A DNA stretch of 64,000 bases. Origin: Dehalococcoidia bacterium. GTDB taxonomy: Bacteria; Chloroflexota; Dehalococcoidia; Lucifugimonadales; UBA3495. A model generated the notes under the pieces. It was not told the origin of the DNA. It did no database searches and saw nothing but the letters and a program-made list of their open reading frames with translations. The stretch lies in contig DPHC01000005.1 of the NCBI GenBank assembly GCA_003523055.1, positions 152,281 to 216,280 of the forward strand, written 5' to 3'. Below, one piece after another: positions 1 through 64,000 of this stretch (position 1 is the stretch's first letter; the number at the start of each line of letters is the position of its first letter). The translations under genes were made by a program, and so were the position numbers.

Positions 1-830
1 GATATTGTCAGTTGGACATCGATAATTTTTGTTGATTGTAATGTGTTTGGAATGGTCAATATGTCCCCACGATTGATTTCAGATTTAGAGATTCCAGATA
101 AATTAACCGCTAGCCGTACGCCGGGTTGTGTCATTTCGACTTTCTCACTGTGTGACTGGAGTCCTCTAATTCTTCCGCGAACTCCGGTGTTGGCTATTTC
201 TATTTCTTGCGAAATTCTTAATGGACCATCAATTAGAGTGCCTGTTACTACAGTGCCGAATCCCGATATTGTGAAACAACGATCTATAGGGAGTCTAGGT
301 ATTTTGAAATTTATTGGAGGTTCAGAGCTAATTAGCATGCTGTCAATTTGAGCTTTTAAAGCATCTAATCCATCTAAAGTAGCAGAAGACACACTTATTA
401 TTGGGCTGTTTTTTATACTTGTCCTTTCGATGGTCTCAATTATTTCTTCTTTTACCACAGCTATGATTTCTTCATCTACTAAATCACATTTAGTTATAAC
501 TACTATGGAGTTAGGAATTTTTAGAGTATCTAATATTGATAAATGCTCAATAGTTTGAGGCATGACACTTTCATCTGCTGCAACGATGAGCAAAGCTAAA
601 TCAATTGATCCTACGCCGCTTAACATATTTTTAATGAATTTTTCGTGTCCTGGAACATCTACAATACTTACATGATTGCCTGATGGAAGAATCAGATCTG
701 CAAATCCTAGATCTACAGTCATTTCGCGAGCTTTTTCTTCAGGTAATCTATCAGGATCTATATTAGTTAAAGCTTTAACCAATGAAGATTTACCATGATC
801 AACATGCCCAGCTGTCCCTAATACAAACAT
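1..830 (-). CDS. selB: Selenocysteine-specific elongation factor SelB, N-terminal part (3' end lies beyond the window start)
   Basis: Absent from the ORF track because no stop codon falls inside the window. Reverse translation from ATG (830-828) gives [43 protein letters not shown]...[38 protein letters not shown]...VITKCD...[24 protein letters not shown]...INRGDIL. The GTPase G1/G3/G4 boxes plus the DRLPEEK and DRxFTIxGxGxVVTG signatures are typical of SelB. The frame stays open to position 1. Confidence 0.85.
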
Positions 831-845
831 AATTTTTTCACTTCC

Positions 846-2123
846 TTATAAGAATTCTTCAAATATCCCATTTGATACAAATATTTTGGAAGGAGATAGT
901 TTTATTTGGGATTCGGAATTTTCAATCAACTGGGATTCGACCAGGGTTTTTAATTGGCTTTTATATATAGATTTTAAATCAATTCCAAATATTTTGTGAT
1001 ATTCCCGAGTGTTGATTCCATTAAGTAATCTTAAACCTAAAAACATAAGTTCAGAAGATATTTGCTCTTTAGTTAATATTTCAAAGCCATCTATTAAATT
1101 GTGATCAGATAAAAATTTTTCGTTAATGGCATGTTGTGCGTGATTAGAGGTTCCTGTCCCATGTAATAATGATTCCTGCACGTATTTTTTAGGAGATTTA
1201 ATTGCCCAAAATCTGGCATTGCCTATATTTGAATGTGCTCCTGGCCCGAGACCGATGTATGGCTTTCGTTGCCAGTAAGCTAAATTGTGTCTTGAATAGT
1301 TGTGGTTTTTAGCCCAGTTAGATATCTCGTAATGTTCGAATCCGTTGTTTATTAAATGGCTTTGAGCAATTTGGTACATATCTGCAACAATATCATCTGG
1401 AGGTAAAGAAATAACTCCTTTGGCATACATGGAATAGAAAGGAGTTCCTTCTTCTATAGTTAAGCTATACATTGAAATGTGTTGAATATTGGTAGCTAAT
1501 ATTTGACTCAAAGTTTCATCCCAATCCTGTATGGTTTGCCCAGGTAAGCCATACATTAGATCAACACTGATATTGTTGAAACCTGAATTCTGAGCATTGG
1601 ATATAGCTGATATAGCAGTAGAGCTATTATGCCTACGGCTTAAAGTGGTTAATAAGTTGTCTTTAAGGGATTGTACTCCGATACTTAACCTATTGATCCC
1701 AGAATCAAAAAGTTCTTGGCATTTTTCTAAATGTAGATCATCAGGGTTAGATTCAAGTGTTATTTCGATATCGTCAGATAAATAGCTATATTTTTGTATT
1801 GTTTTTAAAATTTTTCCAATTGAATGGGAATCTAATAAAGAAGGAGTTCCACCTCCAAAAAATATAGTGTTTATTTTTGGATTTTGTAATGAAGTCAGCC
1901 ATCTTTGTATGTCCAGGCATAATGCATTTACGAACGCAGGTATGAGGTCTTCTATTCCTTGATAGGTATTGAAGTCACAATAAGAGCATTTTGTCTTACA
2001 AAATGGTATATGTAAGTATAAAGACAATCCTATTTGTTCTATAGAACTGTTTCCCACTGAGGACTCAAAAGAGCTTGGCTTCTCGGGTTTGATTTTTTCA
2101 GTCATTAATATTCCCCTTCCCAT
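846..2123 (-). CDS. hemW: Radical SAM HemW/HemN-like protein (heme chaperone / coproporphyrinogen-III-oxidase-like)
   Basis: LYLHIPFCKTKCSYCDF (CxxxCxxC radical-SAM motif), GGGTPSLL, and a HemN_C-like tail. The start may be M7 (2105), which gives an 8-nt overlap with the upstream gene. Lies 15 nt upstream of selB on the same strand. Confidence 0.8.
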   Translation of the reverse strand: MGRGILMTEKIKPEKPSSFESSVGNSSIEQIGLSLYLHIPFCKTKCSYCDFNTYQGIEDLIPAFVNALCLDIQRWLTSLQNPKINTIFFGGGTPSLLDSHSIGKILKTIQKYSYLSDDIEITLESNPDDLHLEKCQELFDSGINRLSIGVQSLKDNLLTTLSRRHNSSTAISAISNAQNSGFNNISVDLMYGLPGQTIQDWDETLSQILATNIQHISMYSLTIEEGTPFYSMYAKGVISLPPDDIVADMYQIAQSHLINNGFEHYEISNWAKNHNYSRHNLAYWQRKPYIGLGPGAHSNIGNARFWAIKSPKKYVQESLLHGTGTSNHAQHAINEKFLSDHNLIDGFEILTKEQISSELMFLGLRLLNGINTREYHKIFGIDLKSIYKSQLKTLVESQLIENSESQIKLSPSKIFVSNGIFEEFL

Positions 2124-2448
2124 CTACGACATTATCAGGGTCTAATTCTTCTGGTCGACTATTTTTTTTAGGAAGGTTCAAAATCTCATCAATTACATAT
2201 TGCGGAGAAAATTTTATTAACACAAAAATAGCTATAACAAGTGCTATTAAATCGTCTATTCTGCCTACATATGGAATGACATCAGGAGTTAAATCATAAG
2301 GAGCTAATATATACGCGATGCACGCTATCACAATTAATTTTACGATTTTACTTACACGTTTATCGAAGAAAAGTTTTGCTAAAAGGCGTATTAGCTTTAA
2401 GATTGTTGGCAACAACCTTAAAGCTAACATTAATAATGGTATTTTCAT
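2098..2448 (-). CDS. DUF1232 (YkvA-like) small membrane protein
   Basis: YILAPYDLTPDVIPYVGRIDDL motif flanked by hydrophobic helices. Confidence 0.55.
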   Translation of the reverse strand: MKIPLLMLALRLLPTILKLIRLLAKLFFDKRVSKIVKLIVIACIAYILAPYDLTPDVIPYVGRIDDLIALVIAIFVLIKFSPQYVIDEILNLPKKNSRPEELDPDNVVDGKGNIND

Positions 2449-2500
2449 TATAATGATCCTGTTAGTAAACGATACATTTATATAGCCTAGTATTTTTTAT

Positions 2501-2962
2501 TTAGGGCTTTACCCAAAAAGGGGCTCTTTTTTTTTGGGGTTTTAAGAGTTCTTCATTAGGTGCTGTAAGTTCGTATTCCAATGGATTAGGTATTGAGTAT
2601 CCTATTTTTTCAAATATTTCTGTGTTGCTGTAATATGCGTCATATGTGAACCGTAATAAAGTGGAGAAAAAAACAGGAGAGCTTATCTCAATTTGCTTCA
2701 AAATTTCAATTTGCTCAGTGCTTGGTAATTTAACAAAAGTTTCCTTATGTAATGACATGGCTAAAATATCTATTTGCTGGAGTCCTTCAAGTATTAATTT
2801 AGCAGTAGACGGAGTCCGAGAGGACAAATCGCTTATTGTGGGTTCGAGATAGAGTTGACTTGCAGAAGGCATTAAATCGCTTTCAGGAATCAATTTATTT
2901 AGAACGGCACTTAAAATTTTGCTTCGGTTATCGTCAAATATAGTTTTGATGTTAATTTCCAT
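2501..2962 (-). CDS. Hypothetical protein, possibly gluconate 2-dehydrogenase subunit-3-like family
   Basis: Pattern LNKLIPESD..PSASQL...FVKLPSTEQIEILKQIE...FFSTLLRFTYDAYYS resembles that family. I see no Tat signal. Confidence 0.35.
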   Translation of the reverse strand: MEINIKTIFDDNRSKILSAVLNKLIPESDLMPSASQLYLEPTISDLSSRTPSTAKLILEGLQQIDILAMSLHKETFVKLPSTEQIEILKQIEISSPVFFSTLLRFTYDAYYSNTEIFEKIGYSIPNPLEYELTAPNEELLKPQKKRAPFWVKP

Positions 2963-2984
2963 TTTTACTCTCCATTATTCCTTG

Positions 2985-4745
2985 TTATGAGGGAATTATT
3001 GGTAGTGTTATATGTGAAGGGTATTTAGCACTATGAAATATGGTTTGTTTTGCTGATAGTAATTGGGTGTCACTTCCGAGTTTTGATCCTGTATTTGGGT
3101 TACGGTCGAATCTCGGGAAGTTACTACTAGATATTTCTACTCTAATGCTGTGCCCTGGCATTATTACATGACTTGTAGACCATAAGTCTATTGTGTATTC
3201 ATAAATTATATTAGGTGTTATGTGAGTTGGTGTTTTTCTAGACGTTCTAAATCTTGCACGGATAATTCCGTCTTGTAAATTTTGTGAATATCCTGAAGGA
3301 TGAACGTCTATTAACTTAGCAGTAAAATCAGTGTCGCAAGCCGTTGACGAAGCAAATAGTTTGACTTTAATTGGTCCGGTTAACTCTAATTCTCGTTTTA
3401 ATGGTTCTGTTGTGTAAACTAGAATGTCTTCTCGTTCTTCCAGAGGACGTTGATCCGCAACTCCATGAGAAATGATTAAAGTATTACCTCCGCGCGTGGG
3501 AACAGGCGACCGAGGGTCATATATATAAGAATCATCAGGTTCATCGTATGGAGCTAAAGTGTTTAATATCCCATCTCCATGGCGGCTATTAGCTTTGCCT
3601 AATGAATGGAAATAAAAATTAGTATATTGAGTTCTTGCTAGAGGCCATTCATTTTCAGGGCGCCATTCGTTTTTTCCCATTACGAAAATTAAAACAGGGG
3701 AGGTTTTTTGGATTCCTGTATCTTTATTTTTTAACCAATAGTCAAACCAATTAAGTAGATGTTCATGCAGTTCCATAGGAGAATTAGCTCCAAAATCAAT
3801 ATCCCCAGCGCCTTTAGTGGTTGCTTCAGTAAAAGGTCTTATGTGAGCCCAAGGACCAACTATTAATCTCTGATTGTCTCTTGCTAAAGTATTGCCGCCA
3901 TCGCAAGAAATGGACTGAAATCCATTAAGACAACCTTCCAGGAATATATCGTACCAACCACCAACATGCAGCATTGGTACTTTAACGTTTTGAGATTTTT
4001 TATTTAGATTAATGTCCCACCAATAAGGATTATCATTTTCATTGTCGAAGTATTCTTGTAAATAAGGGGCAACTTCTTTTAGTTTGTCAATCCAATCAAT
4101 TAATGGAAGATGGTTATACCATTCATCTTTTAGAGGTCTGGCAAAATTTGTAGTTTCTAAAAGGTACTCTTCAAATTCAGGAACAAGGTCGGATTTTCCT
4201 AGCCTTGCTAAAGTATCAAATCCTTTGTGAATAGCATAAGGTACCAACCAACCCCATTCTAAAGGTCCTCCAGTGTGATATACCCAGCTTTCACGAAAAT
4301 CTGAGGAAGCTGAAACTGGTGCCATGCATTTCAAATTAGGGTGTGACAGAGGGTTGCACGCTAAAGTGTATTGGGTAGCACCTAAATAAGACTGCCCAGT
4401 TGTACCGACGTTTCCGTTTGACCACTCTTGCCTAGATGCCCATTCAATAGTATCGTAACCGTCATTTATCTCTTGGAATAAAGGGTTATACAAGTCTCCT
4501 TCAGAATCGAATCTCCCTCTACAATCTTGGCTTATAACTACATAACCATGTTTGGGAAAAAACCAAAGTGAGTGATCAGGGTCAGAAGCGTAACTATTTT
4601 TCCCGTAAGGACCTCGGTTTATCAAAACAGGGAATTTGCCCGGTCCGTCTGGTTTATAGATGTCTGCAGCTAAATTTACTCCGTCTCTCATAGGAATCAT
4701 GACATCTACATCTCTAATGACTTTATATTCTTCGTTTGTATTCAT
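2985..4745 (-). CDS. CocE/NonD family hydrolase (X-Pro dipeptidyl-peptidase S15-like)
   Basis: IPMRDGVNLAADIYKPDG..FPVLINRGPYGK, a GxSYxG nucleophile elbow (GQSYLG), and a long C-terminal beta-sandwich ending in PSHITLP. Confidence 0.8.
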   Translation of the reverse strand: MNTNEEYKVIRDVDVMIPMRDGVNLAADIYKPDGPGKFPVLINRGPYGKNSYASDPDHSLWFFPKHGYVVISQDCRGRFDSEGDLYNPLFQEINDGYDTIEWASRQEWSNGNVGTTGQSYLGATQYTLACNPLSHPNLKCMAPVSASSDFRESWVYHTGGPLEWGWLVPYAIHKGFDTLARLGKSDLVPEFEEYLLETTNFARPLKDEWYNHLPLIDWIDKLKEVAPYLQEYFDNENDNPYWWDINLNKKSQNVKVPMLHVGGWYDIFLEGCLNGFQSISCDGGNTLARDNQRLIVGPWAHIRPFTEATTKGAGDIDFGANSPMELHEHLLNWFDYWLKNKDTGIQKTSPVLIFVMGKNEWRPENEWPLARTQYTNFYFHSLGKANSRHGDGILNTLAPYDEPDDSYIYDPRSPVPTRGGNTLIISHGVADQRPLEEREDILVYTTEPLKRELELTGPIKVKLFASSTACDTDFTAKLIDVHPSGYSQNLQDGIIRARFRTSRKTPTHITPNIIYEYTIDLWSTSHVIMPGHSIRVEISSSNFPRFDRNPNTGSKLGSDTQLLSAKQTIFHSAKYPSHITLPIIPS

Positions 4746-4904
4746 GACTCACCTTTACCATCCATAATCTGAACCTGATTTAAGAATAACTGTTGCCTAT
4801 AAATGAGTCAACGCTACCAAGATACGATAGAGTTGTCTATTGCTTGTAAATACACCTTCTAGCGTATAGAATCCGGAAACCTTGTAAGTATTGGAGATAA
4901 TATA

Positions 4905-6161
4905 TTGGATGCCAAAAAAACCAGTAGTTTTAATCTAAGTTCAGTATCATTATTAAGTGTTTTATCTGTAGGGCACGGTATAACACATTGGTATATGTCG
5001 GCATTTTTATATCTGATTCCATATATAAAAACATCATTGGGCCTATCATCTCTTCAAATTGAAGTATTCCATGTGTTGAGGCAGTTAAGTGGTGGAATAG
5101 TCACAATGATAGCTGGTTTCATTATTGACAGATTAAACAACAAATGGGGGTTAATACTTACTGGTTGCTTGTTTTTAGCTGCAATTATTTTTGGAGCTTT
5201 AGGAGTTTCCAAGTCTTATATATATTTATTAATACTTGCTGCGATAATGCCTTTGCCGGGGCAAATTTGGCATATACCTTCTATAGCTACAATATCCCAG
5301 AGACTTCCAGACAAAAGAGGTTTTGGTTTATCAGTGCATGGAATAGGAGCTCAAGTCGGTTCAACTGCAGGCCCGTATGTTACTGGACTAATAATAGCTT
5401 CTTCGGTGATAACGGGACTGGCATGGGAACCTTGGAGGTCTGCCACCGTAATATACGTCATTCCTACTGTTATAGCAGCTCTGATTATTTGGGCCACGTT
5501 AGGTAAATTAGGGAGTGTGGCTAATAACGGACAAGTTATTGATTTAATCACAAGAGTTAAAAATGCTAAATTTTTATTAAAAAATAAGGTCATATTAATC
5601 CTTGTTCTGGTTATATTTTTACGGAATAGTGGCTTCAATTCATTGATGGTTTGGGTTCCTCTTTATTTAGCTGGAGATTACCAAGAAAGCTTGGGCTATA
5701 GCCCAAGCTTATATGGTTTTTATTTTTCGTTATTGACTCTTTTTGGCGCTATTTCTGCTCCAGTATTAGGATGGTTATCTGATAAATATTCCCGGAAAAT
5801 AGTATTAGTCCCGAGTTTATTAATAGCGTCAGTTTTAGTCGGAACGATACCAATTATTGGAGCCGATTCAAAGTTACTGTTAGGTATAGTTTTTGCTTTA
5901 ACAGGGTTGTTTACTTACTCCCTTGGCCAATTATTACAAGCAGCTGTACTTGATCAAATAGGAACGGGCAGTGAAGGGGCGACAATGGGATTGGTTTTGG
6001 GAGCTAATAGCATTATTAGTGCAGTGTCTCCACTTATTGCAGGTCGCTTAATTGTTGCTAATTTTGGTATAAGCAATGTGTTTTATTACAACATGTCGTT
6101 ATGGCTGGCATCTGCTGTGTTATTGTTATGGGTTAAATTAAAAAATCCTAATCAGAGTTAA
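4905..6161 (+). CDS. MFS transporter
   Basis: About 12 hydrophobic helices across 418 aa. TTG start with GGAG 10 nt upstream. Confidence 0.7.
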   Translation: MDAKKTSSFNLSSVSLLSVLSVGHGITHWYMSAFLYLIPYIKTSLGLSSLQIEVFHVLRQLSGGIVTMIAGFIIDRLNNKWGLILTGCLFLAAIIFGALGVSKSYIYLLILAAIMPLPGQIWHIPSIATISQRLPDKRGFGLSVHGIGAQVGSTAGPYVTGLIIASSVITGLAWEPWRSATVIYVIPTVIAALIIWATLGKLGSVANNGQVIDLITRVKNAKFLLKNKVILILVLVIFLRNSGFNSLMVWVPLYLAGDYQESLGYSPSLYGFYFSLLTLFGAISAPVLGWLSDKYSRKIVLVPSLLIASVLVGTIPIIGADSKLLLGIVFALTGLFTYSLGQLLQAAVLDQIGTGSEGATMGLVLGANSIISAVSPLIAGRLIVANFGISNVFYYNMSLWLASAVLLLWVKLKNPNQS

Positions 6162-6165
6162 TTTT

Positions 6166-6777
6166 TTAATCATCTAAAAAACCTTTTAAATCGTCTTTTA
6201 ATATTTGCCAATGATCTTTTAACTGGATCTTTTCAGCACATGTTAAATCATTGTAAGTTTTATTGAATTCTTTAAAATACCATATGGGATAAACCCAAAA
6301 TTCATCTGGTAATTGTTTAGTGACTGTGCGGGTTATAGTGCCTGTTGGGCCGAATGCATTGAAAGAAGTTATTAAGTTTCCGTTGGCGGCAATAGCGATA
6401 CTTTCAGTCCATTGTGCGATTCTGTTCTGCTCTGTATGGTCTTTTAAAATATTTACTAAATGATCAGCACGTTCAGAATTTGTAGCGTTTTTACCTGCAT
6501 TCCGTTTTGTGTGAATACTTTCCCATTCGTTGGCCAGTGAAGGGATGATTATTCCTCCATCTGATGATATTACTGGTTTATTAGTTAATTTAGACCAAGA
6601 TATGGCTTTTTGTTCAGCAATTTCTCTGTGGTTGGAGCCAGATTCCGGAGGGTCGTGGTAGAGAGAAAAATCGTCCGGAGTATAGATAATGATAGAAGTT
6701 TGGTTGAATAACTTTTTAATTTCAAGTTGTTTAGAAAAGTTATTGCTCCCGATTAATATTTCTTTTATGGAAAGCAT
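6166..6777 (-). CDS. Divergent Ham1/ITPase-like (non-canonical NTP pyrophosphatase-like) protein
   Basis: ILIGSNNFSKQLEIKKLF, PESGSNHREIAEQKA, ISSDGGI and a C-terminal ...TCAEK...KDHW resemble the RdgB/Ham1 motif order. Weak match, made by eye. Confidence 0.4.
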   Translation of the reverse strand: MLSIKEILIGSNNFSKQLEIKKLFNQTSIIIYTPDDFSLYHDPPESGSNHREIAEQKAISWSKLTNKPVISSDGGIIIPSLANEWESIHTKRNAGKNATNSERADHLVNILKDHTEQNRIAQWTESIAIAANGNLITSFNAFGPTGTITRTVTKQLPDEFWVYPIWYFKEFNKTYNDLTCAEKIQLKDHWQILKDDLKGFLDD

Positions 6778-6787
6778 GTGAAGAGCA

Positions 6788-7459
6788 CTAATTTATAACA
6801 GCCACAGCCCGTGTGGCTGTACCATCTCCGTTTTTTAGTTTTAATGGTAACGCCCAAATCGAGAAAGTTTTGCTAATTAGCAAATGTAAGTTAATTAAAT
6901 TCTCTATAATTGGTATTTCTGCCGTTAATAAAATTCTATGTGCCGGGAAGTCTGTTTTTGTTGATTTAGAAGTTTTAGGATGTTTGTCTATTGGGAAATC
7001 TATAGCCACGGCCTTGATGCTCGAGTCTCTTAAAAATAGTGCTGCTTCGTTGCTTAAGTACGGCCCTGATGAATAATAGTTATCTTTTCCGGAATTAGTT
7101 TCTGCCCATCCTGTGAATAAGACAACTATTTTTTGTTTAATGCTTTGTTCCTGGAGAGCCTCTAGGAGGTCTTGTTTTGATATTGGGCTTTGTGATTGGA
7201 AACAATCACGTAAATCGACAAGGATAGCGGGTCCGACAAATTTTTCTAGAGGCATTTCGTCGATAGTTTTACCTGTTTCTACAAAGTGATACGGAGCATC
7301 CACATGGGTTCCAATATGTGTTGGTAGAGTAAGTTTGGTATTAGATCTGGCATGAGTTTCGTGTGTCTGTAGAGGAGTCGTTTCTACTGTTGTTAGCCCC
7401 GGCACAGCTGTAATACGATCTCCTCCAAGAGTTAATGTGAGATCTATTAGTTGGTTCAA
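6788..7459 (-). CDS. Cyclase family protein (kynurenine/aryl-formamidase-like)
   Basis: HIGTHVDAPYHF metal-binding motif. 4-nt overlap with the upstream acyl-CoA-dehydrogenase-like gene. Confidence 0.7.
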   Translation of the reverse strand: MNQLIDLTLTLGGDRITAVPGLTTVETTPLQTHETHARSNTKLTLPTHIGTHVDAPYHFVETGKTIDEMPLEKFVGPAILVDLRDCFQSQSPISKQDLLEALQEQSIKQKIVVLFTGWAETNSGKDNYYSSGPYLSNEAALFLRDSSIKAVAIDFPIDKHPKTSKSTKTDFPAHRILLTAEIPIIENLINLHLLISKTFSIWALPLKLKNGDGTATRAVAVIN

Positions 7460-8604
7460 TTGCTCATACTCATATTGAATAATTGTTCATAAGCTAATGC
7501 CCATGGGGGCCTTAAAAATCCGAGCGCCCTCACATCTTCTAACCATCCTCCAAGGGGAGAATACCATGTGTATGCTGTTCCTCCGGTTAACTTGCACAAT
7601 CGGTTCAATATTGAGTCTGCCAGTACTGCAACTGTTTCTTTAAGCATTAACGAATTATTTCTATTAGATGTCCCATTATCGATTGACAATAAAGTGTTTT
7701 CCAGTGCTTGATTAATTAACCAATACTCTTGTTCAGCTTTTGTCCATTCTACTTCCTGAAATGCTTTTAATTTTGGTGTATTAACAAGAATTTTTTCTAA
7801 ATTAGATTTACAATGTTCCATAGCAGTATCAACCACTCCTGTAATTACAGAAGTAAATGCAACTGGTCCGAGACCTCCATTTGAGGCCATTAATTCTGTT
7901 GCATGGCCTGGCCATGCGATCCGGGTTGCCGGAAAGTTTGTAAATGTGAAGGCATGACTATTAGTTGACCGCATTCCTCTACCTTTCCAAGGATTATCAA
8001 GTTTAACTCCTTTTGATCCATCCCAAGGCAGATTTTTTACGTTGATAAAAAAGATATCAGGTGTTTCTTCGCCTTCTGGAACAGCTCTTGTTGACATAAA
8101 AGATGTCCTGCCTGAACCGCTACCGAAGTGTTTTTTGCCTGTCATAAAATATTTCAAACCAGAATCTAGTTTAGTAGCAGTTTTCGTTAAGCCTGAATCC
8201 CCTCCGCTTCCTGGCTCCGATACTATTGTTCCCCACCAGTTTCCATCTAATACTGTTTGGAAAACCTCTGATTTTTGGGTATTCCATTGTTCTAAATATT
8301 CATCTGGTACATCTCCAACTCTCCAAGGAGATAGCACTCCTTGGTGCATGGTGCTAGATAATGCTACAGAGGGATCCCCAGAGGCTAATATTCTGATGAT
8401 TTTGCAAATTGAACTTCCTGAACTTTGTAAGTTTGTCCAGAGTCCACCGAATTCTTTTGGCACACCGAGTAATGGAACATTGATGGACATTAATTGGTTG
8501 TAGTCGGATTCTTGAAGTTCAGTTCTTTGTTGCCGTTCAAAAACTTGAGCCTTCCATTCTGTTGCAATTTGTTTAGCGTTTTTTGTAACTGTAGCTATAT
8601 CCAT
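7456..8604 (-). CDS. Acyl-CoA dehydrogenase family protein (possibly a flavin-dependent monooxygenase type)
   Basis: VSEPGSGGD motif, three-domain length (382 aa), LGVPKEFGG near the N-terminus. Confidence 0.6.
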   Translation of the reverse strand: MDIATVTKNAKQIATEWKAQVFERQQRTELQESDYNQLMSINVPLLGVPKEFGGLWTNLQSSGSSICKIIRILASGDPSVALSSTMHQGVLSPWRVGDVPDEYLEQWNTQKSEVFQTVLDGNWWGTIVSEPGSGGDSGLTKTATKLDSGLKYFMTGKKHFGSGSGRTSFMSTRAVPEGEETPDIFFINVKNLPWDGSKGVKLDNPWKGRGMRSTNSHAFTFTNFPATRIAWPGHATELMASNGGLGPVAFTSVITGVVDTAMEHCKSNLEKILVNTPKLKAFQEVEWTKAEQEYWLINQALENTLLSIDNGTSNRNNSLMLKETVAVLADSILNRLCKLTGGTAYTWYSPLGGWLEDVRALGFLRPPWALAYEQLFNMSMSN

Positions 8605-8647
8605 AGTGTTTATAAATCCTTTTTAATTTATTAGACGGTAATTTGAT

Positions 8648-8977
8648 TTATTTTGTGTTTGTTTCTACCGGGTACTGTTCGGATAACCATTGTTTAAGTC
8701 CACCCTCTAAAATGGAGATATTGTGATATCCAGTTTTCAACAGTATAGTTGCAGCAATAGGCGAATGGTCGTTGCAACTATCGTAAATTATAATTTTTGT
8801 TTTTTTACAAGAGGTTAGTTGTTTTAGTTCCTTTGTTATTTCTGACGCTTTTATATGATATGACGACTTTATATAATTGATATTTCTGTCAATATCATCT
8901 CTAATATCTACGAGGATAAAATGTTTTGAGTTGGCTATTAGGTATGACAACCATGTTGGGGATATATTTGTGTACAT
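8648..8977 (-). CDS. Rhodanese-like domain protein
   Basis: 109 aa. FILVDIRD, an active-site-like Cys loop (IIIYDSCNDHSP) and GGLKQW. Confidence 0.6.
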   Translation of the reverse strand: MYTNISPTWLSYLIANSKHFILVDIRDDIDRNINYIKSSYHIKASEITKELKQLTSCKKTKIIIYDSCNDHSPIAATILLKTGYHNISILEGGLKQWLSEQYPVETNTK

Positions 8978-9131
8978 TTTTACTTTTCACCTATTAAAAA
9001 GATTTAACCTTAAAGTTATTTGAAAGTCAATTTGCTCTTTGACTGGTTTAAGTCAAATAATGAAAGACGCTAGCTGTTGATAGATAGCGGGAATTGGTAT
9101 AATAGTTTTATAAAATTAGCATGGAGGGCTG

Positions 9132-9395
9132 GTGGAAGACCAAGATTTTGTAAATAAATTGAAAGAAAAAATTCAACGCTTAACAGGTGAAAAAATAGTA
9201 CTACATGTTAATACACATAATAAAAATGATATCAGTATAGAATTTAATGGCTCTGAAACTATAGTTAATATGGGAAATAACATATATGAATATTCCGGAT
9301 TTGCTCGAATGTGTGTTGAATATGCAGTCGCTTCAATCACAGAACAACGACCAATTGATGTTCTGGAATTTCATGTTTTGTTGGCTAGGAATTGA
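9132..9395 (+). CDS. Hypothetical protein
   Basis: GTG-start ORF with GGAGGG just upstream. A TTGATA-15-TGgTATAAT promoter-like element lies at about 9078-9104. No family recognised. Confidence 0.4.
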   Translation: MEDQDFVNKLKEKIQRLTGEKIVLHVNTHNKNDISIEFNGSETIVNMGNNIYEYSGFARMCVEYAVASITEQRPIDVLEFHVLLARN

Positions 9396-9802
9396 ATAAT
9401 ATTAATGAACCTAATGTTCAAGTACCGCCATTAGATTTATGCCCATGGTATTATCAATATTGGTTCCTTTATCCATCATTTGTTATATGGCCTCTGTGGT
9501 CCATTTTGACAATAAGATCTCCGTGGCACAATCATTTTTTATTTGGTTCTGTAGCGTGGGCACATTTATTTGTTGGAACATACTTTTTGGTATATATGCC
9601 AGTTTTTGAAGGAGGCAATATACAGTCTACTATTCTTTTCACATTGCCCAGCTTAATTTTTATTCCCATAACGCAAATACATTGGTCTTTTGTGCAAAAG
9701 CCTAAGATAAAAGCATGGCATATAGAAACTGAAAAAAGAAATCAAATCATTACTCAAGAACCTTCTAAAAGAAAGAAACCTCGTAAGCATAAAAGACGAT
9801 AA
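9392..9802 (+). CDS. Hypothetical membrane protein with a strongly basic C-terminus
   Basis: 3-4 hydrophobic helices and a KRKKPRKHKRR tail. 4-nt overlap with the preceding ORF. Confidence 0.4.
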   Translation: MNNINEPNVQVPPLDLCPWYYQYWFLYPSFVIWPLWSILTIRSPWHNHFLFGSVAWAHLFVGTYFLVYMPVFEGGNIQSTILFTLPSLIFIPITQIHWSFVQKPKIKAWHIETEKRNQIITQEPSKRKKPRKHKRR

Positions 9803-9806
9803 ATTT

Positions 9807-10190
9807 TCATGAAAGAATTCTTACAGGAACTGATGCAGAAGCAATTCCGTAAATTGTTTTTGCATCCGATTCAAATTCAAATTCTAAGTTAATTACTTTT
9901 GCTCCTTCGGATTGTTTATTTATTACAGTTCCGCTTACTGATAAATTAATAGTTAATGGAATTTGCCTCAGTAAGTCAATTTGTATCCAATCATAATAGT
10001 CATAGGATTTGTCTACAGGAATGGTTTTGCACACAGCTTCATAAACATAATCTTTAAGTGATTCAATATCGTAAAATTGATCTTCTAATCCCTCGTCGGG
10101 TTGAAAATGAACCCATTTTATTAGTGTAGGTAATTCATCTCCTGGAAGAACATTTTCGTAATTAAAGGTTTTGCCCCAAAGCCTAGTCAT
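9807..10190 (-). CDS. Hypothetical protein (possibly hotdog-fold)
   Basis: 127-aa ORF that fills the gap. Family not recognised with any certainty. Confidence 0.35.
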   Translation of the reverse strand: MTRLWGKTFNYENVLPGDELPTLIKWVHFQPDEGLEDQFYDIESLKDYVYEAVCKTIPVDKSYDYYDWIQIDLLRQIPLTINLSVSGTVINKQSEGAKVINLEFEFESDAKTIYGIASASVPVRILS

Positions 10191-10296
10191 TCGTACTTCT
10201 CCTTGCGCATTGTTAATACCTGTGAAAGATATATTATATAATTGAAATTTACGATTTTTAATAAATACAAAACTATTAATCTAAGGAGATAATATA

Positions 10297-11007
10297 ATGC
10301 CAGATCGGAGTGGTTACAAGTCAGCTATGGTTGTTGTTGCCCATGCAGATGATGCAGAATGGGGATGCAGCGGTACGGTGGCAAAATGGTGTAAAGAAGG
10401 ATGGGATGTAGTGTATGTTCTCTGCACTGACGGAAGTAAAGGAAACGATGACCCTACAGTTACGAGCAAGCAATTGAAAGAATTACGAGAGACAGAACAA
10501 ATTAATGCCGGAAAAGTTCTCGGGCTAAAAGAAGTAGTGTTTCTAGGATATGAGGATTCAATGTTGGAGCCTTCTATTTCATTGAGAAAAGATATTACAA
10601 GACAAATACGAAAACATAAGCCAGATATTTTAATTTGCCAGTACCCGATGAGAACGCTTTTGGGTAAAGGATACATAGGACACCCTGATCATATAGCTTC
10701 AGGAGAAGCTGCTATGTCAGCTGTATTCCCTACAGCGAGAGATCGATTAACCTTTCCAGAACTGCTAAAGGAAGGATTTTCTCCTCATAAAGTAAATGAA
10801 TTGTGGGTTATGGGTTCTGAGTTGGCTGAAGAGTATGTCGATGTCACAGAAACTATAGATATAGCAGTTTTAGCTTTGCAACAGCATGCTAGCCAGATAG
10901 GCAATCAAGATGCGGTAGCAAATCATATGAGGGATTGGAGATTAAAAAACGGAGAATCTGTTAACATGCAATATGCAGAGAAATTCCATGCTTTTGACCT
11001 GTCATAA
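10297..11007 (+). CDS. PIG-L/LmbE family deacetylase
   Basis: VVVAHADDAEWGCSGT and GHPDH motifs. GGAG RBS. Confidence 0.8.
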   Translation: MPDRSGYKSAMVVVAHADDAEWGCSGTVAKWCKEGWDVVYVLCTDGSKGNDDPTVTSKQLKELRETEQINAGKVLGLKEVVFLGYEDSMLEPSISLRKDITRQIRKHKPDILICQYPMRTLLGKGYIGHPDHIASGEAAMSAVFPTARDRLTFPELLKEGFSPHKVNELWVMGSELAEEYVDVTETIDIAVLALQQHASQIGNQDAVANHMRDWRLKNGESVNMQYAEKFHAFDLS

Positions 11008-11068
11008 TTGTAAGATTGAAGTTTTTAGAATTACTATTGGTGAAAAGCTGCTTATATAGGAGAGTTAT

Positions 11069-12166
11069 ATGAAAATCACAGGATACAATGTTAATTCAGT
11101 TAAAATTCCTGCAGACAAACCATTGGTCGAAGGAGTTAAATCTAGTGATACAAAACGAGGCTTTGTCACATTGGAATTGTATACGGATCAGGGTATTGGT
11201 GGAGTCGGTGTAAGCTTTATACCAGGCAACGTCAATAACCCGTTATTTCCATCTCTAAGGATTGCTGTTGAAAATTTGAGTCAACTCTTGATTGATGAAG
11301 ATCCAATGATGATTGAAAACATATATTCTAAATTAACATCAGCTGCTACAGGTTCGGGCCCGGGAGGAATTCTGAATATTGCTATGGCATCTATTGATAC
11401 CGCACTTTGGGATATTAAAGGTAAATATTTAAATCAATCTGTCTCATCGTTGCTAGGGGGGTATAGAACTAGCATTAACACCTATGCTAGTGGTCAACTT
11501 ACCCGAGAAAAAAATCTAGAAGATTTAGAATTTATAGCGCCTAGATTAGTTGAGCTAGGATTTCATCAAATGAAAACACAAATGGGAGGTGAATCCACGG
11601 CCTCTGCAGAAATTGACAGGATGAGAGTCCTTAGACAAGTGTTGTCTCCAGACGTTGATTTAATGTGTGATATAAATCAATTATGGGACGTTAATCAAGC
11701 AATTCAGATTGGATCTAGAGTAGAAGATTACAATCTATTTTGGCTGGAGGATGTGGTTGCCTCCGAAGATTATCAAGGTTTGGCCAGAGTGGCAGATGCG
11801 TTAACGACTCCAGTTTGTGCCGGAGAGTATGTGTATGGCATTAGACCTTTTCGACATATGATAGAGGCGCGATCTATAGATATTGTAATGATTGATCTAA
11901 TGAGAGTTGGTGGTATCACTCAGTTTATGAAAGTGGCTCACATGGCTGAGGCATTTAATTTACCAGTTGTCAGTCATTTAATACCTGAAGTTCAAGTACA
12001 TACTATGGCGGCTATCCCTAATGGATTAACTGTAGAATATATGCCTTGGTCATTAATGTTATTTGAGGAAACACCAGAAATCAAAAATGGAGAAATACGA
12101 GTCCCTGCAAAGCCTGGACTGGGACTCGTATTTGACCAAAGTATTATATCAAAATATAAAGACTAA
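11069..12166 (+). CDS. Mandelate racemase/muconate lactonizing enzyme family protein (enolase superfamily)
   Basis: ALWDIKGK, DxNQ...WLED...D metal-ligand spacing (DINQLW, FWLEDV, MIDL), 365 aa. Confidence 0.8.
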   Translation: MKITGYNVNSVKIPADKPLVEGVKSSDTKRGFVTLELYTDQGIGGVGVSFIPGNVNNPLFPSLRIAVENLSQLLIDEDPMMIENIYSKLTSAATGSGPGGILNIAMASIDTALWDIKGKYLNQSVSSLLGGYRTSINTYASGQLTREKNLEDLEFIAPRLVELGFHQMKTQMGGESTASAEIDRMRVLRQVLSPDVDLMCDINQLWDVNQAIQIGSRVEDYNLFWLEDVVASEDYQGLARVADALTTPVCAGEYVYGIRPFRHMIEARSIDIVMIDLMRVGGITQFMKVAHMAEAFNLPVVSHLIPEVQVHTMAAIPNGLTVEYMPWSLMLFEETPEIKNGEIRVPAKPGLGLVFDQSIISKYKD

Positions 12167-12180
12167 AATGAGAGTGAATA

Positions 12181-12480
12181 ATGATACTTCAGTTACGAAC
12201 ATATACGATTAATGAGGGAATGATGGATTCATTTATAGATATATTTACAAAACATATTAAACCTTTACATGCGAGGTTGAATATTCCTGTGCAAGGAATG
12301 TGGACTAATATAGAAAAAAATGAATTTATTTGGATGCGTAAGTTTGAAAGCATAGATGAAATACCAGCAAAAGAACGGGCTTTTTCGGATTCCCCAGAGA
12401 GGAAAAGTTTAGGAGATCGGCCGACTAGTCATATAGCTAAAATGGATATCAAAATTATTGAGTCATTAGATATTAATTAA
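12181..12480 (+). CDS. NIPSNAP family protein
   Basis: 99 aa. The LRTYTI... start is typical of NIPSNAP/dimeric alpha-beta barrel proteins. Confidence 0.55.
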   Translation: MILQLRTYTINEGMMDSFIDIFTKHIKPLHARLNIPVQGMWTNIEKNEFIWMRKFESIDEIPAKERAFSDSPERKSLGDRPTSHIAKMDIKIIESLDIN

Positions 12481-12910
12481 GGTTTTTAACCATAAGAATA
12501 TGTGTTATGTTTTCATCAAGGAAAACTTCACCCGTAGGAATGAAACCATTTTTTATATAGAATTCTTCCGCATGCGTTTGTGCATGTAAATGTATTTCAG
12601 TGTAGTTGTTTTCTAAGGCTATCTTTTCCAATTTCTGTAACATTAGGGTTCCTACCCCAAATTTCCGCCATCCGCGATCTACTGCCATTCTTCCTATATG
12701 ACATATACTTTTTTCTTTCCATATTAATCTTCCAGTTCCAACAATCATTTTTTCGCAACGAGTAATGACATGGATACAATGTTTATCGATTTCATCGATT
12801 TCATGGTCAGGATTAACTCCTTGTTCTTTAACAAAAACTCGAGTTCGGAGTTCAAAGGCTAATTCTTGGTCTTGGGTAGTATGAATTTCTGTAACGGTAA
12901 ATTTCGGCAT
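12473..12910 (-). CDS. GNAT family N-acetyltransferase
   Basis: RMAVDRGWRKFGVGTLML (acetyl-CoA binding Q/RxxGxG/A) and YIKNGF. Confidence 0.8.
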   Translation of the reverse strand: MPKFTVTEIHTTQDQELAFELRTRVFVKEQGVNPDHEIDEIDKHCIHVITRCEKMIVGTGRLIWKEKSICHIGRMAVDRGWRKFGVGTLMLQKLEKIALENNYTEIHLHAQTHAEEFYIKNGFIPTGEVFLDENITHILMVKNLN

Positions 12911-12937
12911 TTCAGTCCCAGCGTTATATTAAAACGT

Positions 12938-15133
12938 TTAGGTGGGTAAGATTTCGATGGGAGCGAAGCTATGGAGTAGTTTTTTAACTCCTATTTGCGA
13001 GTTGAATTGGATTACAATTTCGAAATCGTTATTAATAGGCTCTATGTCAGTAATGATACCTTCTCCGAAGGTATTATGGTTTATGTGCTGTCCAATTTTA
13101 GGGTCAGGTTTGGGAGAATGGATGGAAGTTGTTTTTCTTAAAGCTGTAATATTCCGTTTAATTGGTTTAACTTTGGACTTAGTAGTTTCAATTGCTGCAT
13201 AATCAATTACTCCATCAAGGTTTTCTAAAAACCTCGATTTCACAGTAGGTCCATACCTACCCATTAAACCTCTCCTAAAAGCATTAGTTAAATATAAAAC
13301 CTTTTGTGCTCTAGTAACTCCTACATAACATAACCGGCGTTCTTCCTCTATTTGGTCATGACTGTCAAACGAGCGACTGTGAGGTAGTAAGCCTTCTTCT
13401 AAACCAACCATAAATACGACTGGGAATTCCAATCCTTTAGCTTGGTGCAGAGTTATTAATGTTAAACAATCATCGGATTCATCATATTTGTCTATGTCAT
13501 TAATCAATGACAGCCTATCTAGTAATGCAGAAAGCCCTTCATGAGTATCTTGCGTGTTGAATTCTCGTGCAGTTTCTCTAAATTCTAATATATTTTCCCA
13601 ACGTTCTTGAGATTTGTCTGACGAGCTCAAGATAGAATCTTGTAATCCACTTTCGCTGAGAACTAGGTCTATTAATTCTATCAGTGGCAAATGCTGGGAT
13701 TCATCTGTAAAAATTATTAACTTCTGGTAAAAGTCAGATAATAATTTAGTGGACCTACTGTTTAACGCAGAATTATTATCGGATGTTTCGCTTATGTTTT
13801 TTAGCGTTTCGTATAAAGATTGACCGAGTGATTCACTGTATGATTTTAAATCTTCGATCGTTTTCTTGCCAATTCCTTTGCCTGGGTTTGAGATAGCACG
13901 TATCATGCTGATATTGTCGGAAGAGTTATGAATTATTGTTAAATAAGATAAAAGATCTTTTATCTCTTTACGTTGATAGAATTGGATTCCTCCAACGATG
14001 CGATATTTTACTGCTGATTTTAGACAGGCTTCTTCTAAAGCTCTTGATTGAGCATTCACTCTATACATTACTGCGACATCGTTTAGGTTAAAATTATTTG
14101 ATGTGATTCGCTTGATTTCTGTTATTACGAAACTAGCCTCATCTAATTCATCATAAGTTTCATGTATTATCACGGGACTTCCTTGTTCATTGTCTGTGAA
14201 CAAGTCATTTTCTATAGAGAGGCTATTTTTGGATATTATATTTTTGGCTACGCTTACAATTTGTTTAGTTGAACGATAATTTTGGTTAATCGTTATTGTT
14301 TTAGTTCCAGGAAAATCATCTTGAAAATTTAAGATATTCGTAATGTCAGCATTTCTCCAGGAATATATTGATTGATTAGGATCTCCCACGACGGTTATGT
14401 TGTTATGTTGCTCTACTAGTAATTTTGATAATAAATATTGAGATGCGTTAGTATCTTGGAATTCGTCTATCATTACTTGTTGAAAATTTTGATTGTAAAA
14501 ATCTTGGATTCTTGGATTATTGCTGAGTAAGTCGACAGACTTTGAAATCAGATCGTCAAAATCAGCCGCATTATTCCGTTGTAATAATTCTTCATATTTA
14601 CTAAAAACATTAGCTGCGAGTTCTTCAAAATATGATTCAGCTTCTACTAACAAACTTCGAGAATCTTTAAGAGAACTTTTGGATTTAGATATGATGTTTT
14701 GAATTGCCCTGGCATTCGCTTGTTTTGGGTCAATTTCTGCTAATATCATAGATTCTTTTATAGCAGATAATTGATCATCAGAATCATATATTGTGTAATT
14801 ATTGTCTAGTCCAACATACTTGCCATGTGTTCGTAAAATTCTTGCACAAAATGAATGAAAAGTACTTGCAGTTACAGAATTCATTGATGGTATAGCCATA
14901 TTCGAAATCCGGGTTTTTAATTCATTGGCAGCTTTATTAGTGAATGTTACTGCTAGGACGTTAGAGGTTTTAATCGTTCCTGATAAGATTAAGTGAGCTA
15001 TTCGGTGAGTTATAACGCGGGTTTTACCACTTCCCGGACCTGCAATAATTAACATGGGGCCATCTAGATGTTGGACTGCGTTGATTTGTTCTTCATTAAG
15101 CGATTGCAAAATGGATTTTGTAGTAGTAACCAT
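12938..15133 (-). CDS. pcrA: ATP-dependent DNA helicase PcrA/UvrD family
   Basis: AGPGSGKT (Walker A), VTFTNKAA, DEFQDTN, NYRST, TLHQAKGLEF, YVGVTRA. Confidence 0.9.
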   Translation of the reverse strand: MVTTTKSILQSLNEEQINAVQHLDGPMLIIAGPGSGKTRVITHRIAHLILSGTIKTSNVLAVTFTNKAANELKTRISNMAIPSMNSVTASTFHSFCARILRTHGKYVGLDNNYTIYDSDDQLSAIKESMILAEIDPKQANARAIQNIISKSKSSLKDSRSLLVEAESYFEELAANVFSKYEELLQRNNAADFDDLISKSVDLLSNNPRIQDFYNQNFQQVMIDEFQDTNASQYLLSKLLVEQHNNITVVGDPNQSIYSWRNADITNILNFQDDFPGTKTITINQNYRSTKQIVSVAKNIISKNSLSIENDLFTDNEQGSPVIIHETYDELDEASFVITEIKRITSNNFNLNDVAVMYRVNAQSRALEEACLKSAVKYRIVGGIQFYQRKEIKDLLSYLTIIHNSSDNISMIRAISNPGKGIGKKTIEDLKSYSESLGQSLYETLKNISETSDNNSALNSRSTKLLSDFYQKLIIFTDESQHLPLIELIDLVLSESGLQDSILSSSDKSQERWENILEFRETAREFNTQDTHEGLSALLDRLSLINDIDKYDESDDCLTLITLHQAKGLEFPVVFMVGLEEGLLPHSRSFDSHDQIEEERRLCYVGVTRAQKVLYLTNAFRRGLMGRYGPTVKSRFLENLDGVIDYAAIETTKSKVKPIKRNITALRKTTSIHSPKPDPKIGQHINHNTFGEGIITDIEPINNDFEIVIQFNSQIGVKKLLHSFAPIEILPT

Positions 15134-15248
15134 GGAATAAAGTATATCATTACTTATTATACTTGAACTTTGATTAACTGGATTGGAATGATATACTTTT
15201 CAGTTAAATAACTCTGTTTATTATGAGTCTTAATCAGGAGAGTATCTT

Positions 15249-16364
15249 TTGGCGTCGAATAGTATTAATTTAAGAACACCAGGTCCAACCCCTCTTCCAG
15301 ACCCAGTGCTTGAGGCGTTATCAAACCCTATGATTAATCATAGAGGACCTGAATTTAAAAAACTTTTAGATGATACAACTCACAAAATGAAGCAAATATT
15401 TATGACACAGAATGACGTATTCATTTTGACAGCGTCTGGATCAGGCGCATTAGAGGCATCCATTGTTAATACGCTATCACCCGGAGATAAAGTTATATCT
15501 TGTAGTGCGGGATCTTTTGGAGACAGATATACAGAGATTGCAAGAACTTATGGGGCAAATGTCGTTGAATTGAGTTATGAATGGGGTGACGCTATACCTC
15601 CAGAGGATATAAAAAAAGCCTTGTTAGCAAACCTGGATACTAAAGCAGTAATCGTTACTCATAATGAAACATCTACCGGGGTGGAGCATGATTTACAAGA
15701 GATCGCTAGAGTAGTGAAAGAAAATTCCGACGCATTAATATTAGTGGATGCAGTAAGCAGTTTAGGGTCTGTCCCTCTTCCAGTAGACGGTTGGTCTTGC
15801 GATGTAGTTTGTACAGGTTCACAAAAATCATTTATGATACCTCCCGGGTTGTCTTTTATCAGTTTTAGTAAACGTGCTTGGGAAGCGTTTGATGTTGCTA
15901 CTATGCCTAAATCTTATTTTGACTTAGGTGCTGCGAAAGATGCTTTATCTAAAGGACAAACTCCATGGACACCTAGCATATCGCTGTTCTATGCATTGGA
16001 TGTGGCATTAGATATGATGCTAGACGAAGGATTGGAAAATATTTTTATAAGACAATCTAATATCGCTGAATATACGAGAAAACGTTCAAAAGAATTGGGG
16101 TTAGAATTGCTCCCTACAGATGAAAAAAGAGCTTCTGACACAGTCACTGCAGTGAGATTACCAGATTGTATTGATTCATCAAAATTTATGTCTATGATGA
16201 AAAATGATGAAAATATAGTATTAGCAGGTGGGCAAGGTAAATTAACCAGCAAAATATTTAGAATAGGCCACTTGGGGTCAGTTGTTATAGAAGAAATAGA
16301 AGAAGTGTTTGAGTCTTTGGAAAGAGTTCTTCCCAAACTTGGATATTCTTTGCCTGCTAAATAA
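15249..16364 (+). CDS. Class V aminotransferase (alanine/serine-glyoxylate aminotransferase family)
   Basis: TPGPTPLP, HNETSTG, GSQKSFMIPPGLS (PLP-Lys). TTG start. Confidence 0.8.
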   Translation: MASNSINLRTPGPTPLPDPVLEALSNPMINHRGPEFKKLLDDTTHKMKQIFMTQNDVFILTASGSGALEASIVNTLSPGDKVISCSAGSFGDRYTEIARTYGANVVELSYEWGDAIPPEDIKKALLANLDTKAVIVTHNETSTGVEHDLQEIARVVKENSDALILVDAVSSLGSVPLPVDGWSCDVVCTGSQKSFMIPPGLSFISFSKRAWEAFDVATMPKSYFDLGAAKDALSKGQTPWTPSISLFYALDVALDMMLDEGLENIFIRQSNIAEYTRKRSKELGLELLPTDEKRASDTVTAVRLPDCIDSSKFMSMMKNDENIVLAGGQGKLTSKIFRIGHLGSVVIEEIEEVFESLERVLPKLGYSLPAK

Positions 16365-16420
16365 AATCTAAGCCTATCTTTTCAAATTTTCGATATTAAA
16401 TATAAAATTTAGAGAGACTT

Positions 16421-17053
16421 ATGGCAAGAAATTTTGCTCATTGGAATTTGCGTTATATTAAGAACAGGTTAGCAGTTCTTATCTATGAAAAAAAGAACCC
16501 TTCTTTACCGTGGCTTACTAAAGAATCTATAGTTTTTTTAGAAAATTATCTTACAAGCGAACATACCGGTTTAGAATTAGGATCAGGCAGGAGCACTATT
16601 TGGTTTGCTAAAAAAGTTAACTATTTGATTTCTATCGAACATGACAATGACTGGTATGAGCATGTTTGCAATATGATTAAAGAACAAAAATTATCAAATA
16701 AAATAGATTACAGAAGTTGCGCAGATTTAGAACATTATGCAGCTCAGGTAACGGCATTGGATGATGATTCTTTGAATTTTTGTTTAGTTGATGGCAAGGT
16801 TAGGGATTTATGTTCCGTCAATGTTATTCCTAAAATAAAAAACGGAGGATTATTAGTAATTGACAATATTAATTGGTTTTTACCTAATAAATCCTATAGT
16901 CCTAATTCATTGCGTGACGTAGATGGATTTAAAACGGATGCATGGCGTTTTTTTGCAGAAGAAGTAAAAACCTGGCAGTGCTTTTGGACTTCAAATGGTG
17001 TATCTGATACGGCTATTTGGGTTAAACCAATATCATACGCTAGAACTGATTAG
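16421..17053 (+). CDS. Class I SAM-dependent methyltransferase-like protein
   Basis: LELGSGRSTIWFA (motif I), LVDG, LLVIDN. Confidence 0.5.
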   Translation: MARNFAHWNLRYIKNRLAVLIYEKKNPSLPWLTKESIVFLENYLTSEHTGLELGSGRSTIWFAKKVNYLISIEHDNDWYEHVCNMIKEQKLSNKIDYRSCADLEHYAAQVTALDDDSLNFCLVDGKVRDLCSVNVIPKIKNGGLLVIDNINWFLPNKSYSPNSLRDVDGFKTDAWRFFAEEVKTWQCFWTSNGVSDTAIWVKPISYARTD

Positions 17054-18325
17054 AGATAATCCTCTTAATACGGTTGGATGAAATACTAAGCCTGTAGGGA
17101 TTTTTGGATAGAAAAATGTAGACTTTGGGGGCAGGTTAATCCCAGTTAGTGCGACTTGTTCGAATGATTCTTTGGGGAAAGACCCAAAGAGGATACCTGT
17201 AGAATTTTTGTTTTCAATCACTGATTTGACAGTATCGAATAAATTATGATTAACCGTTAGTTTACTTGCTGGCAGATTCTCTAAAATTGGTTTAATGATG
17301 TGTTTCTCCATAATCCAAGCGTCAGATTCTCCAAGAAGTCCCCAGTTGTTGAGCTCTTTGCCGTTTGGCGAACTAAAGGTTATTAATTTGCCTGTTGCTT
17401 CGTTCAATAAACACAATGAATGCTTTTCTCTAGTATTGCTTTGAATGATATTTATTAATTGAGACAGGTCGTATTCAGAAATATCTTCGACATTTTTCTT
17501 ATCATAGATCTGAGAAGTGTTATGTTCAAGAACGTCGAAGTTTGTAGTCTTGAAATTTTGAAGTATACGATGATATGGAAGAATTTGTAGCCCTGGATCT
17601 TCTATATCGACTAATGTTGCCATTACATAATTTACAGCAGAATTTGGGAAAGCAGTTGAATTTTGTATGCCTAAGGCAGCTTCATATCTATGATGCCCAT
17701 CGGCTATAAAAACCTTACAGTGGTTTAAGGCCTGTGTTATCAAAGTATTGTTGGTGTTATTGATTAACTTCCATATTTTTATATTGCTGAACTCATCTAT
17801 GTGTACATTTAAGTCTGGTTTTGAAGAAGTTATTTGATCTAGTAATCCAGAGAGTGGTTTAGAAGCATTCCTGTACGTAGCTAATATAGGGCTAAATTGA
17901 ATACCTGTGTTTTCCAGTAAATTAATTCGATCTTGCACTATGGGGGCGTAGGTGTTTTCATGTGTAATTATGTTGTTGCTCGAGTATTGTTCTACTCTTA
18001 GTGCTCCAGTTATTCCAGTCAGTGTGAAATGTACATTATTTAATTGATATGTATATTTAAGTATCTGGAAATTAGGTTGAGAATCTCTTATCAGTATCTC
18101 ATCATTTACCCAGTCGTCAAAGATTCGCTTAGTTTTTAAGTATTTTTCTTTATCTGTACTATCTGAAGTTCCCTCTAGCCAGATTGAGTTATATTTGTTT
18201 TGCTTTTCTAGAGACCGCTTTAACTCTGGTGTAATCATGTCATATGGAGGACACAATAAGTCCTTCATGGTGTTCAATTTATTGAGGTTATATTTAAACC
18301 CTCGTAATGGTACGAATTCAGTCAT
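17033..18325 (-). CDS. DUF1015 family protein
   Basis: IADGHHRYEAAL signature, about 430 aa. Convergent 21-nt overlap with the methyltransferase gene. Confidence 0.75.
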   Translation of the reverse strand: MTEFVPLRGFKYNLNKLNTMKDLLCPPYDMITPELKRSLEKQNKYNSIWLEGTSDSTDKEKYLKTKRIFDDWVNDEILIRDSQPNFQILKYTYQLNNVHFTLTGITGALRVEQYSSNNIITHENTYAPIVQDRINLLENTGIQFSPILATYRNASKPLSGLLDQITSSKPDLNVHIDEFSNIKIWKLINNTNNTLITQALNHCKVFIADGHHRYEAALGIQNSTAFPNSAVNYVMATLVDIEDPGLQILPYHRILQNFKTTNFDVLEHNTSQIYDKKNVEDISEYDLSQLINIIQSNTREKHSLCLLNEATGKLITFSSPNGKELNNWGLLGESDAWIMEKHIIKPILENLPASKLTVNHNLFDTVKSVIENKNSTGILFGSFPKESFEQVALTGINLPPKSTFFYPKIPTGLVFHPTVLRGLSLISSSV

Positions 18326-18459
18326 GCAACTTTAATTATACTGATTGGTACAATTAGCGTCCAATCAGATTTTTGTTTTGTTTGGATATGTTGTTATAAT
18401 TGTCTAATAAGTATAAATATATACTTGCCCAGATATAAAAAGTTAAAAGAGAGAATTAA

Positions 18460-19677
18460 ATGTCTACAGGTATAACAGAAGTTTTAAATGGGACTATAAC
18501 CTCACCAATAGGATTTGTTGCTGGAGCAACTTATGCTGGCTTAAAGACTTTTTCTGAAGACAAACTTGATTTAGGTTTGATTGTTTCCGAAAATATTTGT
18601 GTCGCTGCAGGAGTATTTACTACAAGTTCAATACGATCACCATCTGTTGATGTTACGGCTGAACACATCAGCGACTCTTCAGCAAAGGCTATTGTTGTTA
18701 ATGCTGGAATTGCCAATGCTTGTGTGGGAGACCAAGGATTTTTGGATGCTAGAGAAATTGCACAATTGGTAGCAGGGAAAATTGACTGTGATTTCACAGA
18801 TGTTTTGGTATGTAGCACTGGCGTTATAGGCGTAGAACTTCCTATGTCTTTAGTTAGAACAGGGATATCAAAATTATCAGTAGATAAAAACTCAGGAACT
18901 GATGTAGCTAAAGCAATGATGACTACAGACACTCGAACTAAAGAAATATCAGTAGAATTTCAAATTGGCACTAAAACAGTCACAATGTCAGGAGTAGCTA
19001 AAGGATCTGGAATGATTCATCCGAACATGGCTACTATGCTCGGATTTATTACCACCGACGCAAACGTAGAAAAAGTATTTTTACAAAGAGCCTTGAGTGG
19101 AGTTGCTGATGATACATTTAATATGCTAACTGTCGACGGAGATACTAGCACAAATGACACAGTTTTGATTTTAGCTAATGGAGCTGCGGATAATAATTTA
19201 ATAGAACAAGATTCTGATAGTGCAGATATTTTCATCGAAGCATTGAAACATGTATGTACGGATTTAGTTAGAAAACTGGCTTCAGATGCTGAAGGTGCGT
19301 CCACTCTTATTACAATTGAGGTATTAGGGGCCAAAACAAAAGAAAATGCTCGAAAGGCAGCTAAAACAATTGCCTCTTCTAGCTTAGTAAAATCAGCAGT
19401 TTATGGGTCGGACCCTAATTGGGGAAGAATTTTAGCTGCCTTAGGGAGAAGTGATGTAGAACTTGTAGAAAATGCAATTGATTTATTTGTAAATGGCGTA
19501 TGTATTATGGAATCTGGAAAACCGATTCCCTTTCATAAAGATGCTGTTGTAGCGTTAATGCAGCAATCAGAAGTAATATTCAGGCTCAACTTGAATATTG
19601 GCGATGGCAATGCCGTTGCATGGGGATGCGATTTAACCGAGCAATATGTAATTATTAATAGTGCATATACTACTTAG
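18460..19677 (+). CDS. argJ: Bifunctional glutamate N-acetyltransferase / amino-acid acetyltransferase ArgJ
   Basis: KGSGMIHPNMATMLGFITTDA (autoprocessing ATML site), MLTVDGDTSTND, GSDPNWGRI, INSAYTT C-terminus. Confidence 0.92.
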   Translation: MSTGITEVLNGTITSPIGFVAGATYAGLKTFSEDKLDLGLIVSENICVAAGVFTTSSIRSPSVDVTAEHISDSSAKAIVVNAGIANACVGDQGFLDAREIAQLVAGKIDCDFTDVLVCSTGVIGVELPMSLVRTGISKLSVDKNSGTDVAKAMMTTDTRTKEISVEFQIGTKTVTMSGVAKGSGMIHPNMATMLGFITTDANVEKVFLQRALSGVADDTFNMLTVDGDTSTNDTVLILANGAADNNLIEQDSDSADIFIEALKHVCTDLVRKLASDAEGASTLITIEVLGAKTKENARKAAKTIASSSLVKSAVYGSDPNWGRILAALGRSDVELVENAIDLFVNGVCIMESGKPIPFHKDAVVALMQQSEVIFRLNLNIGDGNAVAWGCDLTEQYVIINSAYTT

Positions 19678-19707
19678 ATCATTGTAGATTTACTGAGCGT
19701 TATTAAA

Positions 19708-20517
19708 ATGGAGCCAAATGTGTCAAATATTGATTTGGTAGTAAAAATTGGAGGGAGTACATTAGGAAACCATGATACTACCATTAAAGATTTAGTTGAA
19801 TTGCAAAGTGAAGGATATAGAATAGTTGTTGTTCATGGCGGCGGAAATGTAATTTCTGACTGGATGAAAAAACAAAACTTAACACCTGTATTCATTGACG
19901 GATTAAGAGTGACTGATAGACCAAGTTTGGACATAGTAGTAGCTGTATTGACTGGCCTAATAAATAAAGAAATGGTTTCTTTATTTAATCAATTAGGAGG
20001 TAAAGCTATTGGTATTAGCGGAATTGATGGACGCATGTTAGAAGGTACCATCCCTGATCCTCAATTAGGATATGTCGGACAAGTAATTACAATAAATACT
20101 AATCCTATCAATGCAATCCTGGATTCAGGCTACATGCCTATGGTGTCTCCAGTTGGAGTTCATGTCCTTGATAATTCAAACAATTCAGGAATTCCATTAA
20201 ATATTAACGGAGATACGTCGGCAGGAGAATTAGCCAAAGCATTATCACCTGAAAGGTTGGTATTTTTGACTGATGTTCCCGGGGTAATGGATAACAGCGG
20301 TCGAGTGATCTCTAAAATGAACATGAATATCGCAAACAATTTAATCAGTTCTGGGGCGATTAAAGGAGGAATGATTCCTAAATTAGGCGCCTGTATTAAT
20401 GCACTTGAGAGTGTAAAATATGCAGATATAATTGATGGAAGAATCCCAGGTTCTTTGAGAGATTGTGTGAATGACAAAAAAAGTGGTACTAGAATTATGG
20501 GATCTAAAACTCAATGA
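19708..20517 (+). CDS. argB: Acetylglutamate kinase
   Basis: VVKIGGS, VVVHGGG, GLRVTD, NINGDTSAGELA. Confidence 0.9.
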   Translation: MEPNVSNIDLVVKIGGSTLGNHDTTIKDLVELQSEGYRIVVVHGGGNVISDWMKKQNLTPVFIDGLRVTDRPSLDIVVAVLTGLINKEMVSLFNQLGGKAIGISGIDGRMLEGTIPDPQLGYVGQVITINTNPINAILDSGYMPMVSPVGVHVLDNSNNSGIPLNINGDTSAGELAKALSPERLVFLTDVPGVMDNSGRVISKMNMNIANNLISSGAIKGGMIPKLGACINALESVKYADIIDGRIPGSLRDCVNDKKSGTRIMGSKTQ

Positions 20518-20593
20518 TTTCATTTTTCATTTCAACTTTTTTATGATAGGTTTACATATCTGGATTACAATAAAAAATGCTTTGTGAGGTTCT

Positions 20594-21781
20594 ATGAATA
20601 GTGCTGACTGGATAGCTATAGAAAATAAATATTATGCTCAGACTGTGAGGCGACAACCTGTTGTTATTGAAAAAGGCATCGGGTCTAGAGTTTGGGATGC
20701 AGATGGAAAAGAATACTTGGATTTTGTTGCAGGTTGGGCTGTTGATAACTTAGGCCATTCTAATCCAATCATAACTGAAGCAATTAAAAAGCAAGCAGAA
20801 ACACTGCTTCAAACTTCGAACCAATTTTATACTATACCTCAATTGAAACTAGCTGAATTGTTGATAGAGAACAGTGCTTTAGATAAAGTATTTTTCAGCA
20901 ATAGTGGGGCCGAAGCTAATGAAGGAGCAATCAAATTGGCTAGGCGCTATGGAATGATTAATAGAGACGGTGCTTATGAAATCATTACTGCTTTAAACTC
21001 GTTTCATGGGCGAACTCTTGGTACTGTAGCTGCCACTGGGCAACCGCATTATCAAGCGAATTTTGCTCCATTATTACCTGGATTCGTGCATGTTGAATAT
21101 AATGATTTCGAAGCTATTAAATCTGCTACTACTTCTAAGACAGCTGCTGTCATGTTAGAACCTATTCAAGGTGAAGGAGGAGTTATTATTCCAAGCAATG
21201 ATTACCTTCCTAAAATCAGACAGTGGTGCACTGATAATAACTTGTTGTTGATATTGGATGAAGTTCAAACAGGAATTGGAAGATTAGGTAGTTTGTTTGG
21301 GTATCAAGAATATGGGATAGAACCAGATGTGATGACTTTAGCAAAGGGATTAGGATTTGGACTTCCTATAGGGGCATTTTTGTCTAAAGAATATTGCATG
21401 GCTTTGGTACCTGGGGACCATGGTTCAACTTTTGGAGGAAATGCACTTACAACTGCAGTAGCTTTTGAAGGAACTAAGCATGTTATTGAAAATGGCATTT
21501 TAGAAAATGTAAAAGACATGGAAAGCTATTTCATGGGAGCTTTAAATAACCTTAAAGAAAAATATGGCTTTATTAATGAAATAAGAGGAAAAGGATTATT
21601 GATTGCTATGGAATTTGATAAAGATATATCTGGAGAGGTGATAACTGCTTGTAATGAGGCGGGATTATTGCTTAACGCACCAAGACCTAATGCTATTAGA
21701 TTTATGCCAGCCTTAAATATAGGTACGCCAGAAATCGATGAATGCATTAACAAATTAGAAATTGTATTAAGTAATATTTAA
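20594..21781 (+). CDS. argD: Acetylornithine aminotransferase (class III)
   Basis: FSNSGAEANEGAIKLAR, DEVQTGIGRLG, TLAKGLG (PLP-Lys). Sits in the arg cluster. Confidence 0.85.
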   Translation: MNSADWIAIENKYYAQTVRRQPVVIEKGIGSRVWDADGKEYLDFVAGWAVDNLGHSNPIITEAIKKQAETLLQTSNQFYTIPQLKLAELLIENSALDKVFFSNSGAEANEGAIKLARRYGMINRDGAYEIITALNSFHGRTLGTVAATGQPHYQANFAPLLPGFVHVEYNDFEAIKSATTSKTAAVMLEPIQGEGGVIIPSNDYLPKIRQWCTDNNLLLILDEVQTGIGRLGSLFGYQEYGIEPDVMTLAKGLGFGLPIGAFLSKEYCMALVPGDHGSTFGGNALTTAVAFEGTKHVIENGILENVKDMESYFMGALNNLKEKYGFINEIRGKGLLIAMEFDKDISGEVITACNEAGLLLNAPRPNAIRFMPALNIGTPEIDECINKLEIVLSNI

Positions 21782-21797
21782 TAATGAATTTGAGTAA

Positions 21798-22982
21798 ATG
21801 ATGAAGAAAAAAATAGTTTTAGCATACAGTGGTGGCCTTGACACTTCAGTTGCAGTTCCATGGTTGAAAGAAAATTATGACGCTGAAGTAATTACAGTAA
21901 CAATTGATTTGGGAATGGTTGATTTAGCATTAATCAAGAAACGTGCTATTGATGTAGGAGCTGATAAAGCAGTAACTATAGATGCTAAACAGATGCTAGT
22001 AGATGAATTTTTGTGGCCAGCTCTTAAAGCTGGAGCTATATATGAAGAAGAGTATCCTCTGGCTACTGCATTAGGCCGACCTCTGATAGCAAGATGTTTG
22101 GTAGATGTTGCTAAAGAAGAAGGCGCTTATGCGATTGCTCATGGATGTACAGGAAAAGGAAATGATCAAGTTCGCATAGAAGTGAACGCTGCTTCATTAT
22201 TTCCTGAAGTAGAACTTATTGCCCCGATAAGAGAATGGGGAATGAGTAGAGCTGATGAAGTAGAATATGCTAATGAGAGGAATTTACCGATAAACATCAA
22301 AGATAGTAGATTTTCAGTAGATGAAAATCTATGGGGAAGGAGTGCTGAAGCGGGAGAACTTGAAGATCCTTGGTCTGAACCTCCTGAAGAAGCTTATACA
22401 TGGACTTCTTCAAGCATGGATGCTCCTGATGAAAAAAAATATATTGAAATAGATTTCGACAAAGGAATTCCTGTAAGGATAGATGGCACGCAAATTCCTA
22501 GTATAGAATTGATTGTTAAATTGAACGAGATAGCCGGTAAGTACGGTATAGGCCGAATAGATCATGTTGAAAATAGGCTAGTTGGTATTAAATCTAGAGA
22601 AATATATGAGTCACCAGCTGGTGTGTTGTTGCATATTGCGCATAAAGCACTGGAAGATTTGACGTTAAGCAAAGATCAAGCACGTTTTAAAGCTAGTATA
22701 TCTAAAGAGTATGCAGAAATTGTTTACAATGGGTTGTGGTTTGGTAGGCATAGATTAGACTTAGACAAGTATGTTGAAAGCTCTCAAGCTTATGTGACTG
22801 GAACAGTTAGAATGCTATTGTATAAAGGTAACTGCAGAGTAGTAGGCCGGAAATCCAATTATGGATTGTATTCTAAGAACTTAGCAACTTATGACAGAGA
22901 TGATTCATTTGATCACTCGGCTGCTGAGGGATTTATAAAAATTTATGGGCTCTCCCAGAGAACAGAAAACTTAATTAGATAG
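21798..22982 (+). CDS. argG: Argininosuccinate synthase
   Basis: AYSGGLDTS, HGCTGKGNDQVR, ENRLVGIKSREIYE. Confidence 0.93.
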   Translation: MMKKKIVLAYSGGLDTSVAVPWLKENYDAEVITVTIDLGMVDLALIKKRAIDVGADKAVTIDAKQMLVDEFLWPALKAGAIYEEEYPLATALGRPLIARCLVDVAKEEGAYAIAHGCTGKGNDQVRIEVNAASLFPEVELIAPIREWGMSRADEVEYANERNLPINIKDSRFSVDENLWGRSAEAGELEDPWSEPPEEAYTWTSSSMDAPDEKKYIEIDFDKGIPVRIDGTQIPSIELIVKLNEIAGKYGIGRIDHVENRLVGIKSREIYESPAGVLLHIAHKALEDLTLSKDQARFKASISKEYAEIVYNGLWFGRHRLDLDKYVESSQAYVTGTVRMLLYKGNCRVVGRKSNYGLYSKNLATYDRDDSFDHSAAEGFIKIYGLSQRTENLIR

Positions 22983-23015
22983 ATATTATATTTCCTGTAG
23001 GAGGATTACGTAGTA

Positions 23016-24182
23016 ATGGCAATCGCTAATAGAATGAATAATTTAGGTACGGAAACGGCCTTTGAAGTTTTGATGAAAGCTAGAAACTTGGAATCTCAAG
23101 GACAAACAATTATCCATTTGGAAATCGGTGAACCAGATTTCGATACACCTAAACATATTATTGAGGCAGGTGTGGATGCTTTAAAGAATGGATTTACTCA
23201 TTATGGGCCAACGCCGGGGCTACCACAATTGAGAGAATCTATCGCAAGAAATAGCGAGAGAGTTCGAGGTATTAAAACTGATATTAATAATATTGTAGTC
23301 ACGCCTGGCGCAAAACCTATCATGTTTTATATTATCTTAGCTCTATCAGAACCAGGTATGGAAGTAATTTATCCAAATCCAGGGTTTCCAATATATGAAT
23401 CTATGATCAGGTTTTCAGGTGGAACTCCAGTTCCTATGCAATTATTAGAGGATTCTTCTTATCATCCGGATTTAGAAGATTTAAAAAATAAAATTAATGA
23501 TAAAACCAGCCTTATCATATTAAACTCCCCTGAAAATCCTTGTGGCTCGGCTCTTACTTTGGAAGAATTACAAACTATATCTGATATAGTTAAACAATAT
23601 CCTAATGTGTATGTTATGGCCGATGAAATTTACAAAGACATACTATATAACGGTGAACACAATAGCATAGCAACTTTGGATGGAATGCAAGATAGAACAA
23701 TAATATTAGATGGATTTTCAAAAAGTTATGCTATGACTGGATGGAGACTGGGATATGGGATTATGCCTGAAGAATTGGTGCCTCATGTGGTTAAATTAGC
23801 TGTAAATAGTGTATCGTGTGCTGCATCGTTTTCCCAAATGGCTGCTATTGCAGCATTAGATGGTTCCCAAGAGGAAGTCCAGTCCATGGCAGCAGAATTT
23901 TCTACTAGAAAGGATTTGATAGTAGATGGATTAAGAAGTATAAAAGGCGTCCGTTGCCCTGATCCAGAAGGAGCATTCTATGTCTTTCCTAATATATCTT
24001 CTACAGGATTAAAAAGTAATGAATTTGAAGATAGAGCCTTGAAAGAGGCTGGGGTAGCATTACTCTCAGGTTCTGCATTTGGCAAATTTGGAGAAGGATA
24101 TGTGCGGTTGTCGTATGCCAATTCACAAGAGAACATTAAAATTGCCATTGAATCACTTGATAAATTCATTACATCTTTGTGA
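23016..24182 (+). CDS. Class I/II pyridoxal-phosphate aminotransferase (aspartate aminotransferase-like)
   Basis: LEIGEPDFDTP, NPGFPIYE, NSPENPCG, FSKSYAMTGWRLGY. Confidence 0.8.
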   Translation: MAIANRMNNLGTETAFEVLMKARNLESQGQTIIHLEIGEPDFDTPKHIIEAGVDALKNGFTHYGPTPGLPQLRESIARNSERVRGIKTDINNIVVTPGAKPIMFYIILALSEPGMEVIYPNPGFPIYESMIRFSGGTPVPMQLLEDSSYHPDLEDLKNKINDKTSLIILNSPENPCGSALTLEELQTISDIVKQYPNVYVMADEIYKDILYNGEHNSIATLDGMQDRTIILDGFSKSYAMTGWRLGYGIMPEELVPHVVKLAVNSVSCAASFSQMAAIAALDGSQEEVQSMAAEFSTRKDLIVDGLRSIKGVRCPDPEGAFYVFPNISSTGLKSNEFEDRALKEAGVALLSGSAFGKFGEGYVRLSYANSQENIKIAIESLDKFITSL

Positions 24183-24217
24183 GTCATATAATCAAATATA
24201 ATCACTGGAGTTACTAA

Positions 24218-25330
24218 ATGGAATTTGGCTTAACAGAATTTCAGCAAATGATAAAAAATAGCTCTAATGAATTTTTATCTCAAGAATGTGATATGTCATT
24301 TGTGAAAGAAATGGAAACCAGCAAAGATGGATACACTCAAGAATTTTGGAAACAAATAGTTTCTCAGGGATGGACAGGAATTTCACTTCCAGAAGAATAT
24401 GGCGGAACAGGAGGCTCTTTTTTAGATTTGGCGGTATTGATAGAGAATATGGGTCGATATTTGGCACCTGGGCCATTACTTTCAACACTTGTCCTAGGTG
24501 GTTTAACGGTGTTAGAAGGAGGAACTGAAGAACAAAAACAAGAATTGCTACCCCTGATAACTAATGGAGAATTGATAATTACATTAGGGCTTTCCGAAGA
24601 GAGTTGTGATTATAGTTTTGACCATATTAAAACTATAGCTACCCGTGAAGGAAGCTCATATTTGATCACAGGAACTAAACTATTTGTGCCATATGGTCAT
24701 ATGGCAGATTTGATCATAGTGCCAGCTGTAACTGAAGAATTAAACGTTAAATTATTTTTAGTAAATACTAAAGCTTCAGGAGTTGAGATATCACCAATGT
24801 TAATGATGTCAGCAGATAGGCAAACAGAAATCCAATTAACAAATGTTGAAGTTGGTAGTGATAAAATATTAGGCGAGAAGAACGATTCGTTAACAGTACT
24901 GAACAACGCGTTTATAAGGATTATTATTGCTAAATGTTTAGAAATGACCGGAAGCTTAACAGCAACTTTAGATATAACATTGGAATATGTTAAACAACGA
25001 TCTCAATTTGGAAGATCTATCGGATCGTTTCAGGCTATACAACATCATTGCTCTAATATAGCTATTGATTTGGAGGGTTGCCGCCATGTTTCTTATCAAG
25101 CTGCATGGGCGCTATCTGAAGGAATGGATTCTAAAAAATATGCGCACATGGCCAAATCATGGTTAAATGAAGCATCTCAGCGAATCTGCATGTTAACCCA
25201 TCAATCCCATGGAGCGATTGGTTTTACTAAAGATTATGATTTGCAAATGCATACAAGGTGGTTAAAATCACAGGAACTTCTTTATGGTAATGAAGATTAC
25301 CATAAAGAACAATATATAAATTTAATATAA
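24218..25330 (+). CDS. Acyl-CoA dehydrogenase family protein
   Basis: LPEEYGGTGGSFLD, RSQFGRSIGSFQAIQH, 370 aa. Confidence 0.75.
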   Translation: MEFGLTEFQQMIKNSSNEFLSQECDMSFVKEMETSKDGYTQEFWKQIVSQGWTGISLPEEYGGTGGSFLDLAVLIENMGRYLAPGPLLSTLVLGGLTVLEGGTEEQKQELLPLITNGELIITLGLSEESCDYSFDHIKTIATREGSSYLITGTKLFVPYGHMADLIIVPAVTEELNVKLFLVNTKASGVEISPMLMMSADRQTEIQLTNVEVGSDKILGEKNDSLTVLNNAFIRIIIAKCLEMTGSLTATLDITLEYVKQRSQFGRSIGSFQAIQHHCSNIAIDLEGCRHVSYQAAWALSEGMDSKKYAHMAKSWLNEASQRICMLTHQSHGAIGFTKDYDLQMHTRWLKSQELLYGNEDYHKEQYINLI

Positions 25331-25354
25331 TAATAACCTGAGGAGTAATAAATT

Positions 25355-25696
25355 ATGGCAGATTGTATTTTTTGCAACATAGTTAGAGATTCAACAAACG
25401 AGTCAATTATTTACAAAGACGATAAAGTAGTAGTAATAAGAGATACTAATCCACAAGCAAGAATACATGTATTGATAATTCCAAATATGCATTTAAATTC
25501 ACTTGCTTACATTGGACCAGGGCAAGTACCAATAATGGGCCATTTATTTGTGGTAGCTGAAGAAATGGCACGCCGGGAAGGAATCGCATTAAGCGGTTAC
25601 AGAACTGTTTTGAATCAAGGCTCAGATTCAGGACAAGAAATTTCTCATTTACATATGCACGTTATAGGAGGCCAGCCTCTAGCTGCAATAGGTTAA
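25355..25696 (+). CDS. HIT family (histidine triad nucleotide-binding) protein
   Basis: CIFCNI and the histidine triad HLHMHVIGG. Confidence 0.85.
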   Translation: MADCIFCNIVRDSTNESIIYKDDKVVVIRDTNPQARIHVLIIPNMHLNSLAYIGPGQVPIMGHLFVVAEEMARREGIALSGYRTVLNQGSDSGQEISHLHMHVIGGQPLAAIG

Positions 25697-25705
25697 AATA
25701 TCATA

Positions 25706-26275
25706 ATGAATTCGATGTACGAAGGGATATCAGATTTAGTCGACAAATTACCAGACGGATTGAGGCGCCATAGTGATACCGTAAAGTCTATTGCGGAGAA
25801 CCTTGCGAATGTACATAATGCAGATGCCGATTTGGCGGTTATGGCAGCTAAAGGTCATGATATTGCTAGATTGATTGCTCCTCACGATTTATTAAAACAT
25901 GCATGTGAATATAAAATTCCGCTCACTGATGTAGACCGGCAAATTCCAATGCTTTTACATGGGCCTGTAGGAGCGGAAATGTTATTATCGCAATTTCCAA
26001 CATTGCCAGATTCAGTTTATAGAGCTATATATTGGCATACAACATTTAATGCTGGTTTAGATGACATTGGTAAAATAGTTTTCCTTGCCGACAAATTGGA
26101 CCCACAAAAATCAACTAGATACCCATATCAAAGGTTACTTCAAGATTTGTCAGAAAAAAATCTTAATAGAGCTGTTAAAGAATTTTTAAATAGAGAGATT
26201 ATTTCTTTGGTTAATCAGTCAAAGTTAGTTCATCCTCGAATGTTAGAGGCTAGGAATATGATTATTATAGGTTGA
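25706..26275 (+). CDS. yqeK: HD-domain protein, YqeK-like bis(5'-nucleosyl)-tetraphosphatase
   Basis: HS..V, GHDIAR, LLHGPVGA, FLADKLDP; about 190 aa, the typical YqeK size. Confidence 0.55.
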   Translation: MNSMYEGISDLVDKLPDGLRRHSDTVKSIAENLANVHNADADLAVMAAKGHDIARLIAPHDLLKHACEYKIPLTDVDRQIPMLLHGPVGAEMLLSQFPTLPDSVYRAIYWHTTFNAGLDDIGKIVFLADKLDPQKSTRYPYQRLLQDLSEKNLNRAVKEFLNREIISLVNQSKLVHPRMLEARNMIIIG

Positions 26276-26276
26276 T

Positions 26277-27110
26277 TTATTTAGCCTTGTACACTGGTGT
26301 ACGTTTTTCTATAAATGACTGGGTAGCTTCTTTAAAGTCTTCTGTTTCATGCAATTTCAGTGGTTGGAGATACAAATCTGCATTTATGGATGGCATAGAC
26401 CATAAATTACGAGATAGGCGAACGCCTGCTCTAGCGGCTAATGGAGGGGTGGCGACTACTAAGGTTGCTAATGCTTCGGCTTCTTGTAAGAGCAGGCTTA
26501 GTATTTTATTAGACTCATCGGGGGTGGGTTTAATTTCAGTGGTTATGTGGCTGGTGTCTACTATTCTATTTATAAATCCTAATTGATAGAGTTTAGTGCT
26601 GTTTATGGGTTCTCCTGTAATTAACATTTCAGATATGATTTTAGAAGGCATGAATTGGTTCATTTTTGCCCACACATGCCCACCTGCTAATCCTCTTTTA
26701 GTTTCCGTTATTCCAAATTTACAGTCGGATGTTGATACAATCATGTCAGATTCAGCGGCGATTAGCATTCCGGCACCTAAAGCATAACCGTGGGTTGCCG
26801 CAATAACTGGCTTCCAATTAGCAGAGCGGCCCAGGAAACTTTCAGGATTAGCCCCTCTAGTTCGTTTAACTTCTTGGGCGCTATCCATTTGTGCAAATTT
26901 TTGTTTGATGTCTGCGCCTGCACAAAAACACCTTCCAGAGCCGTAAAGTATTGCGACCCAAGCTTCTTCATCTACATCTAGTTCAAGTAAGGCCTCATGG
27001 AAATCTTGTTCAAATTGAAAATTGACTGCATTTAAGGATTTCGGTCTGTTGAAATTAATGTATGATATGTGGCCAATCCGTTCATAAGTCATTGTTTCAT
27101 AATTTGTCAT
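26277..27110 (-). CDS. Enoyl-CoA hydratase/isomerase (crotonase) family protein
   Basis: ILYGSGRCFCAGADIK, ATHGYALGAGMLIAAESD. Confidence 0.8.
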   Translation of the reverse strand: MTNYETMTYERIGHISYINFNRPKSLNAVNFQFEQDFHEALLELDVDEEAWVAILYGSGRCFCAGADIKQKFAQMDSAQEVKRTRGANPESFLGRSANWKPVIAATHGYALGAGMLIAAESDMIVSTSDCKFGITETKRGLAGGHVWAKMNQFMPSKIISEMLITGEPINSTKLYQLGFINRIVDTSHITTEIKPTPDESNKILSLLLQEAEALATLVVATPPLAARAGVRLSRNLWSMPSINADLYLQPLKLHETEDFKEATQSFIEKRTPVYKAK

Positions 27111-27318
27111 ATTTGAACCTCTTTTAAGTTAAAAACCGTGTTTATTTTCAATTTTAACACCAATATGGCCATAATTAATTAAATTTACATAAAATTGTAC
27201 TCATATGTGTAGATAGGAAGTATACATAATAGGCATAGTAATGGCGTAAGAGTAAACAAGGTTGAACTAGCGTTAGTTTTGTACGTTGGTGATGTGAATA
27301 TTGTAGAGGTGTGAGGAT

Positions 27319-27651
27319 ATGACTACTTTTGACAATAGCGCTAAGACATATGAGGTGTCCCCGGAGTTTTTTCATTATGAGGATACAGGTTGCGAAATTT
27401 CTAATTCGTGCCTTGATTGTCCATTGCCGCAGTGCAAGTATGATGATCCTGTTTGGTTTCAGAAATGCCAAAGATTAGCTAAAGACATGAAAGTAATTAA
27501 GGCAATGCAAAAGGATGAATTAACAGTCGAAGAAACGGCTGAAAAATTCGATGTTACTGTCAGGACAATTTTCCGGATCATGAGACGGTTTAAAGATTCG
27601 GAAATTGATATAGATCCTAAAGAGTTAGAAATATTTGCTGCAAGCGTTTAA
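27319..27651 (+). CDS. Small Cys-rich helix-turn-helix protein (putative transcriptional regulator)
   Basis: N-terminal C-x5-C-x2-C-x4-C (CEISNSCLDCPLPQC) followed by an HTH-like LTVEETAEKFDVTVRTIFRIMRR. GAGG-type RBS. Confidence 0.55.
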   Translation: MTTFDNSAKTYEVSPEFFHYEDTGCEISNSCLDCPLPQCKYDDPVWFQKCQRLAKDMKVIKAMQKDELTVEETAEKFDVTVRTIFRIMRRFKDSEIDIDPKELEIFAASV

Positions 27652-28826
27652 CCCCTAGGTAAGCCTAGGCCGCGCCCTGCAATTATATTTCTTTGGACCT
27701 CAGATGTTCCAGCAGCTATTTTATGGGAAAAGCTTATCATCCAATTTTCTTGGATCCTTCCAAGCAAAGGTGCCCAAGGATCGTCTTTTTTCAAAGTAGC
27801 TCTGGGACCGATGATTTCCAAACATGAATTTGTAACTTTTTGCAAGGTTTCACTGCCAAAAACCTTGCTGACTGATGCTTCTTTAGTTGGTACAATTCCC
27901 TGTTGTTGCATGTATGCAACGTTGTATGCCATCAGGCGAGCAACTTCACATTCGATTGACCTTTGCGCCAGTAGGTTTTGGATTCGTGGTTGATTTATTA
28001 GTGGATTCCCTAATGAGTCACTTACTTCTGTTGCGTATTGTTTTACGTCATCTATTAGGCGTCGCCCAATTGCTGAGTAGTCAATTCCTGATCGTTCGAA
28101 ATCTAATAGAGTCACAGCAACGTACCAGCCTTTGTTAACTTCGCCGACTACGTTTTTAGCAGGGACTCTGACATTGTCGAATATTACTTGGTTGAATTCA
28201 CTTCCGCCAGTCATGTCTGTTATAGGGCGTACTTCGATACCAGGAGTTCGCATGTCGACTAATATAAAGCTAATGCCTCGATGTTTAGGGGCTTCTAAGT
28301 CAGTCCTAGTTAGGCACATTATCCAGTCGGCTCTATGAGCTAAAGTGGTCCAGATTTTGGAACCATTTATGACCCACTCATCTCCGTCTAGAACTGCTCT
28401 AGTGCTAACGGAGGCTAAGTCGGATCCAGACTCCGGTTCACTGTATCCTTGACACCATTGTACTTCGCCTCGTGCTACGGGTGGAAGAAACTGTTGCTTC
28501 TGTTCTTCTGTTCCATGAACCATCAAAGTAGGTGCGAACATTCTAACTCCAAATATGTCGCGACCAGGGGCTCTTAGGTAGGCTAATTCTTCGTTATAAA
28601 TTGCAGTCCGGATTGGAGAGACTTCTTGGCCGCCATATTCTTTTGGCCAGTGCATAGTTAGCCAGCCTTTATCAGCGAGGTTTTTCCGGAAATCCATAGT
28701 TTTTTCCCAGTCCCAATTCTCTGGCCAGCGTCCTAACCCTTCCCAATCTGCTGGCAGTTCTTGCTGAACAAAAGCTCTTAAGTCTTTTCTAAACTGAATA
28801 TCTTGATCAGTAAAAGTAAAATTCAC
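27648..28826 (-). CDS. Acyl-CoA dehydrogenase
   Basis: WPKEYGG, QGYSEPESGSDLAS, and a C-terminal AAGTSEVQRNIIA with the catalytic-Glu context. Confidence 0.85.
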   Translation of the reverse strand: MNFTFTDQDIQFRKDLRAFVQQELPADWEGLGRWPENWDWEKTMDFRKNLADKGWLTMHWPKEYGGQEVSPIRTAIYNEELAYLRAPGRDIFGVRMFAPTLMVHGTEEQKQQFLPPVARGEVQWCQGYSEPESGSDLASVSTRAVLDGDEWVINGSKIWTTLAHRADWIMCLTRTDLEAPKHRGISFILVDMRTPGIEVRPITDMTGGSEFNQVIFDNVRVPAKNVVGEVNKGWYVAVTLLDFERSGIDYSAIGRRLIDDVKQYATEVSDSLGNPLINQPRIQNLLAQRSIECEVARLMAYNVAYMQQQGIVPTKEASVSKVFGSETLQKVTNSCLEIIGPRATLKKDDPWAPLLGRIQENWMISFSHKIAAGTSEVQRNIIAGRGLGLPRG

Positions 28827-28850
28827 TCGTGATTCTCCAAAAAAAGTTTT

Positions 28851-29117
28851 TTAATTGCCCACGGCCACGCAGGTTACAGTTCGAACCACGCCGTCTATCG
28901 TGTGGATGCTTTCAGTTACTATTGTGCCTACTATAGCCATATCATTGCCTTCAATCGTGGCTATTATGTCGTATGGGCCAGTCACTACATCTACTACACT
29001 TATGCCATTTAGAGAATGCAGGATATCAGCAACTTCGCGAGTTTTTCCAACAGAAGTTTCTATAAGTAAATAAGCTTTGGCTAACATGTTCAATCCTTTA
29101 ATTAATATATTAGGCAA
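28851..29117 (-). CDS. Stand-alone Lrp/AsnC ligand-binding (RAM) domain protein
   Basis: AYLLIETSVGKTREVADILHSLNGISVVDVVTGPYDIIATIEG. The true start is probably M11 (29087), giving about 78 aa. Confidence 0.6.
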   Translation of the reverse strand: MPNILIKGLNMLAKAYLLIETSVGKTREVADILHSLNGISVVDVVTGPYDIIATIEGNDMAIVGTIVTESIHTIDGVVRTVTCVAVGN

Positions 29118-29218
29118 TTATACACTCTAAGTTATATTTTGTTCTTGACGCATCAATTGATGATTTGTAAGATAAAATTTGCTCTAAACAAAGAAAATAC
29201 AACTTTGAAGTGTAAATA

Positions 29219-30274
29219 ATGAATACTGTGCCAATCGATATTCCTCCTCCAGAAATGTTTGCGAAATATGAAGAACTGATCAATCAAGCGCTTCATATCA
29301 TGATCCCATTTAAAAATCATAAAGATATCTTTGACATTCATTCTTATCATGTTGGTATTTCTAATAGTGATGGAACTTTAGTAGGTAGTGATCAGTACAT
29401 GGGAAAGTGTCTTAGATCTACGTTATGCGTTTTTATTTGTGAGGCCCTTGGTGGCAATGTCGACAACAGTATGCAGGCTGCGGTAGCTTTAGAACTGATA
29501 CATAACTTCTCATTAATTCATGATGATATTCAGGATGGAGACGGAGAAAGAAGGCATCGGCCGACGGTATGGTCTATTTGGGGTGTCCCCAAAGCTTTGG
29601 TTTCTGGCAATGCTTTGCACACAGTAGGAGATATGTCTGTTTTTAAAAGTAATATCTACGATGTACCTGAGAAAATGCAAATTAAATTATCTAACTTGTT
29701 GACCGAAGCTTATATGAAAATGATTGTTGGACAATGCCAAGATTTAGAGTTTGAAAACAAAACCGATATTACTACAGATATGTATTTGGGCATGATTGCA
29801 GGAAAAACAGGAGCATTAATACAAAATGCAATATTGATGGGAGCGTTGCTAGGCGGTAAAGAATACAATACTTTGCAAGCATTTGAAGAATTTGGATTTC
29901 TTATAGGCCAAGCTTTTCAAATACGTGACGATTTTTTAGGTATTTGGGGTGAAGAGTCTAAAACCGGAAAACCTATAGGGAATGATATCATTAGGAAAAA
30001 GAAAACCTTTCCAGTTGTATATGGATTTGAAAATGCACATGGAGCTCGGAAATCACAATTATTGAATATATATAACATGAAGGAACTTTATGATGATGAT
30101 AGAACCAAAGTATTACAGGTGTTAGAAGACGTAGGTGCTAAAGAAGCTACACTTGATTTCATTGATGAGGTTTCTGAGCGGGCTATGAACATTGTTAATC
30201 AATTGGAGATGCCGACGTGGGCAAGCATAGAATTAAAGAAACTAGTTTTTTTCTTGGCTAATAGAGATTTGTAG
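29219..30274 (+). CDS. Polyprenyl diphosphate synthase (GGPP/FPP synthase family)
   Basis: First Asp-rich motif LIHDDIQDGD..RR, second FQIRDDFLG, and KTGKPIGNDI. Confidence 0.85.
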   Translation: MNTVPIDIPPPEMFAKYEELINQALHIMIPFKNHKDIFDIHSYHVGISNSDGTLVGSDQYMGKCLRSTLCVFICEALGGNVDNSMQAAVALELIHNFSLIHDDIQDGDGERRHRPTVWSIWGVPKALVSGNALHTVGDMSVFKSNIYDVPEKMQIKLSNLLTEAYMKMIVGQCQDLEFENKTDITTDMYLGMIAGKTGALIQNAILMGALLGGKEYNTLQAFEEFGFLIGQAFQIRDDFLGIWGEESKTGKPIGNDIIRKKKTFPVVYGFENAHGARKSQLLNIYNMKELYDDDRTKVLQVLEDVGAKEATLDFIDEVSERAMNIVNQLEMPTWASIELKKLVFFLANRDL

Positions 30275-31276
30275 ATGCTTGATGAAAAACAACTTAATAA
30301 GCGAATTGCTATTATAGGTCATGAAAATGCAATTGTAGGTCAATTGTTAAAAAAGCTTCAAGACCAAGATTATATTTCTAATTTAGTTTCAATAAATGAA
30401 ACATTAACCCCAATACCGGTCAAGAAACTGACTGCAGTTAGACAAAGCATCGATAGTCCTTACTACACTATTTTAAGGCGACATAGGGTTAATACAATAA
30501 TTCATATGGGATTATACAATTCATTGGATGTCCCTAGTAAATTGTTACCAGATCTTTCTGATCGTAACGATAAGGTGATAGATTCGTTGTTGGACTCTTG
30601 CGAGAACTCTGATATTGATCACTTGGTATTTATAAGTTCCTCATGCATCTATCATTCTGCGCCAGTGGATTGGGCATCTGTAAGTGAGTCTGATGTACAT
30701 GAATCTGAGAAAGGGTTGTCTTTGGGGTTAGATCATTACAAGGCTGAACAGAAATTACGACAATATGCTAATAACAATTCTCATATAGCGGTTACAATTT
30801 TGAGACCGTCTTCTGTTTTAGGACCTTCTAGTAATAGGATAATGTGCCTTGAATCAGTATCTTGGAATACAGTTTCAATTAAAAACGGTTTTCCACTGCA
30901 ATTTATGCATGAATATGATTTTATTGACGCTATCGATAAAACTGTAGAATCTATTCCAATAGGCGTTTTTAATATTGCGTCGGCAGGGGTTATATATCCT
31001 GCTGAAATAAAAAAAATTATTGGGAAGAAAATCATTTCAATCCCAAGATCGTTCCCGTATTTCTTGGTAAAATGGCTTATTAGGTTCATATCATTTCATA
31101 ACATTAAGGACTTCCATTGGAAGTCCTTAATGTATCCTGTTGTTATGTCCACAGTGAAATTCACTAATGAAACAGCATTCCAACCGATGTTTAATTCAAA
31201 CGATGCTGTAACTGATTACATATATAGCAATATTATTATGAAAGAAGAAGTAGAGATCATTTACGATGGAAAGTGA
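30275..31276 (+). CDS. NAD-dependent epimerase/dehydratase-like (extended SDR) protein
   Basis: N-terminal Rossmann-like IAIIGHENAIVG, and FISSS..Y...Y.AEQK. The ATG directly abuts the stop of the polyprenyl synthase gene. Confidence 0.45.
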   Translation: MLDEKQLNKRIAIIGHENAIVGQLLKKLQDQDYISNLVSINETLTPIPVKKLTAVRQSIDSPYYTILRRHRVNTIIHMGLYNSLDVPSKLLPDLSDRNDKVIDSLLDSCENSDIDHLVFISSSCIYHSAPVDWASVSESDVHESEKGLSLGLDHYKAEQKLRQYANNNSHIAVTILRPSSVLGPSSNRIMCLESVSWNTVSIKNGFPLQFMHEYDFIDAIDKTVESIPIGVFNIASAGVIYPAEIKKIIGKKIISIPRSFPYFLVKWLIRFISFHNIKDFHWKSLMYPVVMSTVKFTNETAFQPMFNSNDAVTDYIYSNIIMKEEVEIIYDGK

Positions 31277-31288
31277 AGCTAATAAAAA

Positions 31289-32296
31289 TTATACTTCACT
31301 TAAGTTTTGATTAATATCTTCTTCAAATTTAAAATCTGTATTCCATAATTGTAATATTTCGGCATCTTCGGATTCACTGAATTCTGTACATTCAAGAGAT
31401 TCTACAAAATGATTTAAGTCGGATAAGTTTGTTATGTTAGGTAAGACACTTATGATAGTTGGCTGAGCAAGGCAAAATTGTATAGCAGCTTGGCTTAAAG
31501 TTCGCCCAATTTCTTCTCCATATATGAAATCTAGTTTTTCAACTCGCTTGAGTGCCCAGGCTAGCCACTCTATTCGTCGGTGAGACCGATGGTCGCCCTC
31601 TTTGAAAATGGGAGGTTCTTTGTACTTCCCTGTAAGAGCTTCAGATGCGTGAGGTACTCTTGAAATAAGTCCGACTTCCATATCTTTTGCTGTTTTGAAA
31701 AAATCTCTAGCTGGGTCTTGCTCAAGAATACTATAAATAATCTGTAGGGATGTGACGTGACGTTCTTTCATAGATGCTTCACCTTCTTCAAACCAGCCAA
31801 TATCGGGACCTAATGCTGATCCGTAATGACGAATCTTCCCTTCAGATTTCAATTCCTCTAGTGTTTCAAAAACATAGTCTTGTTCAATAGTGTCAATTCT
31901 TGGATTATGCAATTGATATATATCTATGTAGTCAGTTTTTAGTCTTTTCAAGCTTTGTTCACACGCAAATTTAATAAATTCAGGTTCAAATTTTTGTGGA
32001 CGTTCTTGATGCCCAATTCTAGGAGTTTTATCGTAAAAATCGTACCCGAACTTAGTGGCTATAACCATATCGTGCCTTTTATGCCCTAAGTATTTAGCTA
32101 GTACCTCTTCTCCAAACCCTTCTCCATAGGTGTCAGCGGTATCAAAGAAATTGATGCCCAATTCCAAAGCGTTTTCGAGAAGAGACTGTTTATCATTGTC
32201 TTCTATGTGGCCCCACCAATTGGTAGCTACAGTCCATGCTCCGAATCCAATTTCTGAGAGGTGTAAGTCTGATTTCGGTAATTTTCTATATTTCAT
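31289..32296 (-). CDS. Aldo/keto reductase
   Basis: GFGAW, FFDTADTYG, DIYQLHNP. Confidence 0.85.
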   Translation of the reverse strand: MKYRKLPKSDLHLSEIGFGAWTVATNWWGHIEDNDKQSLLENALELGINFFDTADTYGEGFGEEVLAKYLGHKRHDMVIATKFGYDFYDKTPRIGHQERPQKFEPEFIKFACEQSLKRLKTDYIDIYQLHNPRIDTIEQDYVFETLEELKSEGKIRHYGSALGPDIGWFEEGEASMKERHVTSLQIIYSILEQDPARDFFKTAKDMEVGLISRVPHASEALTGKYKEPPIFKEGDHRSHRRIEWLAWALKRVEKLDFIYGEEIGRTLSQAAIQFCLAQPTIISVLPNITNLSDLNHFVESLECTEFSESEDAEILQLWNTDFKFEEDINQNLSEV

Positions 32297-32311
32297 TAAT
32301 TCCCCTGATGA

Positions 32312-32887
32312 TTATTTAAGAGCGTTTTTAATCTGGGTGATAGTGTCTTGTAGTTTTTGTTCGCTCATCACAGACGTAGATGCTATATCTAAAGGTTGCT
32401 CTAGCTCAACCCAGGACTTACAACCTCCATACTCTGATTTGTAAGGAACAGTAATAGGTTTATCTAATTTGCTAACTTTAAGTAACATGATCGATAATGG
32501 GAAATTAGGTTTCCATCTCAGTCTCGATTCTGCGTAATTAGCGGTCCAAATATGGTAATCGTTGAGTTTCTGTAATGTGGAATGGTCGGTAGTTTCTATT
32601 ACTTCTACGACTTCTGCCCAGGTGTTGAATATGACGGACTCGGTTTGCACATTTGATTGTTCATATGGTTGTATTTTACTTTGGTAAAGAGGTTTTAATA
32701 GCTCAAGTGATTGATGTTCAAATGTTGGATATAATAAGAAGTTATCATGAATTACTGTAAAGTGCTTAGAATCTTCTCGTATGCCGCCTTTACGGAGTAA
32801 CATAATTTGCTCTCCATCGATTAGTGCGTCTACTGCAACTGCCCATTCTTTAAACGCTACTTTACATGTTGTTTTTGTATTAACCAT
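32312..32887 (-). CDS. DUF1802 family protein
   Basis: AFKEWAVAVDALIDGEQIMLLRKGGIRE N-terminal signature. Confidence 0.5.
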   Translation of the reverse strand: MVNTKTTCKVAFKEWAVAVDALIDGEQIMLLRKGGIREDSKHFTVIHDNFLLYPTFEHQSLELLKPLYQSKIQPYEQSNVQTESVIFNTWAEVVEVIETTDHSTLQKLNDYHIWTANYAESRLRWKPNFPLSIMLLKVSKLDKPITVPYKSEYGGCKSWVELEQPLDIASTSVMSEQKLQDTITQIKNALK

Positions 32888-32920
32888 CAGTCCTCCTAGT
32901 TTTTACAGGCGTTTATTATA

Positions 32921-33694
32921 TCAAAATTTTACTAATGATTTTAAATTAGCTGTAGTTGTATTTCCAACTTCTTCGATTGATATGTTTTTTATTAATGCCA
33001 TGCGGGATGCAATATCCATCAAATGACGAGGTTCAGTCCAGCTTTGGCGGTTTTTTTTGAAAGGCTGAGGATAACAATCTGTTTCTAAAACCATATTTGA
33101 TAAAGGGATATGTTTAACAGTAGTTTGAAGTTCAGGAATTCTGAGTAAAGGCCGGGCGATAGATATGTAAAATCCCAGATCTATGGCTTGTAGAGCAGTT
33201 CGTATATTAGATTGAAAATAGTGCATGATTCCGCCTACTTTGAAAGCCTGCTCTTCTTTTAGTAAGTTGAATACGTCATCGTGGGATTCTCTTGAATGGA
33301 AAATTATAGGTTTGTTAGCAGCGATTGCTATACGGATTTGTTCTCTGAACACTTGTTGCTGAAGGGCTTTATTAGGTGATCCGGGTAAATAGTCTAATCC
33401 AATTTCACTCATGCAGACGACTTTGTCATTGTTTGTAATCATAGAATAAAGTAATAATGACTGTTTTTCATCAAGTAGTTGTGTTACCTCTGAAGGATGT
33501 ATGCCGGTTCCAGCATAAATCATGGGGTACTGGTTTGCGAGGCTGATGCATTTTTTTGTTGACTTTAAAGTTGTGCCGGCTGCTATTATATGAGTAACGT
33601 TATGCGCTATTGCTCTTTCTATTATTCCAGGTAGTTCTTCATTGTCATATTGGTCAACATGAGTATGGCTGTCACATAGATTTATCATAGTCAC
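32921..33694 (-). CDS. tatD: TatD family metal-dependent hydrolase
   Basis: DSHTH, GIHP, EIGLDY, FHSRE, ETDCYP. Confidence 0.85.
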   Translation of the reverse strand: MTMINLCDSHTHVDQYDNEELPGIIERAIAHNVTHIIAAGTTLKSTKKCISLANQYPMIYAGTGIHPSEVTQLLDEKQSLLLYSMITNNDKVVCMSEIGLDYLPGSPNKALQQQVFREQIRIAIAANKPIIFHSRESHDDVFNLLKEEQAFKVGGIMHYFQSNIRTALQAIDLGFYISIARPLLRIPELQTTVKHIPLSNMVLETDCYPQPFKKNRQSWTEPRHLMDIASRMALIKNISIEEVGNTTTANLKSLVKF

Positions 33695-33882
33695 TTTAGA
33701 TTACAGATTTAGCAATTTGCTATATAATAGCAACATAAACATTTTATTGTAGATTATATTGTGTGTCAAAAATCTATTAATGCAGTTATGATATTGCAAT
33801 AGCTAAGGATTTGACATAAAGATTCATGAATGGCCGTTCAAAATCAATATTGGCCATAATTTTTTAACAGACGAGGGAAAGT

Positions 33883-35343
33883 ATGACGAGCCCAAAAAGT
33901 ATTTCAAGACATTCTACTGATTTAGATACAGAATATAAATGGGGATTCACCATGGACGTAGAAGGTGATGTCGCTCCCAAAGGTTTAAGTGAAGAGATTG
34001 TTAGGTTTATATCATCGAAAAAGAATGAACCTGAGTGGCTACTTGAATGGAGATTACAAGCATTTAAATTTTGGGAAAGTCAAATAGATGTACACCCGGA
34101 ATGGGCTAATGTTAGTTTTCCCAAGATCGATTTTCAAGATTTGCATTATTATGCAGATCCGACTGCTAAAAAAGATGGACCGAAAAGCTTAGATGAAGTG
34201 GACCCTGAAATAATCGAAGGTTTTAATAAATTAGGAATACCGATCGAAGAACAAAAGCAATTGGCTGGAGTAGCAATAGATGCTGTATTAGACAGTGTCT
34301 CTGTAGCTACTACTTACCAAGATATGTTGGAAAAAGAAGGCATAATATTTTGCTCGATTAGTGAAGCTGTCCAAAAGCATCCAGATTTAGTAAAAAAATA
34401 CTTGGGTTCTGTGGTTCCATATTCTGACAATTATTACGCTTGTTTGAATGCAGCTGTATTCAGTGATGGATCATTTGCATATATCCCTAAAGGTACAAGA
34501 TGCCCGATAGAATTAATGACATATTTTAGAATAAACCAGATAAATAGCGGGCAATTTGAAAGAACATTGATTGTAGCAGAAGATGATAGTTATGTTAGTT
34601 ACTTGGAAGGATGCACAGCTCCAGTAAGAAAAGAATCTCAACTGCATGCAGCGGTCGTAGAATTAGTCGCAATGGACAATGCTGAAATCAAATATTCAAC
34701 TTTACAAAATTGGTATCCGGGCGATAAAAATGGCCAAGGAGGAATATATAATTTTGTGACAAAGAGAGGAAAAGCAGTAGGTGTAAATTCGAAAATTTCA
34801 TGGACTCAAGTAGAAACAGGTTCTGCTATAACATGGAAATATCCTAGTGTTATTTTGCAAGGAGATAATTCCATAGGAGAATTTTATTCTGTGGCATTGG
34901 TTAATAATTACCAACAAGCAGATACTGGAACCAAGATGATTCATATTGGTAAAAACACTAAGAGCACTATTATTGCTAAAGGTATTTCGGCAGGCCATGC
35001 TGAAAATACTTATAGAGGATTAGTAAAAATAAACCCATCTGCTACCGGAGCAAAGAATTTTACTCAATGTGATTCATTGCTTGTTGGAGATACGTGCGGA
35101 GCACACACAGTTCCTTATATTGAGGTTAAAAATCCAACGGCTCAATTAGAACATGAAGCAACTACTTCTAAAGTGAGCGATGATCAGTTGTTCTATTGCC
35201 AGCAACGAGGTATTGGCCAAGAAGAAGCTCACTATATGATTATTAACGGGTTTTGCAGAGGAATATTCCAAGAATTGCCGTTCGAATTCGCAATGGAAGC
35301 TTCACAATTACTAAAGGTTAGTTTAGAGGGGACAGTAGGATAA
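33883..35343 (+). CDS. sufB: Fe-S cluster assembly protein SufB
   Basis: [46 protein letters not shown]. Confidence 0.95.
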
Positions 35344-35349
35344 ATATAC

Positions 35350-36090
35350 ATGATTGAAGTTAAAGATTTAAAAGCTAATATTGAAGAAAAAGAAATATTA
35401 AAAGGGATTAATTTAATTATAAATCCAGGAGAAGTGCATGCTATTATGGGGCCTAATGGCTCAGGTAAAAGCACATTAGCTAACGTGATAGCTGGCCGTC
35501 CTGAATACACTGTAACAAGCGGGTCTGTACAATTTGAACAGCAAGAGCTTTTAGCATTAGAACCTGAAGATCGCGCTCGTGCAGGAGTTTTTCTAGCTTT
35601 CCAGTACCCTACAGAATTACCAGGAGTTAGAGCTTGGCAGTTCTTAAAAGCTGCCGTTGATGCAATCAGAGTGCACAATGGTGACCCTGAATATACCGCA
35701 AGAGAGTTTGATCTGAGATTAAAAGAATGTGTTTCAGAAGTGTCTATTGATCCAGAATTGGTTAAAAGAAATGTCAATGAAGGATTTTCTGGAGGTGAGA
35801 AAAAACGAAACGAAATACTCCAAATGACGCTATTAAATCCCAAACTAGCTATTTTAGATGAAACTGATTCTGGGTTAGACATAGATGCTCTTAAAATTGT
35901 TGCTGATGGGGTAAACAATTTTAGAAATGAAAATAACGCGGTACTAGTTGTAACTCACTATCAAAGACTATTGAATTATATAGTTCCCGATAAAGTACAT
36001 GTGCTGTTTGATGGAAGAATAGTTCAATCTGGTGGTCCTGAGCTTGCGTTGGAATTAGAGGCTAAAGGATATGATTGGGTTAAAAATTAA
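35350..36090 (+). CDS. sufC: Fe-S cluster assembly ATPase SufC
   Basis: GPNGSGKSTL, FSGGEKKRNEILQ, AILDETDSGLD. Confidence 0.95.
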   Translation: MIEVKDLKANIEEKEILKGINLIINPGEVHAIMGPNGSGKSTLANVIAGRPEYTVTSGSVQFEQQELLALEPEDRARAGVFLAFQYPTELPGVRAWQFLKAAVDAIRVHNGDPEYTAREFDLRLKECVSEVSIDPELVKRNVNEGFSGGEKKRNEILQMTLLNPKLAILDETDSGLDIDALKIVADGVNNFRNENNAVLVVTHYQRLLNYIVPDKVHVLFDGRIVQSGGPELALELEAKGYDWVKN

Positions 36091-36133
36091 AATGGAACTT
36101 GTTCTAAAAGTGTCGTTTTAGGATGTGTAGATT

Positions 36134-37444
36134 GTGAGTGAAATGGATTTGAAATATGAATGTTATGAAAAAGACTATGAACTGATAGTCCAAAATTCAG
36201 CGGGAATTGCTAATAAAATCAGGAGTAATGCTTGGAAAGCTTTTGTTGAATCTGGTATGCCGGTAGCTAGGAAGGGGAATGAAAAATGGAAATATACCAA
36301 TGTTAATTCCATCTTGGAAAAAACTTTCCGTAAAAATGCTAAACAGCTAAGCTCTAAGATATCTGCCGAAAGTATTCCATGCGGAAGTACATCGCATATA
36401 AAGATTGTTTTATTGGATGGACACTTATCAGAAGATTTATCTTCAAACATGAAGGCGTTTGACGGGATCACTATTACCACTATACAGGAAGGTTTGGACG
36501 TAGGTAATGAAAATAAACATTTCGCAAAACATTCATCATTAAAAGATGGTTTTGTTTCGTTGAATACTGCCTTGTTTAATGAAGGGATTAGCGTGGAAGT
36601 AGAACCTAAAACCGAGCCAATCACCTTGGAATTATTACATTTTACTACAGGGAGTAAGGGAGTCGCTAATTATCCAAGATTATTAGTTAATCTAAAAGAA
36701 AATTCTAATCTGACGTTAATAGAAGGATTTTTCAGTAATAATGATGGAGAACATTTTACTGATGCAGTTACTGAAATAGTATTAGATCCTGGTTCTAGAA
36801 TGGTTCATGCAAGAGTAATGCTTGAAAATTTAGATTCTGTTCATATGGGAACTACAAATGTTTATCAATCTTCTGACAGCGAATTTAAATCTGCATCTTT
36901 TTCTAAAGGCTCTAAGCTAGCTAGAAATGAAATGTCAGTTTTATTAGATGGTCCTGGTTCATCCTGTGATCTTTCAGGACTATATTTGACTGTGGACGAT
37001 CAACATGTGGATAATCTTATCAATATTGATCATGCTAAACCTAACTGTACAAGTAATATTAAGTACAAAGGAATATTAGATGGAAATTCAAGAGCCATCT
37101 TTGGCGGAGAAGTAATTGTTAGGAAAGATGCCCAGAAAACAAATGCTCTTCAGTCTGACAAAAACTTGGTTTTGTCCAATGGTGCTGAAATTGATAGTAA
37201 GCCAAGCTTATGGATTTATGCTGATGATGTTCAATGTGGCCATGGGGCTACTGCGGGTAGTATAAATGGAGATACAGTTTTTTATATGAAAAGCAGAGGA
37301 TTAGATGAACGTACGGCGAGTCGCTTTTTAATCCATGCATTCGCACGTGAAATTATTGAAACAATAGATGATCCAGATTTCATGCAATACTTAGATGATA
37401 TGTATGAATCATCTATCCCGGACGTAACCCTTAATTTGGCGTAA
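36134..37444 (+). CDS. sufD: Fe-S cluster assembly protein SufD
   Basis: Operon position between sufC and sufS. SufB/D beta-helix C-terminus (IYADDVQCGHGAT...FYMKSRGL). GTG start, or ATG at 36143. Confidence 0.85.
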   Translation: MSEMDLKYECYEKDYELIVQNSAGIANKIRSNAWKAFVESGMPVARKGNEKWKYTNVNSILEKTFRKNAKQLSSKISAESIPCGSTSHIKIVLLDGHLSEDLSSNMKAFDGITITTIQEGLDVGNENKHFAKHSSLKDGFVSLNTALFNEGISVEVEPKTEPITLELLHFTTGSKGVANYPRLLVNLKENSNLTLIEGFFSNNDGEHFTDAVTEIVLDPGSRMVHARVMLENLDSVHMGTTNVYQSSDSEFKSASFSKGSKLARNEMSVLLDGPGSSCDLSGLYLTVDDQHVDNLINIDHAKPNCTSNIKYKGILDGNSRAIFGGEVIVRKDAQKTNALQSDKNLVLSNGAEIDSKPSLWIYADDVQCGHGATAGSINGDTVFYMKSRGLDERTASRFLIHAFAREIIETIDDPDFMQYLDDMYESSIPDVTLNLA

Positions 37445-37446
37445 AT

Positions 37447-38691
37447 ATGATGAATGACGTAGAAAAAGTTGGAAAAAAGTTGGTTAGTGATATCCGGCAA
37501 GATTTTCCAATATTACAAGAAATGGTTAATGGCCATAGATTAGTTTATTTAGATAATGGAGCTACTACTCAGAAACCTATTTCCGTTATTGATGCTATTT
37601 CTGAATATTACAGGCAATACAACTCAAATATTCATAGAGGTGTCCATACTCTAAGCCAATTAGCTACAGACCGTTACGAACTTGCCAGAAACAAAGTTAA
37701 GAACTTCATCAATGCTCAAAATGATGAGGAAATTATATTTGTGCGAGGAACCACAGAAGGAATTAACTTGGTGGCACAAAGTTATGCTAGAAACCGATTA
37801 AAGAAAGGTGATGAAGTAATCATTTCGACAATGGAACATCATTCTAATATTGTTCCTTGGCAAATGGTATGTGAACAAACTCAATCTATACTAAAAATCA
37901 TACCAATAGATGAGAATGGAGTTTTGTTAATGGATGACTATGAAGCTTTATTATCTGATAAGACGAAAATAGTTTCTATTGTCCATCAATCTAATACATT
38001 AGGAACAATTAATCCAGTTAAGCAGATTACTAAGCTAGCACATGACGCTGGCGCTATAGTATTAGTGGATGGAGCTCAATCAGCTCCTCATTTGAGCATT
38101 GATGTTCAAGATATAGACTGTGATTTTTTTGCGTTTTCGGGACATAAAGTATGTGGACCCACTGGAGTGGGAATTTTGTATGGCAAACAAGATATATTAG
38201 AAGAAATGCCTCCTTATCAAGGAGGTGGAGACATGATTAGAAGTGTTTCTTTTGAGAAAACAACATACAATGATTTGCCATATAAATTTGAAGCTGGAAC
38301 TCCTAACATCGCAGGAGGTATTGGATTAGGAGTAGCTATAGATTATTTAACTAATCTTGGAATGGAAAATATTGCTCTCCATGAAAAGAATATTTTGAGT
38401 TATGCTAAAGAAAATCTCAGAAACATGTCCGGAATTAGAATAATAGGTGATGCTGAAGAATACGGGGGAGTAGTATCATTCGTGATGGATGCAGCTCATC
38501 CACATGATATCGGAACAATATTGGACTCTGAAGGCGTGGCGATAAGAACAGGCCATCATTGTACTCAGCCGTTAATGGACCGATTTGATATACCTGCTAC
38601 AGCACGAGCATCTATTTCATTTTATAATACCAAAGATGATGTTGATAGATTTTTGGTGGCTGTCGACAGAGTCTCAGAGCTATTTGGCTGA
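37447..38691 (+). CDS. sufS: Cysteine desulfurase SufS (group II)
   Basis: YLDNGATTQKP, NIHRGVH, FSGHKVCGPTG (PLP-Lys), RTGHHCTQPL (catalytic Cys). Confidence 0.93.
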   Translation: MMNDVEKVGKKLVSDIRQDFPILQEMVNGHRLVYLDNGATTQKPISVIDAISEYYRQYNSNIHRGVHTLSQLATDRYELARNKVKNFINAQNDEEIIFVRGTTEGINLVAQSYARNRLKKGDEVIISTMEHHSNIVPWQMVCEQTQSILKIIPIDENGVLLMDDYEALLSDKTKIVSIVHQSNTLGTINPVKQITKLAHDAGAIVLVDGAQSAPHLSIDVQDIDCDFFAFSGHKVCGPTGVGILYGKQDILEEMPPYQGGGDMIRSVSFEKTTYNDLPYKFEAGTPNIAGGIGLGVAIDYLTNLGMENIALHEKNILSYAKENLRNMSGIRIIGDAEEYGGVVSFVMDAAHPHDIGTILDSEGVAIRTGHHCTQPLMDRFDIPATARASISFYNTKDDVDRFLVAVDRVSELFG

Positions 38692-38724
38692 CGAGTAGAC
38701 TTATAGGAGGATGGTTTTACATAA

Positions 38725-39174
38725 ATGCCGGGATTAAGCGATTTATATCAAGAAATATTATTAGAACACAATTCAAAACCAAAGAATTTTTTTGTAGTAG
38801 AAGGTCATACTCACCATAAAGAAGGGTTTAATCCTTTGTGCGGAGATAGGATTCAATTATATGTGACCCTGAAAAATGATTTAATCACTGAAGTAGGGTT
38901 CCAAGGTTCAGGATGTGCTATATCAAGAGCATCTACCTCAATGATGACAGAAAGCGTGAAAGGTAAATCGTTAGAGCAAATCAATATAATTTTTGAAGAA
39001 GTTCGTAAAATGCTTACAGAACCAGGTAGTGATTTGGACGCAGATATATTAGGGGATCTGGAAATGTTATCCGGAGTTACTGAATACCCAGTTAGGATAA
39101 AATGTGCCATATTATCATGGCATACTCTGAAGTCATTAATTGATAATTCTGCTGACCAGGTGTCTACGGAATAG
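38725..39174 (+). CDS. sufU: SufU (SUF-type NifU/IscU-like sulfurtransferase/scaffold)
   Basis: NPLCGD, GSGCAISRAS, VRIKCA: the three Cys ligands plus Asp in SufU spacing. Confidence 0.85.
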   Translation: MPGLSDLYQEILLEHNSKPKNFFVVEGHTHHKEGFNPLCGDRIQLYVTLKNDLITEVGFQGSGCAISRASTSMMTESVKGKSLEQINIIFEEVRKMLTEPGSDLDADILGDLEMLSGVTEYPVRIKCAILSWHTLKSLIDNSADQVSTE

Positions 39175-39183
39175 GACAAACTC

Positions 39184-39642
39184 ATGGATGAATTACGGGA
39201 TAATTTTCTTGAAAATATTTATAAAGACACGATTATGGACCATTACCGTAATCCACGGCATTCTGAATTATTAGAAAGATATGATTTTGCACAAGAGGAA
39301 CTTAATCCATTTTGTGGTGATAAAATTTTATTACAACTTAAGCTTAATGATAGCGCCATAATACAAGATATTTGCGCTAAAGCCGAAGGATGTACAGTAA
39401 TTAAAGCTTCAGCTTCCCTCATGAGTATGTTTTTAACCAATTTGCATATGAATGAAATAAATGACCGAATTGAAAAATTCCATTTATTTTTAAAGAACGA
39501 ACTTCCAAATGACAAACGATATCTCATAGGATGCTTGGCCGAGTTATCAGTTGTTATTGATCATCCAGTAAGACTGAAATGCGTGTTGTTACCCTTCAGA
39601 TCATTAGAAAAAATACTCAAGCAATATAAAACTACAGTTTAA
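39184..39642 (+). CDS. Second, divergent SufU/IscU-like paralogue
   Basis: NPFCGD, AEGCTVIKASAS, VRLKCV: the same ligand pattern as the upstream SufU in an otherwise diverged sequence. Confidence 0.65.
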   Translation: MDELRDNFLENIYKDTIMDHYRNPRHSELLERYDFAQEELNPFCGDKILLQLKLNDSAIIQDICAKAEGCTVIKASASLMSMFLTNLHMNEINDRIEKFHLFLKNELPNDKRYLIGCLAELSVVIDHPVRLKCVLLPFRSLEKILKQYKTTV

Positions 39643-41273
39643 TTATCCAGCCATACTTTTGACCAAAAAAAGTATTCATTTGATACGTCAGTGGGGAAGA
39701 AATTTCTGACATTGTTAGAATGAAACCACGATGTTTGCAAATTTAAAGAATTATACATATAAGCATTATCTAATACATTGTTTTGTATCTCACGTAACTT
39801 ACTAGTTCTGATTAATTGGTTAGGTTCTTTTGATTGCTCTTCAATTAATTCATTTAAATAAGAGTCATTGTGGTTAATGAAATTGATTGATCCTTTTTGA
39901 TGAATTAAAGACAGAGCATATTCATTTAATGTATTTGTAGAAGGTATAACGCCCATCAATATATGATAAGTAGATTGTTTGTTGGTTAATTCTTTTTTAT
40001 AACTATTTTCAGATAAAGGTATTATTTTGATATTAAAATTAGCATTTTTTAAATCTTGAATTGTTAGCTTCATAATATCGCTATACGAATCTCCAGTATC
40101 TTGAATTCCGATATTTAAAATATGAGAGTCAATGGCTTCTTTTAGATAAGTTTGGGAGGAAACAGGATCCGCAAAATATAAACTTCGTATTTCTGTTTGG
40201 TTTATTTGTAAATCTGGTTGAGTTAAAGGTAACCCGATTCCTATTTTAGAATTAAGAAATCCAGATTTTTTATTATTCAACCATGGGTCTAGTGATTTGA
40301 GTATGAATTTTCTAAAATCTAATTTATCTAGTGGTGAGAGGCTACTGTTCAACAATATTGTAGGCCCGCCATATCCGTGTGATTGGATTACTTGATAATC
40401 GGAGTGATTATTTACTTGCGTATTGCTTGATAATGAATAATTTGAAGCTATGTCAGCTGTTCCAGATTGAATTAGGGCAATGATTTTTGATTCACTTAAA
40501 TTTTCTATGTAATTTATGGTTATCTGATTTACTAAAGGTAATATGATTTCATGATAAAGAGCATTTTTAGTCATTGTGACTTGAGAACCTGATGTAATAG
40601 AGGAAAACGACCATGGTCCACTACCGGGGAAGCGAGTCATTATTGCATTTTCATTTGAGTGATTTTCAAGGTTTAAAGGATCAATAAGTTTATTAGTAGC
40701 GTCTGACAACTGAGAAAGAATATCATGGTCATAATAAGAAGATTGCAACGTAAAAGAATAATCATTGTGTATCTGGATACCAGTAAGGGATGCTGAATTT
40801 AGTCTTTGATTCAGTAAAGACTCTGTAATCACTTCAGGGAAGTAATTACTGGCCACATCTTTAGCCGTTAGATTTTCTCCAGTTTGCCACACTATATTTT
40901 GTTTTAATTTGAAAGTCCATCCGCTATTGGTTTCATAGGCCCATGTCTCGCATAAATCACATTCTAACTGGATACTTGGAGAAGGTGAAGATGGCCCAGT
41001 TTTGAGTTTAATCAATCTACTATATGCTAATCCAGGGCCTATGTTATTTTTAATTAAGTCATCGAGTGTGATGCTTTGAGGATCAAAAGTTTTTGGAACT
41101 GAAACGTTGATATTTGGAGACTCAGTCCACACTGCAGGAATGTAAGCATGACTAGGAGTGATCGAGGTGGTTGGTGAAATACTAGGTTGAGGTACTCCGC
41201 AAGATAAGGCTCCGAATAGGCTCAAAAATATTGCACATAAGCATAATTTCCTGATTGTTAAGTTTTTATTCAT
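39639..41273 (-). CDS. Extracellular solute-binding lipoprotein (ABC family-5, peptide/nickel-like)
   Basis: Lipoprotein-type signal (LFGALSCG), 544 aa, two-lobe SBP-like composition. No adjacent permease genes. Confidence 0.5.
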   Translation of the reverse strand: MNKNLTIRKLCLCAIFLSLFGALSCGVPQPSISPTTSITPSHAYIPAVWTESPNINVSVPKTFDPQSITLDDLIKNNIGPGLAYSRLIKLKTGPSSPSPSIQLECDLCETWAYETNSGWTFKLKQNIVWQTGENLTAKDVASNYFPEVITESLLNQRLNSASLTGIQIHNDYSFTLQSSYYDHDILSQLSDATNKLIDPLNLENHSNENAIMTRFPGSGPWSFSSITSGSQVTMTKNALYHEIILPLVNQITINYIENLSESKIIALIQSGTADIASNYSLSSNTQVNNHSDYQVIQSHGYGGPTILLNSSLSPLDKLDFRKFILKSLDPWLNNKKSGFLNSKIGIGLPLTQPDLQINQTEIRSLYFADPVSSQTYLKEAIDSHILNIGIQDTGDSYSDIMKLTIQDLKNANFNIKIIPLSENSYKKELTNKQSTYHILMGVIPSTNTLNEYALSLIHQKGSINFINHNDSYLNELIEEQSKEPNQLIRTSKLREIQNNVLDNAYMYNSLNLQTSWFHSNNVRNFFPTDVSNEYFFWSKVWLDN

Positions 41274-41325
41274 AACAGGTTACATTATACAATTGGTCGT
41301 TGCAGGAAGTTATTGAATTGGTGAG

Positions 41326-41829
41326 CTATTTTGAATTAAAAAGACCGCGAATATAATATATATGCCCAATATGCTGAAATAGTTCATTTATTATTTGTAC
41401 AAAAACATCAGCGACGTTCATGTCTGGCCGTTTTTCTCTAGGGATATAAGAAAATTGGTTATTTGTAAGTGAATTTAAATAAGACAACGTAGAAGAACGA
41501 ACTGAAGATCTATATTGTAATATGCTACCTAAGTCCAATTTTGGAAAATTGTTAACTTGTTTAGTGGTATGCTCAAAGCCATTATCTCGTGTTGGTAAGT
41601 TGAATTTTTCATACCAGTTCTGAGATTCCCAAACTTCTGGAATTCCTTGACAGAAAAAATTAAACCACATGTCCTCTACTCTGCTCATGTGCCAAATGAT
41701 CCAGTTAATGTTATTTGCTTCCGCAGAGGGCTGCCACATTAATTCTTCGTCACTTAAGTTCATTACAGATTCGTTAAAATATTTAATTTCTGCTGCTAAA
41801 GCTAATTCTATAAATTGTTTCGACTCCAT
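41326..41829 (-). CDS. DinB family protein
   Basis: Four-helix pattern with WIIWHMSRVED and a C-terminal H..HI. Confidence 0.6.
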   Translation of the reverse strand: MESKQFIELALAAEIKYFNESVMNLSDEELMWQPSAEANNINWIIWHMSRVEDMWFNFFCQGIPEVWESQNWYEKFNLPTRDNGFEHTTKQVNNFPKLDLGSILQYRSSVRSSTLSYLNSLTNNQFSYIPREKRPDMNVADVFVQIINELFQHIGHIYYIRGLFNSK

Positions 41830-41850
41830 TATGATTCTCCTAAAGGATTA

Positions 41851-42642
41851 TTATTTGCAAAATTCGGTGATCGCTTTAATAAATTCTGTTTCAGATTCTA
41901 ACTGAGGAATATGTCCTGTATTTTTAAGCACTGATAATTTTGAATTGTTAATCAGTGAATTAAATGCATGACCATATGAAAGAGGTACAATTTGATCATG
42001 GTCCCCCCAAATTAATAGGACTGGCATATTTAGCCTGTGGATCCGTTTGGTCAGACCTCTATCAGGAATGGGCCAACAGAATTTTCCTACAGATGCTAAT
42101 GTTATGGTTCTGTTTATATTATTAGAAGCTTTCTCCATCGGGTCAGTTGGTACGCTGTATTTTGCAACTGCAATTGGAATTGTATTGTCGTACCACAACA
42201 AATCATTACGTTCTTGAGATGTTAGTATGAAAAAGTCTTTTATAGGTTCGGCTTCGTTCCACAAACCTAATGAAGATACTAATGTAAGGGTTTTGATTCT
42301 TTCTGGATAGCTCGACGCAATTTCTGCTGCAATCATACCGCCGTACGAATGACCGATTAAATGTATGTTTTGTAAATTTAGTTTAGTAAATAATTCATCG
42401 TAGAAGAGGACTAAATCCCAGATGTTGTCTAAATGTTCTAATCCTGTTGATTTAGATATTCCAGGTTGGGCAGGTACGTATACTTTGTAGTGTTCCGATA
42501 GCGTTTGTAAATAACTTTCCCAGGCAGGAAAGCCGTCAGCTCCATGAATGTAAACTAATGGATCTCCAGAACCGTGAACCATTATTTCCACATCGAATTT
42601 CCCGTCTCTTAACTTTATTATTTCAGAATTAATGGTGCTCAT
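41851..42642 (-). CDS. Alpha/beta hydrolase
   Basis: GHSYGG nucleophile elbow, HG oxyanion motif (VYIHGADG), C-terminal GH. Confidence 0.8.
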   Translation of the reverse strand: MSTINSEIIKLRDGKFDVEIMVHGSGDPLVYIHGADGFPAWESYLQTLSEHYKVYVPAQPGISKSTGLEHLDNIWDLVLFYDELFTKLNLQNIHLIGHSYGGMIAAEIASSYPERIKTLTLVSSLGLWNEAEPIKDFFILTSQERNDLLWYDNTIPIAVAKYSVPTDPMEKASNNINRTITLASVGKFCWPIPDRGLTKRIHRLNMPVLLIWGDHDQIVPLSYGHAFNSLINNSKLSVLKNTGHIPQLESETEFIKAITEFCK

Positions 42643-42732
42643 ATTAGCCTCGCTTTCACGTCTATATTAATGGATTATCTTAATAGTAACCATAAAAAAT
42701 GCAGTAATCAACTTAAATTAAGGGATAAATTA

Positions 42733-42762
42733 TTGACACCAAATGAGTATTTAAATTATAAT
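42733..42762 (+). promoter_or_regulatory. Sigma-70-like promoter upstream of pyrG
   Basis: TTGACA (42733-42738), 18-nt spacer, TATAAT (42757-42762). Leaves a leader of about 120 nt before the pyrG ATG. Confidence 0.5.
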
Positions 42763-42889
42763 ATACTTGTTCACTAGGCAGTATTATAAGCTTTAGTTCA
42801 CCACTAGTGACCATACTCAACTTTAACCCCTAAATCAATGGAGTATTTGTTGTTGTTTTCCTCAAACTTATTTCAGCCTATTAATAAAT

Positions 42890-44533
42890 ATGCCCACTAA
42901 ATACATTTTCGTAACTGGTGGAGTCGTTAGTTCCATAGGGAAAGGTATAACTGTCGCTTCTATAGGAAGAATTCTTAAAGATAGAGGATTTAAAATATCT
43001 GTTATCAAGCTCGATCCTTACTTGAATGTTGACCCCGGTACTATGTCTCCTTATCAACATGGTGAAGTGTTTGTTACAAGTGACGGAGGAGAAACAGATC
43101 TTGATTTAGGCCATTATGAACGATTCATTGACATTGAACTTAACAAAAAATCAAATGTTACTGCAGGGCAGGTTTATTTGAGTTTGATTACCAAAGAACG
43201 GAGAGGAGACTTTTTAGGTGGCACCATACAGACTATACCTCACGTAACTAATGAAATTAAAAACCATATAACAACTGTCGCAGACTCACTGGATGTGGAT
43301 GTAATGGTGATTGAAGTCGGTGGAACCGTTGGAGATATAGAAGGACTTCCATTCTTAGAAGCCATTAGACAATTGAGAAATGATGTTGGAAGAGAAAATG
43401 TTTACTTTATTCATTTAACTTTATTACCTAATTTGACAGTCGCAAATGAATTAAAAACTAAGCCGACTCAACATAGCGTCAGTGAACTGAGAAGTATTGG
43501 AATTCAAGCGGACGCTTTGATTTGCAGAAGTGAAGGTGAAGTTCCTGATTTTGTGTTGGAGAAATTGTCATTGTTTTGTGATGTTAAAAAAGAAGCAGTC
43601 ATACCTTTAATTGATGTAGACAATGTTTATAGAATTCCTATGATATTAGAAAATTATGGATTGGGCAATTCAATAACTAATACTCTTGGCTTGCCACCAG
43701 GCTCCATATTCAATGATAATTTATGGTCTAATACTATTAAAGAAATGGATAGTCTTGATGAATCTGTGGTTATAGCATTGGTGGGCAAATATGTAGAATA
43801 CCCTGATGCATATATGTCTGTTAAAGAAGCTATGACACATGCAGGATTGAAATCAGATCGCAAAATTAAAATTAACTGGGTTCACTCTGAAGATATTGAA
43901 CGTGATGGGGCTAAGGCATATTTGAGCGATGTAGATGGAATAATAGTTCCCGGAGGATTTGGTAGCAGAGGTGTTGAGGGCATGATTTTAACTGCTGAGT
44001 ACGCCAGAGAAAACTCAGTGCCATATTTGGGCCTTTGCTTAGGTATGCAGGTAATGATTATTGAATGGTGTCGTAATGTACTGAATCTGTATGAAGCGCA
44101 TTCTGAAGAATTTGCTCCTGACACTCCCAATCCAGTTATCCATGTTATGCCTGATCAACTGGATGTTACGAATAAAGGCGGAACTATGAGATTAGGAGCA
44201 TATCCTTGTCATATATCACCAGATTCTTTAAGCAGCAAATATTATGGAACTGATTTTGTGGAAGAGCGTCATAGACATAGGTATGAATTAAACAACGCCT
44301 ACAGAGAATCTATGGAAGCTTCAGGATTGTTGTTTCCAGGATTATCTCCTGATGGAACTTTAGTGGAAATAGCAGAAGTAAATGAACATGAATTTATGTT
44401 AGGAGTTCAATTTCATCCTGAATTCAAATCAAGACCGAATTCCCCTCACCCACTATTTGTAGGATTTTTAGAAGCAGTAAAGAAAATGCTTAGAGAAGGA
44501 TCTCAATTTGCATTCAAAGAGGCAGAGTTATGA
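42890..44533 (+). CDS. pyrG: CTP synthase
   Basis: [37 protein letters not shown] (glutaminase Cys), HRHRYE. Confidence 0.96.
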
Positions 44534-45183
44534 AAATATTTGTAGATACAGCTAATGTGGAAGAAATTTATAAGGCAGTAGAACTGGGTGTAATAAGTGG
44601 AGTTACAACGAATCCTTCCTTGGCCGCTAAAGAAGGGATATCTGATCCAGAGCATTATAAAAAAACCATTCAGGAAATAGCTAAAATTGTTGAAGGCCCA
44701 ATATCAGTTGAAGTTGTTAGCACAGATGTAAAGGGAATGATAGAAGAAGGCAAGAATATCGCCGATTGGATTGATAATGTGTGGGTTAAGATACCAAGCA
44801 CAATTGAAGGCTTTGAAGCAATTAATAAGTTATCGAATGAAGGAATTAAAATTAATCAGACGTTATGCTTTTCTACTAATCAAGCATTATTAGGTTCGCA
44901 AGCGGGATCTACTGTAATTAGCCCGTTTATTGGAAGATTAGACGACATAGCTCAAGACGGAATAGCTATGGTTGCTGAAATTGTAGATATGTATCGGATA
45001 CACGGTATTGAAACATTGGTTATGGCAGCTAGTATAAGACACCCACTACACTGTTCAGAAGCCGCACGAGTTGGAGCAGATATAGCTACCATACCGTATC
45101 CAGTTATATGTAAAATGGCAAACCACCCACTCACGGACCAAGGATTATCGATTTTCTTAAACGATTGGTTTAAATCTAATTAG
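44530..45183 (+). CDS. tal: Fructose-6-phosphate aldolase / short transaldolase (type 3B)
   Basis: [34 protein letters not shown] overlap with pyrG. Confidence 0.88.
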   Translation: MKIFVDTANVEEIYKAVELGVISGVTTNPSLAAKEGISDPEHYKKTIQEIAKIVEGPISVEVVSTDVKGMIEEGKNIADWIDNVWVKIPSTIEGFEAINKLSNEGIKINQTLCFSTNQALLGSQAGSTVISPFIGRLDDIAQDGIAMVAEIVDMYRIHGIETLVMAASIRHPLHCSEAARVGADIATIPYPVICKMANHPLTDQGLSIFLNDWFKSN

Positions 45184-45204
45184 AGTTTTATTGTAGGAGT
45201 AAAC

Positions 45205-46521
45205 ATGACAACTGTTCAGAACATTTTTGATATATCAGACTTAATCCGGATGTCAATGGAAGAATTAATTGCGATTGCCGAGGGAATGGATATTTCTATT
45301 GATACTACTGATGAAGAATTGATTAAAGAAGATGTATTAAGAAAGCTTTATAGATCTGCCGCTTCTAAAAATGCAGGGCAAGATGACAAATTAATATTAA
45401 CGTCCAGTGGAATATTGCAAGTAATGGACGACGGATACGGATTTTTAAGGCAGGTGTCGGTCCATAAATCCACAGGTGATGTATACATATCACAATCTCA
45501 AATCAGAAGATTTACTTTGAGAACAGGAGACACCGTTAGCGGTCAAGTTAGGCCGCCTAAAGATGGAGAACGTTATTTTGGCTTAGTGAGGGTAGATAAG
45601 GTTAACGGATTTGACAGTGACAGCAAAAAATCCAAATCTTCTGTAGCATTTGAAACGTTAACTCCGATCTTTCCAGAAGAACAAGTTGTTTTAGAAACTA
45701 ATAAAGGTTCTTTATCTTCTAGAATGATTGATTTATTTTCTCCGATAGGGTTAGGGCAAAGAGGTTTAATAGTATCTCCGCCTAAGGCGGGTAAAACGAC
45801 AATCATAAGGCAGATAGCGGCCAGCGTACATGAAAACATACCTGAAGCTACATTAATGGTTGTTTTGATTGGTGAAAGGCCTGAAGAAGTCACCGAAATG
45901 AGACGGTCTATTCACGGAGATGTTTTTGCTTCTACTTTTGATGAATCTGTAGAAGAACAATGCCGAGTGGCAGAATTAGCCTTAGCTAGAGCTAAGCGAT
46001 TAGTTGAAGCAAAAAAGAATGTCATTATACTCATGGATAGTGTGACGAGATTGACCAGAGCTTATAATCTCGCTGTTCCTTCTAGCGGAAGAACTTTATC
46101 TGGTGGTATGGACCCAGTAGCTTTGTATCCACCTAAAAAGTTTTTTGGAGCTGCTAGAAACATAGAAGAAGGTGGAAGCTTAACTATTATTGCAACATGT
46201 CTAGTAGACACCGGTAGCAGAATGGATGAAGTTATTTATGAAGAATTTAAAGGAACTGGGAATATGGAACTTCATTTGGATAGGCGATTAGCGGATCGCA
46301 GATTTTTTCCTGCTGTAGATATATTCAGGAGCGGAACCCGTCGGGAAGAACTATTCTTTGACGAATCTGTAATGAAACAGAGAGACTTGTTGCGAAGAAT
46401 GGTGAATTTGAGTTCAGACAATGGAACATCCAATGTTTTGGAAAGAGTCCTTGAAAGAGTGTCTAAATCTGATTCCAATGTTCAATTTTTAGATAATTTG
46501 CATAAAGAAGCTAATAGTTAA
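45205..46521 (+). CDS. rho: Transcription termination factor Rho
   Basis: [48 protein letters not shown]. Confidence 0.96.
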
Positions 46522-46651
46522 AACCCAATACATGTTAATACATGTGTAGTAACACTCAAGTAACACAAATATATGATAATAACTTAGTGGGATTATATAT
46601 ATGCTCGTTATCGGGCAAAAAAAATCAAATCTAAACAAGGAGAAACGCTAT

Positions 46652-49132
46652 ATGGCAAAGAAAATTGGTTTCAAACTATCTTTACCTATAATGACCGCAG
46701 TCGTTATAGGCGTGTTGGCTTTAATGGTCAGCATGGGAATGTTCTCTGGCCAAAAAGTTGTAGCTAACGATATAGCACCTGAATTAGATGGAGTTAGAAC
46801 TGGAGGCAGCCCATTGGCAGCCCCAGCAGCGGCACAAACTATGTCCGCTGGTGGAACATCTTCAGTAACGATTACTCCACCTGAAGTTGGTGCAACCGCA
46901 AAAATCGTTATAAGCACTGGTACAGGAACAACCGCCATACTTGAAGGTGATATTATCACCCTCAGAATGGAAAGCGTTTTTGGAGTACCTACTTCGATAG
47001 CAACATCTGATATTATTATGACATCTTCCACAGTGTCAAACGTATCTGGTGCCGCTAACGTAAGAGTTAACCCTAAAAACGTTACTGTGGAATTCACAGG
47101 GCAAAAACTAAACACCGCATTGATACACCTAGAGGTTCCAGACATGGACCCAACGACAGCTGGTTCTGGTGGTTCAATGATGTCAGGTTCACAGGGCATA
47201 GGAACTGCCTCGACTCTCGCGATTACGATCGGACAGTCTGCAGGTATTACTAACCCTACTGAAGCTGACTCTCCTACCGTAGGAGTATCCGCTAACTTAG
47301 CATCAGGCGCTGAGTATGCTGGCATAATAACTACAGCCGGTACATCACTCCCACGAAAACTAACCTCAAGTACTACTGGTACTTCTAGAGGCGGTTCAGT
47401 GACTGTTACTGGTTATGGTTTCAAAAATTCAACAACAGCTACCGTCTGGTTGGACAGTAACAACAACAAGACCAGAGACGCTGGTGAAGTTGACTTAGCT
47501 GAAGCAGTTGTCGCATCTGATGACACCTTCTCAGCTACATTCAGCTTAGCTGTACCACCATTTTCTGTCAGCGCTACCAACTATGTCAGCGCAATTGACG
47601 GAAAAGGTTCAGTAACTAACGCTAACATTACTATAAGTGTGTCTGATAAAATTATTATCAGCCCTACTACAGCAGCAGTTGGCGAAACAATCCAAATTAC
47701 CATGCAAGATTTCCCTGCAAGCCACTATGTAGTTTCAGGTGCAAATGGAGCAGTTAAATTTGGTTCAGTTAGTGCAACTGTTCAAAGCAACACAATCATT
47801 CAAGTAGGCGCTGATGGAAGTGCTGTATTTGACGTAACTATTCCAAACGCAGCAAGAACTGGTACGCAAGCAGTATATGTATATGCTGACGCAAACCAGG
47901 ACTCTACTATTTCGGGAGCAAGTGCATCAGCTAATATAACTATTACTGGAGCAACTTTGACCGCAACACCTAACGCAATAGTTCCTAACCAAACTGTTAA
48001 CTTACAAGGATCAGGCTGGACAGATGGTGGCTCTGCTACTATTAACGCAGCTTCTGATACTTCAGTAATTAGTTTGGGTGGTTCAACAACTGGTTTAAGA
48101 GCAACTGGAGCAGCAGCTATCAGTGCAATTAACGCCGGTAATGGATCAATCACCGTAGATAACGGCGGAAACTGGAGTGGCCCTGTGGTTATTCCAATGA
48201 CAGCTGGATCTATGAATGGTGGAACTCAAATATTAGAAGTAACTGACAACGGTGGACGAACTGGTAATGCTGAATTGACAATCGCTTCTAGAGCATTGGC
48301 TATTAGCCCAGCTTCCAGCGGGTTAGGTACTACTATTACAGTAGACGGTACTGGTTACCCAGCAGAGAACTCCTCAACTGGAGCTGCTACTGCACCAACA
48401 GTAACTATGACCTATTACTATGGTTCATCCTCTAAGAATGTGGCTACATTCACCCCAGACGGAACAGGAGCATTTAGTGGAACATTTACAGTACCTTTGG
48501 ATGCACCAATTCCATCTGATAACTTAGTAAAATCTGCATTTAGCTATACACCATCCGGTGGAGCAGCTACTACAGTTACTAATACTGTTTCCCATTCAGT
48601 ACCAACCGCTAGCTTGAGCACTTCAGCTTCTGCAGGCGCAGCTGGTACTAAATTAACCATCACTGGCTCTGGATTTAAGGCTTACTCAACTGTAACTACT
48701 TTGACAGTAGGTGGAGTTGATGCACGACCTGCTCCAGTACCGGCAACAAATGGAAACGGCGAATTAACCACTGAGATCATGGTTCCTTCACTTGCTGTAG
48801 GTTCACATGCAATCAGTATTACTATCGCTAGTACTACCGCAAGCGCTAACTTCTCAGTAACTTCCACTGGAATTTCTGCTGCAGCAAGTGACGCTATAGG
48901 TGATGCTATCGGTACACCTGTCGGAGACAACCTCGTTAGAGTGTTCGCATTCGACAACGCTACTAAGGACTGGTCATTCTATGACCCATCCCCAGATTTG
49001 GCAGACGCTAATACTTTGGCCAACGTTGCAGCTGGTTCTGTATATTGGATAAAGACATTGGAAGACGCTACAGTAGCATTAAATGGAACTGACCGAGCAT
49101 TGTATGCCGGTTGGAACCTGGTATCTTATTAA
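46652..49132 (+). CDS. Large Cys-free, Thr/Ser/Ala/Gly-rich envelope protein with repeated Ig-like (IPT/TIG-type) modules; candidate S-layer or adhesin protein
   Basis: ORF track starts at 46601; the ATG at 46652 with a GGAG RBS is the more likely start. N-terminal KK + LPIMTAVVIGVLALMVSMGMF signal/anchor. Recurrent strand motif VTVTGYGF, IQITMQDF, VNLQGSGW, ITVDGTGY, LTITGSGF. No Cys in the translation. Distinct C-terminal about 70 aa (VFAFDNATKDWSFYDP...GSVYWIK...YAGWNLVSY). Confidence 0.75.
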   Translation: MAKKIGFKLSLPIMTAVVIGVLALMVSMGMFSGQKVVANDIAPELDGVRTGGSPLAAPAAAQTMSAGGTSSVTITPPEVGATAKIVISTGTGTTAILEGDIITLRMESVFGVPTSIATSDIIMTSSTVSNVSGAANVRVNPKNVTVEFTGQKLNTALIHLEVPDMDPTTAGSGGSMMSGSQGIGTASTLAITIGQSAGITNPTEADSPTVGVSANLASGAEYAGIITTAGTSLPRKLTSSTTGTSRGGSVTVTGYGFKNSTTATVWLDSNNNKTRDAGEVDLAEAVVASDDTFSATFSLAVPPFSVSATNYVSAIDGKGSVTNANITISVSDKIIISPTTAAVGETIQITMQDFPASHYVVSGANGAVKFGSVSATVQSNTIIQVGADGSAVFDVTIPNAARTGTQAVYVYADANQDSTISGASASANITITGATLTATPNAIVPNQTVNLQGSGWTDGGSATINAASDTSVISLGGSTTGLRATGAAAISAINAGNGSITVDNGGNWSGPVVIPMTAGSMNGGTQILEVTDNGGRTGNAELTIASRALAISPASSGLGTTITVDGTGYPAENSSTGAATAPTVTMTYYYGSSSKNVATFTPDGTGAFSGTFTVPLDAPIPSDNLVKSAFSYTPSGGAATTVTNTVSHSVPTASLSTSASAGAAGTKLTITGSGFKAYSTVTTLTVGGVDARPAPVPATNGNGELTTEIMVPSLAVGSHAISITIASTTASANFSVTSTGISAAASDAIGDAIGTPVGDNLVRVFAFDNATKDWSFYDPSPDLADANTLANVAAGSVYWIKTLEDATVALNGTDRALYAGWNLVSY

Positions 49133-49149
49133 AGTAAGGCTAGGACATG

Positions 49150-49186
49150 TTTGTGCAGAAAATAAACAACAGAAATTTTCTGCACA
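49150..49186 (+). terminator. 13-bp perfect hairpin downstream of the large surface-protein gene
   Basis: TTGTGCAGAAAAT (49150-49162) pairs with ATTTTCTGCACAA (49174-49186), with an 11-nt loop. No T-tract follows, so terminator function is uncertain. Confidence 0.45.
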
Positions 49187-49214
49187 AGTGTGCCTCTAAA
49201 ATTAGGAGGAATAG

Positions 49215-49832
49215 ATGAAAAAATTTAAAATCCTGGCCCTATTAGCTGTAATGGCGATTCTCTGGACGATCCCAGCAATGGCGTTCGCTCAAGAGGTTCC
49301 GCCTGCAGTGGTAATTGGAACAGCATCTAACAATGGAGTACCAGTCGCGGCTGGCACTACTATAACTGCTCACGTAAGTGGGTCAGATGTTGGATCTGCA
49401 AAAACCTCAGCTGGTGGCAAATTCCAAGTCACGGCTAAAGGGGTCAAAGGCGATACACTAACTTTTACAATTGGTGAAGCAACAGCTTCTGAATCTATAA
49501 AATTAGCTGATAATGGAGAAGTCTTGAGACAAGATCTTTCTGTTGGAGCTGGTAGTAGCGGGGCCGATGGATCCGCAGGTTCAAAAGGAGCTACAGGAGC
49601 TACAGGAGCTAAGGGAGATTCCGGAGCTAAAGGAGACACTGGCGCTGCCGGTGCTGCTGGAGCCGCTGGACCTTCTGGTGCTGCTGGTGCTGCTGGACCT
49701 GCTGGAGCCGCTGGTGCTAATGGTGCCGACGGAACTAGTGGTGGTGGAAGCATGGGTATAATTGCTTTGATACTCGCTATCGTAGCAATAGTTGTAGCCG
49801 GCGCTGGATTCTTCATGAGAAAACAGAGCTAA
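49215..49832 (+). CDS. Membrane-anchored collagen-like repeat protein (signal peptide, beta-rich head, Gly-X-Y stalk, C-terminal TM)
   Basis: MKKFKILALLAVMAILWTIPAMAFAQE signal. About 21 uninterrupted G-X-Y triplets (GSSGADGSAGSKGATGATGAKGDSGAKGDTGAAGAAGAAGPSGAAGAAGPAGAAGANGADGTS). IIALILAIVAIVVAGAGFFM TM followed by RKQS. GGAGG RBS. Confidence 0.8.
   Translation: MKKFKILALLAVMAILWTIPAMAFAQEVPPAVVIGTASNNGVPVAAGTTITAHVSGSDVGSAKTSAGGKFQVTAKGVKGDTLTFTIGEATASESIKLADNGEVLRQDLSVGAGSSGADGSAGSKGATGATGAKGDSGAKGDTGAAGAAGAAGPSGAAGAAGPAGAAGANGADGTSGGGSMGIIALILAIVAIVVAGAGFFMRKQS
49551..49748 (+). repeat. Collagen-like Gly-X-Y coding repeat tract, including a 27-nt tandem duplication
   Basis: Strict 9-nt/3-codon periodicity. 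49650-49676 and 49677-49703 are identical at 24 of 27 positions (my count). GGAGCTACA is repeated at about 49587-49610. Confidence 0.8.
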
Positions 49833-49854
49833 TCTACCGAAATCACCAAGCAAG

Positions 49855-49889
49855 ATAGGGGCTTCCGATACGGAGGCCCCTATTTTTTT
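49855..49889 (+). terminator. Rho-independent terminator
   Basis: 13-bp stem ATAGGGGCTTCCG / CGGAGGCCCCTAT (one G-U pair), ATA triloop, then a run of 7 T (49883-49889). Confidence 0.8.
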
Positions 49890-49946
49890 GTGTTGCGCAA
49901 GAGGCTGATCTGATACAATTTGATTAGGATGGGCAGGAGGACGGGA

Positions 49947-50732
49947 ATGAATAAATTGTTGAAACACTTCGCGGTTGCTGGTGTTGTGTGTGTATTTATT
50001 ATGACGTCTCCCAATGTGAAGGCTGATGAACCGGGTACTGTAGTAATTAACTCAACTTTGTTCGAAAGTGCAACCGTAACTATTGATCCCGTTGAGGTAT
50101 TCCCTGGGGCCAAAGTAATGATAACTGGGACTAATTTTCCGAGCGACAGTCCGGTGAGCCAAGGGCATGTTTCATACCGGTATGGAGAATCTCAAACTCA
50201 ATGCGAAGTCCTCGGAGGATATGAAGTTGGGATAGATAAAGGGTTTGTATTTGAGTTCCAAATCCCTTTACAAGCAGGGATTGGCGAACAGGAATATGTT
50301 TATTTAAATAGAGGGTGCGTGAAACCGGTTACAGATTATGTTCGTATACTTGTTTCAGCCTATGAAATACCCCAAGCCAACGTACAAATTGATGATAATG
50401 TAAACAAACTAGAACCTACCGTAGTTCATGAACAATCTACAGATCCAGCGGTCACGATGTGGCAGCAAGGAGTAACTGGAAGGATTGGGCCCAAAGGTGA
50501 TCAAGGAATAACTGGACCAAAAGGTGAAACTGGCCAGAAAGGTGATACCGGCGAGAAAGGTAATATTGGTCTTAAAGGGGATATAGGACCGAAAGGTGAT
50601 ATTGGCCAGATTGGAGAAACAGGGCCACAAGGAGTTGTAGGACCAGCAATCGGGAGCACGATTGCTCTCATTCTGTCCATTGTGGCGCTAGTAGTAGCCA
50701 TAAGTGGATTGATATCGAAAAGATGGATGTGA
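49947..50732 (+). CDS. Second membrane-anchored collagen-like repeat protein with an IPT/TIG-like head
   Basis: ORF track starts at 49920; the ATG at 49947 preceded by GGAGGA is the more likely start. Signal MNKLLKHFAVAGVVCVFIMTSPNVKA. Head contains VTIDPVEVFPGAKVMITGTNF. About 20 G-X-Y triplets (GVTGRIGPKGDQGITGPKGETGQKGDTGEKGNIGLKGDIGPKGDIGQIGETGPQGVVGPA). TM STIALILSIVALVVAISGLI followed by SKRWM. Confidence 0.8.
   Translation: MNKLLKHFAVAGVVCVFIMTSPNVKADEPGTVVINSTLFESATVTIDPVEVFPGAKVMITGTNFPSDSPVSQGHVSYRYGESQTQCEVLGGYEVGIDKGFVFEFQIPLQAGIGEQEYVYLNRGCVKPVTDYVRILVSAYEIPQANVQIDDNVNKLEPTVVHEQSTDPAVTMWQQGVTGRIGPKGDQGITGPKGETGQKGDTGEKGNIGLKGDIGPKGDIGQIGETGPQGVVGPAIGSTIALILSIVALVVAISGLISKRWM
50469..50648 (+). 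repeat. Collagen-like Gly-X-Y coding repeat tract
   Basis: Uninterrupted G-X-Y periodicity with Lys/Asp/Glu/Pro in the X and Y positions. Confidence 0.8.
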
Positions 50733-50738
50733 ACTAGG

Positions 50739-51317
50739 ATGAAGGGTAAGCTAAAAATAACTGTATTTTGTACTCTTGGTTTGGTTTTATTGTGTATTTC
50801 AGCTGGCCCTAAACAAGAATCAGTCCCCCCTCAACCCTTTTATGCAGATTTCTATACTGGAACAGTAAGAGTGCAGGGAACCATACCCGAATTACCGATA
50901 GTTCTTTACGCTTGTGTTGTAAGTTGTGACCGAGAAGGCTTTAAAAGCCGTACCATCGCAGTAGGTCCTGATGGGACCTACGATAATTTACACGTTGATC
51001 CGTCAAATAAAAAATATTTGTATCAAATAGTGACATTTTATTTAGAAACCCCATTTGGAAATATAATGGCAAATGAACATGCAATTATGGAAGGAGCATT
51101 CAGCCGTAATAGGTTGGACTTAACATTTTCTGACCCGGTACCAGTATTTGTGCCTGTAGTTATCCCAGATGAGATAATAGTTCCTGAAACAGAACTACCG
51201 AGTGTCGGAGGACCGATGAATTTTATCAAGTATGTTAAATTCATCGGTTTTATAGGCGTCACTTTATGTTTATTAGGATTAGTGTTCGGGGTTAAAAGTA
51301 CACGATACAGATGTTAA
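50739..51317 (+). CDS. C-terminally anchored envelope protein with an LPSVG motif before the TM segment
   Basis: Signal-like MKGKLKITVFCTLGLVLLCISAG. Beta-rich head (PFYADFYTGTVRVQGT...). Pro/Val-rich linker (PVPVFVPVVIPDEIIVPETE). LPSVGG (51195-51212), then TM FIGFIGVTLCLLGLVFGV and a basic KSTRYRC tail. Starts 6 nt after the previous stop. Confidence 0.65.
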   Translation: MKGKLKITVFCTLGLVLLCISAGPKQESVPPQPFYADFYTGTVRVQGTIPELPIVLYACVVSCDREGFKSRTIAVGPDGTYDNLHVDPSNKKYLYQIVTFYLETPFGNIMANEHAIMEGAFSRNRLDLTFSDPVPVFVPVVIPDEIIVPETELPSVGGPMNFIKYVKFIGFIGVTLCLLGLVFGVKSTRYRC

Positions 51318-51967
51318 TTTGATAAAATTTTGCCTTGCGGATTCAACACATTCAATTCCATATTAGCATTTTCCACGTTAGTTTTTGATAATGTTATGCG
51401 ATTTTGTCTGGTTACTTCACTTTTACCTAATTTACTTAGGAACGGTTCTAGTTCTACATTATTGATGTCGGATCCTGGAGTATTGTATTGCATAGGAATA
51501 ACGATTCCAGGTTCAAGATCCTGAATAACTTGTAATATATCGTCAACTTCTAATGTATTTGGCCCCCCAACAGGAGTTAACAGGACGTCACAAGGACTCA
51601 ACTCATCTATTTGGTTTGGAGTCAGAGGCTTTTTAATATCGCCTAAATGGCAAATATTGAGTCCTCCAATTTTGATATTGTATGCGATGTTACGATTTTC
51701 TACGTCTTCTTCATCTCCTAAAGGAGTCATTACGCCAGTGACGGAAATGCCAGCGTACTCATATTCTCCAGAAGAGTTAAATATCACCGGGTTACCAGAT
51801 ATTATTTCAGTATTATTATGATAATCACTCACATTACTCACTGTTATTATTGATGATTTCAGATCATTCAATTCCAATCCTATGGAATCTGGGAATGGGT
51901 TGGTTATAGCCATTATTTCGTTGTCTCTGAGTTGAAAACATCCATGTCCGATCCATGTTATATCCAT
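51314..51967 (-). CDS. MBL-fold metal-dependent hydrolase (UPF0173-like)
   Basis: MDITWIGHGCFQL start, and HxGD-like (CHLGD). Confidence 0.7.
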   Translation of the reverse strand: MDITWIGHGCFQLRDNEIMAITNPFPDSIGLELNDLKSSIITVSNVSDYHNNTEIISGNPVIFNSSGEYEYAGISVTGVMTPLGDEEDVENRNIAYNIKIGGLNICHLGDIKKPLTPNQIDELSPCDVLLTPVGGPNTLEVDDILQVIQDLEPGIVIPMQYNTPGSDINNVELEPFLSKLGKSEVTRQNRITLSKTNVENANMELNVLNPQGKILSN

Positions 51968-51969
51968 AA

Positions 51970-52572
51970 TTATCCTTTATGCATTTTGTTTACTTGGTTA
52001 TATGTAAGTGGTATGACAATAGCGACTAAAATTATTTTAATTAGGTCTCCTAGAATGAAAGGGAACAATCCATATTCAAAAGTAGTTCCCTCTGGAACCC
52101 AAAATGATAAGACTGCTAACCCGGGTATATAGATTAATGCATTACTTAGTATTAAAGAGGGTAGAATCCACGGCTTTTGAGCCCATCCGAGTTCTATTAA
52201 TTTTCCGATCATGTATGCAGCTGGGATAAATCCTAAAATATACCCCCCTGTACTTAATTGCCAAATCAGTCCTGAGCCACCATTAGAGAATACTGGCAAA
52301 AAAGCTCCTTCAATAATATAGAGAATCATTACAGATGCGCCTCTTTTACTTCCTAAAAGGGCTCCAGTTAGCAATACTACGAATGTTTGAGCGGTTATTG
52401 GGACTGGGGTAAAGCCCAGGTTGATTCTGATTTGAGCAGATAAACTTACTATCAAGCTAAATATTATTACTAGTATTGCGTTCTTGAGAAAATCAATACT
52501 AGGTGAATATCTAGGTATCATCCAGTCTACTAAAACCAAGTGGTTATTGTTGAGGTTCATTTTGAGCTTCAC
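51970..52572 (-). CDS. bioY: Biotin transporter BioY
   Basis: About 6 TM helices. FTPVPITAQTFVVLLTGALLG and GGYILGF motifs. Confidence 0.8.
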   Translation of the reverse strand: MKLKMNLNNNHLVLVDWMIPRYSPSIDFLKNAILVIIFSLIVSLSAQIRINLGFTPVPITAQTFVVLLTGALLGSKRGASVMILYIIEGAFLPVFSNGGSGLIWQLSTGGYILGFIPAAYMIGKLIELGWAQKPWILPSLILSNALIYIPGLAVLSFWVPEGTTFEYGLFPFILGDLIKIILVAIVIPLTYNQVNKMHKG

Positions 52573-52708
52573 TAATTAGAAATATGAACTTAATTATAAA
52601 CTATAAACTGCTTTGCTCATATTGAATTTGAAGGTAAATTATCCTATTTTTGAGGACTCAGTTATAATAATAGGATTAATAAATAATTAGAATAAATATA
52701 AACAATAA

Positions 52709-53395
52709 ATGGACGATATATATAATAATATAATTAAAGAGCCTTCAACTTCTGAAGAACTGATTGATGTTTTTAATAATAATGTTAAAAACGGTGAAGA
52801 TTGGATCCTCAGCCTTTTACGTTTGATTTCTGTATGGACTTTACCTAGTGAAAATTATTTAGGTGTAGAATACAAATACTTAATTCTAGGAGAAGCTTTA
52901 GATTGGTTATCATTAGCAAACAGATTGTCTTTAGGCGTAAAAGAATATATTGATGAAAAAGAGCTAGAAAATTTATTGGTTAAAGGGAAATTGCCTGATA
53001 GATTTTTAACAGAGGATTTTAAAACATTGTTAGGTCCTATCAAATATGGTTATTATTTGAATTATTGGTACGGAGTAGTAATAGAAGAAGCTATTCAAAA
53101 CTCTATAGAGAAAGATGTTAGGAAGCGGCATATAGCTTTATGCTTTCAGGATAATGAAGATCTTTCAGAACAGGTATTCGAGCAATTGTATGGTATTAAC
53201 AGAAAGACTTTAGTTAGAATTTTCATGAATGAGTTAAATAAAAACGATCATGCAAATATGTGTACCACAGAATTAACAGAATTTACTTATTGGTTACACA
53301 AATTACGTATTAATAAATGGGACCCTGCTAGAGTTGCGAGCGATACAAAAAGAGGAATATTAGAATTAGAATCACTTAATATATATTCTTATTAA
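52709..53395 (+). CDS. Hypothetical protein (no family recognised)
   Basis: 228-aa ORF that fills the gap between bioY and valS, with codon usage like its neighbours. Confidence 0.45.
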   Translation: MDDIYNNIIKEPSTSEELIDVFNNNVKNGEDWILSLLRLISVWTLPSENYLGVEYKYLILGEALDWLSLANRLSLGVKEYIDEKELENLLVKGKLPDRFLTEDFKTLLGPIKYGYYLNYWYGVVIEEAIQNSIEKDVRKRHIALCFQDNEDLSEQVFEQLYGINRKTLVRIFMNELNKNDHANMCTTELTEFTYWLHKLRINKWDPARVASDTKRGILELESLNIYSY

Positions 53396-53413
53396 GATAG
53401 AACAGGAAAAAAT

Positions 53414-56119
53414 ATGATCGATAAGAACATAGAACAAATGGATAGTAAATATAATCCCAGCGCAGTAGAACAGAGAATATATAATACTTGGCTAAAAAAC
53501 GGATATTTCTCTCCTGATATTAATAGCGAAAAAGAACCATTTACTATTACGATGCCACCACCGAATGTAACTGGTGAATTACATCTTGGACATGCACTTG
53601 AAAAAGCTATAGAAGACGCATTAATACGTTGGAAGCGCATGAAAGGTTTTGCAGTCCTGTGGCAACCAGGAAGCGACCATGCAGGTATAGCTACTCAGTG
53701 GGCAGTAGAGTTACAGCTAGCAAAAAAAGGAATAAGTAGGCATGACTTAGGGCGTGATAAATTTTTAGAAAATGTTTGGGATCACGTGACTAAATACGGT
53801 GGGATAATTCATGAACAATCTAGGAGATTGGGAATATCTGCAGATTGGACACGGCATTTATTTACATTGGACGAGGGTCCAAGTTTGGCAGTTAGAACTA
53901 CATTTGTAAATTTATATAAAAAAGGCCTTATATACCGTAATGAAAGAATTATAAATTGGTGTCCTAGATGTTCTACTGCATTATCAGATTTAGAAGTTAA
54001 TTATAAAGATGTGCAAGGCAAACTCTATTATGTGAAATATTTTCATTCTAATTCATCTGATTATATAACTGTAGCTACAACACGTCCGGAGACTTTATTT
54101 GGAGACACTGCTGTTGCGATGAATCCATCTGATGAAAGATTTATAGATGGAACTACATTGACCGTTCCATTGTGTGATAGAGAAGTACCATTGATTGCAG
54201 ATGAAGGCATTGAACTTGAATTTGGCACAGGAGTGTTGAAAGTAACTCCAGCTCATGATGTCTTGGATTTTGATATTGGGCAAAGACATGACTTGCCTAG
54301 TTTATGTGTTATTAATAATGATGGCACTTTAAATGAATTATGCGGAAAATATGATGGAGTTGACCGATTTGATGCTAGACATAAAATATCTCAGGAGCTG
54401 GAAGATTTAGGGTATTTAGAAAAAGTAGAAGAATATCAACATTCTGTAGGTAGCTGTCAGCGCTGTGATTCTGTTTTAGAACCTCTTCCGAGTTTACAAT
54501 GGTTTGTAAATGTGGGTTCTCATGAACAAGAAAATTCTATTGCAGGTAAAGCCTATAAGGCTGTAACTAGTGGAGACATATCAATAGTTCCAGAAAGATT
54601 TACTAAGATTTACTTAAATTGGATCTCTAGTATTAGAGATTGGTGTATTAGTAGACAGCTTTGGTGGGGGCATAGGATACCGGTGTGGTACTGTGAGAAT
54701 TGTGAAGGGCTGACGGTTGTAATTGATGTTCCGGATAAATGTGAACATTGTAGTTCGCCTAGCATTTTTCAAGATGAAGATGTGTTGGATACTTGGTTTA
54801 GCTCGGGGTTATGGCCACACTCAACACTTGGGTGGCCAAATGAAACCAAAGCATATGAAAAATTTTATCCGACCTCTGTTTTAGAAACTGGATATGATAT
54901 TTTATTCTTTTGGGTTGCCAGAATGATAATGATGGGGATAGAGAATACTGGAACAGTGCCGTTTAAGACGGTTTTATTGCATGGCTTAATACGAGATTCA
55001 TCTGGTGCAAAAATGAGTAAGACTAGAGGGAACACATTAAACCCGTTAGAATTGATAGATAAATATGGAACTGATGCACTTCGATTTGCATTAACTACAG
55101 GTACTGCTCCGGGAAATGATTTGAGAATATCAGAAGGTAAATTAGAAGCTTCACGTAATTTTACTACGAAAATTTGGAATGCTGCTAGATACGTATTAAA
55201 CATTCTCGACAAAAACAATTTTGCATATAATGGCGAATTATTTGACTCAGATTATAAAATTAATGTTTCTAATAGAGAAGATTTTTGGATATTGAGCAAA
55301 TTAGAACGATTGATTATAGACACTAACCAATCCTTAGAGCAATTTGAAATAGGTGAAGCGCAGCAAAAAATATACGAATTTATATGGAATGACTATTGCG
55401 ATTGGTATATAGAAATGTCCAAAGTGAGAATAGCGAAAGGGGATGAAGACCCACTTAAATGCTTATTGTATGTATTGGCTACATCATTAAAACTCATTCA
55501 TCCATTCATGCCATATATTACCGAAGAAATTTGGCAGGCTATTAATCAAAGATCAGAAAAAGATCTTGATTCAATCATGGTTACGAATTATCCAGAAAGT
55601 ACTAATGTGGCAATACCTGATAGTATTGAAGATGAAATATCTACAGTGATACAAGTGATAAAATCTGTAAGAAATATCAGATCAGAATTTAACATCAACC
55701 CCAAGCATAAAATAGACGCTTTTATAACATCTAATGCTTTTAACGATATATTTAATGATGAATTGGATTTGATTAAATCAACTGCTGCTATAAACGAAAT
55801 TTATTTTACTAATCACACAAATAACGAGAATAACGTTAATTTGGTCATTAATGGCGTAAACTCCTTGCAAGGTGACCTTGTTTTAATGAGTTTACCTCTC
55901 AGTGATGTAGTTGATTTGGATCAAGAAATTAGCAGATTAACCAATGATTTGGAGTCGTGCATTAATAATATAAAACGATTGGATGCCTTAGTATCCAATG
56001 AGAAATTTAGAGAAAAAGCTGACCCGGTAGTGGTCAATAATGAGATTGATAAATTAAAAGCCAGCGAAATTCAAAGAGATCGCTTACAAGAAATAATGTC
56101 TCATTTAAAAAGAGGCTAA
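53414..56119 (+). CDS. valS: Valine--tRNA ligase
   Basis: PPPNVTGELHLGHA (HIGH), KMSKTRGN (KMSKS), C-terminal coiled coil. Confidence 0.96.
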   Translation: MIDKNIEQMDSKYNPSAVEQRIYNTWLKNGYFSPDINSEKEPFTITMPPPNVTGELHLGHALEKAIEDALIRWKRMKGFAVLWQPGSDHAGIATQWAVELQLAKKGISRHDLGRDKFLENVWDHVTKYGGIIHEQSRRLGISADWTRHLFTLDEGPSLAVRTTFVNLYKKGLIYRNERIINWCPRCSTALSDLEVNYKDVQGKLYYVKYFHSNSSDYITVATTRPETLFGDTAVAMNPSDERFIDGTTLTVPLCDREVPLIADEGIELEFGTGVLKVTPAHDVLDFDIGQRHDLPSLCVINNDGTLNELCGKYDGVDRFDARHKISQELEDLGYLEKVEEYQHSVGSCQRCDSVLEPLPSLQWFVNVGSHEQENSIAGKAYKAVTSGDISIVPERFTKIYLNWISSIRDWCISRQLWWGHRIPVWYCENCEGLTVVIDVPDKCEHCSSPSIFQDEDVLDTWFSSGLWPHSTLGWPNETKAYEKFYPTSVLETGYDILFFWVARMIMMGIENTGTVPFKTVLLHGLIRDSSGAKMSKTRGNTLNPLELIDKYGTDALRFALTTGTAPGNDLRISEGKLEASRNFTTKIWNAARYVLNILDKNNFAYNGELFDSDYKINVSNREDFWILSKLERLIIDTNQSLEQFEIGEAQQKIYEFIWNDYCDWYIEMSKVRIAKGDEDPLKCLLYVLATSLKLIHPFMPYITEEIWQAINQRSEKDLDSIMVTNYPESTNVAIPDSIEDEISTVIQVIKSVRNIRSEFNINPKHKIDAFITSNAFNDIFNDELDLIKSTAAINEIYFTNHTNNENNVNLVINGVNSLQGDLVLMSLPLSDVVDLDQEISRLTNDLESCINNIKRLDALVSNEKFREKADPVVVNNEIDKLKASEIQRDRLQEIMSHLKRG

Positions 56120-56123
56120 CTTT

Positions 56124-56978
56124 ATGTTAGCACCTAAGATGTACAGCACATTGGGTATTATTGGTTACCCAATTTCACATTCTATTTCACCAATATTCCA
56201 GCAGTCTGCAATAGATTTTTACGGACTACCGGATATTTATAAACCTTATGAAATAGCTCCAGACCAACTGGGACAATTTATGTCAGACTTGAAAAATACC
56301 GATGCAAAAGGTATTAATGTGACAGTTCCTCATAAACAGGCCGTGATTCCTTATTTGGATAGTATAGATGAGTGGGCAGTAAAAGCAGGAGCTGTAAACA
56401 CAATTGTTAAATCTGGTAGTAAATTATTGGGATATAATACTGATGGGTATGGTTTTATAGAAGGACTAAAGAGATCTTGTGATGTTTCATTGTTTGATTG
56501 TAACGTTCTTATTTTTGGAGCAGGTGGATCCGCGAGAGCTGTCTTACTATCGCTTATTGATGCTTCGGTAAATTCTATTTGTATAGCTAATAGAACATTA
56601 TCTAAAGCTGTTGAGTTAAGAGAAATAGCCAGAAATAATGGTATAACATGCGAAGCTGTTTCTATCGAGGATAAAGAATTTAAAACATTAGTTGGCAAAG
56701 CAAATATTATAGTGAATTGTACGACTATAGGAATGAAAAATGACATTGGAGTGTTACCGTTTGGATCTGAAGAGTTACATAGAGAAACTATTGTTTATGA
56801 TTTAGTTTATAATCCTATTCAAACATCTATGATTACTGAAGGTGAAAAATCCGGATGCAAAATTATAAGTGGAATCGACATGCTGGTGTTTCAAGGAGCA
56901 AAGTCTTTTGAGTTTTGGTTTAAAAAGCAAGCTCCGATAGAAGTTATGTTGAAATCTGCAAAATCTGCAATTTTATAA
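56124..56978 (+). CDS. aroE: Shikimate dehydrogenase
   Basis: GIIGYPISHSISP, NVTVPHK, GYNTDGYGF, GAGGSARA. Confidence 0.88.
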   Translation: MLAPKMYSTLGIIGYPISHSISPIFQQSAIDFYGLPDIYKPYEIAPDQLGQFMSDLKNTDAKGINVTVPHKQAVIPYLDSIDEWAVKAGAVNTIVKSGSKLLGYNTDGYGFIEGLKRSCDVSLFDCNVLIFGAGGSARAVLLSLIDASVNSICIANRTLSKAVELREIARNNGITCEAVSIEDKEFKTLVGKANIIVNCTTIGMKNDIGVLPFGSEELHRETIVYDLVYNPIQTSMITEGEKSGCKIISGIDMLVFQGAKSFEFWFKKQAPIEVMLKSAKSAIL

Positions 56979-57004
56979 AATTATAATTGAAATGAGGGAA
57001 TCTT

Positions 57005-58186
57005 ATGTTTCGATGGTTTACAGCGGGTGAATCGCACGGTCAGGGGTTAGTAATAATGGTTGAAGGTATCCCTGCCGGCTTGGAAATTGATGAAAAATTT
57101 ATAGGCAATCAATTAGGAAGAAGACAGAAAGGATACGGGCGAGGCGGCCGTATGTTAATCGAGCAGGACTGGGCTCACATTGAAACTGGAGTTCGGCATG
57201 GTAAAACCATGGGAAGCCCTATAGCATTAACGATTAAAAATAAAGATTGGGTCAACTGGTTGGAAGCTATGTCAGTGGAAGAAGTTGAAGATTATAAAGA
57301 AGAAGGACGCAATCAAAGAGTTACTAGAATACGACCGGGGCATGCAGATTTGCCTGGAGTGATGAAATATAATTTTGATGATGTTCGTCCTATATTGGAA
57401 CGTTCAAGCGCTAGAGAAACAGCATCTCGTGTTGCTGCTGGATCGGTGGCTTTGCGATTTCTAGAAGAATTTGGGATTAAAATTAAAAGTCATGTTATAT
57501 CCATTGGCAAAGTTAAGATTTCTGACACCAAAAATATAGATTGGAATGAAGTAGAAAAATCTGACGTAAGATGCAGTGATGTAAAGATAGCAGATTTGAT
57601 GCGTAAAGAAATAGATGATGCTAAAGAAGCTGGAGATACTGTAGGTGGTACTGTAGAAGTGATTGCTGAAAATGTTCCAATTGGGTTAGGATCCCATATT
57701 CAGTGGGATTTAAAAATAGACGCAATGATAGCTCAAGCATTTATGTCTATAAATGCCGTTAAATCTGTCTCATTGGGGCCTGGAGAGGAAATAATGAACA
57801 AATGGGGATCTGATGTTCAGGATGTTATATTACCAGTAACTAATCCAGATGAGCCTTGGCAAAGGAAAACTAATAACGCTGGTGGCACTGAAGGTGGGAT
57901 GACTAATGGAATGCCGCTAGTCGCTAGATTTGCGATTAAACCAATTGCGACCATGAGGAATCCTCTACCATCGGTGGATTTAGATACAGGAGAAGAAGTA
58001 ATGGCACATTTTGAACGTTCGGATGTGTGTCAGGTTCCTCCTGCGGGTGTTATTGGTGAATCTATGATGGCTCTGGTAATTGCTAAGTGCATGATCGATA
58101 AATTCGGTGGTGACTCAATGTCAGAAATAAAACGCAATTATAATGGTTATATAGAAACTGTTAAACCCCGAAAAACATATCGGTAA
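57005..58186 (+). CDS. aroC: Chorismate synthase
   Basis: FRWFTAGESHG, GRRQKGYGRGGRM, RPGHAD, ERSSARETA. Confidence 0.94.
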   Translation: MFRWFTAGESHGQGLVIMVEGIPAGLEIDEKFIGNQLGRRQKGYGRGGRMLIEQDWAHIETGVRHGKTMGSPIALTIKNKDWVNWLEAMSVEEVEDYKEEGRNQRVTRIRPGHADLPGVMKYNFDDVRPILERSSARETASRVAAGSVALRFLEEFGIKIKSHVISIGKVKISDTKNIDWNEVEKSDVRCSDVKIADLMRKEIDDAKEAGDTVGGTVEVIAENVPIGLGSHIQWDLKIDAMIAQAFMSINAVKSVSLGPGEEIMNKWGSDVQDVILPVTNPDEPWQRKTNNAGGTEGGMTNGMPLVARFAIKPIATMRNPLPSVDLDTGEEVMAHFERSDVCQVPPAGVIGESMMALVIAKCMIDKFGGDSMSEIKRNYNGYIETVKPRKTYR

Positions 58187-58190
58187 ATTA

Positions 58191-58225
58191 TTGACTTATT
58201 CACGGTTTACGGTAGAATAAGTCAA
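58191..58225 (+). promoter_or_regulatory. 11-bp perfect hairpin after aroC that also contains a promoter-like TTGACT-16-TAGAAT
   Basis: TTGACTTATTC (58191-58201) pairs with GAATAAGTCAA (58215-58225). TTGACT 58191-58196 and TAGAAT 58213-58218 are separated by a 16-nt spacer. Confidence 0.4.
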
Positions 58226-58254
58226 AACTCCTATATTAAAAGAAGGTGAGTAAA

Positions 58255-58533
58255 ATGGAAGGTAAAGTACAGTTAGAAATAACATATTGTGTTCCTTGAC
58301 AACATCACGCAACTGCCACGTGGATGGCAAATGAATTTTTCAGAGCATATGGACCTGATGCGGCAATAACAATCTCTCCAAGAGGACAAGGTATTATGGA
58401 AGTCTTCTTAGATGGTGAGAAAATATTCGATAAAAAAGCTGAAGATAACCAATATCCTGATTTAGCTAGAGTTCGAAAAATGAAAGAAGTAATTGCAGCA
58501 AAATTGGAATCCATACCTGCAGCTGCTGACTAA
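58255..58533 (+). CDS. SelW/Rdx-like selenoprotein (in-frame TGA at 58297-58299 read as selenocysteine; C-x-x-U motif)
   Basis: ATG 58255 lies 5 nt after AGGTGA. It is in frame with the listed ORF 58324..58533, and TGA 58297-58299 is the only interruption. Translation: MEGKVQLEITYCVP-U-QHHATATWMANEFFRAYGPDAAITISPRGQGIMEVFLDGEKIFDKK...YPDLARV, which matches the Rdx-family layout (beta1, CxxC/U, helix, ...FEV..DGE.I..K). selB is in the same window. Confidence 0.8.
58314..58329 (+). promoter_or_regulatory. Candidate bacterial SECIS hairpin core
   Basis: TGCCA (58314-58318) pairs with TGGCA (58325-58329). The loop CGTGGA contains GU. The hairpin begins 15 nt after the TGA. Confidence 0.4.
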
Positions 58534-58556
58534 AAATTTAAACTAACTATTAGTTT

Positions 58557-58600
58557 AATAAAGTAGAGCCACTCTTTTATAAGAGTGGCTCTACTTTATT
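58557..58600. terminator. Bidirectional terminator hairpin between the selenoprotein gene and tmk
   Basis: 20-bp perfect stem AATAAAGTAGAGCCACTCTT / AAGAGTGGCTCTACTTTATT with loop TTAT. The tmk stop codon lies in the loop and the last tmk codons form the 3' arm. A/T-rich flanks on both sides. Confidence 0.65.
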
Positions 58601-59179
58601 CCAGATATCTTTTTCTATTTCAGATATTGGTTTCGTCCCATCTATTGAGAACCAATTTTCAGTCTTATCTGCTATTTCCAAGTACCCTTTACGAAGACTT
58701 TGAAAAAATTGTAAATCTTTATTGTCGAATGTGTCATCTGTCCCATTTATACGTCGGCTTTTCGCGATTTCTGGTGGAGTATCAATAAATATTATCAAAT
58801 CAGGCACTATATTATCAGTAGATAAAGAGATAACATTATGGATATCAGCTAATTTTAAACCTTGTGCAAGACCTTGATAAACTAAAGTCGAATATATGTA
58901 TCTGTCGCAGATGATATTTTGGTTTTGTAATAGCGCAGGTTTTATCACTTTGTGTATCAGTTCTCTACGGCAAGATGAAAAAAGAAGTAATTGAGTTAGT
59001 GGATCTAGGTCTTTTTCAGTTTTTAGAATGTTTCTGACGAGTTCTCCCAAAGATGTTCCTCCAGGTTCACGAACTATAATAGCTTCTTTGGCACTAAATT
59101 TAAGTTTTTTTTCAATTAACTTTGTTTGCGTTGTCTTACCAGACCCATCTATTCCCTCAAGTACTATGAAAGAACTCAT
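58577..59179 (-). CDS. tmk: Thymidylate kinase
   Basis: FIVLEGIDGSGKTTQ, REPGGT, DRY. Confidence 0.9.
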   Translation of the reverse strand: MSSFIVLEGIDGSGKTTQTKLIEKKLKFSAKEAIIVREPGGTSLGELVRNILKTEKDLDPLTQLLLFSSCRRELIHKVIKPALLQNQNIICDRYIYSTLVYQGLAQGLKLADIHNVISLSTDNIVPDLIIFIDTPPEIAKSRRINGTDDTFDNKDLQFFQSLRKGYLEIADKTENWFSIDGTKPISEIEKDIWNKVEPLL

Positions 59180-59182
59180 AAA

Positions 59183-60826
59183 TTATGTCCTGTAAACTAA
59201 GAGCGCCCGGTTGGGATCTTTCCCTTTGCTAATGGAACTTAAGTTCATGCGATCAATTTGAATATGCTGCAGCCTTCTAACATATGAACGCTGAGGGTTC
59301 AGCAACACACTGAATGTCCCACTTAATACCTCGTTGGCAGCGTCCTCAGCCTCTTTTAGAGCTTCTTGGAGGATATCTGATGAGTTAGTGTCAGGGCTGC
59401 TTAGTTGGCTTCTTTGAATTGGGTTGAAGTCTATGCCTTGTTCTTTGGCTAATGTACTTAGGAAATCTAATATATGGTGGAATGTATTTTTCCTTAATAC
59501 ATATACAGGTGTTCCAGTAGATTCAGCGCTTTTTACCAAGTTGGACCCACGTCTGTAATGTGTTTTGGTGGTAAGTACAATATCAGAATTTCTTAATTCG
59601 TTACTTAGAGTAAGCGTTAGGTTAGACTCCTCTTGCGCCGCAAGAATTTTATCTTTACTGACTCCAAAAAGGAATACTTTATAGTCCAATTTTCGTACAG
59701 GAGCTAAGGATGATTTGTTAGGAGCTATTTGGGCGGTTGAGCTGGTTCTTTTAGTTGCTTGCATATCCCAAGAACCGTTTTGTTGTTGGTTTTGCCTGAC
59801 GGTGTCTTTCGATTTTACCAACTCACCGTTTTCGTCCGTAACACGCGATTCAGGGTATATTGCATAACCTCGTAGCCATTGGTCTACGACTTCGGCGACA
59901 TTATCATGGACATCTATTTCATTCCAGCTTTTAATTTCTACAACTATATCGAAAGTGGGCCATGATTTTCGTTCTTGGATTGTCTTTTGTGTTCCCCTAA
60001 ATTTGGCTTCTTGATCTCCTAACGTTACAGATTGAATTCCGCCTACTAGGTCGGATAATGTTGGATTAAAGATCAGGTTTTCAAGAGTATTGCCATGAGC
60101 TGTTGCGACTAACTGGACTCCTCTTTCTGCAATTGTTCTAGCCGCATCAGATTCCTCTGTAGTGCTCATTTCGTCAATAATAATAACCTCAGGCATATGA
60201 TTTTCTACAGCTTCTATCATGACAGCATGTTGGTGCTTGGGACTTGCTACTTGCATTCGTCTAGATGATCCTATAGCTGGATGAGGTACATCTCCATCTC
60301 CGGCAATTTCATTTGATGTATCCACTATTACTACTCGCTTACTAAGATCATCAGAAATCATACGAGCTGTTTCTCTTAACATAGTGGTTTTACCAACACC
60401 GGGGCGACCAAGTAAAAGTATATTTTGTCCGGTTTGAATTAAATCCTCTATGGTCATCGCACTACCATTAATTGCTCTACCAACTCTGCAAGTTGCGCCA
60501 ACAATGTGCCCTCTGCGGCTCCGTATTACTGAAACTCTGTGCAGAGTGCCTTCAATACCTGCGCGATTGTCTTCTCCTATAAATCCTATTTTCTGAACTA
60601 AATTATCTAGGTCATCTGAAGTGATTGGCTCTTGATTTAATGTGATATTTTCTCCAGTGAATCGTGCTTCTGGAAGCCTTCCTAAATCCAAAATGACTTC
60701 CAATAGGCTAGATTTGTTAGTTAGGGAATTTATTTTTGCCGTGATGTGGTCTGGTAAAACTTGTAAAAGCCGATTCAATTCATTTAGGTTTTGGTCTGAA
60801 TTCTCAATACGGTCCGATGTTAACAA
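59183..60826 (-). CDS. AAA+ ATPase with C-terminal R3H nucleic-acid-binding domain (SpoIIIAA/Ycf45-like)
   Basis: LLGRPGVGKTTMLRE (Walker A), IIIDE (Walker B), and a C-terminal ...RSYVRRLQH... R3H-like segment. Confidence 0.7.
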   Translation of the reverse strand: MLTSDRIENSDQNLNELNRLLQVLPDHITAKINSLTNKSSLLEVILDLGRLPEARFTGENITLNQEPITSDDLDNLVQKIGFIGEDNRAGIEGTLHRVSVIRSRRGHIVGATCRVGRAINGSAMTIEDLIQTGQNILLLGRPGVGKTTMLRETARMISDDLSKRVVIVDTSNEIAGDGDVPHPAIGSSRRMQVASPKHQHAVMIEAVENHMPEVIIIDEMSTTEESDAARTIAERGVQLVATAHGNTLENLIFNPTLSDLVGGIQSVTLGDQEAKFRGTQKTIQERKSWPTFDIVVEIKSWNEIDVHDNVAEVVDQWLRGYAIYPESRVTDENGELVKSKDTVRQNQQQNGSWDMQATKRTSSTAQIAPNKSSLAPVRKLDYKVFLFGVSKDKILAAQEESNLTLTLSNELRNSDIVLTTKTHYRRGSNLVKSAESTGTPVYVLRKNTFHHILDFLSTLAKEQGIDFNPIQRSQLSSPDTNSSDILQEALKEAEDAANEVLSGTFSVLLNPQRSYVRRLQHIQIDRMNLSSISKGKDPNRALLVYRT

Positions 60827-60923
60827 TAATCCTCCAGATTCTTTATATACTCACTGTGTGAATATTATAAAAGGTTTTATTTCAGTTTTTGTATCTGCGA
60901 GTGTCACGGGGTTTGGAGTATGT

Positions 60924-61487
60924 TTAAATGGTCAAAAAATATTTATGGACTCTTGAATCGTTTGATAATTCGGGATGGAATGATGTGGCGAATAGATTTT
61001 GTTGTCTAACCGCAACAGGTCTTTCATCATTTAATGAGGCTATAGTAGTAACTTTTTTGCCAGTGTTTATAACCTGAGGAGCTCGTATAAATATGCAATT
61101 AAATGGATCTTCAATGCCTTCTATGTTTAAAGATTGTTCGAAGCTATCTATTTGCCTACCAAAAGCATTTCTTTGTACTTCTATGTCCATTAATTTAAGA
61201 GGAATTGGGTCTTGTTCTGTGATTTTGGTTGCCATCATTATCATTCCAGCACATGTGCCCCAGATGGGCATGCCTTGCTCTGATAGTTTTAATAATGGAT
61301 CTCTAAACCCATAATTTGAGCAAAGTCTGCTTAATGTCGTGCTTTCCCCTCCCGGTATCACAAGCCTATCAATTTTGGTTAATTGTTCGGGAAGTCTGAC
61401 TTTTGTGCAGGTTACTCCCAGGGATTCAAACACAGTTTTATGTTCTTCAAAATCCCCTTGGAGAGCTAGGACGCCTACAGTACTCAC
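60924..61487 (-). CDS. pdxT: Pyridoxal 5'-phosphate synthase glutaminase subunit PdxT
   Basis: VGVLALQGDF, IPGGESTT, GTCAGMI (catalytic Cys), FHPEL. Confidence 0.92.
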   Translation of the reverse strand: MSTVGVLALQGDFEEHKTVFESLGVTCTKVRLPEQLTKIDRLVIPGGESTTLSRLCSNYGFRDPLLKLSEQGMPIWGTCAGMIMMATKITEQDPIPLKLMDIEVQRNAFGRQIDSFEQSLNIEGIEDPFNCIFIRAPQVINTGKKVTTIASLNDERPVAVRQQNLFATSFHPELSNDSRVHKYFLTI

Positions 61488-61502
61488 TCGATGAATCCTA
61501 GG

Positions 61503-62393
61503 CTATTTGCTTCGTGAGGCTAATAATTGATCTTCAGGAATACTTCTTGCACTGATCCCAACCATAGCTTCACCAAGATCTTTAGATACATCTGCAAGAA
61601 TTTTGTAATCTTCAAAATGTGTCACTGCTTGAACTATTGCATCAGCTCGCCTAGCAGGATCACCAGATTTAAAAATGCCAGAGCCTACAAATACTCCATC
61701 AGCCCCCAGGTGCATCATTAATGCCGCATCAGCTGGTGTTGCTACCCCACCGGCTGCAAAGTTTACGACTGGTAGCCTTCCTAATTCTTTTGTTTGAATT
61801 AAAAGTTCAACGCTGACACCTAAATCTCTTGCTTCAACTACTAGTTCGTCATCAGGCATATTTTGTAACTTTCTTATGTTGTCTTGGACCGTTCTCATGT
61901 GCCTAACAGCTTCAACGACGTCTCCTGTTCCTGCTTCTCCCTTTGTTCTGATCATTGTGGCTCCCTCAGAGATCCTTCTTAGGGCTTCCCCTAAATCACG
62001 ACACCCACACACAAAAGGTACAGTAAAATCGTGCTTCCAAACATGATGTTTTTCATCTGCTAATGTTAGTACTTCTGATTCATCTATATAGTCTATTCCT
62101 AATGATTCAAGAATTTTTGCTTCTACGAAGTGCCCGATTCTACATTTAGCCATCACAGGAATACTTACTGTATCCATTATTTCCAATATTATTGATGGGT
62201 CAGTCATCCTGGCAACTCCGCCTTCAGCACGGATATCAGCAGGGACTCTTTCAAGTGCCATAACCGCTACTGCTCCAGCTTCGGCTGCTATCTTGGCTTG
62301 TTCTGGATTAACTACATCCATAATAACGCCGCCTTTAAGCATTTGAGCGTGTCCTGATTTAACTGTGAATGTTCCTATGCGAGTATCTGCCAT
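61503..62393 (-). CDS. pdxS: Pyridoxal 5'-phosphate synthase lyase subunit PdxS
   Basis: [55 protein letters not shown]. Confidence 0.96.
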
Positions 62394-62428
62394 ATTGTCC
62401 TCCTAAACTCTTGGTGCCATTAAGTGTA

Positions 62429-62458
62429 TATTATACTGCTTTTTTCGATAAGTAGGCA
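62429..62458 (-). promoter_or_regulatory. Sigma-70-like promoter for pdxS-pdxT
   Basis: On the minus strand: TTGCCT (62458-62453), 18-nt spacer, TATAAT (62434-62429). A GGAGG RBS lies 5 nt before the ATG. Confidence 0.5.
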
Positions 62459-62541
62459 ATCCATTCATAATGAATGGTAACTTAGTTTCATTGTGATGTT
62501 AAAGGTTATATACTTAACCATACTCGTAAAATCAGATTAAC

Positions 62542-62570
62542 TTGACACTGTTACATACGGGTTTTAAGAT
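62542..62570 (+). promoter_or_regulatory. Sigma-70-like promoter for the tRNA-Phe / tRNA-Gly pair
   Basis: TTGACA (62542-62547), 17-nt spacer, TAAGAT (62565-62570). The tRNA starts 11 nt downstream. Confidence 0.5.
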
Positions 62571-62580
62571 AGTTCTTCCA

Positions 62581-62653
62581 GCCGAGGTAGCTCAGGTGGT
62601 AGAGCACGGCACTGAAAATGCCGGTGTCGACAGTTCGAGTCTGTCCCTCGGCA
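62581..62653 (+). tRNA. tRNA-Phe (anticodon GAA)
   Basis: Cloverleaf folded by hand: acceptor GCCGAGG/CCTCGGC, D-arm GCTC..GAGC, anticodon stem CGGCA/TGCCG with loop CTGAAAA, T-arm GACAG-TTCGAGT-CTGTC. CCA is not encoded. Confidence 0.9.
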
Positions 62654-62664
62654 CCTTTAATCGA

Positions 62665-62739
62665 GCGGAAGTGGCTCAGTGGTAGAGCATCTCCTTGCCA
62701 AGGAGAGGGTCGGGAGTTCGAATCTCCTCTTCCGCTCCA
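62665..62739 (+). tRNA. tRNA-Gly (anticodon GCC)
   Basis: Acceptor GCGGAAG/CTTCCGC, anticodon stem TCTCC/GGAGA with loop TTGCCAA, T-arm GGGAG-TTCGAAT-CTCCT, encoded CCA. Confidence 0.9.
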
Positions 62740-62903
62740 GTAAAAACATTATTTGTTCAGGCTATTTGGTAAATATTTCTTGCGATAATTGGCTTTTTGT
62801 AATTATTATTCTCAGGAAAGAGGTTGATGAAACTCCATCTAAATTTTATAAAAGGATCACTAACTGGATTGTGATCTACTTCTTTAGTGCTAGAGTTTTT
62901 ATA

Positions 62904-63650
62904 TCAATAATCACTTTTGTAAAATGACTTTAATTCAACTCTGCCTACTTGGCCAATTTGTGTGTTGCTTAGCATTGGGAACTTAAATTTGGTGGGCTCC
63001 CCAATACTGGTGTCTGGGGACACTCCCGCTAAACTAAAAGTTAAGGTTTCAATAAACGTTCCATTTGGTCCATATACATTGAAAGAAACATACACATGAG
63101 GCCAGGTCATTTGTGAGAAGTTATTTATCAATCCTTTTAAAGACCATCTATTTGATAGTAAGGCTCCATAAGCCCATTTTTCACTTAAGTCTATTTCCCA
63201 TTCTTTAATCATTACTGAACCAGATGCCGTGGTTATACTGCAGTCTACCAAAGAGTCAAGCGTTGCTGAAATATCAGGATCAGTTTGTGGTGTTGGGCAA
63301 GTTGAAGGGAATGGAATAGGCGTAGGGGTAGCAGTTGGTGCAGGGACAGGTATAGGGGTAGCAGTTGGTGCAGGAATAGGAGTAGGAATTGCAGTTGGTG
63401 CAAGGACAGGAGTAGGTGACGGGCTAGATTGGGCAAGAATCACCGGTTCTTTAGTATTTGTTGGTACTATGGTTGTTTTTTTTGATTGTGCTTGCTCAAT
63501 CAAAACGTCAATATATTCTAAAGTCGCTAACAAAGCAGTGTTTTGTTCAATTTTGTCGTCATTTAAATCACTACTATCTACTTGCACGCAACTTACGGCA
63601 ACTACAGTAATTGCTAATATAATTAATATGGTTTTTAATTTAATTATCAA
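62904..63650 (-). CDS. Secreted or lipid-anchored protein with a Pro/Thr/Ala-rich repeat linker and a C-terminal domain of unknown function
   Basis: N-terminal IILAITVVAVSC (lipobox-like). Linker PSPTPVLAPTAIPTPIPAPTATPIPVPAPTATPTPIPFP. About 130-aa C-terminal domain with no family recognised. Confidence 0.6.
   Translation of the reverse strand: MIIKLKTILIILAITVVAVSCVQVDSSDLNDDKIEQNTALLATLEYIDVLIEQAQSKKTTIVPTNTKEPVILAQSSPSPTPVLAPTAIPTPIPAPTATPIPVPAPTATPTPIPFPSTCPTPQTDPDISATLDSLVDCSITTASGSVMIKEWEIDLSEKWAYGALLSNRWSLKGLINNFSQMTWPHVYVSFNVYGPNGTFIETLTFSLAGVSPDTSIGEPTKFKFPMLSNTQIGQVGRVELKSFYKSDY
63321..63412. repeat. Three tandem copies of a 30-nt unit (coding the Pro-rich linker)
   Basis: GCAGTTGGTGCA recurs at 63331, 63361 and 63391, an exact 30-nt period, with similar flanks. 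Confidence 0.75.
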
Positions 63651-63732
63651 AGTATCACAAAATATTTTTTAAAATAATAATATCTATTATATTATTGTTA
63701 GTATTATGGTGATACTTAAATCATGGGTGTTT

Positions 63733-64000
63733 TTAAGGACTAATGACGTTAAAAAAACCATTTGCAGATTTACCTGCTACTGTACACAGTACCAAGTGCG
63801 TTCCTGATTGCAAATATGGGACTTCTACTTCTATTTTAACTTCTCCATTAATGTCAGTTGAAGGCTTTTGAATTATTTTCACCGGTACTCCTCCTAGGGT
63901 AAGGCTAGAAATCACAGTAGAAGAAGGGAACCCGAATCCTGTCAACTCAAATAACGAGCCAGGAACTCCTGTGGAAACTGATGTAGAAATATATATTTCT
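63733..64000 (-). CDS. C-terminal part of another IPT/TIG-type surface protein (5' end lies beyond the window end)
   Basis: The frame stays open from 64000. The translation ...ISTSVSTGVPGSLFELTGFGFPSSTVISSLTLGGVPVKI...NGEVKIEVEVPYLQSGTHLVLCTVAGKSANGFFNVISP parallels LSTSASAGAAGTKLTITGSGFKAYSTVTTLTVGGVDARP...NGELTTEIMVPSLAVGSHAISITIA..ANFSVTS of the 843-aa protein. Confidence 0.55.
   Translation of the reverse strand, partial: EIYISTSVSTGVPGSLFELTGFGFPSSTVISSLTLGGVPVKIIQKPSTDINGEVKIEVEVPYLQSGTHLVLCTVAGKSANGFFNVISP

Follow-up and report, generated by a model that had tools for sequence, protein, structure and literature searches.

A precedent for the reading proposed here is the surface (S-) layer of Sulfolobus, where a trimeric stalk protein carries the beta-rich canopy (PMC10903991). 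The stalk protein has N-terminal beta-sandwich heads and a C-terminal transmembrane (TM) helix, and its heads contact a terminal domain of the canopy protein, SlaA (PMC10903991). SAR202 genomes lack peptidoglycan synthesis, and in strain JH545 a layer outside the membrane has been seen by TEM (PMC10444878). One study states that slaA and slaB are "found" in SAR202 (PMC11994032); we were unable to trace these genes, and our literature search turned up no paper (PMC5395668 included) that gives the name of a SAR202 S-layer protein which can be verified. SAR202 is an abundant marine group. In the current study, we analyzed one locus from the Dehalococcoidia and propose, with a probability of roughly 50%, that two of its genes encode a two-component cell-envelope module of the peptidoglycan-less SAR202 bacteria which works like archaeal SlaA/SlaB.

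Gene order and inheritance

In the window (the whole 64,000-nucleotide stretch of DNA that was analyzed; 36% GC), four ORFs, here called G1 to G4, lie on the + strand, each with a Shine-Dalgarno sequence, and a domain layout could be established for every encoded protein. An earlier note on this DNA had described the same four ORFs, and we recovered them at the same coordinates. It had also failed to match them to any named system; Pfam, NCBIfam, PHROGs and PDB sequence and fold searches likewise returned generic matches only. Housekeeping genes flank the locus in an order that is conserved, and the arrangement rho-G1-G2-(G3)-G4-MBL-BioY is kept in clades spanning 36% to 61% GC. GC3 of the core genes (0.28-0.29) is like that of the remainder of the window, which marks them as native, and the G1-G2 module is vertically inherited; IS605-type elements surround the pair in one high-GC clade. 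The earlier note had treated the four genes as a single ensemble tied together by shared modules. This did not hold: conservation is unequal, G3 being lineage limited and G4 missing in some clades, and the shared-module argument fails for G4 versus G2. The conserved core of the locus is G1 plus G2.

G1 and its C-terminal domain

46549..46577, + strand: weak sigma-70-like promoter candidate upstream of G1 (GTAACA-17-TATGAT; 9/12 consensus positions)
46652..49132, + strand: G1, secreted Ig-like domain array of 826 aa, candidate canopy subunit (AAGGAG Shine-Dalgarno)
48884..49129, + strand: CTD, C-terminal domain of G1, ~80 aa, proposed docking module (motif NLVRVF.FDNAT..W.FYDP ... GWNLVSY)

The promoter candidate serves as a position marker only, the consensus scan upstream of G1 yielding no more sites than shuffles did. 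G1 comprises a signal (aa 1-38), a linker (39-69), six or seven beta-sandwich domains (70-738) and the CTD (745-826). As had been noted before, the protein is free of Cys (0 residues) and rich in Thr, Ala, Ser and Gly, which account for 50% of the sequence; the protein has a pI of 4.3-4.5 and carries 13 NxS/T sequons, 2.5 times background. The N-terminal signal or anchor claimed for it is also borne out, with a hydrophobic segment at aa 5-34 (hydrophobic stretch of ~23 residues) and a predicted cleavage site, Ala38, that at least 90% of relatives retain. Four copies of the strand motif x-[VILT]-x-[VILT]-x-G-x-[GN]-[FYW] are present (aa 250, 449, 562 and 668), with 0.09 expected from shuffles; at least five such TIG-type motifs had been counted previously, and the fifth requires a degenerate copy. 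As to the Ig folds themselves, Pfam TIG scores above its cut-off once (aa 655-733; 22.5 versus 20.9 bits), and the AF2 model is all beta, with six or seven sandwich domains (pLDDT 73). Foldseek searches with this model gave generic multi-Ig matches, the archaeal S-layer proteins 7ptp and 8c8o among them. Such multi-Ig chains are just as characteristic of adhesins.

The Trp/Tyr-rich end domain that the earlier note had singled out is real and belongs to a large family: a profile search with the CTD found 1,876 cluster representatives at an E value of ≤1e-3 and 488 at ≤1e-10, and the domain reaches to within 0-1 aa of the protein C terminus in 155/186 cases. It has no Pfam entry, its Trp and Tyr residues are conserved, and its AF2 model, built on a 50-sequence alignment, is confident (pLDDT 93.7, pTM 0.84) and has no structural neighbors in the PDB or BFVD (best E value, 0.2-0.35). 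The CTD thus defines an uncurated family of ~1,900 clusters whose fold lacks a match in these two libraries. The other domains of CTD-bearing proteins are of the TIG, fn3, cadherin and BACON types, and in 12 of 148 family representatives, as well as in L003 6557-7456, the CTD is fused in one chain to head domains of the G2 type, a Rosetta-stone hint that head and CTD work together. Some CTD proteins are encoded at a distance from any stalk gene (L025) or as tandem copies, so the CTD may bind another partner in place of G2, for example a glycan or a second CTD.

G2 and the surrounding RNA elements

49146..49192, + strand: intergenic G1/G2 stem-loop, 18-bp stem, without a T-run (fold, conservation)
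49193..49209, + strand: small hairpin, CCUCU paired with the G2 Shine-Dalgarno sequence AGGAGG (fold prediction)
49215..49832, + strand: G2, stalk/anchor protein of 205 aa (Pfam Collagen, hydrophobic ends)
49852..49893, + strand: Rho-independent terminator after G2, 16-bp stem (49852-49886) with 8 GC pairs, T7 (terminator scan)

G2 consists of a signal (aa 1-25, AFA|Q), a beta head (26-112), a Gly-X-Y tract (113-178), a TM helix (180-201) and an RKQS tail. The tract holds 22 Gly-X-Y triplets and matches Pfam Collagen at 32 bits (cut-off, 27.2); because it is Ala rich, with just 2 Pro in 66 residues, the stability of a triple helix is uncertain. An HMM of the head family detects the G2 head in every related locus, and the core of the stalk TM helix, IIALI(L/V)AIVA, is conserved across clades. 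The hairpin seen earlier at 49150-49186 forms part of the 18-bp stem, which is conserved, with compensatory changes, in four relatives (L001, L006, L007 and L024) and has no Rfam match. The anti-Shine-Dalgarno hairpin is predicted in 5/5 related intergenic regions. Our scan recovered the canonical terminator placed earlier at 49855-49889, and a GC-rich hairpin with a T-run stands at the equivalent position in the same four relatives.

Co-occurrence and codon usage

A CTD-bearing G1 homologue lies directly upstream of a G2-type stalk gene at 20/20 loci (the window plus 19 others), and this adjacency persists down to 24-27% G1 identity. The stalk genes concerned all encode a signal, a G2-type head, 22-33 Gly-X-Y triplets and a TM helix. 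In the reverse direction, starting from the stalk TM motif, a CTD-bearing ORF ended just before the stalk gene in 21/21 metagenome loci with upstream DNA. Of the three G1 paralogues with a different C-terminal domain after the Ig array, none has a stalk gene. This all-or-none link across 41 informative loci is hard to explain without functional coupling of CTD and stalk. Sequence searches returned a small G1 family (35 clusters, 18 genome loci), and searches keyed on shared words or peptide patterns did not detect it in the cultured strain or in some SAR202 lineages; two or three paralogues are present in some large genomes, and several relatives are sponge-associated MAGs.

In the window genome, the NNC/(NNC+NNT) ratio of G1 is 0.53 versus a background of 0.22 (z = 8). 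Across four genomes the ratio is 0.53-0.65 for G1, 0.42-0.54 for G2 and 0.22-0.25 for other + strand genes; G1 shuns NNG in four-fold families and favors AAC, GAC, TTC and GGT. Judging from this strong codon signature, G1 and G2 are probably highly expressed.

G3 and G4

49947..50732, + strand: G3, lineage-specific second stalk protein of 261 aa (Pfam Collagen, TM)
50739..51317, + strand: G4, membrane-anchored accessory protein of 192 aa (hydrophobic at both ends)

G3 has a signal, an Ig-like head of ~150 aa, 20 Gly-X-Y triplets rich in KGD/KGE (Pfam Collagen, 38 bits; cut-off, 27.2), a TM helix and an SKRWM tail, so that the layout of signal, head, collagen-like tract and TM helix proposed earlier for G2 and G3 is correct for both. 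A TIG-like module shared by the G3 head and G1 had also been proposed; what remains of this is a weak similarity to a G1-family Ig domain (31% over 87 aa, E value of ~1e-3 in a small database). Just two G3 protein clusters were found among 5.8 billion sequences (100% and 76% identity). G3 occurs in L024, L027 and L028, is restricted to the window's species and the lineage at 94% G1 identity, and is absent from the 73% clade.

G4 starts 7 nt past the G3 stop and has a signal or lipobox-like N terminus, a head of ~110 aa with the motifs PPQPFYADFYTG and ACxxSC, a Pro-rich linker, an LPSVGG motif, a TM helix and a basic tail. Its C-terminal TM anchor is as previously described; the resemblance of its head to that of G2 lacks statistical support, hmmsearch finding no match at an E value of ≤10 and hhalign giving a probability of 3%. 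G4 has no match in Pfam, NCBIfam, PHROG or the PDB. A homologue comes immediately after the stalk gene(s) in L001, L006, L007 and L018, and the same applies to 15/15 metagenome loci that include downstream DNA; several clades conserve G4 along with the pair, and others lack it. Codon usage of G3 and G4 is at background and not optimized. The separate transcription units suggested by the earlier note therefore find support both in the conserved terminator behind G2 and in a codon signature that divides G1/G2 from G3/G4.

Discussion

We suggest that the G1-G2 pair is the best available candidate for the SAR202 surface layer. An S-layer-like coat on tethered stalks was among the earlier proposals, and strict adjacency, codon usage and host biology favor that hypothesis for G1 and G2. 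G2 would be exported and its signal then cleaved; its 22-triplet collagen-like tract would allow it to trimerize into a stalk of ~19 nm (66 residues × 0.286 nm), fixed in the cytoplasmic membrane by three C-terminal TM helices and topped by three small beta heads. G1, which is acidic, probably glycosylated and composed of six or seven Ig-like domains, would be secreted without a membrane anchor of its own, be retained on the cell through docking of its CTD to the G2 heads, and form the abundant outer coat, presumably as a lattice. Both genes would be cotranscribed at a high level in a unit closed by the strong terminator, and the G1:G2 ratio may be tuned by the intergenic stem-loop and set by the hairpin that masks the G2 ribosome-binding site. 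G3 (in the window's lineage only) and G4 (in several clades) would be lower-abundance tethered accessory proteins made from a separate unit.

The main rival to this coat model is an open array that serves adhesion or particle binding, a reading that we regard as possible, if rather doubtful. G2 to G4 would then be "lollipop" proteins with variable heads on stalks and G1 a large Ig-rich adhesin, directed at particles, polymers or host surfaces, and no lattice would form. The order of signal, head, collagen and anchor is indeed that of the streptococcal proteins Scl1 and Scl2, and NCBIfam Scl and Lcl models match the collagen tracts; however, they do so at 33-53 bits against cut-offs of 325-500, and the LPXTG motif is absent, the stalks here being held by a TM helix. 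The domains that make up CTD-bearing proteins are typical of adhesins, paralogues and sponge-associated relatives fit the same picture, and stalk heads differ by locus, being of the G2 type, Ig-like (G3) or of the G2 type plus Lipoprotein_15 (L010, L021 and L022). Yet the G2 head itself is conserved across clades and not diversified, and free-living lineages with streamlined genomes and few accessory genes retain the module (PMC11994032). Moreover, the codon signature of G1 and G2, together with their conserved core-genome position, is more what one would expect of a bulk structural protein than of an accessory adhesin.

It is unlikely that G1 and G2 are coexpressed without contact, with G1 held by an uncleaved N-terminal helix or by binding of the CTD to glycan or lipid and with G2 acting as a spacer or sensor. 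SLH domains bind wall polymers, and the conserved Trp/Tyr-richness of the CTD is as in sugar-binding modules. The hydrophobic stretch of G1 is long for a signal peptide and could instead be an uncleaved anchor, CTD proteins without a nearby stalk gene exist, and sialic-acid synthesis is encoded in SAR202 genomes (PMC5395668). Nevertheless, the constant pairing of the CTD with a downstream stalk gene, the head-CTD fusions and the conservation of Ala38 speak against this reading.

A further reading, in which the C-terminal helices act as sorting signals for cleavage by a putative enzyme resembling a sortase, rhombosortase or archaeosortase, seems improbable to us; it would modify the coat model, with which it is compatible, by attaching the proteins covalently to lipid or to each other. 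Stalk C termini run GGGG, TM helix, basic tail, and that of G4 LPx[VA]G[GD], TM helix, basic tail; both this tripartite layout and the TM sequences, which are unusually conserved, persist across clades with only 24-33% G1 identity. The haloarchaeal S-layer glycoprotein, which carries a PGF-CTERM signal (ArtA), offers a precedent. However, the sorting-signal models of NCBIfam and Pfam give no match, our analysis identified no processing enzyme, and the organism is without peptidoglycan, the substrate of classical sortases. An origin as prophage or phage-derived tail-fibre genes is highly improbable and already contradicted, since the PHROG tail-fibre families that match G2 and G3 (E values down to 7e-14) do so entirely inside Gly-X-Y tracts and G1 and G4 give no match, 2.9 million viral contigs contain no G1 relative, the CTD is without a BFVD match, and the locus combines housekeeping flanks in conserved order with native GC3 and host-adapted codon usage.

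We thus return to the coat model and its known counterparts. With S-layer glycoproteins G1 shares the typical composition (pI 4.3, without Cys, rich in Thr, Ser, Ala and Gly, and rich in sequons). With archaeal SlaA/SlaB the G1-G2 pair would share the combination of a canopy and a TM-rooted stalk, and it would differ in the stalk itself, which in G2 is proposed to be a collagen triple helix.

RESULTS

Organization and chromosomal setting of the locus

The four co-directional ORFs that the earlier note placed at 46601-51317 are present, and its observation was confirmed except for an alleged likeness of the fourth protein to the second. We refer to the genes and their proteins as G1 to G4:

46652-49132, + strand: G1, 826 aa, ORF with Shine-Dalgarno sequence
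49215-49832, + strand: G2, 205 aa, ORF with Shine-Dalgarno sequence
49947-50732, + strand: G3, 261 aa, ORF with Shine-Dalgarno sequence
50739-51317, + strand: G4, 192 aa, ORF with Shine-Dalgarno sequence
51314-51967, - strand: MBL-fold (Lactamase_B_3) gene, convergent to G4 and overlapping its end by 4 nt

The flanks are housekeeping genes, with CTP synthase, transaldolase and rho upstream of G1 and, downstream of G4, the convergent MBL-fold gene, BioY and then valS, aroE and aroC. GC content is 41-46% at the locus versus 33-40% across the window. Third codon positions in G1 and G2 have native GC (0.28-0.29); the GC excess thus stems from amino acid composition (Ala, Gly and Thr codons) and not from foreign origin, and an explanation of the elevated GC (0.45-0.50) by recent horizontal transfer was rejected. 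GC skew is positive in every 2-kb window of 1-64000 except 60001-62000.

The order rho-G1-G2-(G3)-G4-MBL-BioY is conserved from 36% to 61% GC, which argues that the module is old, vertically inherited core DNA. The MBL-fold gene itself is a conserved neighbor of the module across the same GC range (homologues in the related loci L010, L018, L021, L022, L032 and L038). The exception to the conserved position is one high-GC clade in which the G1-G2 pair lies amid IS605-type elements. In loci L002 to L005 (GC 61-63%), IS605 OrfB/TnpB-like, IS66 and rve genes surround the pair, and the reading frames of G1 and G2 are split in L004 and L005; given the low long-read coverage of these contigs (e.g., "3x"), the breaks may be sequencing errors and not pseudogenes.

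G1 and G2 are inherited as a pair

Relatives of G1 form 35 protein clusters, one of them named SAR202, and were found at 18 loci in Dehalococcoidia or Chloroflexota MAGs. In a forward test we considered the window and the 19 loci in which a G1 relative keeps the C-terminal domain (CTD, ca. 80 aa) and downstream DNA exists. The next gene encoded a G2-type stalk in 20/20, with a signal, a G2-type head, 22 to 33 Gly-X-Y triplets and a transmembrane (TM) helix. This adjacency persists down to 24-27% G1 identity, also in unrelated genomic contexts. As a negative control, none of three G1 paralogues lacking the CTD (same Ig array, other C-terminal domain; LRR+fn3+Big_12) has a downstream stalk gene. 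In the reverse test, the conserved stalk TM motif was searched in 241 million metagenome records and yielded 25 loci, four of them uninformative (three start inside the stalk gene and one is a short contig with two tandem stalk genes); in the 21 with upstream DNA, a CTD-bearing ORF ended just before the stalk gene every time.

The other two genes are less faithful companions. In the 73%-identity clade, L018 and 15/15 metagenome loci with downstream DNA, which include a clade at 57-58% GC, the gene after the stalk gene(s) is G4-like; in several high-GC clades no such gene was found. G3 is confined to the species of the window and one lineage whose G1 is 94% identical; among 5.8 billion proteins it forms two clusters. 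Co-conservation thus holds for G1 and G2 in every informative locus, for G4 in several clades and for G3 in one lineage.

The CTD-less paralogues (L011 4735-9210, L012 4456-9195 and L014 5656-9132), which have no adjoining stalk gene, end in a segment of the form GIPYDDDHDGxISKxEAIxAVxDYF with a DxDxDG calcium-loop-like motif, which by eye is dockerin- or EF-hand-like.

G1 is an Ig-like array with a distinct C-terminal domain

G1 begins with a hydrophobic segment in which Ala38 is kept in at least 90% of relatives. In the AF2 model (pLDDT 73) this segment leads through a linker of low confidence into six or seven beta-sandwich domains in an all-beta arrangement, and the CTD closes the chain. 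The composition noted earlier was borne out: G1 has no Cys, and Thr, Ala, Ser and Gly make up half of its residues. Its pI is 4.3, and it holds 13 NxS/T sequons (2.5 times background). The TIG-type strand motif is real, with four clear copies against a chance expectation of 0.09; the count of at least five in the earlier note requires one degenerate copy. A Pfam scan placed TIG (PF01833) at aa 655-733 (22.5 bits versus a gathering threshold of 20.9); this is the single domain above threshold, the remaining ones being Ig-like by model only, and PF01833 is precomputed for most G1 relatives. Foldseek with the full model returned generic multi-Ig proteins (alpha-2-macroglobulins, titin) at TM-scores of 0.1-0.2, with archaeal S-layer proteins at rank 3 (Haloferax) and rank 19 (Nitrosopumilus). 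Such matches are compatible with a surface array and are not diagnostic.

The distinct C-terminal domain that the earlier note had seen proved to extend across many proteins. Of 1.84 billion cluster representatives, a nine-sequence profile retrieved 1,876 at E ≤ 1e-3 (488 at E ≤ 1e-10), in carriers of 82 to 3,424 aa, and the domain ended within 1 residue of the C-terminus in 155/186 cases. Among 68 sampled carriers the accompanying domains were TIG (32/68), fn3, cadherin, BACON and similar, and the one enzyme domain was an isolated PPDK_N match. The family has no Pfam entry, and protein names across it were uninformative, one Cloacimonadota "PKD domain" name included. Modeled from a 50-sequence alignment, the CTD is compact and confident (pLDDT 93.7), with one helix and six strands, and has no structural neighbor in the PDB or BFVD (best E 0.2-0.35, TM-score ≤ 0.32). 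Two uncurated domain families, the CTD and the G2-type head, are defined by this work.

The only PDB sequence matches to the CTD profile were designed Kelch proteins (E = 2e-8), a score built up from six weak repeats of a single short motif; for natural Kelch proteins E was about 1. A Kelch blade or part of an oligomeric propeller was rejected, given this repeated-motif score, the helix-plus-six-strand model and the lack of any propeller match.

One or two G2-type heads are fused to a CTD in 12/148 representatives, a Rosetta-stone hint that head and CTD act together. Small secreted fusions of this kind occur at L003 6557-7456 (-) and L004 3297-4204 (-) and in the CTD-family representatives P0126, P0142, P0163, P0180 and P0199, and small proteins made of two tandem CTDs are found as P0065, P0067 and P0070. 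Within the proposed system, either kind might act as a cross-linker or a cap. One two-CTD protein lies far from any stalk gene, so the CTD is not bound to G2 genes everywhere.

The collagen-like stalks and G4

The signal, head, collagen-like tract and C-terminal TM helix ascribed to G2 and G3 were all recovered, with hydrophobic ends and Pfam Collagen (PF01391) at 32.0 bits in G2 and 38.2 bits in G3 (gathering cut-off, 27.2). G2 consists of a signal (AFA|Q), a head of ca. 87 aa, 22 Gly-X-Y triplets, a 22-residue TM helix and an RKQS tail. G3 follows the same order, but with another head of ca. 150 aa and 20 triplets, its tract being more canonical than that of G2 and rich in KGD/KGE. That the G3 head shares a module with G1 stands in part: it resembles the Ig domains of the G1 family, although weakly. 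A PDB sequence search with the G2 head gave nothing useful.

The Gly-X-Y tracts are encoded by tandem DNA repeats of period 9/18/27/36 (49586-49728 and 50513-50605), and triplet number differs between strains, as close G2 relatives range from 195 to 208 aa. The TM core (I/V)IALI(L/V)AIVA (G2 49752-49832; G3 50650-50732; stalk genes of L002 to L023) is kept between clades with only 24-33% identity in G1, and GGGG often precedes it; conservation beyond the need of a passive anchor points to packing of the helices within a trimer or to a processing enzyme that recognizes them. Some high-GC genomes carry two stalk genes in tandem (L010, L021, L022 and L043), and in three of these the second combines a G2-type head with a Lipoprotein_15 (PF03640) repeat before the collagen tract (L010 9905-11005, L021 9444-10547, L022 9440-10807), so stalk heads are modular.

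G4 has a signal-like N-terminus, a Cys-containing head of ca. 110 aa, a Pro-rich linker, an LPSVGG motif, and the expected TM anchor followed by a basic tail. Neither Pfam nor a PDB sequence search gave a useful match. The proposed kinship of its head with that of G2 was rejected: a 17-sequence head profile gave no hmmsearch match at E ≤ 10, and the hhalign probability was 3%. In the G4 family (window 50739-51317; L001 5159-5791; L032 1491-2123; L038 1279-1920) a conserved LPx[VA]G[GD] motif (LPSVGG, LPQVGG, LPVAGD) directly precedes the TM helix and Arg-rich tail; it recalls an LPXTG-type sorting signal, although the organism is without peptidoglycan. PPQPF[YF]xDF[YF]sG and ACxxxC are also conserved, and G4 relatives have an LSSC lipobox-like N-terminus.

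Codon usage and RNA elements set G1 and G2 apart

Third-position usage in this genome depends strongly on strand (NNC in two-fold pyrimidine codons is ca. 0.22 in + genes and ca. 0.30-0.45 in - genes), so codon bias can be compared only within one strand. In two-fold codons ending in a pyrimidine, + strand genes of the window use C rather than T at a fraction of 0.22 ± 0.04; for G1 the fraction is 0.53 (z = 8, Fisher p = 9e-17), for G2 it is 0.42, and the corresponding values in three relatives are 0.63-0.65 and 0.50-0.54. In four-fold families G1 also shuns NNG, and it favors AAC, GAC, TTC and GGT. Codon usage in G3 and G4 is at background, G3 being rich in G-ending codons. Under translational selection, such a codon pattern marks very highly expressed genes. 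Judged by this sequence proxy, high expression of G1 and G2 is strongly indicated in four genomes.

The RNA elements agree with this division. A strong terminator after G2 is conserved in all close relatives, which together with the codon signature upholds the separate transcription units proposed before. Between G1 and G2 lies a conserved stem-loop whose 18-bp stem shows compensatory changes, and in a small hairpin CCUCU pairs with the G2 ribosome-binding site, an arrangement that may set the G1:G2 ratio. An Rfam search of the locus returned nothing useful.

DISCUSSION

SAR202 bacteria are among the ocean's most abundant bacterial groups, and their S-layer has so far been inferred in papers only from sialic-acid genes or TEM images. 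Here, we describe a concrete two-gene candidate for their outer-layer protein(s). We have high confidence that G1 and G2 are a cofunctioning, highly expressed surface pair. We give roughly even odds to the further step, that they form an S-layer through docking of the CTD on the G2 head. On this reading, G2 stalks of ca. 19 nm, presumably trimeric and rooted by their TM helices, would hold secreted G1 through a CTD-head contact, and G1 would form an abundant outer coat. Of the original proposal that four proteins act together at the cell surface, with a stalk-tethered, S-layer-like coat as one option, the G1-G2 pair survives, while G3 and G4 are not equally conserved and the G4-G2 likeness has gone.

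SAR202 does not synthesize peptidoglycan, and the cultured strain JH545 shows a layer outside the membrane (PMC10444878). Another paper, under the heading "Cell wall structure of SAR202," states that the group carries slaA and slaB, with no gene identifiers traceable in its text or supplements (PMC11994032). In the literature on collagen-like or S-layer proteins in SAR202, Dehalococcoidia and Chloroflexi, we found no description of the G1-G2 pair.

An adhesin or particle-binding array made of "lollipop" proteins is the main rival; it is favored by the variable heads, the adhesin-type domains in CTD proteins, the sponge-associated relatives and the paralogues. Alternatively, G1 and G2 may be coexpressed without touching, the CTD binding a glycan or G1 retaining its N-terminal helix. 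The conserved C-terminal ends may also be processed sorting signals, given a TM helix and basic tail that follow GGGG in the stalks and LPx[VA]G[GD] in G4; this tripartite resemblance was judged by eye, however, and no NCBIfam or Pfam model of a known signal (LPXTG, PGF-CTERM, GlyGly-CTERM, PEP-CTERM) matched G2, G3 or G4 at E ≤ 1. A phage origin, including phage tail fibers, can be dismissed for practical purposes: PHROG matches fell only in Gly-X-Y tracts, none of 2.9 million viral contigs carried a G1 relative, BFVD held no CTD match, and the pair sits among housekeeping, not viral, genes.

If the docking model is true, this S-layer would be the first with a collagen-like stalk as its anchor, and it would be an instance of convergence of bacterial and archaeal envelopes. 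The predicted ca. 19-nm stalk, a predicted collagenase sensitivity and a defined putative docking domain offer experimental handles now that cultures exist. The S-layer question aside, the strict gene-pair rule offers a means of annotating numerous proteins now labeled "hypothetical" in MAGs of Chloroflexota.

Comparison with known systems

As the earlier note had said, the ensemble matches no named system; curated libraries gave TIG, Collagen, subthreshold Scl/Lcl and repeat-only PHROG matches. The grappling-hook filament protein GhlA of Litorilinea (49 DUF11 domains; PMC13319060) is set apart by family and size. The putative S-layer protein of Dehalococcoides mccartyi, of the same class and likewise without a peptidoglycan wall, is an abundant structural surface protein with BNR/Asp-box repeats (PMC6646388); its domain type differs, G1 has no BNR match, and no collagen-like partner is described there.

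The stalks share the "lollipop" order of signal, globular head, Gly-X-Y stalk and C-terminal anchor with Scl1/Scl2 (NF038329/NF038330) and Legionella Lcl (NF046116), along with the Pfam Collagen repeat and a triplet number that differs between strains. However, the heads are unrelated, G2 and G3 end in a TM helix, with no LPXTG motif found in stalk C-termini, whereas Scl is linked to peptidoglycan through LPXTG, and the G2 stalk gene is tied to an upstream partner; the NCBIfam models score the stalks at 24-53 bits against cut-offs of 325-500, with matches only in the repeat. Scavenger receptor A and MARCO, like the G2 model, are trimeric and use a collagen triple helix to space globular heads off the membrane, but they are eukaryotic type II proteins (N-terminal TM), G2 being type I, and there is no homology beyond the repeat.

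Like cohesin-dockerin and SLH display systems, the CTD is a small C-terminal module on many otherwise unrelated secreted proteins (about 1,900 clusters), and by analogy it could serve as a common docking tag. It has no sequence or fold relationship to either, and some proteins carry tandem CTDs. The S-layer proteins of Haloferax volcanii (csg, 7ptp) and Nitrosopumilus maritimus (8c8o) are, like G1, acidic, Thr/Ser- and sequon-rich Ig-like strings, but they anchor themselves by a C-terminal lipid or TM helix, whereas G1 has no anchor and would need a partner; their Foldseek likeness to G1 is generic (TM-scores 0.1-0.2, alpha-2-macroglobulins and titin alike).

The closest parallel is the S-layer of Sulfolobus, in which the SlaA canopy is carried by SlaB, a trimer with beta-sandwich heads, a coiled-coil stalk and a C-terminal TM helix (PMC10903991). 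SlaA structures are, according to their depositors, in the PDB (PMC10903991), and a profile of 20 G1 relatives run against all PDB sequences gave nothing below E = 0.3; with TIG and Collagen the only Pfam matches and SlaA absent among the 50 listed Foldseek matches of the G1 model, we found no sequence or fold homology to SlaA or SlaB. The likeness is by analogy and functional only. Canopy and anchor genes are adjacent and co-inherited (20/20 forward, 21/21 reverse); the outer protein is large, secreted, beta-sandwich rich and without a membrane anchor; the smaller partner has a signal, beta head(s), a long stalk predicted to trimerize and one C-terminal TM helix; peptidoglycan is missing from the host; and the predicted stalk length falls in the range of the archaeal pseudo-periplasm. 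The differences are a bacterial host, a G1 of 826 aa versus 1,424 for SlaA, a lattice that is hypothetical here, and a stalk of collagen-like Gly-X-Y triplets where SlaB has an alpha-helical coiled coil, so the layout of G2 is analogous to that of SlaB and not the same. We regard the locus as encoding a candidate S-layer of two components with a collagen stalk, along with two domain families that lack curation. More tentatively, and at present rather against the odds, one may imagine that SAR202 and its peptidoglycan-less relatives in the Dehalococcoidia have arrived by convergence at a bacterial counterpart of the SlaA/SlaB lattice as their surface layer, in which a membrane-rooted collagen triple helix would hold an Ig canopy via an undescribed docking domain, the CTD and G2-type head serving as a general plug-and-socket display.

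Follow-up and report, generated by a model that had tools for sequence, protein, structure and literature searches.

A 5′-truncated SelW-like gene of Dehalococcoidia in which an in-frame UGA is very probably read as selenocysteine

SelW-like selenoproteins of bacteria that carry a CxxU motif were described in 2005, and no other selenoproteins described from marine prokaryotes are as abundant. The GOS data set contained 427 SelW-like genes, which were enriched in marine samples (PMC2398784), and a 2026 review describes the SelW-like family (PF10262, CxxU) as "predicted with high confidence" (PMC13188914). Our literature search returned no paper mentioning SAR202 together with selenoproteins. 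The gene analysed here has in common with the prokaryotic SelW-like group the Pfam family (PF10262, formerly PF05169), an N-terminal CxxU, a length of about 90 residues, a SECIS position right after the UGA and a marine origin. It shows nothing that is different in kind; it represents a lineage-specific orthologous group in SAR202/Dehalococcoidia, and its candidate SECIS, with a stem of 5 bp, is among the smallest that the model allows and competes with another fold.

The Cys-type Rdx structures 2oka, 2obk, 2fa8, 2ojl, 2p0g and 3dex, all of them structural-genomics targets, have the same fold (TM 0.78–0.88, rmsd 1.4–2.4 Å) and align over residues 2–75 with their CxxC in register; they are 20–29% identical and have Cys in the place of Sec. 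Mouse SelW (2npb) likewise has the Rdx fold (TM 0.82) and the same CxxU position at 16% identity. The decoding is where the eukaryotic protein differs: eukaryotic SelW depends on a 3′-UTR SECIS and eEFSec, whereas the gene described here would depend on an in-frame hairpin and SelB. The bSECIS model for such bacterial hairpins comprises an apical loop of 3–9 nt, an upper stem of 4–16 bp, a G in the first two loop positions, a distance of 16–37 nt from the UGA to the loop, and a minimum free energy of −7.5 kcal/mol or lower (PMC13188914, Figure 2A).

The window, by which we mean the whole stretch of 64,000 nucleotides (64 kb) that was analysed, comes from a Dehalococcoidia bacterium. We conclude that positions 58255–58533 of its forward strand are very probably a real selenoprotein gene, in which the UGA at codon 15 is read as selenocysteine and which annotation has truncated at the 5′ end. 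The full SelW-like (Rdx family) coding sequence has 92 codons, including Sec15, followed by TAA. Its coordinates were read directly from the sequence: ATG at 58255–58257, TGA at 58297–58299, an internal ATG at 58324–58326 and TAA at 58531–58533. The Shine-Dalgarno (SD) sequence AGGTGA, also read directly, lies at 58244–58249 on the same strand, 5 nt 5′ of ATG 58255. With the TGA translated as U, the protein reads MEGKVQLEITYCVP-U-QHHATATWMANEFF... and its N-terminus is MEGKVQLEITYCVPUQHHATATWMANEFF..., in which the C-V-P-U redox motif corresponds to 58288–58299 on the forward strand (Cys12 is TGT at 58288–58290 and Sec15 is the TGA). The first-pass annotation had claimed that the gene begins at Met 58324 in the ORF list, that AGGTGA precedes an ATG at 58255 in the same frame, and that TGA 58297–58299 is the sole interruption between the two ATGs; each of these statements was verified, and the listed ORF comprises 69 aa. 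It had also called the gene unannotated. Public entries do exist, some of them named Rdx, but the active-site end is missing from them, so "5′-truncated" fits better.

Upstream of the SD, a promoter-like TTGACT-16 nt-TAGAAT element at 58191–58218 (forward strand) was picked up by a consensus scan with 10/12 matches, a score that is weak alone; it would fit a separate transcript containing ATG 58255. Downstream, the SelW-like gene and tmk run towards each other, and between their stops, at 58557–58600, lies an inverted repeat with perfect 20-nt arms and a loop of 4 nt. The tmk stop codon falls in the loop, and the repeat is likely to serve as a bidirectional terminator.

In one sequence, such an arrangement could be a product of chance (single-sequence hairpin z = 0.18). 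The orthologue scan, which covered one genome per species, yielded 229 relatives. We retained the best 80 loci, all of them from Dehalococcoidia, Chloroflexota or SAR202 MAGs; together with the window they make up 81 sequences. All 80 loci (the best 80 of 229) have the same ATG and a TGA at codon 15, and all 80 are colinear with the window gene from codon 1. An SD of the GGAGG type (GGAG, GAGG or AGGA, 4–16 nt upstream) precedes the first ATG in 80 of the 81 sequences, the exception being the window itself with its AGGTGA. Because start codon, SD, reading frame and TGA are all retained throughout these loci, chance was dismissed. A six-frame read-through scan of the 64-kb window found no TGA-interrupted gene besides the SelW-like gene. 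In some marine bacteria the rhodanese-related sulfurtransferases form a selenoprotein family; the window carries a rhodanese-like ORF on the reverse strand (8648–8977, 109 aa) with Cys in the expected active-site loop and no in-frame TGA.

The protein belongs to the Rdx family and has Sec at a Cys position of the CxxC motif. When U was written as C, the full-length translation matched Pfam Rdx (PF10262) with 50.6 bits (E = 2.3e-13; gathering cut-off 22.6 bits), residues 7–72 falling on positions 2–67 of the 74-position profile. The 69-aa ORF alone reached 22.9 bits, barely past the cut-off, indicating that more than half of the family signal lies in the part removed by annotation. Against NCBIfam TIGR02174 (CXXU_selWTH), residues 7–73 scored 34.0 bits, with a cut-off of 34.2; the same residues scored 37.8 bits against NF041051 (SelTWH_Campy), with a cut-off of 88, and the protein is not a member of that Campylobacter-type equivalog. 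Neither curated NCBIfam cut-off was reached, which helps to explain why annotation pipelines miss the selenoprotein status of the gene.

Six solved Rdx structures matched the protein by sequence (E from 7e-8 to 1e-4). In the four alignments that were inspected (2oka, 2obk, 2fa8 and 2ojl), ITYCVP[U]Q was aligned to ITYCtqCQ or an equivalent, so that the CxxC is in register with C-V-P-U and Sec occupies the place of the second Cys. Ninety-nine relatives were found among 1.8 billion cluster representatives; in most of the full-length ones the Sec column is Cys, and the Cys-type consensus YCVPCGY (25 cluster representatives) is in register with C-V-P-U. The prediction that the U would align with the second Cys of CxxC was therefore borne out by the Rdx structures and by the Cys-type relatives alike. 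A few relatives among the cluster representatives have W at the Sec column, and these are probably further TGA codons translated under genetic code 4.

The strand–CxxU–helix layout, which had been proposed from the letters as typical of Rdx, agrees with both the Pfam match and a fold model of an orthologue. For modelling, the orthologue P0005 (88–90% identical, with W at the Sec position) stood in for the window protein. Its AlphaFold (AF2) model had a pLDDT of 89.5 and contained strand 1, the CxxU, helix 1, strands 2–4 and helix 2; an earlier model made from a shallow alignment (pLDDT 60.5) was excluded from the fold search. The top 22 Foldseek matches of the P0005 model were all Rdx/SelW-family proteins, including mouse SelW, with target-normalised TM scores of 0.75–0.88, and thioredoxins came next.

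The codons around and after the UGA are constrained at the RNA level. In codons 14–25 (58294–58329, forward strand) synonymous variation is suppressed, with a relative synonymous entropy of 0.17–0.19, compared with 0.67 in codons 2–13 and 0.70 in codons 30–60; it is at least 0.51 in all 49 ten-codon windows outside codons 14–29. This collapse of synonymous variation indicates an RNA-level constraint that overlaps the coding sequence where a SECIS is expected. The candidate bacterial SECIS, which we call hairpin A, spans 58314–58329 on the forward strand, with a stem formed by 58314–58318 and 58325–58329 and a loop CGUGGA at 58319–58324, and it contains the internal ATG 58324. RNAalifold returned hairpin A as one conserved hairpin in each alignment window that was tried, and it is paired in 100% of the 81 sequences. 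Its sole variation is a compensatory change from C-G to U-A that is common to the window and its three closest relatives, so the covariation amounts to a single event in four related sequences.

In the window, hairpin A has a stem of 5 bp and a loop of 6 nt whose second base is G and whose third is U, and the loop lies 19 nt from the UGA, a geometry that fits the bSECIS model. The hairpin is weak in the window, at −6.4 kcal/mol (−6.1 kcal/mol in the comparison with hairpin B), which is above the −7.5 criterion. In 79 of the 80 relatives the region reaches −7.5 kcal/mol or lower, mostly via the competing hairpin B that is described below. Folding of single sequences 3′ of the UGA was not better than that of shuffled sequences (z = 0.18 to 2.48), so the argument for a SECIS is made from comparative data only. 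The loop G is the third base of Thr22, which is ACG in 80/80 loci, whereas the other Thr codons of the gene prefer ACC. A 2026 study reports that in Sec-hydrogenases of Chloroflexota, too, the loop G is supplied by the third position of an ACG codon (PMC13582414). Neither a lower SECIS stem including the UGA nor a larger conserved structure was found, as only the 5-bp hairpin recurred across window sizes, and the free variation of codons 26–28 disfavours a lower stem. An Rfam scan of the window gave no matches except two tRNAs.

Hairpin B occupies 58308–58329 (alignment columns 12–33) and is mutually exclusive with hairpin A. It has 9 bp with one bulged A and closes on a CAC triloop with no loop G. 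In 78 of the 80 relatives, which are richer in GC, it is the more stable of the two (median −10.2 kcal/mol, versus −7.4 kcal/mol for hairpin A), and it is 98.7% paired across the sequences. In the window it is broken at two pairs and, at −4.2 kcal/mol, is less stable than hairpin A; pair 15–30 of hairpin B is broken in five further sequences. Covariation cannot choose between the two hairpins because the region is too invariant. Hairpin A is favoured because it is the sole one that is intact in every sequence and the sole one with the required loop G, and from these comparisons we infer that hairpin A, rather than hairpin B, would be the one that binds SelB.

One alternative assigns another role to this region. 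Instead of a plain SECIS, the conserved hairpins would chiefly form a regulatory switch or attenuator, in which the two exclusive structures set the balance between termination, which yields a 14-residue peptide, and Sec insertion; we regard this as unlikely. Both competing structures are maintained at about 99–100%, the fold with the lower energy in most relatives has no loop G, and the suppression of synonymous variation reaches 5′ of hairpin A into the arm that belongs to hairpin B only, up to the codon before the UGA. In addition, hairpin A and the T-rich tract behind it were flagged in a scan for terminators, but this tract consists of conserved Phe-Phe codons. The breakage of hairpin B at two pairs in the window, where it is the less stable fold, and the loss of pair 15–30 in five further sequences also argue against a switch that depends on both structures. 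The sequence context around Sec-UGA is constrained in ordinary selenoprotein genes too. Moreover, a switch would add to an explanation by Sec decoding and would not replace it.

Under the preferred reading, in which the UGA is decoded as Sec, translation would begin at ATG 58255 behind its own SD, and SelB would deliver Sec-tRNA(Sec) at UGA 58297. SelB would be tethered by the small SECIS hairpin at 58314–58329, which starts 14 nt past the UGA and would expose G-U in its six-base loop. The product would adopt a thioredoxin-like fold with Cys12 and Sec15 between strand 1 and helix 1. These two residues probably cycle between a reduced thiol/selenol and a selenenylsulfide, so that the protein would act as a small thiol-dependent oxidoreductase. 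We infer the insertion of selenium at UGA 58297 from the comparative sequence evidence.

Of the machinery that this mechanism would require, selB is present in the genome. As the first-pass annotation had pointed out, a selB gene lies in the window; it was confirmed as an N-terminal fragment of 276 codons on the reverse strand (1–830), cut by the left window edge. The fragment scored 284.6 bits on the TIGR00475 equivalog (cut-off 242.25). The ENA contig L001, which is 99.96% identical to window positions 1–4944, carries the complete selB (631 aa) with the SelB beta-barrel and winged-helix domains. Past the left window edge, a gene for a NurA-domain nuclease (L001 6007–7215) adjoins selB; because this neighbour is neither selA nor selD, the Sec machinery is not clustered at the selB locus. 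ARAGORN found no tRNA-Sec in the 64-kb window, in L001 or in 60 related loci. Crude regex motif scans of the window, L001 and about 1 Mb of related loci did not find selA or selD, which does not equal absence. The genes for SelA, SelD and tRNA-Sec need not be linked to the SelW-like gene.

These negative scans are also what could be cited for a reading in which the UGA is read through but not as Sec: a near-cognate or suppressor tRNA would insert Trp or Cys there, or the codon would be reassigned. Some database entries (P0002–P0008) do give codon 15 as W, but these are best explained as gene-calling artefacts of code 4. Of the 53 long ORFs in the window, 11 terminate in TGA, indicating that the standard code and not code 4 is in use; genetic code 4 was ruled out by this stop-codon usage, and no reassignment is available to account for codon 15. 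A Trp at position 15 would destroy the CxxC/U motif, and a Cys meaning predicts TGT or TGC in some of the 80 species, whereas all of them have TGA. The genome has an intact selB, which is not known to have any role except Sec delivery. The RNA-level constraint at the SECIS position points the same way. We therefore consider a non-Sec read-through very improbable.

The substitution pattern on either side of the UGA shows that the reading frame is translated through it. Across the 80 loci the N-terminus is MEGKVQ[L/I/V]EITYCVPUQH[H/L]ATATW and otherwise invariant. Relative to the consensus codon, codons 2–14 of the 81 sequences show 294 synonymous and 37 nonsynonymous differences, and all 37 of the latter are L/I/V exchanges at codon 7. 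In codons 16–23, which separate the TGA from the internal ATG, 33 synonymous and 5 nonsynonymous differences were counted, so that the 5′ extension totals 327 synonymous versus 42 nonsynonymous; downstream of Met24 the counts are 1294 and 385, respectively. The 5′ extension is thus conserved at the amino-acid level amid abundant synonymous change, as the selenoprotein proposal had predicted. Nucleotide identity, averaged over sequence pairs, is low upstream of the SD (0.30) and high in codons 1–14 (0.86) and 15–25 (0.97); conservation begins at the SD. An SD before the internal ATG was found in 0 of the 81 sequences, and no orthologue that starts at the internal Met with its own ribosome-binding site was seen. 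The coding-type substitutions, the conservation boundary and the lack of an internal SD together indicate that one frame is translated on both sides of the UGA.

Although gene callers and most database entries use ATG 58324, and the 69-aa ORF that it opens just reaches the Pfam Rdx cut-off, it is extremely unlikely that this ORF is the real gene, with the 69 nt upstream an untranslated leader whose likeness to the Rdx N-terminus is a relic, given that this ATG has no SD in any of the 81 sequences and sits within a conserved hairpin, that the codons upstream of it bear a signature of translation, and that the resulting stump would lack strand 1 and the entire family-defining redox motif.

Selection on the SelW-like protein appears to be unusually strong. 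The flanking DNA is about 71–72% identical to the nearest species representatives, in which the first 84 residues of the SelW-like protein are 100% identical. About 55–60 of the 80 loci preserve the gene order tmk, R3H-domain ATPase, pdxT, pdxS downstream. Median amino-acid identity to the window protein across these loci (L002–L081) was 89% for the SelW-like protein (first 84 residues), 85% for PdxS, 72% for AroC, 60% for PdxT, 57% for the R3H-domain ATPase and 35% for Tmk, making the SelW-like protein the most conserved among the neighbouring genes compared. Farther away in the window, four secreted or surface-anchored proteins are encoded at 46601–51317 with a G+C content of 0.40–0.43, compared with about 0.35 elsewhere; one is an 843-aa protein rich in Ala, Thr, Ser and Gly, and two have collagen-like G-x-y repeats and C-terminal membrane anchors. 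Two further regions (18460–22982 and 33883–39642) hold an arginine biosynthesis cluster (argJ, argB, argD and argG) and a complete suf Fe-S assembly operon (sufB, sufC, sufD, sufS and a SufU/IscU-like gene), as identified from translations only.

The public entries for the orthologous group are almost all stumps of 69–73 aa, in line with the earlier remark that gene callers would truncate the gene. They are named "hypothetical protein", "Rdx family protein" or "predicted Rdx family selenoprotein". A few entries, including P0002–P0008, are of the code-4 style with W at the Sec position. Entry P0001 has R at this position along with several other odd substitutions, and P0009 begins with MCIRDS, which looks like a translated remnant of a Nextera adaptor.

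The family to which this gene belongs has long been known, and neither a new mechanism nor a new family is involved; the additions are modest: database entries systematically lack the 5′ end of the gene, and its conservation in SAR202 is extreme. In at least 80 species-level Dehalococcoidia/SAR202 genomes, gene calls strip the 23 N-terminal residues together with the whole active site, and some put Trp at the UGA. Surveys of selenium use that are built on predicted proteins will miss the gene because of this N-terminal removal or Trp translation. Part of the long-known marine SelW-like metagenomic signal can now be assigned to SAR202, an ecologically important clade.

More speculatively, and with a low probability in our estimation, the element after the UGA could be bistable, with the G-loop SECIS of hairpin A set against the more stable hairpin B without a loop G, tuning Sec insertion versus termination, for example by selenium supply or temperature; in this reading the protein may be a core, possibly essential, redox component of an abundant deep-ocean clade and not an accessory antioxidant. 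A core redox role is suggested by the conservation of the SelW-like protein across 80 species, which exceeds that of PdxS. Because it is very small and extremely conserved, the gene is useful for asking what bacterial SelW-like proteins do.
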